Positions 1 to 64,000 of a stretch of DNA of 64,000 nt are shown here, piece by piece. A program made the translations under genes and the position numbers. The stretch comes from Euglena gracilis (lineage: Eukaryota): assembly GCA_039621445.1 (NCBI GenBank), contig CP154954.1, positions 16,014,140-16,078,139 of the forward strand, given 5' to 3'. Numbering within the stretch: position 1 is the first letter of the stretch; every line of letters begins with the position of its first letter. The notes under the pieces were generated by a model that saw only the letters and a program-made list of their open reading frames with translations, did not search any database and had not been told where the DNA came from.

Positions 1-3000
1 ATAGATGTTAAGATTAAAATTATTGACCAATAAATAATTTGGTTTTCTATATTCTCAGAGAAAGGGCGGGCTTCAGCTTCTTTTCCGCATTTGCATTCAT
101 TTCACAGATTCATGAGCTGCAAAATGGGCTGACTGTTGCCAGGCTTAAATCCAAAACGCAAAGCCATTTGTTTCTTGCCAGCTGACACACCCCGTATCAA
201 CTGCATTTTTCCCATTCCCAAAATGCCATTTTCTTTGTGGTTCAGTGCACATGACATGGCGTGTCCATGACACCCCCCCCCCCGTGTCAACCGCACTTTC
301 CCCATATTTTGGCGTGTCAGGACGGGGGGGGGTAGGAGGGTGGTGTGGAATGGGTTCACCCAGTTAGTCTAACGTTTATGGTAGGGTTTAGGTTTGGTGT
401 CACCCTCCCCTCAAATGAACCCCCCCAATATAAACCACCTGGGGGCTTTGTTTGGTGACCAAGTATGACCCCCATGCCGATAAGCATCGCAGAAGCGGCA
501 CAAGACAGGAAAAACCCCCAAAATGCATTGTTTTTTTTCGACAGTTTTTCACGTCCTTTTTGTGGATGTTTAGACGGAAAGTTTGATTGAACTACCCACG
601 AAAGGAACGATCGATGGAATGCCACTGATTGATGGTAATTAGTCAGCTTAGCCTCCCTGGTGCCCTTTGGACGGTATGTCCGCCATTTCTGAATTTGGAG
701 TGATCCAAGGTTTGCTCTACAACAAAGACGGAATACTGCTTTTCTAGTTTCCAGGAGAAGGTCCGAGAGGCACCCCGGAAGCACCAGGTTCCAGGCAGCT
801 GAGGTGGGTGTTTCTCCCAAGTATGTTATTCGATGTTTTCGGTCGCTGTTTCCAAAGGCCATGTTGCGTTCATCCACCCTGGTGATGAATCAGATTCCAA
901 ACATCAAATGTTTCTTAATTTTGATGTATCTTTTTTAATTTGTATATTAAGAATTCATTACCTGAATACCATCCAGCGCACAGACAACACAGGTGCAAGG
1001 GGTGCTGCACCCATGCACCGATGTGATGTGTCGGCACGAGATTCCCCATTTGTTTTGTCAGGTGTTGGTGCTCTAACAGGAAGAAATATCGACTGGTGGG
1101 CCGGGGGGGGGTCTAATGGGGAACATCCGGGACCACATCCCAAAAAGGTCAAATTGTTTCTTCCAGCGCTTGGATTCAAAATGCTTTTCCCATTGACGAG
1201 ATTTTGTCAGGAAGTGCAAAGATTTTTTTGGACGATTTGAGCAAAAAAATTCATGTCCCAAGACAAAAAGTAATGTGGTGTCAATTTAACCAGGTCACTA
1301 TTTCGGGGGGGGTGTTCCCCACCCCCTGCTCCCCTTGAGTAGTGGAGGGCATGAACCCTGGACGGGATTTCAAGACCCCCAGGGAGGATTTTATTGGGAG
1401 CTTATACTTCGTCAACCCGCTTAGCTGTGCATGTGGCATTCAACACCTCCCCACCTTGCTGAGGCTGGGTTCCACTGGGGGCTCGGTTGGTTACCCAACC
1501 GCAAATTTAGTTCCCTTACTGTACACAGAGAAGCCAAACTATCGGGCGGGTGGAATCCCTGGGTGCGATATGGGTCAATGCGCAGATTTTACAAGAGGCG
1601 TCCGAAGGACATTCGCAGAAACGGTTTTCTGCACACTGGCTGCCTGCTCTTTGGGAAGGCTTCTGGATTGATTGATGGTTGTATGACCTGAGGAGGTGCG
1701 GCCGTCCCTGTCTTGTTCGTGCATTTTTTGAATTCTCTTCTTTTGTTGAGGGTTTGGGTTTGGGTTTGGTAACAATTCTTTCCCCTAGCAAAAAGGGGGC
1801 ATGGGGTGCCAGCCCGTTGGTTTCCCTGGAGACCAGAGATCTCAGGCCTAACCACCCCTGCTCTTCCCCTGACAGGGTTCTCCGGTTAGCCTCCGCCACC
1901 GGCCCCCCCCAAACCATATGGCCGTGCCGTTCAGCCTCATGCAGCAGCTCCCCGGTAAGTCCGACCTGTGGCTGCAGCTGCGGGGCTCCGAAGCTGCCCG
2001 AACCGCACCTAGGCCACATGATTATGGTACTACCCAAACCATGACGTTTCATCTCAACCGCCTCCCACCAGTTTTCTGTGCAAAAAGTCCATCTTTTTTG
2101 AGCAAAATTCCCAACAAATATCCCCTGTTCCAACGTTGTCCCTTCCATCCAACTGTTCGAATTGTTGTCCCTTACGTATCTGTTGGAGTATTTGAGCATT
2201 CCAGGCGTGAGGGCAAAAAAAATCCCAAAAAACCAAAATCGGGAAGGTTTCATTTTGATTTTTCTGGGATTCCCACATCTGGAATTTTCTCCCCAACCCG
2301 AATTCCGCCTGAATCGTCCTTTGGTTGGTTATTGGACCTGTATGGATTTCTGTCGGCCCAAAAGAGGGACGTCTGTGCGGGGGAGGGGGGGGGGTTATAA
2401 GTTGTGCCTCAGAGTTCTCCAGAAGGTCCTCATTATGCGCTCAGTTGTTGGTGATGGAAGGCACATAAAAATGGAAAATGGTTTTTTCTTTTCCTTCTTT
2501 TTTTTCTCCCTTCCTGGCGTCTGGCCTTTGGTCTTTTCATTTGAGGGTGCCCCCCAACTTCGCCCCCACACCCAGTCTTGTATCTAATGTTGACCAAGCG
2601 CATAGGGGGGGGTTGCTGGTTTTGCGATGATGTTTGCAGAGCAACTGCTGCATGGTTTTGGCACCAAAGGGGTTCCAGCCTCGCGACCCCCCCCCCCTGG
2701 CCCCATCATGAAGAGAATTTTAATTCTTGTTCAGCCCCTCCGAACGCCAGCTGGACTGCAATGTATTTTGCCTTCGAAGGTGCGCGCTTGGGTGAAAGAA
2801 GGGGTAAAACGGGTAAAAAATCGACTTCCTACTTCAGAATTTGAATCAAAAATCAATTTTTTGTGTATTTGCTGATTTTCAGGCCTTTTATTTTTTTTGA
2901 GGTGTCCAGTTCGAGCCCAAGTCGGGTCACGTTCCAACCAGCAGACCTTATTTCCGGGGGTTGATCCAGCGGCCTGTATGAACTTTTTCCAGCTCTCGAG

Positions 3001-3935
3001 CGGGACCCCCCCCTGGTGGGGTGGGAGACGCACTGTTTGGGATGCTTTCTGGAGGTTCGAATCCTGTGGTCTGCCCCCGCTCTCCATCTTGCAGGCTCAT
3101 CACACTCACCAAGTGGGAGGGGGCATTGCTGGCGTAAGTAGCAAGCGCGGGCACGCGACCGTCAGTGGAAACATTTGAATCACTTGCGCCAGTGCATTCA
3201 AATTGGAAGCGATTCCCCCAAATAAGACCAAGGTCTACGTTGGGTCCGTTGTTTTTAAACCCTGGGGGGGTGGGCTTATTTTTGGGAGTCAACTTTTTGT
3301 AATTTTTGTTTGAAAAACCATCCTGCGGAAGGTCCAAAATCAGGCCTAAAAAGGGACAATTTTTGGCCTCGAGCCAAAATTTTCCAAAATTTCCTCAAAA
3401 GGTGCCAATTTTGATGCATTCAAAAAGTGCAGAAAAGAAAATATGTCAAAGAAATGGTTGTCCACTTTGGGGAATTCTCACCGTTTTTGAGGGCGCTTCC
3501 GAAAATCCCGAGAGCAGGGTATTTTTTTTTGTTTGCTGAAAAGCTGCACCACGGGTGGATTTTTTCGGGGGCTAATTTTGGAGTGTCTTATTTTTTGAGA
3601 TTTTAGTTGCAATGTGCCCGAAGAAACTGAGAAAGCCAAGTCAGCTGTGGGCAGCCACAAACCTTGTGCTTGAAAGTTTGTTTACTTTTTGGGAAAAAGG
3701 CACTTCTTCAAATTTTGAATGCAAAATAGGCGAAAAGTTTGACCTATCACAGGGTGTTCCTGGTCCTTGTGCCGTCCACGCTTCCGGTCATGGATCCCTC
3801 AAGACATCATTGCAACTGACTTTCAAATGACAAAAGGTGAGGGTGCTTCAGCTGGCTGGCAGGACCCACTGATTCTGAAGCCAACAAATGGGTTGGTTCT
3901 TCTGAGCTGCTGCAGCCAAAAGTGAGGGGCTGCGG

Positions 3936-4556
3936 CAGGGCAGAACGGGAATCGGCCGAACAGCCAGGGTGGTGGGTGGGGGGGGGTCGACCACCCCCCC
4001 CAACCCCCTGCATGGGTGGGGGGGGGTCGTTCCCCCCCACCTCTTCCCGTATTTCCGGGAGCACCAGTTTTTGGACCCGAAAAAGATTTTCCGGCGCCGG
4101 GCGTTTTTTTTTGACCCATTTTGGGACCCATATAGGGGGTCCCCCCCAAAACCCCCCAAAACCCCATTTTTTCACACCTTCCAAAAATTCAACATTTTCT
4201 CAAAAATGTTGATTTTGAGAGGTTTTTGAAGCAAAAAATGCCTTCGAAAGTCCAAAAAATTTCAACGAGAAAAAATGTCAGTAAAATTTGACTGTGCCAA
4301 AATTTGTCCACTTTTTTTGACCTTCGTTTTTTTCACCCCCCTCCTAAAAACTACCAATTTTTAACCCTGAAAATTTTGAGATTTTTTTGTGAAAAAATGT
4401 GGGTTTCCATCAAAAAATCATGTGTTTTGGGTTCATTTTTCAAAAAAAATTCAAAGATTTTTCCGGCCAATATCCCCGTTTTCCTGAAATCGGTGAAAAT
4501 GCTGTGGTGGGTGGGGGGGTCGACCCCCCCCCACCAGGCCTTCCCGTTCTGCCCTG
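3936..4556. mobile_element. hAT-like MITE, 621 bp
   Basis: Perfect 16-bp TIR CAGGGCAGAACGGGAA / TTCCCGTTCTGCCCTG and perfect 8-bp TSD GGCTGCGG (3928-3935, 4557-4564). Confidence 0.92.
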
Positions 4557-5561
4557 GGCTGCGGAGAAGCAAGCGTCCCCCCCCCTCTTCTAAAACACTT
4601 TCGGTGCTTGCCTGAAACTGCTTTTTGCAAAGAAATTCAGGTATGTCTTTTTGCTGCACGCCGGGTCCGAATGATCGCACCGTTGTTTCGTTGGTGTGGG
4701 TGTCCCCTCCATGAAACCAAAGGGGGTTTCTGGACCCCCCACACTCGTGCGTTGGCCACCCGCTTAGGGACGAAAGACGGCTTTTTGTTGGCAGGGAGTT
4801 GGATTCTGTGTCTTTCAGAGGGCAGCGTGGTGCCCAGCACTGCACCCAAGTCCCGACCGATCCAAACAAAGAGGACCTCTTCCCCCTCGTCGTTTCCCCA
4901 ACTCCCCCTACGGCTTTCAGTCCTTTCCTCCATTCTGGACCTTGGGGGGCCCGATATCAGCAGGCTAACTCGAAGTTTACATGGTCCGAGCCACAGGGGT
5001 GCAACTTGCATGTGGACTTGGCTTTTCTGAATCGGTTGACTACCAATCTCCCCACCCCCAGCTTAAGTCCATAGCCGCCAAAGTGGTTGAAATTACAAAA
5101 AAGAGGCCAAAAACAGCCAAAAATGGCCATATACCCCTTTCTTGTGGCCAGGGGGCCGAAAAAAAATGAGGGAATCCATTTCCACTGACCCCGGGTGAAA
5201 AAACAACAAGCCATCTATTCACACCGAACCCCTCTCCTCCGCTGCCGTCCCTCAAACATTTCAGAGACAACCAGGGCTTTGGCGCCACACCAGCCACGGA
5301 CAGTCTGCCGCGGCTCCGTCACGACGAATTAGTTTCTCCGAGGACTTTGGCGTGCTTGTCTGGATTCCTTTGGTACTTTCCACTTTCCACAAACGGACGG
5401 GGGTTTCGATGGCTTATCGAAATCTCTGTCATTTTAGGAATAGGGGTTAGAGTTGCAATTGTCGTTCAGAAGAGGGCCAAAGTTAAATTTGGCCAAATTG
5501 GCTCTAAATTTAGCTGAATTAGGCCTAATTTTTGTCGAATTTTAGTCTTAACGGGATGAAT

Positions 5562-5634
5562 CCTAACCCTAACCTTCCTAACCCTGACACTGACCCCATC
5601 CCGAACCAATAACCCAAAACCCCAACCCTAAACC
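5562..5634 (+). repeat. Degenerate interstitial telomere-like (CCCTAA) tract
   Basis: CCTAACCCTAACCTTCCTAACCCTG…AACCCTAAACC; similar short tracts occur at ~12880-12915, 49435-49450, 50485-50530 and 59026-59098. Confidence 0.45.
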
Positions 5635-6454
5635 TGGAGTTGGGATGCCAGTAGGTATTGCACATTTGTCCTGGATCTCCAGTGGGGAGTTCAAAAACAC
5701 AGAGAATGTGGCTTCGGGCTCTCTTGTTGACGCAGGGACGGTCCGACCCTCCCCCTGCTTTTTCAAACCCCATCCCTGGGAGTGTGAAGCAGAGCACGTT
5801 CATACGGTCTGCAGCACACAGACAAGAGTATTCAGCACACAGTCAGCAGTCATAGATAGACAGTCATAGATAGTGACTGGCTGGTTTTCCGAAAGAGAGT
5901 GGCTGACTGGTTTTTAAAAAAGTGGAGTGACCCCCCTACCCCCCGGGGGTCGGTAAAAAATTGTGTGGTGGGTATCACAAGTTCACAATTTAAGAGTCGC
6001 AAAACCTGTTGTACAGAGAAAATCCTGTGAAATATTTCTGTGGTAGGAACCGCGTTCCCCTGGAAAGCATAGAATATGAAAGCATTCTTGCCGCCGTTCA
6101 GACAAGAGCGTCCGAACCACTTGCACCCTCCCCAAAGCCATTCTTGCTCAAAATGGACTTTGATTTTGTTTCAAGTTCACCGCGGTGCCAGGGAACCCAG
6201 AATCGGTGTGGTGAAAGCCTTTCCCGAAAATTCCAAGAGCTCTCGACTGGCCCATCCCTAAGGACCGTCCCCTTGTCTGACACAAGTGCCCTTGACACCC
6301 CCCCCCCCCCTGTGTCAACGCACATTCCTGGAACATTTCTGTGCCTTGGGGGTTAGCAGCCTTGCTGCCTTCGGAGGACAGGACTGCCAGCTCCCTCCCC
6401 TCCCCAGAGCCGACACACCCTGGGGTGCTGGACTGCTGCCCGCCGCAATGGGCG

Positions 6455-6521
6455 CAGGGAATTTCTTAAGCTGGACCCCACCCTATCCCGGGGGGGGGGG
6501 GGCGTCCGGTTTAGCTGGCCG

Positions 6522-6556
<35 letters not shown>

Positions 6557-6693
6557 GGTTACCACTCGACCCCCCTCTCCGGGGGGGGGGGAGTGGTAAT
6601 AAAGTAAAACAAAGTAATGAGGGGGTCCAGCCAGCATTTTTTTCCAGCCAGCCGTTTGGACCCCGCCAGAGGGGGTTCTCAAGAAATTCGCTG
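6455..6693. mobile_element. hAT-like MITE inserted in an exon (candidate young nonconventional intron), 239 bp
   Basis: TIR CAGGGAATTTCTTAAG / CTCAAGAAATTCGCTG (14/16) and TSD AATGGGCG / AATGGGCC (7/8). Paralog B (47350-47410) lacks the insertion. Confidence 0.88.
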
Positions 6694-7418
6694 AATGGGC
6701 CCCCTCCGAGGGCACCCAGGCTGACTGCGCTGCGTTCCCATCGGCTCCACTCGCCCGATCCCTGCTTCATGTGGTCGGACATGGGGACATGCAAGGTTGC
6801 TTATTCCTGCCTCCCCTCCTGACTGCCTTTTTTTTGAACCCTCATCCCTTCTCTTGGCCTCTTTGTCTGGTTTCTTTTTGGGGGCATGGCCTTTGGATTT
6901 TTGTCCCAAATCTGGTGGTTTACCCTTTGTACCTGCCCAGGGAGAACCCCACCAAACCAGGCTTGTGCTTAGTCGGGTGCCTACCCCACGGGGGAGTGGG
7001 TGGGTGCTAGGGGCAGGCACCCCATGGCACCCGATCCGCCCCCCGCCCCCCCAGGGAGGGGTAGGGTTTTGGGGGGTGCCTGCCCATAGCAGGCAACCCC
7101 CCTCTGACCCCGGCGCCGAAGGCGCTGGGGGCCTGGGAAAGGCCATTTTCAATGAAGATTTTCTGGGCCCCCCGGACCCCTACCCCCCCCTGGGGGGTGT
7201 GCCTGCTAGGGGCAGGCACTCTATAGCACCCACCCACCCTCCCCCCCTGGTCGGTAAGCACAAGCATGCACCAAATACCTGTGGCATGACTGGGCGTAAG
7301 CACCAATTTGCTAGGCAACTGTATGGATGGGATTGGATCTCGGGCAGAGCACAGCATTGCTGTAGCTGCAACTGACGTGGTCCTCTCCCACGCACCCCTG
7401 TTGCATCACGTACGTGGC

Positions 7419-7479
7419 GGCCAGGCAGATGCTCTGAAAGATGGGGAACTGATGTCGCAGTGAGGGTCTGCCTGCCCCT
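7419..7479 (+). other. Euglenid-type nonconventional intron (61 nt)
   Basis: GGC-CAGGCAGA...TCTGCCTG-CCCCT|G: CAG at +4..+6, CTG at -8..-6, complementary ends, R first, Y last, exon resumes with R. Removal eliminates stops and joins two conserved frames. Confidence 0.85.
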
Positions 7480-7620
7480 GATCCCCCTCAGATGGGTCCC
7501 AGCCTGCCTCCCCCTGTGTCACCCGGAAGTAAGCCAGCCTACCATACGGTGCACAATCCGTACTCTTTTGAAGGTCCTTGGGCCATATACCGGAGGGTTT
7601 TCAAACTACTTGCAGAGTAA
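7480..7620 (+). CDS. Terminal exon of paralog A: DPPQMGPSLPPPVSPGSKPAYHTVHNPYSFEGPWAIYRRVFKLLAE*
   Basis: In frame with the upstream exon (…VLSHAPLLHHVRG, ending 7418) only after removal of 7419-7479. The peptide is conserved in paralog B (47950-48168). Confidence 0.7.
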   Translation, partial: DPPQMGPSLPPPVSPGSKPAYHTVHNPYSFEGPWAIYRRVFKLLAE

Positions 7621-8265
7621 CGGAGGCATTGTTAAAAGAAGGAATGTATTCATTTCCTGAATCACCATTTCAATCTGTGTTCCTTTAATTTACTGATTCA
7701 TAGGATTTTTGTCACCCAATGAATTGGGTTTTGTCTGCCAGAACTGCACATCCCTGTTACACATTGAGGACCACAGCACCTCCTCATGTCAAGGAAACTG
7801 CCTTTTTTTGTATCCCCGCCAGAATTAAGTGCCAATGGCTCTTCCTCGTTTCCCAACCGCCCAGGGACCCTAGCGATGGCCCTCAATACGTGGTCCAAGC
7901 GACCTCGTGATTGAGTCCAAGGACCGACAGCCCGCGCAATCATCTTCCTCTTGTGGAGGCCATGGTTGTTGGGTGATCAAACCGCAATGAGAAAAACATT
8001 ATCATGGTATCGTGCCGTTGAAACAGCGGTTGTTGAGACCCCCCCCCTGTCAAGGGCACTTTCCTTGAACACTTGGCTTGTCTTGGACAAGAGGGGGAGG
8101 GTACCTGTTAAGTGCTGTATTTTTCACTGGTCCTTGAGGAGGGGGGTCCCACAATTATCAGCATTTTTACCAATTATTTGGAATCGTGTTTTTGCGTCCG
8201 AAAGCCTCCTGGCGCACCAGGTTCAAAGCTCTGGTCACTTGCAAAAAAAGTCGCACATCATCTTA

Positions 8266-8666
8266 CATTCCCCCCCCCCTTGTCCTTGACACGCCTTGTC
8301 CATGACACCCCCCCCGTGTCAACCGCACTTTTCCCGTACCTAAAAAGAGTAAAGTATTTTTGACACACTTCACGTCTCTGGAGCTCGTCTCTGGAGCTAA
8401 TTGGTTGCCATTTTCTGTACAGAACCATGGCTTTGAACTTATCTTCTTTTGAGTTTGGTGATTTAGTGAGATATGAGCGCTCCAATGGAGTTATTGTTGA
8501 TGCTATGGTGATTGGGCCCTCAAACCGAGGCCTAGATTACCTGGCCATCATTTTGCTGCATGTTTTGTGGTACGGTTCCCATGACACGGCGTGTCCATGA
8601 CACACCCCCCGTGTCAACCGCACTTTCCCCGTATTTTGGCGTGTCAAGGACAAGGGGGGGGGAATG
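8266..8666. mobile_element. Tc1/mariner-type MITE (TA TSD), 401 bp
   Basis: ~30-bp TIR CATTCCCCCCCCCCTTGTCCTTGACACGCC / GGCGTGTCAAGGACAAGGGGGGGGGAATG flanked by TA on both sides. Related partial copies occur at ~255-335 and ~18985-19030. Confidence 0.88.
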
Positions 8667-10376
8667 TAGGCATCTATCGTGGCTTATTGTGCTTGGGAGT
8701 GGGGTGCACTTTCGCAAAAATTCATACCAGAGGTGGGAATTTGGGGTTGAAGAAAAGATTGGATGAGCAAAAAAAATGGCCTTAAAAAGGATGGGTGGTG
8801 TCGGCCAAAGTCGCAATCATATTCGGAGACCAGAACGCTCTGAAAAAAGGGGATAGAAAATTTTTTAAAAAAATGTGGAAGACAAGCTGTGTGGTTATCT
8901 CCAGCGTGCCCATAAATTCTCATACCCACGTCCACAGAGAATTTTCATCCCCTGAAAAAAGAAATGGGAAAAAAGAATGGCACCCCACACTCCACAGAAC
9001 CATGCTGAAGAACCTCAGAGTTGCGAGTACCGGTGGAGCACTTAGAACTGAGTAGCACCACCTCAAAATGAGGTCATGCCAAACCCCAGGGTTTACCCCC
9101 AGCTCCCTCGAAAGAAACCCATCAAGTCCCTACAAGCACATCAGCCTGCCAATTCTTGCTCGCGGTTAGAAAACACTCTGACTGCACAACATCCGACCTG
9201 CAACTGGTGCTCGTGCTCAATGGGGTTAAAATCAGGGCCTGTTTTTTTTTCTTTCAAGTGGAGTGTTCGCAGTGGATGGGGTCACCAATTTCACCAAGAT
9301 TTCACTTGTGAGAAAGCCAATAAAATACGCCCAAACGCGATACATTTCGGCAATTTTTATGTCTCTGTATCTGTATCTGTATCACTCGATGCCAAACCAT
9401 ATTTCTGCAATCCCGCAGCGGTGCAATCTGGATTAAGCAGTCGCAATTGCCCGACAAAGCACCAATCCACCAGGCGCAACTCTGAGATGGGATTTGGGCT
9501 GGTTCTGTGGAATGTGCGGGGCCATCATCGCACATACCCGGGAAAACGTCCCCTGTGCCAACCCTGAACCGCCTTCAAAGCAACCTTCCACCTACCTTGT
9601 AAACCAGGTGTTGTGCTGAGCTCTTCATGTGTCTGATGGTGCCATGCTGCAGCAGACGTTTGAGGCTTGTGGCAGCCAGGGCGGCCCAGCCCGGCCCCAG
9701 GGTTGTATGGGAAGCTCTGCAGACATGAGGAAGGTGATAGGGGGGAGTCGCCGAGCTCTTATCCCTTTATGGGTAAGAGCGAAGCTTACCCCTGGGGAAA
9801 TGGGGGGGGGTTCGAACCGCCCCCACCCTCCCCCCCCGGGGCGGGGCCACCTCAGGAACCGGCGGATTATCACCATGATCCCAGCTCCGTTCCCGGAATT
9901 TTTTTTTCAGTCGCGACTGGATTTCTAGTTTCCAAATCACCTCCGTTTGACCCCCAACTCCCCGCCAGGCCCAAGTTATTCAGCCGCGAAGGGGTCCAAA
10001 CTGGGTAGGATTGGCCCGCCCCGCCCCCCCTTCCGACTCTGCCATTTCGCCAGGGTCCAAAAATGGGTCACCCGTCGGTCAAAAATTCGATTTTTCGAAA
10101 ATATCTCGAGAAAGCGTACATTATTTCCGGAAATGCGGTCTGACGAAATGTACCCCCGGAGGCCCTCCATCGCCCCCCCCCTTCACCGTTTTGGCCGCCG
10201 ACACGCCTGGCCCGTGTTCCGGCACGCTTTTGCGGCGGCCCAAAATGGCCATTTTGGGTGTTTTTTTTTGGGCCGTTTTTTTTGGTCAAAAATCGATTTT
10301 TCCAAATTATCTCGACAATGAAGCAAAATCAAAGAAAATGTCCGCAGAGTAAAAATGAAGCCCTTGGAATGCCCTA

Positions 10377-10839
10377 AACCCCCCCCCAAAAAAATAAGAC
10401 CCGGGTCTTATTTTTGGGTCCGTTGCTGGAAGCCTGCAGGGGGGGTCTTATTTTTGGGGGGGGTCTTATTTTTGGATTTTTTCTTGACCGACCCGGGTCC
10501 GAAAAAAACACCATTTTTCAGGTTCCCAAGAGGACTATAATTTTTTCCTTCGGCGCTTCGCGCCATGTGAAAATTGGTGTAAATTGACATTTACCGTGTT
10601 TTTTGAACTTCAAAAATCCGAAAATTTTTGAAATTTCATCATTTTTGTGTATGAAATTGGGTTTTTTGGTCATTTTTCAGGGGAAAAGTTCACCGTCCCC
10701 GGCGCTTCGCGCCGTAAAGGGGGGTCTTATTTATGGGGGGGGGTCTTATTTTTGGATTTTTGCTCGATCGGCCCAGGGGGAGTCTTATTTTGGGGGGGGG
10801 TCTTATTTTTTGGGGGGGTCTTATTTTTGGGGGGGGGTT
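10377..10839. mobile_element. Tc1/mariner (pogo/Tigger-like) MITE, 463 bp
   Basis: TIR AACCCCCCCCCAAAAAAATAAGACCC / GGGTCTTATTTTTGGGGGGGGGTT with TA on both sides and multiple internal GGGGGTCTTATTTT motifs. The host repeat 10280-10376 has an uninterrupted relative at 10955-11055 (GCCC-TA-TC). Confidence 0.85.
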
Positions 10840-11284
10840 TATCCAACCGTGTTTTTTTCTTTTTCCCCCCAACCCTTCGTGTAGCCGTAGAGTTACGGCA
10901 TTTTTTTTCGGCCAATTTCGGCTCATTTCTGGGCCATTTTGGGCTTTTTTGGGGGCCAGAAAAATCGATGTTTCCAAAATATCTCGGAAATGAAGCGAAA
11001 TCAGAGGAAATGTCCAGAGACCTAAATTGAAGCCCGTGGAATGCCCTATCTAATGGTATTTTGATTTCCCGATATCTTCCTGCCAAACCCCGAGATGTGG
11101 CTGATTTATGGCATAAAACAGCATGGCAGGCTTCCGATTCTGCCGTTTTCGGCCATTTTTCGGGGGAAAAATCAAAAAATTTTCCCCAAACAATCATTTT
11201 TTTTTCTGTTGCTGCTTCATTTTTCCTTCTGGGGGTGGTTATAAGTCATGGTTTGGTAGTTGGGCCCAATGGGGGGGGTATAAG

Positions 11285-11729
11285 CAGGGGGGGGGGAATG
11301 CAACTTGCATAATTTGCATTTTTTTGCATAATCAGGTTTTCCCGAAATTTGCATTTTTATGCTTTTTTTTTTGCATTTTTTGCATAAAATATTTTGCCCT
11401 GGAAAAATTTTTTGTAGTTGGTTGCCGTATGTTTGGAATTTTTTGCATTTTTTTGCATTTTTTTTCATAAAATATTTTGCCCTTGAGAAAAATTTTGTAG
11501 TTGGTTGGCATATGTTTGGATTTTTTTTTGCATTTTTTTTGCGTTTTTTTTGCATAAAATATTTTGCCCTGGAAATTTTTTTGATTTTAGGCAGCAAAGC
11601 TCTGTCATATTCCAGCTTTTTCTCAAGGTTTTCATGCAAGTTGCATTTTTTTGCATTTTTTTTTTTGCATTTTTTTGCATTTTTTTTGACTTGCATAATT
11701 TGCAGGGCCAAGTTGCATTTCCCCCCCTG
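11285..11729. mobile_element. hAT-like MITE with TTGCATTTT-rich interior, 445 bp
   Basis: TIR CAGGGGGGGGGGAATGCAACTTG / CAAGTTGCATTTCCCCCCCTG; flanking duplication GTATAAG (7 bp, or 8 bp GGTATAAG if one G was dropped). Confidence 0.8.
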
Positions 11730-14249
11730 GTATAAGTGGGGGGGTTATGGGATGGGGCAGGCAGACCTGTACCTATATTTTTTGAGATTTTTCACATTCT
11801 TGTTGAAAAATCACATTTCCCGAGTTGAAAAAAATTGCTTGCATTTCTGTGGCTGCTGATCGCAAATGTGTGGAAAAACCACATTTTCGAATTTTTGTGT
11901 TGGCTACCCGGACAAGCACTGCACCCTTGACCTATCTTTATAGGGACCTTTCGCCTCCCTCTGTACTCACTGATTTGACAGGTGACAGTTTCCCGAAAAT
12001 TGATAATTTACCGGGCACACTGTAGATTTATTGAATATGTTAAGATTTTTCATCTGTATACAAGGATTTTATACAAGGATATACAAGAAACAAATTGGGA
12101 CTTACCTAAGGAGCCCAATTGCCTGAGAGCATTGGACATTCACAGGTTGCCCCACTCTCCTCGTTTGTTTCAGGGTCTGCTCTTGCTTTTGGATTGTCCC
12201 ATCCCTGATTGCCAGCAGAAGTCGGCAACCGCTGCTACAGGATGGTTGCTGCCATGGAGTGTTATCCTTCCGCTGAGCCATGTCGCACCCACAATCTTTA
12301 TATTGGGTGAATCTAGGGCAGCTCTCAACACGTGCAATACATTTTAGTGATGGTGAGGGCGCCAACTTCCCATTATAGCCCTGATCTATGAAGCTCCCCA
12401 CCTCTGTGAGGGGTCTCTGAAGATTTTTTGTAGTTGCAAAATCTCGATAAGCTGATTTTTTTTGCAGTTTTTATGAAATGAATGAATGAATGCTGTTTTG
12501 ACCAGTTTCTCTCCACAAAAAATATCACGGATTTTCCCATCTCTGCCTGGATGTTTGTTTGTTTGTCAATATGTGTGTCTGAGTGTCTGTATCTGTCTTT
12601 TGGACATCTTCAGGGAAAAAAGCGTGCAAAAGTGTGCTAAAACATGCAAAGAAAAATCCTGAAAAATAAAAAATGAGAATGTTGGGAAAAAAGAATTAAA
12701 GGGAAAAACACACAAAAAACCATGTAAATGCAAAACTCTTCCAAAAATGCAAAAAAAGTGTGCAAAACGGAAGAAAATTTGCAAGTGAATGGAAGAGTAC
12801 TGCTTTCCACTGCAGAAAAAGGGCAATTGACCACGCCAGGACCTCACCAGCAGGTGGGGACCTGGTTTAAGGGTCCTCAGGTTGGGGTTTGGTTTGAGCT
12901 AGGGTTTGGGTTACGTTCAGGATTGTCGGTCGATGCCACATTTAATCCTATCTAATCCATGGCATAATCATCCTTGCCCTGATTCATAAAGCAGCAGGCA
13001 AGTCGAATCTGGACAGCTGAAAGGGCGGTTTGGAAATTCAGATTCCTTGTTAAATCAGGGATTTCTTGAAGATTGGACCCAGGGGGGGGGGCACTCAGGG
13101 GGAAATTCCACAGAAAAGGTTTGTCAAATAGGAGTAATGTGCGGTGTGAGTGCGTGTGCAATTTTTTTGTTGGCTTATAATGGGCCCTGGGGCATCATTT
13201 CTCGGCCTTTTTTCCTGTTCCCCGAGTGTTAACGACCCAAGGCATCGTTTTGCTTGGTAAATGGTTGGGGAGCGATGGCAAAGGTTGGCTGTTTCAAAGG
13301 GAAAATGGGCCCCGAGCCCGCCAATGCTTTTTCAGGGTCGCTCTTTTGTGTGACCGAACCTGAAAGAAACCAGCAGCATCGACCTCCCACACCTCCCCCT
13401 CGATCGAACGTTTGTGATTTTTGCCCGCAGTATCGAAAATTCCACAGAAAAGATTTATCAAACGGGAGTAATGTTCGTGTGTGTGTGTGTGCACTCTTTT
13501 TCGGCTTGTAATGGTCCCTGGGGCATCATCCCTCGGCCTTTTTGGGGGCGGGTTTGTTGTTATTTTTTTTTTGGCTCGAGCTCAAAGTGAGAGATGGCGT
13601 GAAGTGGTGCACCCACAGTACCCCCCCCCCTCCACCCACCCCCCCCCCCCCCCTGCTGCCACCCCCCACACCCTTCCCCCCCCCCCACCCCCTTCGCTGC
13701 CACCCCCCCCTGTCACCCCACTCTTGGACCTCATTGAATGCCAAGTTTTTGGCATACAATTCATTTTTGTTGGCTCCTTTTTTGGCGTCATTTTTTGACA
13801 CCGGCCTCGTCTGGGGGAGGGGATGCCCCCCCAGAACAAAAATGGCATCACTACTCTGTGCAAGGTGAGGCTCAAATGTCTTTTTGCGTTCCATTTTTTT
13901 GAGATCTTCCCGTTCATTTCCATGTGTCTTGCCATGCTCTGGCAAATTGGTCATCTGAGCCTCCACAGAGCCTCTGAGGAGCCGCTGTGGAGGCTGGTCG
14001 TTTGGAGCCTTCGCGGAGCCTCTGTGGAGACGCGGAGGCAACCCCCCAAAAAGGCAGGATTCAGATTTTGTTGTCGTGCCATCCCTTACTCGAACTGACT
14101 CCTAACCCAGACATTTGTTGAAACATTAGAATCACAATTGCGCAAACGGTGCCTGTGAAGACTTGTAAAGACAATTGCCCAAACCAATTGATACCACAAA
14201 GCTTGCACATCTGCAATTCTGCTAGCAATCCACTGAAAATTATTGTTTT

Positions 14250-14750
14250 TCACGGCATATGGCATGAGAAAGAAGAAACAAAGTCCTGAGTGTACTGATT
14301 GGGAACGTCCACGCTTTGCCATCCAGCGGGGACACAGCGATGTTGGTGATGCTGCACGAAGTCCGCCAGGACTGATTGCACTGGGCGCCTGGCCACCAGC
14401 GGGACGTAGCACAGCACCCTCTCCACGGAAGGGCACTTTGGGTACTCCGGGATGGCCACCAGGGTCGTCTGCACGATGGCCACGATGGCTAGGCGGTGCA
14501 GTCCTGGGTGCGGACAGGTTCGAAAGGGTGGAGCGCACCTGGTGCTTCTGCACTGGGCGCCTGGCCACCAGCGGGACGTAGCACAGCACCCTCTCCATGG
14601 AAGGGCACTTTGGGTACTCCGGGATGGCCAGTGCAGTCCTGGGTGCGGACAGGTTCGAAAGGGTGGAGCGCATCTGGTGCTTCCAAAAGTTGTCGTACCA
14701 CAGCACGCAGACTTTCCCCGCCTCTGCTGCCGCAGTTCCACCCGACACCC
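14250..14750 (-). pseudogene. Degenerate ORF of unknown function (GKVCVLWYDNFWKHQMRST…VERVLCYVPLVARR…), possibly TE-borne
   Basis: Protein-like composition, present in both inverted copies (48960-49294 on +) with different lesions. Copy 1 has an internal tandem duplication (14378-14672). Confidence 0.35.
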
Positions 14751-14886
14751 GTCCGCTCGCTCCTCGTGACCACTGATTTCAGTCGGGTTCAGTCAGGTGA
14801 ATGCCGCCGGGACTCGGGCGTCTGCTGAATGACTCCTTCATCTGCATTGGACGTCCTCAGGGGCCACGATGGGCTGTTGCGCCATA

Positions 14887-16291
14887 CAGGTTGCCAGCAC
14901 AAAAAACATACCCCCCAAAAGCAAATTCCCCTTTCCATTTTGTCCCCAGTTGCTCTCATGCCCCCAAAAATGAGCACTGCCGACAGAGCGGCTTTAAGCA
15001 AGCGCGTGGAGACGTATCTCTCTTTTGTTCCACCCTGGTCGCTCAATAAGATTGCAAATCATGAGAAAATATCCAAAGCTACAGTGCAAGGTATATACCC
15101 AGCTTGTACACAATTCACACCAGCCACTTATCCCAGGTATGGCATCCAGATTCAAAGAACGCGGCACGCTTGATCGCAAAGTTGGATCGGGATCCAATCA
15201 GCAAAAGGCAAAGAAATATTCAGAACGGTGTGCGACGTTTGCAATAAATTATATTCCATTCCTTAATTCCCACAGGTTTCGAAGAGGTGTATTAAAAGTG
15301 GCAATGAAAAACCCTTTTTTGGAGTTGCAAACAAATCGCCGACGAGCATTTCCTCCGAGTTAGCACCGCATTGTTAGCCCGTCCAGCAGGGGCAGTGGTT
15401 AAGGCGTGTTTGTCAATCGTTATGCATATGCTTTTTTGTGTGAATTTCAGATACCGCCAAAACCATCTCCAGAATTCATCCGTACAATTCTACGGAAGGC
15501 GGGCTTGTGCTGCCAAACCGCAGCAAGGAAGCCATTACTGTCCTCGGTGAACAGTTTGGGTTTGGTAACAATTCTTTCCCCTAGCAAAAAGGGGGCACGG
15601 GGTGCCAGCCCGTGGTTTCCCTGGAGACCAGAGATCTCAGGCCTAACCACCCCTGCTCTTCCCCTGACAGGGTTCTCCGGCTAGCCTCCGCCACCGGCCC
15701 CCCCCCCCCAACCCACATGGCCGCGCCGTTCAGCCTCATGCAGCAGCTCCCCGGTAAGTCCGAATGGGGTTAAGGTCTGGCGACTGTGGTGGCCAAACCC
15801 CTCCGTTGAAGCGCAGCACTCGCTTCCACCTCATCCACGCTGTGGTACTCCGCGCACGGTGGGGAGAAGCCCCGTCCTGCTGGAAGCGGTAGCCCGCAGT
15901 CCTGCACAATGGATTGTGAATATGTCGAATATTGGCGTGCAAACACCAGGCGTTTCCGCCATGGTGCTGCACAAGTTGCGTGGGCATGTGTTTGCGGGCA
16001 AAGACCATTTGTGGTCGGCTCTGCAAGCTGCCTTCGCAGAAATCTCCCCCGAACAGGTCAAAGCATTTTATGACAGCATGCCTAACCGCATGCGGGCTGT
16101 CATTGCGGCTCGCGGTGGACACACCCACTACTGACCTTCCCATACCCCGCCCTTTTGCATGACGGTTGCATTCGCGGCAAATCCAGCGCTTGATTCGCCG
16201 CATTGCTGCTTATAGCTTTACTCACCAGATGGGGGGTATGTTTTTTTGTGCTGTCAGGGGGGGGGGTATGTTTTTTTGTGTTGGCAACCTG
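14887..16291 (+). mobile_element. Tc1/mariner DNA transposon, 1405 bp, internally rearranged
   Basis: ~30-bp TIR CAGGTTGCCAGCACAAAAAACATACCCCCC / GGGGGGTATGTTTTTTTGTGTTGGCAACCTG, TA TSD, empty site in the inverted duplicate, and transposase motifs inside. Confidence 0.95.
14958..16134 (+). pseudogene. Tc1-family DDE transposase pseudogene with three short introns
   Basis: Spliced N-terminus MPPKMSTADRAALSKRVETYLSFVPPWSLNKIANHEKISKATVQG|MASRFKERGTLDRKVGSG…|…IRTILRKAGLCCQTAARKPLLSSVN, with introns 15091-15136, 15228-15275 and 15404-15450. FQQDGASPH and WPPQSPDLNPI lie on the minus strand (15763-15958). The C-terminus LWSALQAAFAEISPEQVKAFYDSMPNRMRAVIAARGGHTHY* is on plus. Confidence 0.9.
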
Positions 16292-19207
16292 TAGGGCAGT
16301 CGCGGTGGCGCACTGTACGGTACAGGACCTAGGCATCCCGCAGCAGCAACTCTGTCCAGTTGAGTCGCAGCTGCCATCACAACTCCACCAGCAGGTACTC
16401 CAAGCAGGCGCTGTTGGCAATCAGCAGGACCTGGGTGTGGGCATCTGGATGATTAAGTTCAGTAGGGGTCATCTGGGCATTGGCCACAAACACCTCATAG
16501 CCCTCCACGAAGTGCTCCTGGACGCATCTGCCCAGGATCTTCCCCATTTTGGCAGAGGCAGGCGTAGTCCGCATACCGCGACGGTGGGACCGGCTGCTTT
16601 GCGACATCATCACAGAATTTGCAGTGCCCAAACAAAAAAAAGGTTCAGTGTGTTAGTTTAACAATTGTACATTCTTCTTGGAATGTTTGTGCTATGTTCT
16701 TTTGTGCAATTGCGCAAAGGAACATGGATTTTATGGCATCAGAGAACTTTTGCCGGCACAACAGAATAAGAGCGTTCGACTTGGCACCATCTCAGCTTAA
16801 TTTGCATAACGGGACAATTACTCAGGATGTGTGGAAAAAATCTGCTCGTTACAACCCCAAAGAATGATTTTAACAACAAAATCTCGAGCATTTTCTGTTG
16901 ACACAACTGTGGTGGAGTACACGTGCCAGGTTTCAAAGGGTGCCGGATGGTTTGCCGTCAAAATTGGACGTGGCACCAGGTGAGTCGTGCCGCATTTCCG
17001 CAGTGGTTGAGTTGCAAATGAATAGTCAGTCTGTTCAACCCGGCTTTTAGCGGAAGAAGAAACCCGTCACTGTTCTGATCGCATCCCGTAATTGTGAGGC
17101 CAATGAAACAGAAAGTTTTTTTTTTCTTGCTCTTCATCCACACACTATGCATGAGCTCTTTTGATCCTCCTGCAACAGACACAGAATCCATGCCAGTGTA
17201 AGGTCCAAATTGTGACACCGTCAAAATCGCCCACCTCCTGCCATGGCTCCCAGCCCCCTGGAGGTCATACCACCTAGCCAATTTTATTGCAGAACTACTT
17301 AACCCAGGCGCTGTCGGAGCAGCAGTATAATGTAGACATATCAAAATACCTGACCTTGCGTGAATTGGGATGGAGTCAACTTCTGCCTCAACGCTGGTGT
17401 GTCGGCGTCTATTTTCTGTTGCTGTGTTGTGTATTGCCTCTTCACTGACGAATGACCCTTCCAAGGTTTCTGAAGGAAGCTTGCACCACCGGTACAGGTA
17501 AGCGCTTTTTTTTTATTACAGGACGAACCCCCCCCCCTCCCCCAGAGTTGGTAAACTGAAGCCTGCTAGGCATCCCCTCCCCCAGAGTTTGGTAAAAAGA
17601 AGCTTGGAATTATTTCCCATCTTTCCCCCTAATTTTTCCCTGTGGGGATGTAGCTTACGCCTGGTCCAGTGGAGAGCTGCTGTGCAATGTCCAACCCCTC
17701 TCCGACGCGCGGCTCATTCACATGCATGCCTGTCATGGCCCTGTTATATGTTTTCTCTCCCAGAGAACAGAGTGCGATTGGTGGGCAACCTAGCATGCCT
17801 TTTGAGCGCTCTCCTTCATTGCAACCAGACCTGACTTGGAAATGGGGGTGGCGGTGGTGGTCTGGTTAGCGGCGGTTTGCAGAGGCTGGAAAAAAATGTC
17901 CGTGAGGTTTCTTTTCCAACCCATTCTGGGTGGAAGGTGTAAAGTTGGAGCAAGGGCATGATGCAGAATTTCCAAAGTTTTGGAGCTTGGTTGCAGAAAG
18001 ACGTTTCCAGAAATGGGTCGAAGAATTGGCCGTCACCCCCCTCTCAGTAAGCTGTCATGACCGAGAACCTGTCAGCAGCCCACCAGCGAAACTGCCAGGT
18101 CCCCAGATACTGGCCAACATGTCGAGGTTAAAATTCAATGAAGTTCCTTTGAAAAACTCTGAGGTTGGAATCCCCCCAGGGAGCCTGTTCTCTTCCCTCC
18201 ATATTCGCCAACCTGTCTTCATTGGGGGCACCTGTCCTCCTCTCTCCCCGCATCTTGTCTCCCAACGATTGTTTGAAATTTTTCACTTATTTCTTGAAGA
18301 AGCAGATTCCTGAGTTGAAAAAAACTCCGAACATTGCTTTCAAGCTTATCCCAAACTTGCGAAAAATTGTGTTGTCGGATTTTCTGTCTGCCGGCGGTCG
18401 AATTTTTTTTGACTTTTTTCCCTGTCACCCAGCCTCACCCCCCCTCTCCGTACTTGCTGGCCTGCCTCCTACATCGGTGCTTGCTGATTTGTCTGGGGAC
18501 AGTTTCCGGAGTGGGGAGGCTGGGTAAAGATGGAACCAAGGGGCAGGAAAGGATGGTGGGATATCCTCTCCCAACGCTTTCCAGCTTGCTGAGGCTTCCT
18601 CAGGCTGTCTGCGAGGTGACCCACCCCAGAGTGTATTTCCCAACGGGTTATTTTCATGTGAGGGAGGTGGCTGACCGATGTGATGCTTTTTTTTTAAAAT
18701 CTCTGAGCGACTGACTCGTTCGTCACCCTCTCTCATGCTGAAGTGGTGGCTTCTGTCTGCAGGAATTTTTTTTATCCCATTGTTCTTTCCCCTGTGCTGA
18801 AGTGGTGGTTTCTGTTTTGGCGAATTTTTTTTATCCATTGTTTTCGTTCGAACTGAAAATGTCAGGACATTGACGTGAGGCAGAAAAATGACTGCTGAAA
18901 ATCTGGACAACTAGATGTTCCTCCAGCCAAATTTATTATCAGGCTCGATATTAAGGCGCAACATTCATACATTGGCGCCTTATTGGCCGCATTTCACCCG
19001 TATTTTGGCGTGTCAAGTTCAAGGGGGAGAAGCTGCAACCGGGGGGGGGGGGTGCCTCCCTGGACAGCACCCAGAACTCCGCTCCCCACCCCTTGGTTTG
19101 TGAGAATCAGGCTCCTGGGCACCACATTAGGCACACTGACGGGTTTGCTACAGCACCACTCAGAAAATGTGCACATTTTGGCACTGAACTTCCAACTTCC
19201 TCCAGGT

Positions 19208-19463
19208 CAGGGGTTTTTTTTAGTCGTGGCCCCCGGGGGGGGGGTGGGGTGGGTGGGTCCGGCTGAGCCCCCCCCCCCCGGGCCCCTAGGGGGGAGTGGG
19301 ATATACTTTTCGGTGCCGAAGGCGCCGAGAGTTTTTGAAAAGGTGCTATTTTTGGAATTTCCCACGATTTTTGAGTGGCTCCGGAACCCCCCCCCCCCGG
19401 GTGGCCCAGGGGGTGGGTGGGCGGGGGGGACCCCCCCTCCCCCCGGTCTTAAAAAAACCTCTG
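19208..19463. mobile_element. hAT-like MITE, 256 bp
   Basis: TIR CAGGGGTTTTTTTTAG / CTTAAAAAAACCTCTG (14/16) and perfect 8-bp TSD CTCCAGGT (19200-19207, 19464-19471). A related end begins at 23517. Confidence 0.88.
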
Positions 19464-22400
19464 CTCCAGGTTCAGGTCGGATTGCCTGGCACTCAACACC
19501 ACCCCCTCCCCCCAAACCCGGGTCAAGCACCTCCCTGCCCTACGGTCTGGAGCCTGCCCTGCGCAGCCAAACCCAGGCTTCAGTGGCCTGGTTAGGATTA
19601 ACTGGCGCGGGGTTCCTGCCTAGCGGACACTTCGCAGCCCTCTCGCCTGCAGTCACCACACACACAGTCGCACCGTTTGGCCCCTTGGCCAATTTTGACT
19701 CGGTCAACTCACACCACAGGCAGAGAGAGAAGATGCCAGGGTTGCTTCGCTGGATTGCAAAATGCTGTTTCCTGGTCCGAAATTCCCCCCCTTGTGTGAA
19801 TGGCACCCGCGGTGGTTTCAATACTTTTGCTGCACCAACTGTCCCCTTGTGGACTGGAGAGTCACAGGGGTGAGGCTGGACGGGGAAAGGAATGACGTTT
19901 TGTTGTCTGCTTTAATTCTTCAGATATGAAATATTTGATTCTGGACGCTGTATTGTAATGAATGGACGATGCATTCTCTGATGAAACTCTGAACAATGTA
20001 TTTTGAAAAGTGGTGTCACCATTATTTCGGCGAAAATCAAAATTCTTTTCCAGATGTTCACCCAAAGAAACATCAGCCACCCGTTCTGAAGTCTTTCCCC
20101 AACTCTTCAGCAATTTTGAAAAAGGTTTTGCTAATACTTGTGATGTTCAATTTCTACGTTCGTGCGCTGTTCTTTTTTTTGCCTCCATACAGGCGGACCA
20201 GCATGCAACCTACAGTTGGCATGCCGGGGTGGGCAGGACCACCACTGAACACTGCTCAAGCAGAAGCATTGCTCGCTTCAATCAGAAACGATTCCTCCGA
20301 ATGTCCTCAGGATTAAGTCACCAGTTTTTTTGGAGGAGGCTAATTCTTTTTCGCACCGACCTACCCCCATGCTTTTTTAAGTTTTCTGGTGATGTGATTT
20401 ATTTGTAATTGGAAAAGTAATTTTTCCTTCTTGGTGATGATGTGAAACGAAGAGAATCGTTTTTCAACGGCGTAATAGCACAGGGATCCTTCCACTTCCT
20501 GAAAAGGAAATTAATTGAAATTCATGGAGGATCACGGAAAAAGGCGGGAGACCATTTTTACAGCAATCGCAAAAATTCACGGATATTCACGGATGAGGCA
20601 GAGGGATATGATTTGATATGGAATATGATTTTTGACTTTTTAAAAAAAATAAAAAAAGGAAATTCACGGAAAATCACTGAAAATCACGGATACATTTTGG
20701 CCCCGACCAGCACGGAAACCGGAGAAACCCTGAAAGGCAATGCACAGGCACTGGGGTGGCAAATTGCAACTTTTGCATATGAATATGAGGCAAGCCAACC
20801 CTGTGCTGCCACTGTGCCAACCCATGTGGTTCTGTCTCTCTTGCCCCCCCCCCCCCAGCATTGGCTTTTTTTTTTGACCCATTAGCGCCCCGCCCTGCGC
20901 CACGCGTGGCCTGTCCACCGTGCCAGGACAGCCGGTCTTGCTGAAAACTCCAGCCACTCCTCGAATTCGCAGGGGAAATTTCCCTTCCCGAGGATTCTGG
21001 GCAGCAATGTTGGCTCCCTTCTGCGATTACTTGTCTTTGGCCTCTCCCCATCCGATGGACAGTGTGGGCCACACTTGTTATTTCACACCAACATAAAACA
21101 GGGGACCACCATGTGGACACGGTAGTCAGGCCACCGCAGCAAGGTCAGACATTTAGTATCGGTAGCAGTAGGTCCTTGCGATACCTTGGGTTTGTGTCTG
21201 TCGCAAAGTTGAAGGGGGGGGGATCAAAAGCATCTCATCAGAATTGTGCAAAATCAGCAGGTCAGTTTTTTGGAGGAAAGGAGAAGGTGGATCGGTCGTC
21301 CACGCCACCAGGCAGATGCTGATAGTGTCTGTGGAAATCAATGTGAGGTTGTTTCTGGGGACCTCCGCAACTCCTCGGGGACATCGACCCCCTCCGAAAT
21401 GAATTGTCTGAAACCTCTTTCCGGCCGGACTGTATTGACCCTGAGTGCACCTCAGTCTGGGGGGAGGTTCCAGTGACCCAAACAGGATTCTTTCTCAGAC
21501 ACCATCACCTGCATCAAACCCCACAGGATACCCAGAGATCCTACCAAACAGGACAGATTCTCCCTACTGGCTTTTCACAGCAATTTTCTTTGACAAAATG
21601 TTTCCTCCAAAAAGTCTGATGGACAACAATAACCCGAAATGCTATAATTTTTTGTTGTCCTCTGAATAGAAGCCATTTGACACCAAATTGTTTTTCCAAA
21701 GCGCATTGAATAGATCCATGAATGTTTTTTGGATACTGCCAAGGTGCCAAAAAAGATTGGTCCAGACATTTTACAGGGGGTCAGTCCAAACCCCATCCTC
21801 CCAAGGGGGAGGTGGGTGAATCCATGCCAGTCACGTGGCCTGGGCAACTGGGACGACGGTTTGTTGGCGTGGCTGGCCCCACATTACCTTCCCCTCGCCC
21901 TCGGCGGCACCCCAAAACCAAACCTCTCCTCCCCCTCCCTGGTGTCTGCTACAGCTGCCTGTGGCCTGCAAGGTGCTGCCTTCATGTTTGACCGACGATG
22001 ACAGCACCAAATCAGTGACATTGGCCAGGCGTCTTCGACGTTGGGCAGATAGTGTGGTGAGGCAGGCTGACTGAGTGGCCCTTTGTGCGGAATGTGGTAA
22101 GACGAGGTACACCTCCAGGCGGATTGCCTCCCAAAAAACTGATTGAAACATTCACAATTTTGCACATTTATTGCTTATTATGGGTTGTTGTTGGAGATAG
22201 GTATTAATGTTTGGGTGTTGGTTCGGGTTTGGGTTACCCCCCCCCCAATGTCCACCCTTGATTTTTTATTTGGGTGGGATCCGGGTATTTTCGAATGTTG
22301 AACCCCAGGGGGGAGAGTGGATGGTTCAGGGGACTCCCCTCCCCGGTCTTTAAAGAACGCGCGACATGACTCCCTCACCCGTACTCACGTTCCAAATATT

Positions 22401-22782
22401 TTGGTGTATCTCACAAATTTCCAGAAGTTTTTCTGTCGAGTTTGCCAAATTTTGGCATGCACAACCAGTTATGAGACGTTCAAGTTTTAATTGTGAATAA
22501 GAATTCGGTTGAAAGCATTTGGGGCAGGGATTTAAATACAGAAAAGGTCTTCATTTTCTGCATCTAAGGTTGTCGCAAAAAAAAAAACAGGTTTGTCCGG
22601 AGAATTGTCAATTGGTTATTTGCATTTTCAAACTTGACGTCCCTATACGTCTCTGACCTCAAAGTGCAATCTTGCCCGGGGCCATTTGAATTTGACCCTA
22701 TTTTTGGATATGACCCGCCGAGAATAGTGAATGTAAGTTAGGCGCCCCAACGTTGGCCACCCAATCCTCGTTTTCAAATGTG

Positions 22783-22945
22783 CAGGGGGGGAAGGCGTTG
22801 TGCATTTCGGGGGGAGCTCCGTAGCTCCGGAGCTCTGCAAAATTTTTTACATGCAATTATCGTTTTTTTTTGCATTTTTTACGTTTATTTTTCATTTATT
22901 TGCATCGCGTTTTTTGAGGGTCCATGTTGCGTTTCCCCCTCCCTG
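22783..22945. mobile_element. hAT-like MITE, 163 bp (same family as 11285-11729)
   Basis: Ends CAGGGGGGGAAGGCG / CGTTTCCCCCTCCCTG; TSD CAAATGTG / CAATTGTG (7/8). Confidence 0.7.
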
Positions 22946-23754
22946 CAATTGTGGCCCGCCCCAAGTGCTGACCCCCCCAGGTCGTAAAAGAATTTGCAAT
23001 CCCCGCATTTTTAGGCACGTTTTCAAACCAGCTTTATTACAAACAGAGGTTGCACAACTTGCAATATTCTGGCATAAATCAAAAAAAGTATTAAAGGGAA
23101 GGAATTTGCATTTTTTTTAATAATTTGGCATTCTGCCAATGAAAGTTACATATTTTCCATACTTTTCTTATTTTGCATATCTGCTCAACCTCGGAGCTTT
23201 TTTCTCCTGGTATTTACACAAAAAATGCATTTGCATTTCAACAGATCGTCTGGGGATTCTGAAGTTGAATATTTTCTTTTTTTTGATGAGCCTCTGCAGA
23301 GGCACAGGTTACCAGGCTCAGAGGCTCCGCGGAGGCTCCAAGGAGGCTTGGGTAACCAATTTTGCTACAGAACGTGGGAGAAGTAACGGATGAGATCATG
23401 GTGTGAAATGGCAGAGGGAAACAAAACTATTGCCCCCAACCGCACAGCAGAATGCGTCCCTCACGAAATAACGCTTCCCTTTGTGTATTCCAGGGGACTC
23501 TCATTTTTTTTTCTATCAGGGATTTCTTAAAGACCGGTGGCAGGGGGTCTCCCCTCCCCCACCCCACCCCACCCCGGCGAAGGGGGTCTGGCAGACCCAC
23601 TTTTTGGTCAATATTTGGGGTCAAACTTTTTCAGAAAATAGGTAAAAAGTAGATGAGAACCCCGCCTTCAGCAGGGTGTTCACTCAGCACGACCCCCCAA
23701 ACGTACACATAGCATGATTCATTATGCAACACCATACATTTTTTTGCACAATCA

Positions 23755-24319
23755 GAACAATAACAACAACAACAACAATCCCCAGACCACCACCACAACC
23801 ACAACCACCCCAAAACCAAAACCAACCAACTACAAACACAAAAAAAACAAAACAACACAACAAACAAAACAAACCCCACCAACAACAACACCAACCACCA
23901 CACCACCAACCACCACCAAACCACCACAAACAAACACCACCACCCCCACCACCACCACACCAAACCACCCCAAAAAAACCACCACAACACACACAATAAC
24001 AATAAACAACACCACACACAACAACATCACCAACACACACACCACCACAACAGCAAAACAACAATGCACAGAACATCAAAAAAAAAACAAAAAAAAAAAA
24101 ACAAAAAAAAACAACAAAAAAAACAAAAAAAAAAAAAAAAAACAAAAAACACCACCACCAACACAACAAAAAAAAAACAAAAAAAACATAACAAAAAAAA
24201 CAAAAAAAAAAAAAACAACAAAAACAACAAAACAACAACAACAAAACAAAAAAAGAAAAACGACGACAACAAAAACAACAACAACAACAAAAAAAAAAAC
24301 AAAAACAAAAAAAAAAACA

Positions 24320-24355
<36 letters not shown>

Positions 24356-24525
24356 AAAACAACAACAACAACAACAAAAAAAAAAACAACAACAACAAAA
24401 ACAACAAAAACAAAAAAAAAAAAAACAACAACAAAACAAAACAACAAACACAAACAGACAACCACACCACCACCACCCAACCACCACCACCAAACCACCA
24501 CCACCAAACCACCACCACCACCACC
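23755..24525 (+). repeat. A/C-only low-complexity tract (probable degraded read of a trinucleotide repeat)
   Basis: Almost no G or T; grades into the clean CAG repeat. Confidence 0.8.
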
Positions 24526-25630
<1,105 letters not shown>

Positions 25631-25756
25631 ATTATATATAATATTGTTATTACATATAATAATTATAATTATATATATTAATACATATAATATTATTAAT
25701 ATTAATAATGATAATAATAATGATAATGATAATGACAACAACAACAACAACAACAA

Positions 25757-25776
25757 GTTTTTGTTGTTGTTGTTGC

Positions 25777-25854
<78 letters not shown>

Positions 25855-25860
25855 CATTGT
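25757..25860 (+). repeat. (TTG)n/(CTG)n microsatellite, inverted relative to the CAG/CAA tract
   Basis: Direct reading; separated from the CAG tract by an AT-rich spacer (25631-25735). Confidence 0.95.
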
Positions 25861-26222
25861 TATTTTTTTTTCATTGCGACCACCGGGAACAATTTTTTTT
25901 GCAGCCTGCTGCGACTCTGAAGTATTTTTGTTTCCAGCGAGCCAGCTAGTGCCAATTCAGTTCGACCCACCCTCTGGGGGCCCTTAAGTGCAGGCTTGGC
26001 TATTCAGGTGTTTATGCTTCCATATCTGCTCTTTTTTTCACATAAGAGAACTCAAGCTGAATAAAAATTACCAGTATATTTCAAATAAACAAATCAGTGT
26101 ATAAATAGCCCATAATTTGAGAAATAATGGATAATGCGCAGGATTGGGGCAGCGGACACCTGTGCAGCCCGGACAAGCAGCATGTGCACACTGCAGGTTG
26201 CTCCCTGTGCTGGTGTGTATCA

Positions 26223-26400
<178 letters not shown>

Positions 26401-28417
26401 TCTGGATGCCAGGTGGCTTTGTGTAGCTGTTCCACCGCACCGGAATGACCAGCACAAGGCACCTCTCGGCCCACACTCTGTGGCGGCAGATCTTCTGGCT
26501 TTCTGAAAAGCTTAAGAGTGATGAAAAGGAGGATACCCACCCATCAATCGTCCAGACTTGAAATTTTTGGCGTGTGGAACGTTGTTTTGACAGAAAGGGG
26601 ACTGTCATAACCTCAGAGATGATTGTTCAGCTGGATCTTTGGCACATATATCTCCCCTCTGGATGCGAATCTCTCCTGACCAAGCACGTTTGATGATGCA
26701 GCATCTCCCAAGCTTTGGCCAAAGCTTGGGTTCTGTTGCCGGCGGCAGGGTGATGAACGGAATTTTTTTCTTCGATAATTTCTTCGAAAACGTTCGATAA
26801 TTTAAGCCATTTTCGCCACTTTTGGCCGTTTTTGTCCATTTTTGGCTATTTTTGGCCTTTGTCGTCCTTTTTTTTTGGTCCATTTTCGGCCATTTTTGGG
26901 GGCATTTTTGGACATTTTTGGCCGTTTTTTTTGGCTGATTTTACATATATTTGGCCCTTTGGGTGCCTTTTGGCCATTTTGGGCAGATTTTGGCTACTTT
27001 TGGCTGCTTATGGTTGATCCATAAAATGGATCTACATATTTGTCCCTAAAATGGCCAAAATGGGATAAAAGTGGCCAAAGCAAAAAGTGGCCAAAAAATG
27101 GACCAAAAGTGGCCAAAGCGCTATTAGTGGCCAAAAGCAATCGAAAAATGGCCGAAAGAGGTCCTGAATATTTTCCAGGATCTGCAAGAAGTCTGGTTAA
27201 AATATAAAAAGGGGGAAACACCCAGATAAAACTGGGCATGTTTTCAAAAGTAAAAAAAAGTAGAAATACCCAGAAAAAAATGGGCATGGTTTTCGTCACC
27301 CAGGGTTTCTCATGATTTGATCCTAGTAAATCCTCGAGATCGTCCCGAGTAAACAGAGTTTTATTGTGCAATTGATGCTATCCAGGAAAATTTGCAAGCT
27401 GCAACAGGTTGATTTTTCCCCCAAAAAGAAAACCAAAAATTCACACACAAGGCACAAAAGCAACAGCTTTTTTCGTTTCCATCCAATTTGTCCCGGCCGC
27501 TTTTCCGAATGTTTCCCTGCAATTTACCTCCGTGTTCTTGTTTGTTTTGAGTTGCGTGTTGCCATTAGGTTTTCTTTAACAACCCTGGGGGAGGGGGGTG
27601 TATTGGGCTATGGTGCACCATGACAGGAAACCCCCTCGGGGGCTTTGGTTTGGGTATTGATACTCCCAAGAAAATTGCCATTACAGCCAATGCTCCCTTG
27701 TGAATGGCCATTATCGGGCACGCCATGGTCAGGCAAGGGGTGTTCATTTTCGACCTCCCGTGCCCCCCGTGCCAGTATTTGGGGTGGGTAATGCTAATGG
27801 GAAGCACTCCGGGGTGAAGCTTTCTGAAAAGATGCCTAGTTGTCACAACCTGGATTCTGTCAATGATATAAATTATGCAATTTGCATTTTCTCTTCACCC
27901 CCGAAGCTTGCATTTTCCCTTATTTTGGCTTTTTTTTAAAAAAAAAATACAAGTTCCATGGTTCCAAAAATGCTAGAAACCGTGAAGACCTTGTTGTAGA
28001 CCTTGCCCCCTCCCCGCCACCATTCGCTTACCCTGAAAGTAGCTACCAGGGTGATTTATGGCTTGATATGTGTGTGTGTGTGTGTGTGCGTGTGCGATCA
28101 TTTGTGGCAACTCAGCCTTGCGCCCCTGAGCCCCTGGTTGCACCAGCGAAAGGCCTTTTCACATTGCGTATGTCGCACCGGTAGAACGGGGAGCCTTGCC
28201 CTCGCCTATTTGCTATACACGTCCGCCACCAGCTGCCCTCTGGCTGATCTGGGGCACCGTTTCCCTGGCAACGACACCACACATATTCTTACAGCAACTT
28301 GCAAAAAGGCTGTTTTTTTTCAAATCCCCAGGAGCCGAACACAAGTTCAATGTTTGAACGACTTCAAGACTTCAAAGGTTCCTGTTTATCAAAAATTCAA
28401 AAACGGTGAAATTCATG

Positions 28418-28561
<144 letters not shown>

Positions 28562-28972
28562 CCCTGTTGTCACCTTTTTCAGTTTGGTGGAGTGATGGAA
28601 AGTGAGAGGTGCATATTTCAGTGCACTGGGCCGAGAAGACAAATGCAAAGCGACATATTGCATCCTGGGACCGACATGTTAGCCATTTTGGTGTTCTTTG
28701 GACTCGGGAGAGGGGGGGGGGCAGCAATCGAATTTCAGCCTCTAGGAACCGTCTTGTGGGTCGTCATAGAGATTTGTCCTCCATTTTTGGATTTGCCATA
28801 TTGTCAGCAAGTTGTTTATTGGGGGTAGATAAACAATTTTTTCCCCCATTGATAAACAATTCTTTCCCCATTAACCTGAATATTTAGATTAAAAGAGGCA
28901 CAAGGAGCCAAAGTCCAAGATGAATCACCTATTTCGCCAAGGAAAACGTAAAACCGGGGGGTTTTTTGGAAG

Positions 28973-29039
28973 CACGAACAATCACGAACAATCACGAACA
29001 ATCACGAACAATCACGAACAATCACGAACAATCACGAAC
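28973..29039 (+). repeat. 10-bp tandem repeat (ATCACGAACA) x~6.5
   Basis: Direct reading. Confidence 0.95.
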
Positions 29040-29079
29040 CGGATTTCATGCTTCCTAGCACGAACCGGTGGTAAACCCT

Positions 29080-30302
<1,223 letters not shown>

Positions 30303-32102
30303 TGATGCTTTTTGCGGCCTTGGCAGCATCGAGACCACATCAACACAGACTTTGCATGAAATGGCTGACAGGACCATCGGTCAGTCTAGCCAAATTTTCT
30401 TCTTGCTGTCCCACCCGGGCGCTTGGCCCAGGCCATGAAGGTAAGGCCAGGGGGCCAACCTTAGGGGGGCCAAGTTTGCATGTGAAGAATTTTGGCGGCC
30501 ATGTGCAAAAGGCCATCCCTACAGGGGCCAAGTTTGCATGTGAGGAGGAGGGTGGCCAAACGCCGGGGGGGGGGGGTACTGTGCATCCGGCACATTTTCT
30601 TCAAAGCAATTGGGTGGGTGTCTCAACTAGCAGATATCCCCTCCAGTCAAGCAACCTTCAGTGCCGAAGCAATCCAACGGTGTTTTCAAAAGGACAACAG
30701 CCTGCAAGCAACGCCATCCCCAGGCTCGATTCTCCTCGAGGTCCCTGGGCTTTCACCGTGGCTGCGAAGAAGAATTCGTGGATGGTTTAAAAAAGGTGTC
30801 ACGGAAACTGCTTGATCCTGATGTCAATCTTGATGCCAACAAAGTCATACCATTCCTCACTGTCTAACCAGGGGTGATTACAGATTAACTGATTGGTTTT
30901 TTGGGCTCTACACCCCCCAGGGGAGGCCAGATGACCGAAAGTGGCACCGTTGGCCCAACGAAACATTTTCCCAATAAACACCCCAATCTTGGACCACAAA
31001 TGCAAATATACTGGAAGAATTGGCACCCCCACTAGCCTTAGTGGGGGGGGTGGGCGGGTGTGGGATTGGGTTGGGTTGGGATAACCAAAAAATTCGGGTG
31101 CATTTTCGGAATCACTGTGAAATGTGCTTCCTTAAGTGGGGGTAGTAATTAGTGGGACGTCCTACAGGAACTATCTAGTGGGACAGGCAAAAAAATTAAT
31201 TTTGTTCAAAATCTCCAATGATCCTGCACAAGTGCAGGATCATTCTAAAATCCCTCACCAGGAACCAAAAACAATTTTCCGGCGCTTCTCGCCGGGAAAA
31301 TGAAATTTTCGCCGTAGGTTTTGACCAATTTTTTTCAAAAAGTGCGCTTTTTGGGGCCTTTTTCAAGGCCCGGTTTTTTTTCCGGTGCAAAGAGCTTTAA
31401 CATTTTTTTGCACAGAGGGAGGGGGGTCCAACTCACACACCCTCCAGGGGGTCCTACCCCCCTGTCCCCGCTCATTTTTTACCCTTCCTTTCCCCCACGG
31501 TGACATTTGTGGCTTGTGTTCTGCAGTGCCCGGCAGTTGCAGGCGCAGGCCAAGCCCCGGGACCATTCTGTTGGAGTTCCCATCTGATGAATCAAGGGCC
31601 CCAATTTTTCGCGCTCTTGTTTTTATAGCTCCTTGGGAGCTATAACGCTTCCACCCTCTATAGCTCGGAAGCTCTGCAAGCTTTGCGAGTCACGTGTCGC
31701 TTGTCCTCTGCGTTGCGTGTGTAATAGCTTTGGCTCTCGCGTCTGCGGGCCAAGACTCGATCGCCCGCCCCACAGGTTCCTTGCGTGGCTTGGCTGGAAA
31801 TCCTTGGGTGTTGGTACCCCCCCCCCCCCAGGCGCTTCCCCCCCCCAGGCGCTTCCCCCCCCCCTCCTCCTTACATGCAAACTTGACCTTCCTAAACTTC
31901 AGCCTTAATTTGCAACTTTGCGCCCAATTTTAGGGCGTTTTGGCTTGTTTTACGCATGGTTGGTACCCTGGCCTAACGTTCAATCGGGTCCAGGGCACCT
32001 GGGGGGGGGGGGGCAACCACCTTCGCTGGTGCAGGGCGATGCAGTAATTGTGGAGTGTAACTTAGACGGCTGGGAATGCACTTTTCATTTTTGGTGGTTT
32101 TT

Positions 32103-35100
32103 TGCGCACCTGCGCATTCTTTTGTGTCCAGTTGTGTTGCCATCACTTGACGGGGCGGCGCACCCGTCAGCTGAAGCCCCTTGTACCAAAATGGGTACCA
32201 TTACTTTCGACCCCCGTGTTTTTTTACTGGGTAAACCAACTTTTTTCGTTTTGAAATTGATGATTTAGCACCTCCGCCGACTGGGGGAAACCTCCCGTCT
32301 GCCGAAGTAGGTGCGACACAAAACGCTGTTTCACGAGGACGAACCCTGGTCAGGTGAAGACGTTGTACCTGCCGCTGTCCCCCCTGTTTTGTGGTGCCCA
32401 GTGAATGAGCAGGTGCGCATTCACCCCCCTCCCCGGCCTTTTCCTGAAATTTTGGACGGTTATTGTGGCTCCCAGGGGTGGTTAGGGGAAGGAGGTACCG
32501 TGGTCTTCATGGTTAGAGTGGAGGGGAGGTTCTGTGCCCTGTGTTGGAAGCAGGACACGAGAGGGTGCTGGTGTGTGGTTAGTGTGTGGTTAGTATGCTT
32601 TCAGAGAGTGGTGGGTGACGGTGTATTTAAACCCATGCCAGGTGTTTGTAAAGGAGGGCTCGGTGCCCTGCCTCAGGGGGTTTGCATTCCACACGGTGCA
32701 CTGCACCCCTCCAAAACACATGCGGGCATAGCATCCATCCAGCCGTGCACGGTGTCTGCTCTGCATGCGCCTTCTCATAGGCACCATGGCACATCACCAT
32801 GTGGGGCCACCTGAGTTTAGGTCTGACGGTTGGGATGGGGTGCTGGGTATGGGGGGGGGGGCTGGCTGGCACTCCTTTGCTGTGCGTCACTGGTTCCTAA
32901 AGCTCCTGAGCGGAGCCCCACTTCAACCCTGTTTGCCACAGACTGCACCTCCAGAACAACCATCACAAACAGGTCTCGAGGTTGCATGAGGCGCAAGAAT
33001 GTGCACGTGCGCACTCTTGGGGCCATTCCTTCGTTGGCTGGGTGTGGTTCTATCTGCAGGAGAGCAGGAGGGGAGCAGCGCTGGGCATCCACAAGAGTGC
33101 GCACCTGCGCATTTCTTGAGAGGGAGTGCTCATGTGCGCATTCTCTGTGTTGTTGGGGAGCTGTGCCTCGCACTCCCGAACCCAGTGCCAGCATTGGGAC
33201 AGGGCAACCCCCATGGTGCACTGCTGGCCTTTTTTGTCAGCGATTTCAGAGGCATCTCATTGCACAAGTGGATGCCACCAGAGTAGGGTGTATGTCTCCT
33301 GGGCTGTGCCTCCACCTTGTGTGCTGAGTTGTTTGGCATGGCCCTGTGTGTCAATCTCCTACCAGGGTGCTTTAAGGGGAGACACAAAAAGGGAATGCGC
33401 ATGTGCGCATTCACCCCAATGTTCTATGTTTGACTGCAGCCATTGCGGACGGAGTGGTGGAGAAAGTGTGTGTATATATGTGATTTCCTTGGTCTTCACA
33501 GCGGCCAGCAGTGGTGTTGTTTTCAGTGCTGGAGCGTCGACTCTGAGCACATGATAAATAAGGGTGCTGTGTGGTGGGTGACGTTTGTTGCCAACAAGGC
33601 CACAGGTGGTGGTCCTCCTTTGCCGAGTTTTGCTCCAGGGCTGCCTTGTCCTCGTACACCATTGGATCCGCGCAGGGAGGTCTACACATCAGCCCCGTGG
33701 CTTCACACTGCAGAACCGGCGGGGGGAGTTGGCGTGGGTGGTGACATTCCCACCTGGGAGTACAAAATTCAGCAGTGTGGCTGTCATTTGAAGAAAGGAA
33801 CAGGACGCTTTTTCCCGCATGTGCGCATTCACCAGCTTTTTACTCATGCCATGAAAGACTGCTGACCGCAGTTGGGAATCAGGGTGCCCGTCACTGAGAA
33901 ATTTCCTCGGGCACTGAAGTCCCTTTCTCATCCGTTTTCCCATGGTGCGACACAGTAGAATACACAGAAAAAGCAGAACGGAAAAAAATCTTGGGTTTAC
34001 CGCCAGGTTTTTTTTTTATGATGTGCTTGTGCCTTTATGATGTGCTCACAGTCTCAAGGGCCTGGATAAATTTTGGGGCAAGGACTGACCAGTGGTGTTC
34101 GCTTCTTTGAGTCCATTTGGATTGTGAAATAATTCCGTGTTTACAGACCGTTTTTGGGAGATACCGAAGGTGGCGATGGGCGTGTTTCGCTCTCGAGGTG
34201 TCAACCCAGTGAGTGCTGTATGTGTGGAACCAGACACAGTCCCCTGCGTTGACCCTACTTGTGGGGCACAGTGCTCCTGGCACCGTGCACTGCAGCCCAA
34301 CATAAGGTTGTTCAGGGCGACCATTGGCTGCCATGCACGCTCTGGGGCGTGGGGTCAGACAACGCCGGCAGCAACCGGCCCATCGCCTCCGCCGTGTGGG
34401 GGACGGTTGCACGTGCGTTGTGACGTGCTCCACACATTCATGAGAGCAGCATACGCTGGGCTGGGCAGTGGACTGCAGCGGGTGAAGTGGAATGCGCAGG
34501 TGCGCATTCTGATTTGTTATATGACTTGAGCTGCAGGGGGGCAGTTCCCCTGTCACTGAAGGACATGAATTCGTGCTTTGACTCCTGCCGTTGCCGAGCC
34601 CAGGTTTTTCCACACCGCTGCAAGTGTCGTGTTTCAGGGTGTGGTGTGGTACAGCGACGTTGTTGCCAAGGGGTGATTCTTTTTTTCATCTCCCCCTCAC
34701 ATGCCCTTGTTCTGCAAGCCCGAAACCACATCATAGCGGTGCACAGCTCGGATTCAAGGCAGGCAAACAACAGGCCATACCCAATGTGTCCTTCAACATC
34801 AATTCACATGTGCGCATTCCCCCTTCCCACAGCCTGTGTCCATTCCAAAAAAAAATGCACACCTGCGCATTCTTTTGGGTTTCCAAAAAATACGCAGGTG
34901 CGCATTCTTCGGCCTTGACACTCAGTGACGCCTACATTGTTTTGACCTTGGGAGGGCTGTGTCTCTGTGGCCGCAAGGAGTTCCTTCCCAGGCTCATCCC
35001 TGGTTCACTAGACCCTGCCCCCGGAAGACATCAGCACACACCGATAAACACAAGGTGGCACACCCAGGTCCAGGTTGGCCTGCGTGGCTCGTGTTCCACA

Positions 35101-35341
35101 TGCCGTGTGGTGTGCTGAGTGTGTGCCCATCCACGCACACGCACTGTACCACAGTCGTTGTGAAACAGCTGTAAACAGCATGATATGGAGTTGAAGCAGT
35201 ATCCAAGGGGGTGGTCCCCTATGGTCGTGTTAATCCAAACAGCTCATTTTTGTGGTGTTTACACCCAGTCTGGAAGAGGCACGCAATCATTCAGAATGCG
35301 CACCTGCGCACTCCGCTTCCGAAATGCGCGGATGCGCATTT
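32103..35341. repeat. Dispersed array of ~13 copies of the palindrome GAATGCGCA-NN-TGCGCATTC
   Basis: Copies near 32103, 32403, 32997, 33095, 33124, 33393, 33815, 34490, 34801, 34852, 34889, 35294 and 35321. Confidence 0.8.
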
Positions 35342-38300
35342 TCACTAAAACTGCCTAAATTTTGTGACTCAACAAGAAAAGTGCATTCCCGGCCGTGAGG
35401 TTCTTGATTTTGGGGATGCAGGGCAATGCAAGGCGATGTCGGCATTTTTTGGCCACTGTTTGACGTTTTCAGCCATTTTGGCCACATTCGGCTGTTTTGT
35501 TTGCTGCTTTGACCTTTTTTTGGCCATTTGAGGTCTTTTTGATTTGATTTTGATTTGAGGTTTATGGATCGTTGGACGAATCGTTACCGGCATATGGGGG
35601 CGAACCATTCAGGCTGTTTTTCTGTTGACACATGGACTGGGGTGCAACTTTGCAATGGTCAACAGAGAGTTTTTCAGGAAAAGAAATATCGGCAGTATCT
35701 TGGCAAATTTTGTGTCAACGTCTTGAAGAGGGAACCAGCAGCACCGGCCCAACAAAGTAGTGGAGGCAGCTATCCCCTCAGACCAAAGCGTTGCCCCCCC
35801 GGGTGGCAACGCTTGCTGGGGCCACAATGGATGGCCAAGTATGCACGGTAAGAGTTTCGGTAGGCTGTGCACAAATTGGCGAAGAATATTAAAATTTTGG
35901 GGCCAAGGTTGCAAGTTGTGGCCGCAGGCCAACTTTAACAAGGCCAAGTTAAGAAAGGAAAAGAAAGGACAAGTGGTGTAACGGCCCGCAGTGCCACTGG
36001 CAGTGCCACCGCAATTCACCTCACACCTGCGTGGCACCTCCCTCCAGGGGACAGATGGGTTTTCGAGAACCAAAGCAACCAGGGGGGTGGGGGCGGGGAG
36101 GGGCAAGGCCAGTGGTCGTGTTTGCACTGTCGTTGTTGGCGACCAGCCTTGTGTTTTGGAGGTGGTGGCTGGGATGCGCGGATTTTGTGGTGGTGGGGGG
36201 GGTGTGGACGGAGCTTCGCGTCCAAGGGGGTGTGGTTTTGTGGTTGGGGTGGGAGGGGGGTGGGGACCGCCCCCCGGGTCATTTCGCCAGACTGGCGCTT
36301 GGGGTAGTGTGTTTGGAGGCTGGGTGGCATGTTTTTTTTTTCCCCGCCAAGTTTGTGTGCGCCTTGGGGGGGTGGTTTTGGGGTTCGGGGGGCGGGGGGG
36401 TGGGGGTGGGGGGTTGGAGGGGGGGGGTGATTTTCTGGTTGGCTTGGTGGTTGGTTGTGGGGATGGTGCTTTCGGGTGTTCGGTTAGCGGTGGCGTGGCG
36501 TAGGGGTGGCGTGTCCGGAGGGGGCAGTCGGATCGAGGCGGGGGTGTGTCGGCCGCATGTGGGACGTGGCGGACAAGTATGGAGTTGCCCAAAATGGCTG
36601 TTTCGATGTGTTTTGGGTGTAAAAGTGTTGTGGTGATTTCGCGGTGTCTTTGTTTGTGGTTTTTTGTGTTTTTGGGGTTTTGCCTTGTGTTTGGTGGGTT
36701 TTCCTTGGGGGGGGGGGTGGGTTTGGGGGGGGTGTTGGGGTAGGGGGTTTTGGTTGATGGGGTGGTGTTTGAGTGGGGGGTATGTGGTTTGGGGAGTTGT
36801 GGTGTTGGGGTGTTTTTTGTGTATGGGGGGGTTGTGTCAGCGGGTGTTTTGGGTGGATTTGTTTTGTGGTGGGGTGGTGGTTGGTCTGATGTTGGGTTGA
36901 GCTGTTGTGTTTGTGGGTTTTTGTGGGGTGTGGGGGGGGTTTTGGGTGGGGGGTTATTTGGGTATTAGAGTGTTTTGTGGGTTTTGTTTTGGAGCTGAGG
37001 TTGGGGTTGGTTGGTGGGTGGGGGGGTGTTTGCCGGGGTGGGGGGGGGGGGTGTGGGTGTGTTGGGGGTTTGGGTGTGTGGGGTGGGTGTGGGGGTGGTG
37101 TTGTGGGTCTTGTTGCTGTGTGGTGATTGTGGGTTGGGGTTTGGGTTGGTGGGTTCCTGTTGTTGGGGTTCTCGTGGGGTTTGTGGTTTTGGGGTGCTTC
37201 CTGCTTTTGTTTCGTGCTGAGGGTGTCTTCTTTTTCATGATTGTGTCCCCATGGGTGTGGAATGTGGTGTGATTTCTTTTTTGTTTGTGCACTGGTTTGG
37301 TTTCGTTTCTGTGGGTGGCTGTCCTCTCTTGTCCTTCTCTTTGCTTGGACCCACCCCCCGGGCAACGACATGGAACAACAAACCGCATCAAAAGGTTCAA
37401 AGTATTTGATTGGGTTTTACAGCTCGGATACCAAGGGGACATCCATTGGGTAAAAACGGGCTTTTTCAAAAAGCAAAGAGTTTTGTGGTTTTGATTCTGC
37501 TTTGTGAAGGGGAAAAAGGAGTGTCTCATTCCGTTTATGGTCCCACTTTCCAACCTACTTCCTCTTTGTGCGGGCAACACCACTCTGATTCATATTTTCC
37601 AATGCTTAGATCGGCGGGCCAATGCGGTTTGGGGCTGGCAAGGCGGCAGTCATTGGAAAATGATTTGCCAGCCAGGGAGTGTTCTGTGGTGTTCACTGAA
37701 CCGACTCCCCTCACAACACGCACAGCTGCTGTTGGAAGTGCCAGGAATCCGAACTGACCTCACCCCAGTTCCCCATAAGCGCAGCTCAACCCGCTTTTTT
37801 TTCAGCCCATCTGTGTGGAAGGGTCCAGGCATTTGATGTGGAGGTATCTCCTCTTCCCCCTCGTTTGGCAGCCTCTCCTCCTTACATGCAAACTCGTTGG
37901 CCTTCGGCCTTAACTTGCGATCTTGCCCCCCCCTTTAATGTTCTTGGCCAATTTTGAATTTTGTGCTGGACTGCTGAAATTCTTAATATGCAATTTGGTC
38001 CCCTAAAGTTGGCACCCCAGCTTTGCCGTCAATCGTGGAGGAACATTCAATCCAGTCGTGTGACAGTTTCATTCAATCAATTGTGTGTGTTTGGAACTAG
38101 CCAGGAGGAGACTAACGGGAGAAAGCGTCCTCACAAAATGCATTGTGCTTGCACACGGGGTCCTCCGCAATTTGCATTGATGTCCCATTCCTGACCCACC
38201 CACAAATAGAAGAACGGGTGCGCTCGTAGTGGACCGGCGGTGGGGGGGTGCATTTTTATGTGGACACTGCGCTTGCAGGACCCTGTGCTTCTTTTAAGGG

Positions 38301-38775
38301 AGGTTATGCCCCCGAGGGGGGGACATGGTTGAGGCGATGTGTTTCGGAGGGGTAATTGAAGCATTAAGGCAGGGTTGGGGGTGGGAGGCATAATCCTCCA
38401 TAATTCCGCATAATTTGCATAGTTTTTGCAATAACTTTAACAACAACAACAACAACCACAGCAACAACAACAACAACAACCACAACAACAACAACAATTT
38501 GCATATAATCTGCATGATAATTTTTCAGGGGACAACAAGAAAAGGGCTGGAAAGCATTTGAGAAGATTGCTGTCTGCCAAAATTGACCCAAAGGGAATTC
38601 CCCAGCCCTTTTTTGCATTTTCGGATTTTTTCACAATGCACATATTTATTATTATTATTATTATTATTATTGTTATTTAAGTTTTGGGCCAATTGCATCA
38701 ATTTTTGTGATTTCCCTAAATTTACGAAAGGGACTAAAATGATCAAAATTGGTCCAAATCAGTCTAACCCCACCC

Positions 38776-39162
38776 CCTAATAAGTGCGCACTGCCCTAAT
38801 TGTGCGCAGTGCCCTAATAAGTGCGCACCCCCCAAGGGTCCGAAACTACCTCCCTAAAAAGTGCGCACCCCCCAAAGGAGAAATCATTGTCATATCTCAG
38901 GTCGGAAAGCACACACAATTCTCAGAACTGTCCTTCTCAGATCAAATATTTCTATCGTCCAAACCCAAATTTGACACATTTGACACACAATCACTTGACT
39001 CATAGCTTGAAATCACAAAATTGGGGGAAAATTGAAAAGTGTGGGGAAATGTCAGTATTTTTGGCTTTGCCCTAAAAAAGTGCGCACTGCCCTAATAAGT
39101 GCGCACCCCTTCGGGTCCGAAACTACGTCCTTAAAATGCGTGCACCCGTGCACTTATTAGTT
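38776..39162. repeat. Degenerate MITE-like repeat with CCCTAATAAGTGCGCAC motifs
   Basis: About five direct copies of CCCTAATAAGTGCGCA and a terminal inverted GTGCACTTATTAG. Confidence 0.55.
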
Positions 39163-42100
39163 TAAAACATGTGGATTGTATTGCAAAAGAATTTGCAAAA
39201 TAATTGGAAGCAAAATAAAAATAGCCCCCCCACAAAATAAGACCCCAGGTCCACTGTTTTCGATTTTTTGCTCAAATCTAATTTTTATTTTTGGAGGCTT
39301 TTTTTAATAGTTTGCTGTTTACACCACATTTCGGGTCTTAAGGGGACAAATTTTGTTCCTAAAGCGTTGAGAGTGCCAAACCCCCAAACCAGTCAGACCT
39401 CCTCAAATGAGGCGGCTCCTTTTTTTTTTTTTTTAACAAAGAAAAACCAAAATAAACAAAAGAAAAAGAATAAAACGGGCGATTGGTGGTCTATTTTTTT
39501 TTTTTTTTTTTTTTGATACATTTTTTTTTGTGTAATTTATTTTTTTTTTTTGCCTTTTTTTTTTTGGTTTTTTTAGGAAATGCAGGTTGGTCGATTTTTT
39601 TTGGAATATTTTTTTTTTGTTTATTTTTTTTGTTGCGGGCTTTTTTTGCATTTTTAGTTGGGCTTTTTTTTTTGACCAGAGTTTATGTTGGGCTTCTGGC
39701 CACTGTTTTTTTTTTTTGACCACACCAAGTCAGAGCCCTGCCGGCACAGATGTTAAGAGTATTTTTCAAACATTTCAGCAGATTTAGTAACAGATGTGGC
39801 CAATGTGGCTACTGCGGCAGGTGCGGGGATGCGGTTACTGGATGCAGCAACTGGAGCAGAGAGCAGGCAGGGCACCGGAGGGTCAAAAGTCACCAAAAAT
39901 TTGCCTGAAGCCAACAAAAAATAGTTGAAAAGTGTGTTCCGAAAATTGAATAAAAGGGACCAAACAATGCCAAAAGGATTTTATGCCGCCTTTTCTCACC
40001 CATATAATCCTGTTAGCGACCAAACAGTGGCCAAAAGGATTTTCTGTTTTTCTGCCGCATTTCTCACCCCGCACAAATCCGTATAATTGCCCGCATTAAT
40101 CCGAATCATTCCCCCCCCGCATAATTTCGACAATTATTGCCTTGTTTACCGACAATGCATAAAGGATAAGTGACATGCAGTCTGTCCCCTACACCCATTT
40201 CATGTTTTGAGAGGCTTTCAGCTCCATTTCAGCATCTTGGACCTCCCACATCTGCAGCCCTACCCCAGACCACTTTCGCCGCCTGTGGTTGCTCTCCACT
40301 GGTTCCTATAATCCGGCGGCCTCCACTTCCCTCTGCACATCCCTCTGGACCAGAGATTTTTTTTTTTCAGTTTGGTGACCCAGGGGGGGGGTTTTAGACC
40401 ATCCCCGTTTTTAAAGTAAATTCCTGGTTGCTCTAGCAGTGTGCTGTTTTACTCTGCCTACGTGCGACTGCTTTTGTTCTTTTTTGAAGACGATGATGTT
40501 AAGATTGCGAAAGGTGCCAAAGTGAAAAGGCCAAAGTGCTGAAAAGCTTTGTTGGACCCTTGTTTGTTTGGCTTTTTTCTTTTTCAAGCTTTGGGCTCCC
40601 ACTCTTGATCCTCCCCCATTCTTGGCCCCCATATACACATTGAGGGCAAAAGTTTGGCTTCGCGCCGTGCAACCTTGTCCCCCCGCTAATTTTTTGGTCT
40701 GGATGTTTGTCATTGCCTAATTTTTAACATTCGACTTTCCCCCCAAATCTGCCCTCGGGGCCGTACCTTCATTTGGTTGGTCCCGTGTGTGAGCCCGCGT
40801 GGATGGGGTGGATGGAGTTCATTCTCCATCTCAAACTCAAACTCCATTTGACCTTTTTGCAATCAATGTTCAGCACTTTAGTATTTTAACGATTCCTTAA
40901 CTGCAAAAGGGGACATGACACTATATTATATTCATTTTCACTACTTTATTTTGCCAATTTCTCAAACTTTGGCCAACAAATTGCATTTCAAGTCAGAGCG
41001 GCAATTTTTTTTTTTTTTATTTCTTTGTGTGTATTTTTTTTTTTGTGGCAATTTGTTTTTTGCAGTCAGTTAACGCTTTGCATTAGGTCATACATCCAAT
41101 TCAAACCCGCCAGCGTTTTTGGTGGGAGGTTTTGGTGCGGCATGTTTGAGGGGGGTGTCGTTCCTGGCTCCAAAGACACATTTATCGTGCACGTAGGGTT
41201 TCACCAGAACCACAGCCCCCGGCGGGGGGAGCACTGCCCATGGATAAGCAGGTTGGCAGATCATCAATGGGCAGGACAGCAATTAGTGTTCAATGCCCGT
41301 AGCAGGTGTACGTACAGACACATAGTTACGGGCGTTTTTTAAAAAAAAAAAGTGGTGCCGGGGCTGGAAGGGGGTTTTTTCCTGTGGGACAAAGCCCGAT
41401 TTTCGACCCATCATCGAAAATCAACTCACAGAAGAGGTCGCCGAAGGGGAAGCCCTCCAGCCCCCCAGGCCCAGGTGGTACCCCCCCCCCAGAGGAGAAC
41501 GGAAGCCACCGGGGACAATTTTTTTCGGCTGCAACCACCCAAAAACTGAGGTGTCATTTTCTTGAGACCGACCATTATCAAAAATGACATTTTGACCAAA
41601 TTTGCCGAAAATTTCGTTGTTGGCGTTTTGTCTGTTTGTCTTTTTTTTTTTTGCTGCGGCTGCCTCCACCAAAGCCAAAAGCGGGTTCTCGCCGTCCTCT
41701 CCAAACCCAATGCATATATCAAGGAAGTTTATTACTATTTCAAACCGAGCCTGCTTTGGTGGGAGCGGTCGGGGAGAGCGGCCTGCTCGCTTCTGATTTG
41801 GGGCATTCTTTGGTTTCCAGTTTAACCAGCACCGTTTTTATTGACCCCTGGGTCCCTCAGCAATCCTCTGACTCATTTCATTTAGGCCTTTGATGGGTTA
41901 CACAACTCAAAGCAAATCAGCAGGACAGAACCTTTGGGCACGGTCGCCCAACAGTGCCAAAAACAGTGGATCCCTGCGACCACTACTCAAGGCTGCAGGT
42001 CAGAGGGTTTGCATGACCCTCAGGGAAAAGACTTTATTTTGCCTTTGGAATTTTTTTTTCCAGTCTGGCTACATCAAAGAGGGCGAATGGTATGCCTTTG

Positions 42101-43157
42101 TCCATCCAGCTGGAACCGGCCACCGAAAATCCAGCAAAGGCTGGTTTGGGGGTTTCCAGCTAAAATTTAGAGGTATAACGGCCAAAATCCTCAAAATACC
42201 ATTTTTGCCCCCCCCCCTTTCTTACAAAGATTTTTGCTGTTTCAAAGTTCGATGCCTGGCTCAGAAGCTTTTCTTCCCCTCGGGGGAGAAAACCCACTTT
42301 TGGGTAACTCTATTTTTGGGTCCAACCTCCCTGAACCCTTCACACCTGAGCCAAGAACTTTCTTTTGGCAAAGAAGCAAATTTTTCCAAAGTCCGTCACA
42401 GCAGAATGTTGACAATCTGTTTTTTCTTCTTCCAGAAGTCAGTGTATGTCAGTGCATGCCTTTTTGCAATTGTGTGTACTTGTGTGCGGTTTTATACAGT
42501 GATTTTTTTTTGCCTGCCCGTGTGGATGTTTTGCACCCCCCCCCCCCTGGGTGTCCCCCCACTTTTCCATTTTTCCCCAAGGCACACATTTTTAGGCCAA
42601 TGTTTTCATGCAAACTTTAGGAATAGCTGGGGGCCCTCACCCCCCCCCCCATTCTGGCTTGGAGGTACCTGACCACCCCCCCACCCATCAGGCGTTTCGG
42701 TGTGGCCCCGTTGATGTTGATATGGCGGCTTGGCCACAAGCCCAGAGAGGGGACAGTTGGCCCAAAACCCCAACGGCTTCCACCCGCAACGCAGGGCTAC
42801 AGGGCCCCTCCCTGCCCCACTTCTTGCCTCCCAAGTGGATGGCGAGTGGATGTCCGTCATGCGCAGGCATCCCGATGCGCTGCAGCCCCTGCAATGTGGT
42901 CTGCGACAGAACTATGCGTGCGTGGGCTTTGTTGTCGGATTGTGTGTTTATTGCGGAACGAGTTGGGAGGAGAACCAGCGACCCGAGCTTCCTGAAAACA
43001 TCTGGATTCTTTTCCACCAACAGCAATTTTGAGAGACAGACCAGTTTTGAGAGGGGGAATTAAAATGGCAGTCAAAACAAATTGATGGTGAAGATATCAC
43101 GGCAGCTGTTTTTTGTTGCACCCACCAATGGGTTCAAGCACCCCCAACCCAGCCCCA

Positions 43158-43398
43158 GGCGCTTGGCTCCACTCCTCCTTGCATGTGCACCTGTCCCCCT
43201 AAAGTTGGGCTTCAGCCTTCCCTTGCCACCTTGGCCGCCCATTTTTTAAGGTTTTTGGCCCATTTTGCGCATGCCGAAATTCTGAACATGCAAACTTGGC
43301 CCCCTAAGTTGGCCCTCCCGGCCTTGCCATCACAATTGACGGCAAGGCCAGGGTTCCAACCTTCGGGACAAGCGCAGCCAAGTCGGGGGCCAAGCGCC
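43158..43398. mobile_element. MITE-like element with GGCGCTTGGC TIR
   Basis: GGCGCTTGGC…GCCAAGCGCC termini. Related copies occur at ~30418-30562 (inverted), ~31848-31995 and ~37865-38025, sharing CTCCTCCTTACATGCAAACT. Confidence 0.6.
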
Positions 43399-43639
43399 CA
43401 GTATGCAATTTGCCCCCCTTTCAATCATGGCTTGGGCAAATCCCCCGGCTGGGGGGGTGTGGCCGATTTGGGCCACAGAAATGAACCAAGATATTGGCCC
43501 GGAGGAGGTCAGGCAGATGGAAGGAGGGGTCCCGGACCTCCCAAGTGAAGTCATCAATGAACATTCACTGGGGAGGGGTACCCTCGGCCGGTGAACCTCA
43601 CCAGTTTGAGGCTCAGGGGTGAAATTTTGATGTGCCTTT

Positions 43640-44700
43640 TCTGTTGTGTATATTTTTTTGTTCTTTTTCCACACCCCCTGCTCAGCCTGCAGTCCAATTT
43701 TTGGCTGGTCTAGAGGTGACCGCACGTGGACTGGCACGGGTACTTGCACCGGCACCCGCACCGGCACTGGCACTGGCACGGGCATGGGCAATTGCACCGG
43801 AACGGGCATGGGTCCACCAACACTGGCCTTTCCAACACACATCGGTGGGCCCCATTGAATTCTGGCGCTCCTACCTGTGAGGCACCCTCCGGGATGGTGC
43901 CTGCGCAGGGAGGGCTGGTCAAGGCCTCGGTGGCACCTTCGAGGGCCTGGACACGGCTTCCGGGGCATCCTTCTGCATAGCACTTTGCATGAGGGTGAAG
44001 GCCTCAACGGCAACACTTGGGACGGCACCTGCACAGGGGGGAGGGCTACGCATTGCCACCGGGGCACCCTCTTGGATCAAAACGCGGTTGATAGGGCTGG
44101 CCGCGTCCCCCTCGGCACCCTCCAGATTGGCTCCGGCTCCACGAGGGGGGCTGCTCGAGGCCTCACGGGGGTCCTCTGCTGTGTTCAGCTGGATGTTGGT
44201 TGGAGGTTTGGGAAATGGCTGCAAACCCTCCGAAACAAAACGGACCGCCCCGGCAATGGTGTGTCGTCGGCCCCTGGTGCCTGTGGTGTACCGTGCGGCT
44301 CTTAGGTGTGGACCTCCTCCTCCACAACCTTGACGATGGGGGCTCCGAGAGGCAGTGTGGGGATGGCCGCCAGGGTGTTCAGGCACGAGCTGAGATCGCT
44401 CATTTGACTGCTTGGAGGTGGAACTGGGGGGATTTGCGGGGGCGGGGGTTGTGGTCGGTGTGGGACAAAGGTCTGCCAGAACGATGGATTGTTGGCTTGC
44501 CTGATGTGTGGGGCTGGGTACCTGGGGTTTGGGGGCACGAGCTGACCCTTGGGAGCGCAGGTATTGAAGCATCTTCCGAAACCAGTTGTGGAACTCCTTG
44601 GTGCGGACATCGGAGGCCTGCCACCGGCGTTGCAGGAAGCAGCTCCAGACCGAACAATCGAGTTTCTCAGGGTAGGGCGACGTTGGCGATGCTCTCTTTG
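43640..44700 (-). pseudogene. Degenerate proline/valine-rich ORF (PVPV repeats)
   Basis: One minus frame reads QIPPVPPPSSQMSDLSSCLNTLAAIPTLPLGAPIVKVVEEEVHT*…PRAAPLVEPEPIWRVPR…PPVQVPSQVLP…PMPVPVQLPMPVPVPVPVRVPVQVPVPVH, with three stops. Confidence 0.35.
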
Positions 44701-45075
44701 AAGTCCCGCATATGGGAGAATGCTTTCCTAGCTTGCGATGAAGCGTCCCATCAGCACCCCACCAAGCTGCGGGCGGGGTCGGTGGTGTCTCACTTGGGGT
44801 ATGGAAGGGGACTCCTCCTCGCGGTCGAAGAGCGTGGTACGTAGGCGATGATGCGGCAGCGGACACCGAGGGAGAATACGCCAGCAGGGTCTGTGAGGTC
44901 TGGTTGAGGGTCATAAGTAAATTCTTCACAAGTAAGGGTACGTTTTGTGCAAAAGTACATCAATGTGGTGACCTTTGGCTCAAGGCACTGGTAGGAACAA
45001 ATCCACGTTTTTGGATTGTGGTCTTGGACCTGACCTGGAAAATCGGTGCACAGGATGCGATTTGGGTGCTGTGCC

Positions 45076-45389
45076 CAGGGCGGTCCTTAAGGGACAGGAA
45101 AGTTTTTTTTTTATTTCCTTAAGGACCGCCTCCCTTTCAGCCAAAGGGCCGGCTAAGGGCCAGACTGGGACTTGAACAGGGACAAAAATTAAACAGTCAA
45201 AAAACACAGTTTTTGATGATTTGGGTGGATGGACGATGGTCCAAGGGTGCCAGGAATCATTTTTTTGCCTGATGTCGACCTGTTCTCGCTGTAAATGCCA
45301 AAATTTCGCCCATTTTCCTGTGTATTTTTCACTGAGTGTGCTGGGACAGCGGAGTTTTTTTTTTATATATTTGCTTAAGGACCGCCCTG
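45076..45389. mobile_element. hAT-like MITE, 314 bp; exact nonconventional-intron geometry (45073-45394)
   Basis: Perfect 16-bp TIR CAGGGCGGTCCTTAAG / CTTAAGGACCGCCCTG and perfect TSD GCTGTGCC (45068-45075, 45390-45397). Confidence 0.93.
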
Positions 45390-45397
45390 GCTGTGCC

Positions 45398-48168
45398 CAG
45401 CGTGTCGGCTTCCACAGAAACCCCAGATGTACGCCTGCTCTCTTCTGACAGGGTTCTCCGGCAAGTCTTTGCCCCGGCCCCCCTCCCAAATATGGCCGCC
45501 CCGTTCAGCCTCTTGCAGCAGCTCCCCGGCAAGTCCGACCTGTGGCTGCAGCTGCGCGGCTCCGAAGCGGCTCGGACTGCGCCCAGACCACATCACACGG
45601 TAGACCCCGAAGATCGTTGCCTGCCACCCTGTGAAGTTGCCTTCATCCCCTGGCCTCATATCCAATCTTGACCATGCACATGGGGGGAAGAGACCCGGTT
45701 TTGTGATATTGATTGGAGAGGCACGGGAACTTTTGCCGGACCCCGGTGTGTCCAGCCAGCCAGCCAGCGTCTTTTCCCAGCCTCGGACCCCGTCCCCTGC
45801 ATAGCCCGGTTTTAATCTCTGTCCAGCCCCCGAAGGGCGGCTGCAGTGTAGTGTATTTTTTCTTCAAATGCAAAGTGCATGGGTCAAAACGAGGCAAACG
45901 GGGGAAAATTTGTAAGAATCGGTCGAATATGGCCTGCCTAGCTCAAAAATTGGTCAAAATCGATTTTTTTTTACATGATTTGCAGATGGCTTTTTTTCCT
46001 TCAGTTTCGATATTCTTCTAATGCCTGGCTCAACCCCGCAACAAGCCTGTTCCATCCGGGAGACTCTACGACAGAGGGGTTGGTAGCAACATTTCGCTGA
46101 CCGATATTGCGGCCTGCCCCCGCTCTCCGTCTTGCAGGCTCATCATACTCTCGTCGTGGCAGGAGGCATTGCTGGCTGACAAATTTGCAAGGGTGGACGG
46201 ACCCATGAGCGCCAGCGGGAATGCTTTTGAATCGGTCACACCAGCGAATGATAAAACTGGCAGTAGTTGCCACGTTCTCGCATGCATTGACGACGTCAAG
46301 TCCCACTCTTTTCAGCCACACGTGTGTGCCGTATGATGCAAAAAAGTTAGTCGATGATTTTGGGAAAGCGGCCGAAACCGATGAGGTATTTGGGCAATGG
46401 GAGGGTGTGTGCTGTCCACAGTCCCCGTGTTTTGGCTGTGGGGTGGCAGCAGAGAGATTCACCCTACCTGAGATGGAGGGCAGGTTGCTTTCAATTCAGC
46501 GGGCTTTCCGGCCACCTAATATTTAATGGTTCAGACCAGCGCTGCGCAGGCAAGACTGAAAACTGGTCGTATGGTCATGGTCATAACACTCTGTCCATCC
46601 TCTTACGGTTCCAGGAGTTTACCAGACGCCCACCCTGTTGTAGGTAAAGCCCTGCTTTCAGGCATTATTTTTTTTAAGTCAAATAACTTGAAACATTTCC
46701 TAGGTTTTAAAGTAGGCATTTTGCAGGGTTGCTTTAGTTTTTTTTCCTTCGGATTTTCTTTCTTTGGGTTTTTCGGTGTTTTAGGATTCTTTAGATTCCC
46801 AGGATATTTTTTAGGGGCCGCCTGGGTCCAAAATTACTAAGGTGAAACCCGTTTTCCTCAGTTAGCGTGGTGCCATAAATTCTTTTTTCCCGGAGTTGGT
46901 TTGCTTTTTTGTTTTTGCAACATCATTTTTGCTCGTTCAGAAACAAGCTTTGCCAGAATGATTTCTAAGAGTTTTTTTTATATAGAGTTTTAAGGCTTTT
47001 TTTTCAAAATTTTGGCCATTTTTCTGGTTTTTTAAGGTTTCCCCAGCACTGCTCCCAAGTCCCGACCCGTCCAAACCTGGGGGCCCTCTCCCCCCTCGTC
47101 GTTCCCCCAAGTCCCCCTACGGCTCCCAGTCCTCTCCTCCAGCCTGCGAGGCCGGATTCCCATGTGATTTTTTGTAAGTTTTGCCTGACATTGGCAGACG
47201 TGGACAATTGAACATTGGACAGATATTCTATTTTGGAACGTTCCAACGTTGCTGTGCCGGGGGGGTCAGTAGTTGCGTTACACTGCAGGCCCGCGCCTTT
47301 GGGGGACAGGGCTGCCAGCTCCCTGCCCGCCCCCGAACCCCTGGCCCCCGGGGTGCTGGACTGCTGCCCCCCGCACTGCGGGCTGCAGCTCGCCGGGGCT
47401 CCCCGGGCTGACTGGGCGGCGGGCCCGTCGGCGCCGCTCACCCGCCCGTCCCCGCACCGTGCTGCCGGATGTGGGGACGTGCAGGGTTGCTTATGCCTGC
47501 CCTCCCCCTCCTGGCTGCTTTTTTTTTGGTCTGTTGGTTTGGGGAAACCGATTAACCCCTTTTGGCAGGGCGTCTGGTTTCTGGCGTCTGCATTTCTGTT
47601 GACGTTGTTTTGTGTGGTTTTGTTTTGGGGGGGAGTTTGTATTTTTGCCCCAAAACCTGACTTGTCCAGCGTACCTCCCGAGTGAGTGCTTGCCACCAAG
47701 CACCTATGAAATGACCGGGCGTGAGCGGGCATGACTGGGTCTGGGATTCTGGATGACTGTGGGTGCTTGCCTGCTACTCATTCCAGCCAAGCAACTGCAT
47801 GGGTGGGACTGTCTCACTGGCAGAGCCCGGCATTATCATCGCTGACGTGCCGCTCTCCCACGCACTCCTGCGGCCCGAGGTACATGGCGGCCAGGCAGAT
47901 CCTCTGACAGACGGGCAACTGATGCCGCGGTGAGGGTCTGCCTGCCTCTGATCCCCCTCTGATGGGTCCCAGCCTACCTCCCCCCATGTCGCCCAGGAAG
48001 GCGGCAGCCCACCATACGGTGCACAATCCGTACTCCTTTGACGGTGCTTTGGCAATGTTCAGTTTGCTGTACAGCAGTGTGTGTGTCTGGGGGGCAGGGG
48101 ATGTTCAGCTTTCGTCTAACTCCCGGAGTAAACGACGCGAGTCAAGAAGGAAAGCGCTCATTTCTTGA
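45398..48168 (+). pseudogene. Paralog B of the HNPY-motif gene family (gene or pseudogene)
   Basis: Colinear exon-like blocks homologous to A and C lie at ~45450-45595, 46105-46460, 46534-46610, 47043-47142, 47300-47485, 47787-47888 and 47950-48168 (…HTVHNPYSFDG…). Confidence 0.6.
47889..47949 (+). other. Nonconventional intron (61 nt), paralog B
   Basis: GGC-CAGGCAGATCCTC...GAGGGTCTGCCTG-CCTCT|G forms a 13-bp terminal stem with one G-U pair. Same position and length as 7419-7479. Splicing gives PLSHALLRPEVHG|DPPLMGPSLPPP. Confidence 0.85.
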
Positions 48169-48654
48169 TTCACCATTTCAATCATTGTTCTGTTCATTTT
48201 ATTGGATTTCCCATGAAAGTCTTCCAGAATTGCACATTTCTGGGTTTTAGCAGTTGGAAGTTGTCCACATTGAGGACTGCAGCCCCATTTCAAGGCCGCA
48301 CTCTTTTTATTCGGTCCTCCAAGGTTTAGGGCCAATAGGTCTTCCTCGTTTCTAAACCTGGCCCCAGGCCCCTTGCGATGGCCCTCAATGTGTGGTCCAC
48401 GTTGGCTCGTGATCAACTCAAAAGTCTGACAACCCGTACCCAGACTTTCCCCTCCCTCCTCCCTCCCTCCCTCCCTCCCTCGCTACACCTTTTGTGCACC
48501 TGTGCACTTGGGCAGGTGCACCCCCGTATGTACCGTGGTAGCTTCTGTGGAGATGATTGGAGCTATTGTCTTTTCTGTTTCAGATAGAGCTTTCAGCCCC
48601 TCCCCCCGAATGAGATCTCCAATGTAAGCGCTCGGTTTAGATGCCGGTTTGCAT

Positions 48655-51585
48655 TTACACCTGGGTCCTGCTGATTACCGACGGCGCCTGCTTGGAGTAC
48701 CTGCTGGTGGAGTTGTGATGGCAGCTGCGACTCCACTGGACAGAGTTGCTGCTGCGGGATGCCTAGGTCCTGTATCGTACAGTGCGCCACCGCGACTGCC
48801 CTATGGCGCAACAGCCCATCGTGGCCCCTGAGGACGTCCAATGCAGATGAAGGAGTCATTCAGCAGACACCTGAGTCCCGGCGGCATCCACCTGACTGGG
48901 CCTGACTGGAATCAGTGGTCACGAGGAGAGAGCGGAGGGGTGTCGGGCAGGCAGCAGATGGCGGGGAAAGTCTGTGTGCTACGACAACTTCTGGAAGCAC
49001 TAGATGCGGTCCACCCCGTTCGAACCTGTCCACACCCAGGACTGCACCGCCATAGCCATCGTGGTCATCGTGCAGACGACCCTGGTGGCCATCCCGGAGT
49101 ACCCAAAGTGCCCTTCCGTGGAGAGGGTGCTGTGCTGCGTCCCACTGGTGGCCAGGCGCCCAGTGCAATCAGTCCTGGCGGACTTCGTGCAGCATCACCA
49201 ACATCGCTGTGTCCCCGCTGGATGGCAAAGCGTGGACGTTCCCAATCAGTACACTCAGGACTTTGTTTCTTCTTTCTCGTGCTATATGCCGTGAAAAACA
49301 ATGATTTTCAGTGGATTGCTAGCAGAATTGCGGATGTGCAAGCTTTGTGGTATCAATTGGTTGGCGCAATTGTCTTTACAAGTCTTCACAGGCACCGTTT
49401 GTGCAATTGTGAAATTCTAATGTTTCAATAAGTGTTTGGGTTAGGGTTAGACAGTTCGAGTAAGGGATGGCTCGACAACAAAATCTGAATCCTGCATTTT
49501 TTTTGGGTTGCCTCCGCGGAGCCCCCGTGGAGGCTCCGCAGAGGATCTGGGTAACCAGTCTCCACAGAGGCTCCGCGAAGGCTCCGTGGGTCCAAACAAC
49601 CAGCCTCCACAGCGGTTCCTCAGAGGCTCCGCGGAGGCTCAGGTAACCAATTTGCCAGAGCATGGCAAGACACATGGAAATGAACGGGAAAATCTCAAAA
49701 AAAATGGAACGCAAAAAGACATTTGAGCCTCACCTTGCACAGAGTAGTGATGCCATTTTTGTTCTGGGGGGGCATCACCTCCCCCAGACGAGGCCGGTGT
49801 CAAAAAATGACGCCAAAAAAGGAGCCAACAAAAAGTGAATTGTATGCCAAAAACTTGGCATTCAATGAGATCCAAGTGTGGGGTGACAGGGGGGGGGTGG
49901 CAGCGAAGGGGTGTGTGTGGGGTGGCAGCAGGGGGGGGATGTGGGGTGTGGGGGGGTGGAGGGGGGGGGTACTGTGGGTGCACCACTTCACGTCATCTCT
50001 CACTTTGAGATTGAAAATTTTAGCACTTCGAGCCAAAAACAAAATAACAACAAACCGGCCCCCAAAAAGGCTGAGGTATGATGCCCCAGGGTAAATTATA
50101 AGCCGAAAAAGACTGCACACACACGCACACGAACATTACTCCCGTTTGATAAATCTTTTCTGTGGAATTTTCGATACTGCGGGCAAAAATCACAAACTTT
50201 CGATCGAGGAGGGGAGGTGTGGGAGGTCGATGCTGCTGGTTTCTTTCAGGTTCGGTCACACAAATGAGCGACCCTGAAAAGCATTGGCGGGCGCGGGGCC
50301 CATTTTCCCTTCGAAACAGCCAACCTTTGCCATCGCTCCCCAACCATTTACCAAGCTCAAAAACGATGCCTTGGGTCGTTAACACTCGGAGAACAGGAAA
50401 AAAGGCCGAGAAATGATGCCCCAGGGCCCATTATAAGCCGACAATATTATAAGCCGACAATATTATAAGCCGACAATCCTGAACGTAACCCAAACCCTAG
50501 CTCAAACCAAACCCCAACCTGAACCCTTAAACCAGGGCCCCACCTGCTGGTGAGGTCCTGGCGTGGTCAATTGCCCTTTTTCTGCAGTGGAAAGCAATAC
50601 TCTTCCATTCACTTGCAAATTTTCTTCCGTTTTGCACTCATTTTTTCCATTCTTGGAAGAGTTTTGCATTTGCATGGTTTTTTGTGTGTTTTTCCCTTTA
50701 ATTCTTTTTTCCCAACATTCTCATTTTTTATTTTTCAGGATTTTTCTTTGCATTTTTTAGCACACTTTTGCACGCTTTTTTCCCTGAAGATGTCCAAAAG
50801 ACAGATACAGACACTCAGACACACATATTGACAAACAAAAAAACATCCAGGCAGAGATGGGAAAATCCGTGATATTTTTTTTGCGGAGAGAAACTGGTCA
50901 AAACAGCATTCATTCATTCATTCATTCATTCATTCATTCATTTCATAAAAACTGCAAAAAAATCAGCTAATTGAGATTTTGCAACTACAAAAAATCTTCA
51001 GAGTCCCCTCACAGAGCTGGGGAGCTTCATAGATCAGGGCTATAATGGGGAGTTAAGGATAAGACTCCATGGCAGCAACCATCCTGTAGCAGCGGTTGCC
51101 GACTTCTGCTGGCAATCAGGGATGGGACAATCCAAAAGCAAGAGCAGACCCTGAAACAAACGAGGAGAGTGGGGCAACCTGTGAATGTCCAATGCTCTCA
51201 GGCAATTGGGCTCCTTCAGTAACTCCCAATTTGTTTCTTGTATATCCTTGTATAAAATCCTTGTGTACAGATGAAAATTCTTAACATATTCAATAAATCT
51301 ACAGTGTGCCCGGCAAATATCAATTTTCGGGAAATTGTCACCTGTCAAATCAGTGAGTATGGAGGGAGGTGACAGGTCCCTATAAAGATGGGTCAGCGGT
51401 GCAGTGCTAGAAGCCACATTCTCCCGGGGAGTCCGGGTAGCCAACACAAAAATCCGAAAATGTGGTATTTCCACACATTTGCGATCAGCAGCCACAGAAA
51501 TTCAAGCAATTTTTTTCGACTCGGGAAGTGTGATTTTTCGACAAGAATGTGAAAAATCTGAAAAACATATAGGTTACAGGTCTGC
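48655..51585 (-). repeat. Inverted segmental duplication, copy 2 (empty Tc1 site)
   Basis: Matches 11761-14886 plus 16292-16438 in reverse. It has a single TA at 48802-48803 where copy 1 holds the Tc1 element. Confidence 0.95.
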
Positions 51586-52699
51586 GGATAAACCAGGTTT
51601 TGAATAATGCTGAGCTCTTAATAAGCGCTCACCCACCCCTTCATTGACACCCCCATATAAACCGGCCCACTCCATGGAGCTCTGTTGACTGAAATGCAAA
51701 GGCTTTGTGCCGGAAACAGGGCGCCGGGGGGGTGGAAACCCACTAATTTTTGGCTCAAAATACACCTTTTCCGGGTCTGGGGAGCCAAAAAAACAGCGCT
51801 TTGAGCGAAAAAAATTTTCGATTTTTTTCGTGTTTTTTGACCCGAAAATGACCAACAGTGGGTTGACGGCCCATGACGGGGCGCTGGCGGGTCGAAAAAA
51901 CGCTCATTTTTCGGCCCAAAAACAGTTTTTCTGGGTCCAGGAGGCCAAAAAACATCGCTTCGAGCAAAATTTTTTTTCGATTTTTTTCGACTTTTTTGAC
52001 CCGAAAATGACCAAAAATCAATGGGTTGGCGGCCCAAAACGGGGTGCTGGCGGGTCGAAAAACGCTCATTTTCGGCCCAAAAACAGTTTTTCTGGGTCCG
52101 GGAGGCCAAAAAAACAGCGTTTCGGGCCAAAATTATCACGGTCTACCCAGGGGGGGGGGGCGGGGGGGGGGGTTGGACCCCCTTTTCCCTGGTGCTAAGC
52201 TTCGCTCTTACTCTAAAGAGATAAGAGCTCAGCGACCAGGGTGTGACGTAGAGCTGAGCACTTTGGGAGACTACCCCGGCGTCCCAGCCCGGCCCGGCCC
52301 GGCCCGGCCCGGCCTGGCCCGGCTGCGGCCCTGTGGCCCGTCGATGCCCCGCCCAACCTGGCCAACGCCTCGGCGGCCCAGCCCGGGCTGGGGACGGGGG
52401 TTGTTTTTGAGCTCGTTTTCGGCTCAAAAACACCTTTTCCGGGTCCGGGAGGTCAAAAAACATGGTTTTGGACAAAAAAGATTTTTTCGAATTTTTCCAA
52501 CTTTTTGACCCAAAATGGCCAAGTCCACCGGCCGGGGGGTCCGCTCGGAAAAATTTTTTTCGCTCAAAAACAATTTTTTTGGTGTTCTAAAGTGAAAAAA
52601 AAATGTTTTTGAGCGAAAAAAAAATTCAAAATTCTGGATCCCGACCTGCCTCCCGACGCCCAGCCGCCCTCACGCCCGCATTATCCAAAAATAATCTCA

Positions 52700-54060
52700 A
52701 GGGTGGACGGGCGTCCACAAGGGTGGACGGACCCACGAGTGCCAGCGGGATTTCTTTTGAATCGGTTGCGTCACTGAATGACAAGACTGGCAATTGCCAC
52801 GTGCTCACATGAATTGACGACGTCAAGTCCCGCTCCGTGCAGCCACACGTGTTCCTCATACGACGCGAGGAACTTTGTCGATTCTTTTGGGAAAGTGACC
52901 AAAACCGACGAGGTATTTCGGCACAGGGGACAGCCCCCATTTTCGGCTGCGGGGTGGCAGTGGAGCAGAAGCCACCCCACCCCAGATGTAGGGCAGGTTG
53001 CCTTTGCTTCAGTGGGTCCAGCCAACACCCTTCCCAGCCACCTGAAGGACCCCCCCCCCTTTGGCAGGGCAGAACAGGAATCGGCCAAACATCCAGGGTG
53101 GTGGGTAGGGGGGTCAACCCACCCCCCATCTCCCGGGTTGGGGGGGTTTCCGCCCCCCCCCCCCCCCACCAGGCCTTCCCGTAAAGCCCTGCCCCTCGTG
53201 CATTGAAAACCATCGGTCAGCTGTAGTGACAATTGAGGGATGCATGACCAGAAGCACGGTTTTATCCAAAGACCAGGAACACCAGAAAGGATGGGCCAAT
53301 TTTTTTTCCACGATCTTTGACAAGATTTTTGCCCATGCAGTGCCTGAAGCGGCATTTTTTAAAAAAAAATCTGATATTTAATGTTTCAGATCAGCGCTGC
53401 ATGTGCAAGACTGAAAACTGGTCATGTGGTCATGGTGATACTACTCTGTCCACCCTCTTACGGTCCCAGGGGTTTTCTGGAAGCCCACCCTGTTGTATGT
53501 AGAGCCCTGTTTTCACGCATTGTTTTTTTAAATCAAACATTTTCAAACATTTTTAAGTTACTCTGAAGTTATTTTTTTTATTGTCTTTGAGGCGTTTTAA
53601 GATTTTTTAAGGTTCTATTTTCCAAGGGTCGTCTGGGCATTTGACAGGCCCAAAGTTGAAACCCTCATTTTTTCGAGTTTGAGTGGATAGACAATGTTCC
53701 CCCGATGCCAAATTTTTTTCCGGAGTTATTTGTTTGTTTTTTGTCGAGATTTTGCGACTTCAATTTTGCTCGGTCAGATAAATATTTTGCCAGAGTAATT
53801 TTTAAAGGTTTTTTCAGGGGTTTAAGGTTTTTTTTCCAACATTTTGGCCAATTTTTATTTTTTAGGTGCCCAAAAATAATGTCTGCTTGCTTTGACCACA
53901 GACGGCTCATGGTCGGCAGGGAGTTGGATTCTGTGCCTGTCTCATGGCCAGCGTGATGTCCAGCACTGCCCCCAAGTCCCGACCCATCCAAACCTGGGGG
54001 CCCTCTCCCCCCTCGTCGTGCCCCCAAGTCTCCCTACGGCTTCCAGTCCTCTCCTCCATT
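52700..54060 (+). pseudogene. Paralog C, partial copy of the same family
   Basis: RVDGPTSASGISFESV..NDKTG.CHVL*IDDVKS matches B 46190-46300 with synonymous changes and one in-frame TGA. SDQRC..KTENWS.GHG..TLS.LLR (53390-53463) and QHCPQVPTHPNLGALSPLVVPP (53960-54060) also match B. Confidence 0.6.
53065..53191. mobile_element. Short (127 bp) derivative of the 3936-4556 MITE family
   Basis: CAGGGCAGAACAGGAATCGGCC…CCACCAGGCCTTCCCGTAAAGCCCTG; the TSD is decayed (CCCTTTGG / CCCCTCGT). Confidence 0.75.
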
Positions 54061-54091
54061 GCCGTGGGGGACCATTGGTGGCCCTGAACAG

Positions 54092-54187
54092 GTGGTGGCC
54101 AGTTTTGGGCCACATGTGTTGGCCAGTTTTGGGCCAGATGTGGTGGCCAGTTTTGGGCCAGACGTGGTGGCCAGTTTTGGGCCAGAT
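54092..54187 (+). repeat. 24-bp tandem repeat (GTGGTGGCCAGTTTTGGGCCAGAT) x4
   Basis: Direct reading; degenerate copies continue to ~54415. Confidence 0.9.
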
Positions 54188-57100
54188 GGTGCCAGATTTT
54201 GACCAGAAACGTTTTGTCCTGAGATGCTCGTTTTCTTCTGAAACTTGTTTTTTTTGTTTCTTGCATTCTTTTTTTCCTGTGCAACAAGTTCTCTCGCTCA
54301 AAAAAGCTAAAAAATTGGGGGGTTCAGTTTTTGAGTCTGGCAAATGGGTCAGTTTTGGAGGGTTTGTGGTGGCCAGTTTTGGACCGATGGGTGGCCATGT
54401 TTTTGGCCACTTTTGCTGGCGATATTTTCCCAACGAGGCGAACGAATGGCCACAAGTTTTTTTGGGCGGGGGTGCCTCCGGCAGGTATCTTTTTTTGTCC
54501 GCCCCTCCGGGTTAAAGCCAATAGGCCACCCGGGCGTCCTTTGGGCAGAACGAACTTAGTCCCCTCCGATGTACACATTCATTCCTGATCCAGCCGCCAC
54601 TGCGTACGCGTGCGTGTTGTTTGGTCTGGGGGAACATCCGGGACCACATCCCAAAAAGGTCAAACTGTTTCTTCCAGCGCTTGTATTCAAAATGCTTTTC
54701 CCATTGACGAGATTTTGTCAGGAAGTGCAAAGATTTTTTTGGACGATTTGAGCAAAAAAATTCATGTCCCAAGACAAAAAGTAATGTGGTGTCAATTTAA
54801 CCAGGTCACTATTTCGGGGGGGTGTTCCCCACCCCCTGCTCCCCTTGAGTAGTGGAGGGCATGAACCCTGGACGGGATTTCAAGACCCCCAGGGAGGATT
54901 TTATTGGGAGCTTATACTTCGTCAACCCGCTTAGCTGTGCATGTGGCATTCAACACCTCCCCACCTTGCTGAGGCTGGGTTCCACTGGGGGTTCGGTTGG
55001 TTACCCAACCGCAAATTTAGTTCCCTTACTGTACACAGAGAAGCCAAACTATCGGGCCGGTGGAATCCCTGGGTGCGATATGGGTCAATGCGCAGATTTT
55101 ACAAGAGGTGTCCGAAGGACATTTGCAGAAACGGTTTTCTGCACACTGGCTGCCTGCTCTTTGGGAAGGCTTCTGGATTGATTGATGGTTGTATGACCTG
55201 AGGAGGTGCGTCGGCCCCCGTCTAGTTAGTGCATTTTTTGAATTCTCTTCTTTTGTTGAGGGTTTGGGTTTGGGTTTGGTAACAATTCTTTCCCCTAGCA
55301 AAAAGGGGGCACGGGGTGCCAGCCCGTTGGTTTCCCTGGAGACCAGAGATCTCAGGCCTAACCACCCCTGCTCTTCCCCTGACAGGGTTCTCCGGCTAGC
55401 CTCCGCCACCGGCCCCCCCCAAACCATATGGCCGCGCCGTTCAGCCTCATGCAGCAGCTCCCCGGTAAGTCCGACCTGTGGCTGCAGCTGCGGGGCTCCG
55501 AAGCTGCCCGAACCGCACCTAGGCCACATGATTATGGTACTACCCAAACCATGACGTTTCATCTCAACCGCCTCCCACCAGTTTTCTGTGCAAAAAGTCC
55601 ATCTTTTTGAGCAAAATTCCCAACAAATATCCCCTGTTCCAACGTTGTCCCTTCCATCCAACTGTTCGAATTGTTGTCCCTTACGTATCTGTTGGAGTAT
55701 TTGAGCATTCCGGGCGTGAGGGCAAAAAAAATCCCAAAAAACCAAAATCGGGAAGGTTTCATTTTGATTTTTCTGGGATTCCCACATCTGGAATTTTCTC
55801 CCCCACCCGAATTCCGCCTGAATCGTCCTTTGGTTGGTTATTGGACCTGTATGGATTTCTGTCGGCCCAAAAGAGGGACGTCTGTGCAGGGGAGGGGGGG
55901 TTATAAGTTGTGCCTCAGAGTTCTCCAGAAGGTCCTCATTATGCGCTCAGTTGTTGGTGATGGAAGGCACATAAAAATGGAAAATGGTTTTTTCTTTTCC
56001 TTCTTTTTTTTCTCCCTTCCTGGCGTCTGGCCTTTGGTTTTTCATTTGAGGGTGCCCCCCAACTTCGCCCCCACACCCAGTCTTGTATACAATGTTGACC
56101 AAGCGCATAGGGGGGGGGTTGCTGGTTTTGCGATGATGTTTGCAGAGCAACTGCTGCATGGTTTTGGCACCAAAGGGGTTCCAGCCTCGCGACCCCCCCC
56201 CCCTGGCCCCATCATGAAGAGAATTTTAATTCTTGTCCAGCCCCTCCGAACGCCAGCTGGACTGCAATGTATTTTGCCTTCGAAGGTGCGCGCTTGGGTG
56301 AAAGAAGGGGTAAAACGGGTAAAAAATCGACTTCCTACTTCAGAATTTGAATCAAAAATCAATTTTTTGTGTATTTGCTGATTTTCAGGCCTTTTATTTT
56401 TTTGAGGTGTCCAGTTCGAGCCCAAGTCGGGTCACGTTCCAACCAGCAGACCTTATTTCCGGGGGTTGATCCAGCGGCCTGTATGAACTTTTTCCAGCTC
56501 TCGAGCGGGACCCCCCCCCCTGGTGGGGTGGGAGACGCACTGTTTGGGATGCTTTCTGGAGGTTCGAATCCTGTGGTCTGCCCCCGCTCTCCATCTTGCA
56601 GGCTCATCACACTCACCAAGTGGGAGGGGGCATTGCTGGCGTAAGTAGCAAGCGCGGGCACGCGACCGTCAGTGGAAACATTTGAATCACTTGCGCCAGT
56701 GCATTCAAATTGGAAGCGATTCCCCCAAATAAGACCAAGGTCTACGTTGGGTCCGTTGTTTTTAAACCCTGGGGGGGTGGGCTTATTTTTGGGAGTCAAC
56801 TTTTTGTAATTTTTGTTTGAAAAACCATCCTGCGGAAGGTCCAAAATCAGGCCTAAAAAGGGACAATTTTTGGCCTCGAGCCAAAATTTTCCAAATTTTC
56901 CTCAAAAGGTGCCAATTTTGATGCATTCAAAAAGTGCAGAAAAGAAAATATGTCAAAGAAATGGTTGTCCACTTTGGGGAATTCTCACCGTTTTTGAGGG
57001 CGCTTCCGAAAATCCCGAGAGCAGGGTATTTTTTTTGTTTGCTGAAAAGCTGCACCACGGGTGGATTTTTTCGGGGGCTAATTTTGGAGTTTCTTATTTT

Positions 57101-57441
57101 TTGAGATTTTAGTTGCAATGTGCCCGAAGAAACTGAGAAAGCCAAGTCAGCTGTGGGCAGCCACAAACCTTGTGCTTGAAAGTTTGTTTACTTTTTGGGA
57201 AAAAGGCACTTCTTCAAATTTTGAATGCAAAATAGGCGAAAAGTTTGGCCTATCACAGGGTGTTCCTGGTCCTTGTGCCGTCCACGCTTCCGGTCATGGA
57301 TCCCTCAAGACATCATTACAACTGACTTTCAAATGACAAAAGGTGAGGGTGCTTCAGCTGGCTGGCAGGACCCACTGATTCTGAAGCCAACAAATGGGTT
57401 GGTTCTTCTGAGCTGCTGCAGCCAAAAGTGAGGGGCTGCGG

Positions 57442-58022
57442 CAGGGCAGAACGGGAATCGGCCGAACAGCCAGGGTGGTGGGTGGGGGGGGGGTCGTTCC
57501 CCCCCACCTCTTCCCGTATTTCCGGGAGCACCAATTTTTGGACCCGAAAAAGATTTTCCGGCGCCGGGTGTTTTTTTGACCCATTTTGGGACCCATATAG
57601 GGGGTCCCCCCCAAAACCCCCCAAAACCCCATTTTTTCACACCTTCCAAAAATTCAACATTTTCTCAAAAATGTTGATTTTGAGAGGTTTTTGAAGCAAA
57701 AAATGCCTTCGAAAGTCCAAAAAATTTCAACGAGAAAAAATGTCAGTAAAATTTGACTGTGCCAAAATTTGTCCACTTTTTTTGACCTTCGTTTTTTTCA
57801 CCCCCCTCCTAAAAACTACCAATTTTTAACCCTGAAATTTTTGAGATTTTTTTGTGAAAAAATGTGGGTTTCCATCAAAAAATCATGTGTTTTGGGTTCA
57901 TTTTTCAGAAAAAATTCAAAGATTTTTCCGGCCAATATCCCCGTTTTCCTGAAATCGGTGAAAATGCTGTGGTGGGTGGGGGGGTCGACCCCCCCCCCAC
58001 CAGGCCTTCCCGTTCTGCCCTG
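57442..58022. mobile_element. hAT-like MITE, copy in A'
   Basis: Same TIR and GGCTGCGG TSD as 3936-4556; ~40 bp shorter internally. Confidence 0.92.
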
Positions 58023-59919
58023 GGCTGCGGAGAAGCAAGCGTCCCCCCCCCTCTTCTAAAACACTTTCGGTGCTTGCCTGAAACTGCTTTTTGCAAAGAA
58101 ATTCAGGTATGTCTTTTATGAACGCCGGGTCCGAATGATCGCACCGTTGTTTCGTTGGTGTGGGTGTCCCCTCCATGAAACCAAAGGGGGTTTCTGGACC
58201 CCCCACACTCGTGCGTTGGCCACCCGCTTAGGGACGAAAGACGGCTTTTTGTTGGCAGGGAGTTGGATTCTGTGTCTTTCAGAGGGCAGCGTGGTGCCCA
58301 GCACTGCACCCAAGTCCCGACCGATCCAAACAAAGAGGACCTCTTCCCCCTCGTCGTTTCCCCAACTCCCCCTACGGCTTTCAGTCCTTTCCTCCATTCT
58401 GGACCTTGGGGGGCCCGATATCAGCAGGCTAACTCGAAGTTTACATGGTCCGAGCCACAGGGGTGCAACTTGCATGTGGACTTGGCTTTTCTGAATCGGT
58501 TGACTACCAATCTCCCCACCCCCAGCTTAAGTCCATAGCCGCCAAAGTGGTTGAAATTACGAAAAAGAGGCCAAAAACAGCCAAAAATGGCCATATACCC
58601 CTTTCTTGTGGCCAGGGGGCCGAAAAAAAATGAGGGAATCCATTTCCACTGACCCCGGGTGAAAAAACAACAAGCCATCTATTCACACCGAACCCCTCTC
58701 CTCCGCTGCCGTCCCTCAAACATTTCAGAGACAACCAGGGCTTTGGCGCCACACCAGCCACGGACAGTCTGCCGCGGCTCCGTCACGACGATTTAGTTTC
58801 TCCGAGGACTTTGGCGTGCTTGTCTGGATTCCTTTGGTACTTTCCACTTTCCACAAACGGACGGGGGTTTCGATGGCTTATCGAAATCTCTGTCATTTTA
58901 GGAATAGGGGTTAGAGTTGCAATTGTCGTTCAGAAGAGGGCCAAAGTTAAATTTGGCCAAATTGGCTCTAAATTTAGCTGAATTAGGCCTAATTTTTGTC
59001 GAATTTTAGTCTTAACGGGATGAATCCTAACCCTAACCTTCCTAACCCTGACACTGACCCCATCCCGAACCAATAACCCAAAACCCCAACCCTAAACCTG
59101 GAGTTGGGATGCCAGTAGGTATTGCACATTTGTCCTGGATCTCCAGTGGGGAGTTCAAAAACACAGAGAATGTGGCTTCGGGCTCTCTTGTTGACGCAGG
59201 GACGGTCCGACCCTCCCCCTGCTTTTTCAAACCCCATCCCTGGGAGTGTGAAGCAGAGCACGTTCATACGGTCTGCAGCACACAGACAAGAGTATTCAGC
59301 ACACAGTCAGCAGTCATAGATAGACAGTCATAGATAGTGACTGGCTGGTTTTCCGAAAGAGAGTGGCTGACTGGTTTTTAAAAAAGTGGAGTGACCCCCC
59401 TACCCCCCGGGGTTCGGTAAAAAATTGTGTGGTGGGTATCACAAGTTCACAATTTAAGAGTCGCAAAACCTGTTGTACAGAGAAAATCCTGTGAAATATT
59501 TCTGTGGTAGGAACCGCGTTCCCCTGGAAAGCATAGAATATGAAAGCATTCTTGCCGCCGTTCAGACAAGAGCGTCCGAACCACTTGCACCCTCCCCAAA
59601 GCCATTCTTGCTCAAAATGGACTTTGATTTTGTTTCAAGTTCACCGCGGTGCCAGGGAACCCAGAATCGGTGTGGTGAAAGCCTTTCCCGAAAATTCCAA
59701 GAGCTCTCGACTGGCCCATCCCTAAGGAGCGTCCCCTTGTCTGACACAAGTGCCCTTGACAACCCCCCCCCCCCCTGTGTCAACGCACATTCCTGGAACA
59801 TTTCTGTGCCTTGGGGGTTAGCAGCCTTGCTGCCTTCGGAGGACAGGACTGCCAGCTCCCTCCCCTCCCCAGAGCCGACACACCCTGGGGTGCTGGACTG
59901 CTGCCCGCCGCAATGGGCG

Positions 59920-59985
59920 CAGGGAATTTCTTAAGCTGGACCCCACCCTATCCCGGGGGGGGGGGGCGTCCGGTTTAGCTGGCCG

Positions 59986-60020
<35 letters not shown>

Positions 60021-60159
60021 GGTTTCCACTCGACCCCCCTCCCCGGGGGGGGGGGGGAGTGGTAATAAAGTAAAACAAAGTAATGAGGGGGTCCAGCCAG
60101 CATTTTTTTCCAGCCAGCCGTTTGGACCCCGCCAGAGGGGGTTCTCAAGAAATTCGCTG
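59920..60159. mobile_element. hAT-like MITE, copy in A'
   Basis: Duplicate of 6455-6693 with the same termini and TSD. Confidence 0.88.
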
Positions 60160-60883
60160 AATGGGCCCCCTCCGAGGGCACCCAGGCTGACTGCGCTGCG
60201 TTCCCATCGGCTCCACTCGCCCGATCCCTGCTTCATGTGGTCGGACATGGGGACATGCAAGGTTGCTTATTCCTGCCTCCCCTCCTGACTGCCTTTTTTT
60301 TGAACCCTCATCCCTTCTCTTGGCCTCTTTGTCTGGTTTCTTTTTGGGGGCATGGCCTTTGGATTTTTGTCCCAAATCTGGTGGTTTACCCTTTGTACCT
60401 GCCCAGGGAGAACCCCACCAAACCAGGCTTGTGCTTAGTCGGGTGCCTACCCCACGGGGGAGTGGGTGGGTGCTAGGGGCAGGCACCCCATGGCACCCGA
60501 TCCGACCCCCCCCCCCCAGGGGGGGGTAGGGTTTTGGGGGGTGCCTGCCCATAGCAGGCAACCCCCCTCTGACCCCGGCGCCGAAGGCGCTGGGGGCCTG
60601 GGAAAGGCCATTTTCAATGAAGATTTTCTGGGCCCCCCGGACCCCTACCCCCCCCTGGGGGGTGTGCCTGCTAGGGGCAGGCACTCTATAGCACCCACCC
60701 ACCCTCCCCCCCTGGTCGGTAAGCACAAGCATGCACCAAATACCTGTGGCATGACTGGGCGTAAGCACCAATTTGCTAGGCAACTGTATGGATGGGATTG
60801 GATCTCGGGCAGAGCACAGCATTGCTGTAGCTGCAACTGACGTGGTCCTCTCCCACGCACCCCTGTTGCATCACGTACGTGGC

Positions 60884-60944
60884 GGCCAGGCAGATGCTCT
60901 GAAAGATGGGGAACTGATGTCGCAGTGAGGGTCTGCCTGCCCCT
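60884..60944 (+). other. Nonconventional intron (61 nt), copy A'
   Basis: Duplicate of 7419-7479. Confidence 0.85.
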
Positions 60945-61131
60945 GATCCCCCTCAGATGGGTCCCAGCCTGCCTCCCCCTGTGTCACCCGGAAGTAAGCC
61001 AGCCTACCATACGGTGCACAATCCGTACTCTTTTGAAGGTCCTTGGGCCATATACCGGAGGGTTTTCAAACTACTTGCAGAGTAACGGAGGCATTGTTAA
61101 AAGAAGGAATGATTCATTTCCTGAATCACCC

Positions 61132-61192
<61 letters not shown>

Positions 61193-61957
61193 TTTTTTTT
61201 TTTTTTTTTTTTGGTTTTTTTTGTTTTTTTTTACTTTTTTTTTTGATAGGTTTTTTTTTTTTTACGTAACGGAGAGATTTCTTGATGGTTTTTATTATTT
61301 TAATTTGTTGTGAGTACGAAGAGGGGAAAACTTTTGTTATGTTTGATGTGATGAAGTCCCTTTCCCTCTTTTTTCCTTTAATGTCCTGATTCATAGGATT
61401 TTTTGTCACCCAATGAATTGGGTTTGTCTGCCAGAACTGCACATCCCTGTTACACATTGAGGACCACAGCACCTCCTCATGTCAAGGAAACTGCCTTTTT
61501 TTGTATCCCCGCCAGAATTAAGTGCCAATGGCACTTCCTCGTTTCCCAACCGCCCAGGGACCCTAGCGATGGCCCTCAATACGTGGTCCAAGCGCCTCGT
61601 GATTGAGTCCAAGGACCGACAGCCCGCGCAATCATCTTCCTCTTGTGGAGGCCATGGTTGTTGGGTGATCAAACCGCAATGAGAAAAACATTATCATGGT
61701 ATCGTGCCGTTGAAACAGCGGTTGTTGAGACCCCCCCCCTGTCAAGGGCACTTTCCTTGAACACTTGGCTTGTCTTGGACAAGAGGGGGAGGGTACCTGT
61801 TAAGTGCTGTATTTTTCACTGGTCCTTGAGTAGGGGGGTCCCACAATTATCAGCATTTTTACCAATTATTTGGAATCGTGTTTTTGCGTCCGAAAGCCTC
61901 CTGGTGCACCAGGTTCAAAGCTCTGGTCACTTGCAAAAAAAGTCGCACATCATCTTA

Positions 61958-62361
61958 CATTCCCCCCCCCCTTGTCCTTGACACGCCTTGTCCATGACAC
62001 CCCCCCCGTGTCAACCGCACTTTTCCCGTACCTAAAAAGAGTAAAGTATTTTTGACACACTTCACGTCTCTGGAGCTCGTCTCTGGAGCTAATTGGTTGC
62101 CATTTTCTGTACAGAACCATGGCTTTGAACTTATCTTCTTTTGAGTTTGGTGATTTAGTGAGATATGAGCGCTCCAATGGAGTTATTGTTGATGCTATGG
62201 TGATTGGGCCCTTAAACCGAGGCCTAGATTACCTGGCCATCATTTTGCTGCATGTTTTGTGGTACGGTTCCCATGACACGGCGTGTCCATGACACACCCC
62301 CCGTGTCAACCGCACTTTCCCCGTATTTTGGCGTGTCAAGGACAAGGGGGGGGGGGGAATG
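61958..62361. mobile_element. Tc1/mariner-type MITE, copy in A'
   Basis: Duplicate of 8266-8666. Confidence 0.88.
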
Positions 62362-64000
62362 TAGGCATCTATCGTGGCTTATTGTGCTTGGGAGTGGGGT
62401 GCACTTTCGCAAAAATTCATACCAGAGGTGGGAATTTGGGGTTGAAGAAAAGATTGGATGAGCAAAAAAATGGCCTTAAAAAGGATGGGTGGTGTCGGCC
62501 AAAGTCGCAATCATATTCGGAGACCAGAACGCTCTGAAAAAAGGGGATAGAAAATTTTTTAAAAAAATGTGGAAGACAAGCTGTGTGGTTATCTCCAGCG
62601 TGCCCATAAATTCTCATACCCACGTCCACAGAGAATTTTCATCCCCTGAAAAAAGAAATGGGAAAAAAGAATGGCACCCCACACTCCACAGAACCATGCT
62701 GAAGAACCTCAGAGTTGCGAGTACCGGTGGAGCACTTAGAACTGAGTAGCACCACCTCAAAATGAGGTCATGCCAAACCCCAGGGTTTACCCCCAGCTCC
62801 CTCGAAAGAAATCCATCAAGTCCCTACAAGCACATCAGCCTGCCAATTCTTGCTCGCGGTTAGAAAACACTCTGACTGCACAACATCCGACCTGCAACTG
62901 GTGCGCGTGCTCAATGGGGTTAAAATCAGGGCCTGTTTTTTTTTCTTTCAAGTGGAGTGTTCGCAGTGGATGGGGTCACCAATTTCACCAAGATTTCACT
63001 TGTGAGAAGGCCAATAAAATACGCCCAAACGCGATACATTTCGGCAATTTTTATGTCTCTGTATCTGTATCTGTATCACTCGATGCCAAACCATATTTCT
63101 GCAATCCCGCAGCGGTGCAATCTGGATTAAGCAGTCGCAATTGCCCGACAAAGCACCAATCCACCAGGCGCAACTCTGAGATGGGATTTGGGCTGGTTCT
63201 GTGGAATGTGCGGGGCCATCATCGCACATACCCGGGAAAACGTCCCCTGTGCCAACCCTGAACCGCCTTCAAAGCAACCTTCCACCTACCTTGTAAACCA
63301 GGTTTTGTGCTGAGCTCTTCATGTGTCTGATGGTGCCATGCTGCAGCAGACGTTTGAGGCTTGTGGCAGCCAGGGCGGCCCAGCCCGGCCCCAGGGTTGT
63401 ATGGGAAGCTCTGCAGACATGAAGGTGATAGGGGGGAGTCGCCGAGCTCTTATCCCTTTTTGGGTAAGTCCGAGGCTTCCCCCTGGGGAAATGGGGGGGG
63501 GTTCGACCCCCCCCCACCCCCCCCCCCCCCCCCGGGTCGGGGCCACCTCAGGAACTGGCGGATTATCACCATGATCCCAGCTCCGTTCCCGGAATTTTTT
63601 TTTCAGTCACGACTGGATTTCTAGTTTCCAAATCACCTCCGTTTGACCCCCAACTCCCCGCCAGGCCCAAGTTATTCAGCCGCGAAGGGGTCCAAACTGG
63701 GTAGGATTGGCCCGCCCCGCCCCCCCTTCCGACTCTGCCATTTCGCCAGGGTCCAAAAATGGGTCACCCGTCGGTCAAAAATTCGATTTTTCGAAAATAT
63801 CTTGAGAAAGCGTACATTATTTCCGGAAATGCGGTCTGACGAAATGTACCCCCGGAGGCCCTCCATCGCCCCCCCCCTTCACCGTTTTGGCCGCCGACAC
63901 GCCTGGCCCGTGTTCCGGCACGCTTTTGCGGCGGCCCAAAATGGCCATTTTGGGTGGTTTTTTTTGGGCCGTTTTTTGGTCAAAAATCGATTTTTCCAAA

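Follow-up and report, generated by a model that had tools for sequence, protein, structure and literature searches.

Introduction

How euglenid nonconventional introns arose has been an open question since the 1990s. They have been described as introns whose borders vary, whose ends pair and whose junctions carry direct repeats (PMC3935182), with CAG and CTG at positions +4 to +6 and -8 to -6 and repeats resembling target-site duplications (TSDs) (PMC11282704). Knock-in experiments have defined their splicing code as a 3-bp spacer, CAG, CTG, a 5-bp (5-6) spacer and a purine in the acceptor exon, and approximately 72% of introns in E. agilis are nonconventional (PMC12501133). An origin from MITEs was proposed in 2014 by Milanowski et al., in the section 'The Origin of Nonconventional Introns', at a time when, according to that text, euglenid genomes had yielded no identified transposable elements (PMC3935182). 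The proposal was restated in 2024 (PMC11282704) and in 2025, and the 2025 PNAS text describes the origins as ones that 'remain unclear' (PMC12501133). A Ds element creating an intron is on record in maize (Giroux 1994, cited in PMC3935182).

Our literature search, which covered the main texts of openly available papers, returned no text in which nonconventional introns are linked to an identified transposon family, to hAT or to a duplication of 8 bp. In the main texts of PMC12501133 and PMC11282704, a whole-word search gave 0 occurrences of 'hAT', and '8-bp' and '8 nt' are absent; the sole '8 bp' in the main text of PMC12501133 is the position '-8 bp', and 'duplication' occurs 0 times there. 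It is possible that a link to a transposon family has been described elsewhere. Here we analyze a locus within a 64-kb window (the whole stretch of Euglena gracilis DNA under study) where a non-autonomous hAT-like MITE very probably landed in an exon of one gene copy and is removed from its RNA as a nonconventional intron.

Results

A putative hAT-like MITE lies within an exon

We found that a 239-bp insert at 6455-6693 interrupts an exon of unit A, one of the three copies of a gene in the window (A, A' and B). The inverted arms of the insert, to which no strand is assigned, are 16 nt long (6455-6470, CAGGGAATTTCTTAAG; 6678-6693, CTCAAGAAATTCGCTG), pair at 14 of 16 positions and give the ends CAGGG...CGCTG, while the interior holds a hairpin (6559-6599), a (GCCA)n tract and poly-G tracts. 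An exact 7-nt direct repeat, AATGGGC, is located at 6447-6453 and 6694-6700. Read as an 8-nt target-site duplication, the two copies are identical at 7 of 8 positions (AATGGGCG at 6447-6454 and AATGGGCC at 6694-6701, + strand). The location and duplication that the initial annotation had proposed from sequence, spanning 6447-6701, are thus borne out. Under the splicing code, the left copy would contribute its first 5 nt to the exon and its last 3 nt to the intron, and the right copy its first 5 nt to the intron and its last 3 nt to the exon. Deletion of the element plus one repeat in silico yields the open frame that had been quoted for this exon. A transcript that keeps the element meets a stop after four codons of the frame, and the 247 nt involved are not a multiple of 3.

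The termini, CAGGG and CAGCG, match the short terminal inverted repeats starting CAG(N)G of hAT-like MITEs, the duplication is 8 bp long (7/8 here, and 8/8 in three elements with like ends in the window) and the element is small and non-coding (239 bp, with overlapping ORFs that carry no Pfam family). CAGGG termini combined with an 8-bp duplication are what we take to be the hallmark of hAT-type elements, and we infer that the element is hAT-like. None of the 234 ORFs of the 64-kb window carries a hAT transposase domain by Pfam, and the element may belong to another superfamily with 8-bp duplications, e.g., P-like.

Related elements and evidence of mobility

We scanned the window for elements with CAG...CTG ends, arms pairing at 11 or more of 14 positions and 8-nt flanking repeats identical at 7 or more of 8. 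The scan returned 6 matches, whereas the reversed sequence and every one of 20 shuffles gave 0. Our data confirm that the MITE within the exon is real and beyond chance, since neither the shuffles nor the reversed sequence produced a single match to this architecture. When terminal letters were left free, the same scan gave 9 matches, 6 of them the CAG...CTG ones. The six comprise the element and its copy in A', an element at 3936-4556 and its copy in A' (57442-58022), and elements at 19208-19463 and 45076-45389. All three of these further elements have CAGGG...CCTG ends and duplications identical at 8 of 8 positions (GGCTGCGG for 3936-4556, CTCCAGGT for 19208-19463 and GCTGTGCC for 45076-45389), with arms pairing at 14 of 14 positions in the first and last. 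The element at 3936-4556 is situated inside the intron upstream of exon 4855, and its A and A' copies are distinguished by a 39-bp internal palindromic piece (3979-4017).

A further MITE of like build was read by eye at 6958-7268 (60424-60733 in A'), having been dropped from the scan by the low-complexity filter. It is nested in the intron downstream of the interrupted exon, with ends CAGGCTTGTGCTTA / CATGCTTGTGCTTA, flanks CACCAAAC / CACCAAAT, arms pairing at 13 of 14 positions and a duplication of 7/8. In DNA run X14 its summed depth is 135,000-317,000 versus approximately 100, which suggests that the genome contains roughly a thousand copies or more.

The 239-bp element is itself in excess in X14, where two bins within it have a summed depth of 1240-1430 and its flanks approximately 100-220, an excess that may be due in part to the (GCCA)n and poly-G tracts. 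Seven X14 contigs start matching at 6454 and have left flanks unlike one another (agreement 0.44), and these seven unlike flanks are better evidence of mobility than the approximately 10-fold depth. Furthermore, X14 contigs from other genomic places match the element at 95% likeness or above, which points to a young element family.

The element is removed precisely from RNA

The datasets available as candidates for one organism were 14 DNA sets, six small contig sets of probable RNA and four raw RNA-seq runs. From these we compared RNA and DNA over 4800-8300 using X15 and X16 (contigs, probable RNA), X21 (raw RNA-seq) and X14 (DNA contigs); the assignment of X15 and X16 to RNA is a guess which the depth contrast between exons and introns fits. 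We found an RNA joint, 6446>6694, that skips 247 nt, equal to the element plus one duplication, and can slide by 7 positions. Its depth is 401 in X15 and 204.9 in X16, and it is carried by 1 raw read in X21, where exon coverage is only approximately 1-2 fold (flanking bins roughly 1.8-2.6, both mate directions summed). The cDNA junction predicted by the initial annotation, 6451^6699, is an equivalent placement of this joint within its slide.

Depth inside the element (bin 6555-6671) is intron-like, at 1.8 in X15, 1.6 in X16 and 0 in X21, compared to 166-428 in X15 and 140-219 in X16 for the flanking exon bins. The element is therefore removed from RNA about as completely as the neighboring introns, and the earlier description of an intron gain still "in progress" does not hold. 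The joint is absent from the contigs of X14, a DNA run from a different sample than the RNA runs, and X14 contains no empty-site contig. Indeed, X14 contigs cross both borders between element and exon unbranched (5943-6478, depth 122; 6623-6757, depth 80.8).

An extra CCG behind 6754 is common to X14 and all three RNA runs and is lacking in A and A' of the window, and therefore the RNA resembles a genome that carries the element. This CCG difference is in frame, and B has the longer form. The two duplications differ at their 8th position (G left, C right), and the RNA shows the right-hand C, as the code predicts, a result that any cut at or before 6453 would equally give.

The element intron fits the nonconventional splicing code

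Five main RNA joints were found in 4800-8300, none of them in any X14 DNA contig: 4912>6390 (skipping 1477 nt, slide 3), 6446>6694 (247 nt, slide 7), 6780>7327 (546 nt, slide 5), 7418>7480 (61 nt, slide 1) and 7569>7875 (305 nt, slide 2). X16 and X21, and no other run, also show a short sixth joint, 7951>7983, with a skip of 31 nt. Conventional splicing is ruled out, since no placement of any of the five main joints gives GT..AG; for the element joint, neither GT..AG nor GC..AG occurs at any of the 8 slide positions.

We found that each of the five introns has exactly one slide placement, among 23 in all, that makes positions +4 to +6 complementary to -8 to -6, where approximately 0.36 would be expected by chance. 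For the element intron the pairing occurs at only 1 of the 8 compatible positions, 6452-6698 (+ strand, 247 nt), with a 3-nt spacer, CAG at +4 to +6, CTG at -8 to -6, a 5-nt spacer and arms pairing at 14 of 16 positions. It is the intron that had been suggested from sequence on the basis of its CAG at +4 and CTG at -8. The same code places the other introns, all on the + strand, at 4915-6391 (CAG/CTG at +4/-8, arms 13/16), 6785-7330 (CAT/ATG pairing, with the MITE at 6958-7268 nested in it), 7419-7479 (61 nt, CAG/CTG, 8 bases pairing without mismatch, CAGGCAGA/TCTGCCTG) and 7570-7874 (GGT/ACC pairing, arms 11/16). In 5' to 3' order the arms of the five introns pair inward at 13/16, 14/16, 5/16, 11/16 and 11/16 positions. 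The base that opens the next exon is a purine in 4 of 5 introns (G at 6699 for the element intron), and the asymmetry between +4 and -8 places the gene on the + strand. Two of the five introns pair via CAT/ATG and GGT/ACC, outside the published CD'G-CH'G motif. An unconstrained minimum-energy fold of the element intron forms local hairpins and leaves the terminal arms unused.

Our data support that the element intron is a nonconventional intron of the euglenid type. Within the window, the agreement of all five introns with the code is what points to a euglenid host. Within the 7-nt ambiguity, we infer that the exact cuts fall at 6451/6452 and 6698/6699 and that the splicing machinery is the euglenid nonconventional one. 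The 8-nt flanks of the four older introns are identical at 4, 5, 1 and 4 of 8 positions, or 14 of 32 versus 8 expected, a hint that they are decayed duplications.

Gene copies and the timing of insertion

Unit A (1118-10306) has a second copy, A', at 54629-64000; the alignment of the two covers 9241 bases and shows 130 substitutions, and the individual pieces are 98.2-99.3% identical. The sole other copy of the element in the window, at 59920-60159, is 97.9% identical and is the same insertion in A' (59912-60167, + strand, duplications 59912-59919 and 60160-60167). Both window copies of the element family thus represent one duplicated insertion, and no independent copy occurs within the 64 kb. 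A' also has an insertion of its own at 61131-61370, comprising 63 bp in addition to a long poly-T tract, in the intron matching 7570-7874.

Paralog B, an older copy at approximately 45431-48436, is collinear with A in blocks of 66-86% identity. Its homologous exon, at 47318-47470 (+ strand), is uninterrupted, with the insertion point at approximately 47374/47375 and no insert across approximately 47370-47392. The initial annotation had described an empty site preserved in B: the exon is indeed uninterrupted and aligns in frame, but the site is preserved only approximately, its sequence having diverged, with net extra bases relative to A (approximately +6 beside the site and +9 over the whole exon). 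Introns are retained in B at four other positions and none occurs at the element site. Among B's four introns CAG/CTG is intact in two, and one pairs through G-U. Since B retains the four other introns and has none here, insertion after the A/B split is favored. The most economical reading is that the element was gained in the A lineage after the A/B split, as had been surmised earlier, and before the A/A' duplication. Furthermore, A and B differ by approximately 20%, whereas the ends and duplication of the element are nearly intact.

The host transcript and its coding potential

The exons seen in RNA are 4855-4912, 6390-6446, 6694-6780, 7327-7418, 7480-7569 and 7875-7921. With the element intron placed by the code, the exon half upstream of the element is 6390-6451 (+ strand; RNA contigs, joints 4912>6390 and 6446>6694) and the downstream half is 6699-6784 (+ strand), ending at joint 6780>7327 (slide 5). 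The motif GGTTGCTTAT is present in both A and B and is not used for splicing in the RNA. A donor shared between them, G|GTTGCTTAT at 6796, had been proposed as the end of the exon. The RNA does not use it: joint 6780>7327 rules out a splice site at 6796, as the exon ends at 6780-6785 and the next intron starts at 6781-6786, so that G|GTTGCTTAT, though conserved in both A and B, falls within the next intron.

An upstream exon lies at approximately 3084-3119, ending near 3110-3119. Upstream of 4855 the RNA reads ...CACCTGGTG and the window has ...CACCAAGTG; in another extract of the same stretch (3110-3119 / 4855) the RNA has ...CACTCACCTGGTG versus ...CACTCACCAAGTG in the window. The RNA end differs from the window by 2 letters, which may reflect a strain difference or another paralog. 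The intron at 3120-4854 departs from the +4/-8 pairing rule. Acceptors far downstream were found near 12222-12254. Loose RNA ends at 7921, 7925 and 8020 continue at approximately 12222-12273, which implies alternative joints of approximately 4.3 kb downstream of the stop codon.

The joined exons form one open frame of 139 codons that contains the peptide of the initial annotation and stops near 7915. In B, mapped by homology, six exons keep the same frame open, with net changes in exon length of +9, -6 and 0, and the stop is at the same place. Frame length is ruled out as proof of coding, since 545 of 5000 shuffles of this C-rich sequence reach at least 140 codons. Substitutions between A and B at codon positions 1/2/3 number 21/34/38 and are not in excess at the third. 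An HMMER search of 1.84 billion representatives gave 0 relatives for the uninterrupted B exon (50 residues), and Pfam on the 234 stop-to-stop ORFs of at least 90 aa gave no family at the curated cut-off and four sub-threshold matches. In metagenome scans, the element end and a 25-nt exon stretch common to A, A' and B each gave 0 loci. Protein coding by the host exon is plausible. Of the "conserved exon" described earlier, what stands is a transcribed, spliced exon, and its protein coding is unproven.

Window setting

The window is eukaryotic, has a G+C content of 50.6% and abounds in microsatellites and transposon remnants. Scans for Rfam families and tRNAs found nothing, and no rRNA marker is present. 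The sole interpretable sub-threshold Pfam match is a weak Tc3-type transposase HTH at 15403-15681; remnants of Tc1/mariner-type transposase occur on both strands at 15403-16209, with DDE-motif and C-terminal-like stretches in the ORF translations. Through an inverted duplication of approximately 2.8 kb and approximately 91% identity (11761-14548 versus 48994-51585), the region downstream of gene A recurs in reverse orientation behind paralog B. At 23657-25949 and 28000-30400 there are very long arrays of compound microsatellites, with trinucleotide runs and ACGC/AC-type repeats.

Discussion

Our data indicate that a non-autonomous hAT-like MITE very likely landed in an exon of copy A and is removed from RNA as a nonconventional intron. 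According to the mechanism that we propose, a hAT-like MITE with CAGGG termini and an 8-bp target duplication would have inserted into the exon after A and B diverged and before A was duplicated to A'. The termini of the element would themselves provide CAG...CTG, and its inverted repeat would serve as the paired stem. Cuts at 6451|6452 and 6698|6699 would take away 3 nt from the left duplication and 5 nt from the right one, and the remaining 5 and 3 nt would rebuild a single 8-bp target, bringing back the exon sequence and frame from before the insertion. Because the 3-nt and 5-nt spacers add up to 8, the length of the duplication, excision from RNA would restore the uninterrupted sequence.

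The joined RNA might alternatively stem from an element-free allele, a near-identical paralog or a polymorphic strain, with A and A' merely disrupted. This is conceivable since the RNA and DNA runs come from different samples, the gene has three copies in the window alone, contig sets drop rare variants, and the 2-letter difference at the loose end upstream of 4855 means that the reads stem from a sequence that is not identical to the window. We consider such a source unlikely, however, given that X14 lacks an empty-site contig and its contig 5943-6478 crosses the left border unbranched at the usual single-copy depth, that the CCG marker at 6754 is shared between X14 and all three RNA runs, and that the four neighboring joints, which are also missing from DNA, show the same non-GT-AG processing. 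Excision of the element from somatic DNA by a transposase, followed by transcription of the repaired gene, is very improbable. Class II elements do leave DNA, but hAT excision normally leaves footprints and not a perfect single copy of the target; the joint is essentially the sole RNA form (depth approximately 400 versus 2) and is undetected in DNA, and neighboring introns that are not intact transposons are removed alike.

A reading as intron loss, in which the element was present before the A/B split and was later precisely lost from B, appears about as unlikely as an element-free source. The net extra bases at the B site could be an excision footprint. Nevertheless, the element has kept its 7/8 duplication and 14/16 arms while A and B share only about 66-86% identity, the contigs from other genomic places matching it at no less than 95% indicate a young family, and loss through a cDNA copy is unlikely given that all four other introns are retained. 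A question of a different kind is whether any frame is rescued, as the interrupted exon may be UTR or part of a non-coding RNA, in which case the birth of an intron would still stand. We regard this as a considerable possibility, if a doubtful one. In its favor are a frame length common among shuffles, substitutions that are not in excess at third positions, the lack of relatives in the HMMER search and of a Pfam family, and further introns downstream of the stop. Conversely, A and B share the same frame over six exons, with net differences of +9, -6 and 0 and the same stop, and the frame runs on into the upstream exon.

Returning to the insertion of a MITE that is spliced out as an intron, we tentatively suggest that the euglenid nonconventional splicing code might be the RNA image of hAT-type transposon ends, an idea that we hold to be quite possible: CAG...CTG would be the termini, the stem would be the inverted repeat, and the 3/5-nt spacers would remove one 8-bp duplication. 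If so, the asymmetry of the spacers would have a simple rationale, their sum being the duplication, and each such MITE in a transcribed region would be born, in either orientation, as a perfectly excisable intron. It would follow that the class making up the large majority of Euglena introns descends from such elements, and that this gene's older introns, whose arms pair at 11-13/16 and whose flanks have decayed (14/32 versus 8), are aged examples. Given the rationale of 3 + 5 = 8, the MITE-origin hypothesis can be put to a direct test both across the genome and in the knock-in assay already published. The locus bears the marks of a datable birth, namely an intact element, its duplication, probable other genomic copies, an empty paralog site, two filled duplicates and exact removal from RNA that fits the experimentally determined positions.

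The element intron resembles the nonconventional introns of Euglena gracilis and E. agilis in lacking GT-AG and in having CAG/CTG pairing, 3/5-nt spacers, the purine, extended pairing of the ends and slidable borders. It differs from published examples, which in the literature searched are not tied to an identifiable transposon family, by having an intact element, a near-perfect 8-bp duplication, probable other genomic copies and an empty site in a paralog. The element is a putative relative of hAT-superfamily MITEs, which have Ac/Ds-like ends, and shares with them the 8-bp duplication and CAGGG termini. The MITE-origin hypothesis likewise has a MITE-like element land in an exon and leave the pre-mRNA; in the text that proposes it this is a hypothesis only (PMC3935182), whereas the locus described here offers a concrete element and thus a concrete case for a transposon origin that is published and unproven. 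Introner elements of Micromonas, Aureococcus and dinoflagellates, as well as MITE introns of the Fritillaria type, are similarly DNA transposons that bear inverted ends, give rise to introns when they insert and contribute their target duplication to the splice borders (PMC11282704, PMC9860276). Those are spliceosomal and use GT/GC-AG or adapted sites, whereas the element intron offers such sites at 0 of 8 positions and fits the euglenid CAG-CTG stem code instead, which would make it the product of an introner-like mechanism independent of GT-AG recognition.

Follow-up and report, generated by a model that had tools for sequence, protein, structure and literature searches.

A probable young hAT-like MITE upstream of a Euglena gracilis gene, and a sister element in a coding exon that is a candidate for removal by the nonconventional splicing code

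The window analysed here is a stretch of 64,000 nucleotides of Euglena gracilis DNA (contig CP154954.1). It contains three genes of a family of small Pro/Ser-rich proteins without a Pfam domain (E. gracilis EG_transcript_27631, 31777 and 19539). Two of the genes, copies A and B, belong to a direct segmental duplication of ~9 kb (1118-10306 = 54629-64000), the halves of which are 98-99% identical and lie ~53.5 kb apart; the third, gene C, is a paralog.

1875-7910, gene copy A, duplicate of copy B.
55385-61700 (end at ~61.6 kb), gene copy B, duplicate of copy A.
45452 to ~48.4 kb (48440), paralog C (gene C), ~80% identical to A/B in conserved blocks.
45438-45451, plus strand, pyrimidine tract and AG, the putative spliced-leader (SL) trans-splice acceptor of gene C, from alignment to copy B.
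45492-45579, plus strand, coding part of gene C exon 1 (MAAPFSLLQQLPGKSDLWLQLRGSEAART...), 30/30 residues identical to EG_transcript_31777 (P0004).

A profile made from three window ORFs retrieved EG_transcript_27631 (P0001; 184 aa, E = 2.4e-12) from the EukProt set of Euglena gracilis. P0001 maps exon by exon on copies A and B, and exons 1 and 4 are identical at 30/30 and 21/21 residues. The C-type transcript protein P0004 is 100% identical to gene C in exons 1 and 2. Between B and C, exon 1 shows seven synonymous differences and one non-synonymous difference, counted by eye on the alignment. The window also contains an inverted duplication of 4.7 kb (11761-16438 vs 51585-48657, ~91% identical), and what it covers may be one large repeat unit or several near-identical copies assembled together.

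Upstream of gene C lies the element that the original prediction had singled out, with the following parts.

45076-45389, non-autonomous MITE of 314 bp with CAGGG...CCCTG ends, recognised from sequence; sole copy within the window.
45076-45091, plus strand, left TIR CAGGGCGGTCCTTAAG, from inverted-repeat comparison.
45374-45389, minus strand, right TIR, reverse complement of the left at 16/16 positions, from inverted-repeat comparison.
45068-45075, left TSD copy GCTGTGCC, identical to 45390-45397 at 8/8 positions.
45390-45397, right TSD copy GCTGTGCC; base 6 (45395) is G, and base 6 on the minus strand is A.
45117-45130, internal 14-bp copy of the TIR core, which can form a 14-bp local hairpin with the left TIR.

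On recheck, the TIRs and the TSD of this element proved as perfect as had been claimed (16/16 and 8/8), and the TIR match extends to 17/17 when the flanking C/G is counted. In the predicted RNA fold of the element both TIRs are paired, in the MFE as well as the centroid structure (z = -2.99). The sole long frame that spans the element (44980-45504, minus strand) has no Pfam match.

That the element is a chance inverted repeat or an assembly artefact is extremely unlikely. Apart from the window being rich in repeats and segmentally duplicated, nothing speaks for either reading, and both shuffle controls disfavour chance. The TIR 16-mer occurs three times in the window at up to three mismatches, compared with 0.44 expected, and none of 100 shuffles reached three; a terminus-free scan of the window (exact 10-bp TIR and 8-bp TSD with at most one mismatch) gave three matches, compared with one summed over 20 shuffles. 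The stretch is also present in independent DNA runs. In the DNA run, the summed contig depth over the element is ~600-fold (two to three orders of magnitude) above that of the flanks, a ratio that is not a copy number. This depth is consistent with membership in a multi-copy family, of which the window holds no second copy. Metagenome contigs contained 103 loci with an exact match to the TIR 16-mer. Among the 80 loci listed there was no inverted pair: 79 had a single match and one had two matches on the same strand, and we therefore take these to be chance matches and not family copies.

Five further CAG...CTG elements with duplications of 7-8 bp had been described in the window, and all five are present.

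3936-4556, CAGGG-type element, TIR 16/16, TSD GGCTGCGG 8/8; duplicate at 57442-58022.
6455-6693, plus strand, sister MITE in gene copy A, TSD AATGGGCG / AATGGGCC, 7/8; duplicate at 59920-60159.
11285-11729, CAGGG-type element, duplication of 7 bp exact, or of 8 bp if one boundary is shifted by 1 nt.
19208-19463, CAGGG-type element, TSD CTCCAGGT 8/8.
22783-22945, CAGGG-type element, TSD 7/8, gapped TIR.

The copies at 57442-58022 and 59920-60159, which the original prediction did not list, lie inside the 98-99% identical duplication and are thus not independent insertions, but correspond to those at 3936 and 6455. Of the six distinct elements in the window, one interrupts a coding exon (see below) and one lies inside an existing intron: the copy at 57442-58022 sits within intron 2 of gene B, and no empty site for it was found in C. 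Three elements have ...CTTAAG or ...TTAAG in common at TIR positions 11-16.

An 8-bp TSD does not follow from CAG ends by themselves, as shown by a CAG-ended element of 1405 bp (14887-16291, CAGGTTGCC... TIRs) that has a duplication of TA only. Its empty site is found at 48802/48803 in the inverted paralogous block, and it looks Tc1/mariner-like. Within it, 15546-15763 is a captured gene fragment that matches the gene A/B family at 95-97% over the upstream region, the SL acceptor and the first 16 codons. Elsewhere in the window, 32100-35310 contains at least six copies, in both orientations, of a 20-nt palindromic motif around GCGCAGGTGCGC; these make 14/14 inverted pairs at distances of 400-1800 bp, and no clear TSDs accompany them. 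Long low-complexity blocks (23650-25950, 28000-30800, 35600-37600), made of CAG/CAA repeats, TG/CA repeats and C/A-rich tracts, are open in all six frames. No match to Rfam and no tRNA was found when the window was scanned.

The structural hallmarks of hAT transposons are an 8-bp TSD and YARNG termini (PMC3014272). Both are present here, in agreement with the earlier description of the elements as hAT-like. The 8-bp TSD is perfect at the flagged element and two further elements and matches at 7/8 positions at two more; the CAGGG ends of the flagged element conform to the YARNG motif, and all six distinct elements have CAGNG at both ends. At 314 bp, with TIRs of 16 bp, the flagged element is short and lacks coding capacity. 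From these features we infer that the elements belong to the hAT superfamily. No transposase was recognised in the window (0 Pfam matches in 20 of the 81 window ORFs of at least 150 aa), and a protein search with ORF 18899-19870 gave no match.

It is improbable that the elements are MITEs of the Merlin superfamily instead. Merlin transposons also make 8-bp TSDs; two families reported from E. gracilis have 8-bp TSDs together with near-perfect TIRs (PMC8101967), and Merlin is the only DNA transposon superfamily that we found reported for the species in the literature searched. However, the conserved Merlin terminus is 5'-GG (PMC8101967), whereas all elements here begin with CA (CAGGG) and their ends read CA...TG, a comparison made with the terminal motif that the paper states for Merlin. 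Re-parsing the flagged element from GG destroys its TSD, and the CAGGG starts fit the hAT YARNG motif.

The host itself splices in a way that bears on these elements. The code of Euglena nonconventional introns has been defined by knock-in mutagenesis as 5'-N3-CDG/CH'G-N5-6|R, where the 5' spacer tolerated no change and the 3' spacer tolerated one additional nucleotide with some loss of efficiency (PMC12501133). We mapped sequencing data of the same organism on 42001-62000, using raw-read RNA runs X21 and X22, RNA contig run X15 and DNA run X1, with RNA reads placed at 95% likeness or more. Three junctions, 55515>56585, 60246>60792 and 60883>60945, occur in all three RNA runs (7, 4 and 12 reads in X21; 5, 6 and 6 in X22; one X15 contig each) and not in X1. 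None of them is GT-AG, and the RNA-only introns of the window match the N3-CAG...CTG-N5|R code (PMC12501133). Intron 60884-60944 reads GGC-CAG-GCAGA...TCTGC-CTG-CCCCT|g, and intron 55517-56585 (slid by 1) reads ACC-TAG...CTG-CCCCC|g, with a 9-bp helix from +4/-6. These junctions, together with exons up to 100% identical to E. gracilis proteins, confirm the premise that the host is a euglenid and identify it as a Euglena of the gracilis type.

Gene B has seven introns, counting 59917-60164 (see below). Five of the seven have the N3/N5 geometry, one of them with GGT/ACC triplets in place of CAG/CTG and an 11-bp helix, and two fit neither GT-AG nor the code. Besides intron 60884-60944, four of the other six keep a helix that starts at +4/-6. 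The 5' end of intron 5 carries a tandem 8-nt repeat, GGACATGG GGACATGC (60239-60261), and splicing is observed 8 nt upstream of the position that the inner CAA/CAG (CAGGG in paralog C) would set; the repeat may be the remnant of a TSD pair.

Two other features of the RNA data deserve mention. A join of 48039 to 61568 (3+1 reads and one RNA contig) connects the end of C exon 7 to the start of B exon 8 and skips 13.5 kb; its shorter side is only 27-33 nt, and its source may be another paralog that lies beyond the window. The highest RNA depth within 42001-62000 is found at 52150-53170, where hundreds of reads end loosely in poly-G or poly-C, 386 reads of X21 support an 'opposite strands' joint 52172/53167, and the summed DNA contig depth is ~1-2 million. 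Either an inverted repeat that is transcribed or an artefact of sequencing on G/C runs could account for this signal.

The flagged element fits the code on both strands. On the plus strand, 45073-45394 reads GCC-CAG...CTG-GCTGT|G, letter for letter as had been stated, and the minus strand reads AGC-CAG...CTG-GGCAC|A. When a TSD X1..X8 flanks CAG...CTG, cuts after X5 on both sides rejoin X1-X5 to X6-X8; hence cuts 3 nt before CAG and 5 nt after CTG remove the element and exactly one TSD copy. Beyond this, the code asks only that X6, with which the downstream exon begins, be a purine on the sense strand. The original prediction that 3 nt plus 5 nt make up one 8-bp TSD is therefore exact when set against the experimentally defined code (PMC12501133). 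We found neither a hAT assignment of euglenid introns nor a reading of their 3+5 spacers as an 8-bp TSD in the literature searched, which comprised the main texts of openly accessible papers.

Where does the flagged copy lie with respect to the gene C transcript? In copy B, one RNA contig has a loose end at 55385 that consists of an adapter tail and T8C, directly after ...cccctgacag, and this loose end matches the conserved 3' end of the E. gracilis SL (TATTTTTTTTCG; PMC4778363). The acceptor ...TCTTCTGACAG|GGTTCTCC is kept in C at 45451|45452, with the ATG at 45492. The gene C acceptor is assigned by homology to B, and that of B by the single contig. On this evidence, the mature mRNA of gene C probably starts at 45452, 62 nt past the end of the flagged element (45389). 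To the left of the element, a bin of 667 nt (44002-44668) has an RNA depth of 0-0.03 in both RNA runs. The acceptor downstream and the silent bin on the left place the flagged copy in upstream (outron) or intergenic DNA and not in an intron. Paralog B was tried as an empty site for the flagged copy and rejected, as the alignment of the left flank scores at the shuffle mean.

The original prediction had read 45073-45394 as a nonconventional intron, removed at 45072^45395 from a functional transcript, and we regard this as very improbable. It is true that the sequence fits N3-CAG...CTG-N5|R on both strands, that the TIRs are paired in the predicted RNA fold and that some RNA, at low depth, covers the bins containing the element. 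However, the putative mRNA start of gene C lies downstream of the element, and neither RNA run has more than traces of signal in the bin to its left; the element is apparently multi-copy, so that the few reads on it may stem from other loci. Neither the 45072^45395 junction, proposed as the check on this reading, nor a back-splice joint at the element appears among the 15 of 537 joints listed, all of which carry contig depth. We therefore place the flagged copy upstream of gene C in what follows.

The sister element is situated differently, as its copy in gene B interrupts a coding exon.

59917-60164, plus strand, sister MITE (59920-60159) and one TSD copy, with the code-guided excision GCG-CAG...CTG-AATGG|G; interrupts a coding exon of gene B.
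47295-47476, plus strand, paralog C exon, contiguous across the A/B insertion site (diverged empty site; 47378/47402); P0004 reads straight through.

In the protein alignment a single frame is kept on both sides of the sister insertion. Excision of 59917-60164 in silico yields an uninterrupted ORF of 212 codons from the exon 1 ATG over seven junctions (gene B exon model guided by P0001 and RNA-supported joints), while retention of the element leads to a stop five codons into it. P0001 reads ...GVLDCCPPQW|APSEGTQADCAAFPSAPLAR..., which is the predicted excision junction (CCPPQW|APSEG), and the exon upstream of this junction is identical at 21/21 residues. The sister insertion is the only one of the seven gene B introns that is absent from C and the only one with intact element hallmarks; its would-be TSD halves match at 7/8 positions, compared with 1-4 of 8 in the other gene B introns.

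Several observations qualify this picture. P0001 differs from A and B at ~5 places, with exon 1 as in B and the C-terminus as in A, and it therefore comes from a third, near-identical copy or allele; variants specific to A/B include the codons for Gln41 and Asn57 and the lack of an additional Gln in exon 5. This third copy may lack the sister element, and RNA reads, placed as they were at a threshold of 95% likeness, may likewise derive from a copy without it. In X15 and X21, the bin that contains exon 4 together with the initial 90 nt of the sister has about the depth expected of the exon alone, a comparison to which we give no weight, as the counts are tiny and the reads possibly derive from an element-free copy. 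No 59916^60165 joint appears among the 15 of 537 joints listed, where the joints of introns 2 and 3 are likewise absent; as the listed joints all carry contig depth, junctions seen in raw reads only may have been left out. A codon test of the interrupted exon in B vs C gave 12 synonymous and 24 non-synonymous differences in frame, compared with 10 and 23 in a shifted frame. The ends of the sister element are not paired in its MFE fold, and a protein search with ORF 59458-59931 gave no match. Taken as an in silico result, the excision makes the sister element a concrete candidate for a MITE that is spliced by the code.

We consider it probable that the flagged element is a young hAT-like MITE that lies upstream of gene C and is not an intron there, that its family fits the nonconventional splicing code, and that the sister is a candidate for an element removed by it. 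The MITE would have inserted by cut-and-paste, with an 8-bp staggered cut of the target, 62 nt upstream of the SL acceptor of a gene for a small Pro/Ser-rich protein (paralog C of the EG_transcript_27631 family). If transcribed, this copy would be discarded with the outron anyway. Given CAG...CTG ends and an 8-bp TSD, any such insertion would satisfy the nonconventional code, provided that base 6 of the TSD is a purine on the sense strand. Of the original interpretation, then, the arithmetic, the hAT hallmarks and an exonic sister whose removal restores the frame have stood, and the flagged copy as an intron has fallen: there is nothing unusual about that copy, a young MITE in upstream DNA. 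The family-level idea, that elements of this kind match the code, survives every test run, and it is further supported by the exonic sister and by the published 8-nt repeat (PMC4770533).

A more general proposal equates the 3-nt and 5-nt spacers with the two parts of a hAT-type 8-bp TSD and derives most nonconventional introns of euglenids, which number several hundred thousand, from such elements. We hold this tentatively, as a possibility that falls short of being probable. If true, every CAG...CTG MITE that inserted into an exon and had a purine as base 6 of its TSD would be, from the outset, an intron that can be removed without a scar, and recognition of transposon ends would be the task for which the excision machinery evolved or was recruited. 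Somewhat unlikely is a coincidence in which these are ordinary MITEs, CAG/CTG and 3+5=8 agree by chance, and the repeats at young introns come from double-strand-break repair. The authors who described 8-nt repeats at a young intron read them as a break-repair footprint (PMC4770533), the older gene B introns match at only 1-4 of 8 positions between the would-be TSD halves, and no splicing of an element was observed in the RNA data of the window among the 15 of 537 joints listed. Against coincidence, three independent numbers agree, namely the trinucleotides at the ends, the total length of the spacers and the 8-nt repeat at a young intron, and the interruption of a coding sequence attested by a transcript coincides precisely with an element whose hallmarks are intact.

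Where euglenid nonconventional introns come from, and why they have such odd, fixed spacers, are questions that have stood since the 1990s. A MITE origin was proposed in 2014 from inverted repeats, at a time when, according to the accessible text of that paper, no euglenid transposon was known (PMC3935182). A 2024 review took the idea up again, placing TIRs at +4..6/-8..-6 and describing 'TSD-like' junction repeats (PMC11282704), and the 2025 paper that defined the code restates it (PMC12501133). In E. agilis, where nonconventional introns make up 71.8% of all introns (PMC12501133), the strain-specific and recently gained intron 4 of gapC is flanked by eight-nucleotide direct repeats, which the authors attributed to break repair (Milanowski et al. 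2016, PMC4770533). A MITE origin and an 8-nt repeat at one young intron are thus already published. The 2014 proposal was made without any element in hand (PMC3935182); the window supplies families with intact ends and TSDs and a numerical reason for the 3/5 spacing. It also holds one coding-exon insertion with a transcript-attested 'healed' junction, which makes the MITE-origin hypothesis directly testable.

Comparison with known systems helps to place these elements. The nonconventional introns of Euglena (Nomura et al., PNAS 2025, PMC12501133) have CAG at +4..+6, CTG at -8..-6, paired ends, fixed spacers and a purine, and all of these are found in silico in the flagged element; real introns of this kind occur in the same window, and the flagged copy lies outside the mature mRNA as placed above. 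In the accessible text of that paper the origin of the introns is called 'MITE-like' and the spacers are not linked to a TSD. With hAT MITEs the flagged element shares the 8-bp TSD, YARNG termini, short TIRs, small size, lack of coding sequence and signs of many copies; it differs in that no cognate transposase was found among 20 window ORFs, and we found no report of hAT in euglenids in the literature searched. E. gracilis Merlin elements (PMC8101967) have 8-bp TSDs like those here, but their termini are 5'-GG and not CA. E. agilis gapC intron 4 (PMC4770533) is a young nonconventional intron with an 8-nt duplication, as insertion with an 8-bp TSD predicts, although the accessible text names no element family, TIR family or superfamily. 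A further parallel is provided by the introner elements of Micromonas, Aureococcus, dinoflagellates and others (reviewed in PMC11282704), in which insertion of a DNA transposon creates an excisable intron and the TSD gives part of the splice geometry. Introners rely on the spliceosome and on GT/GC-AG or variant sites, whereas the Euglena partner would be a pathway that does not look spliceosomal, and in the Euglena case the whole 8-bp TSD would be split 3+5 around paired TIRs.
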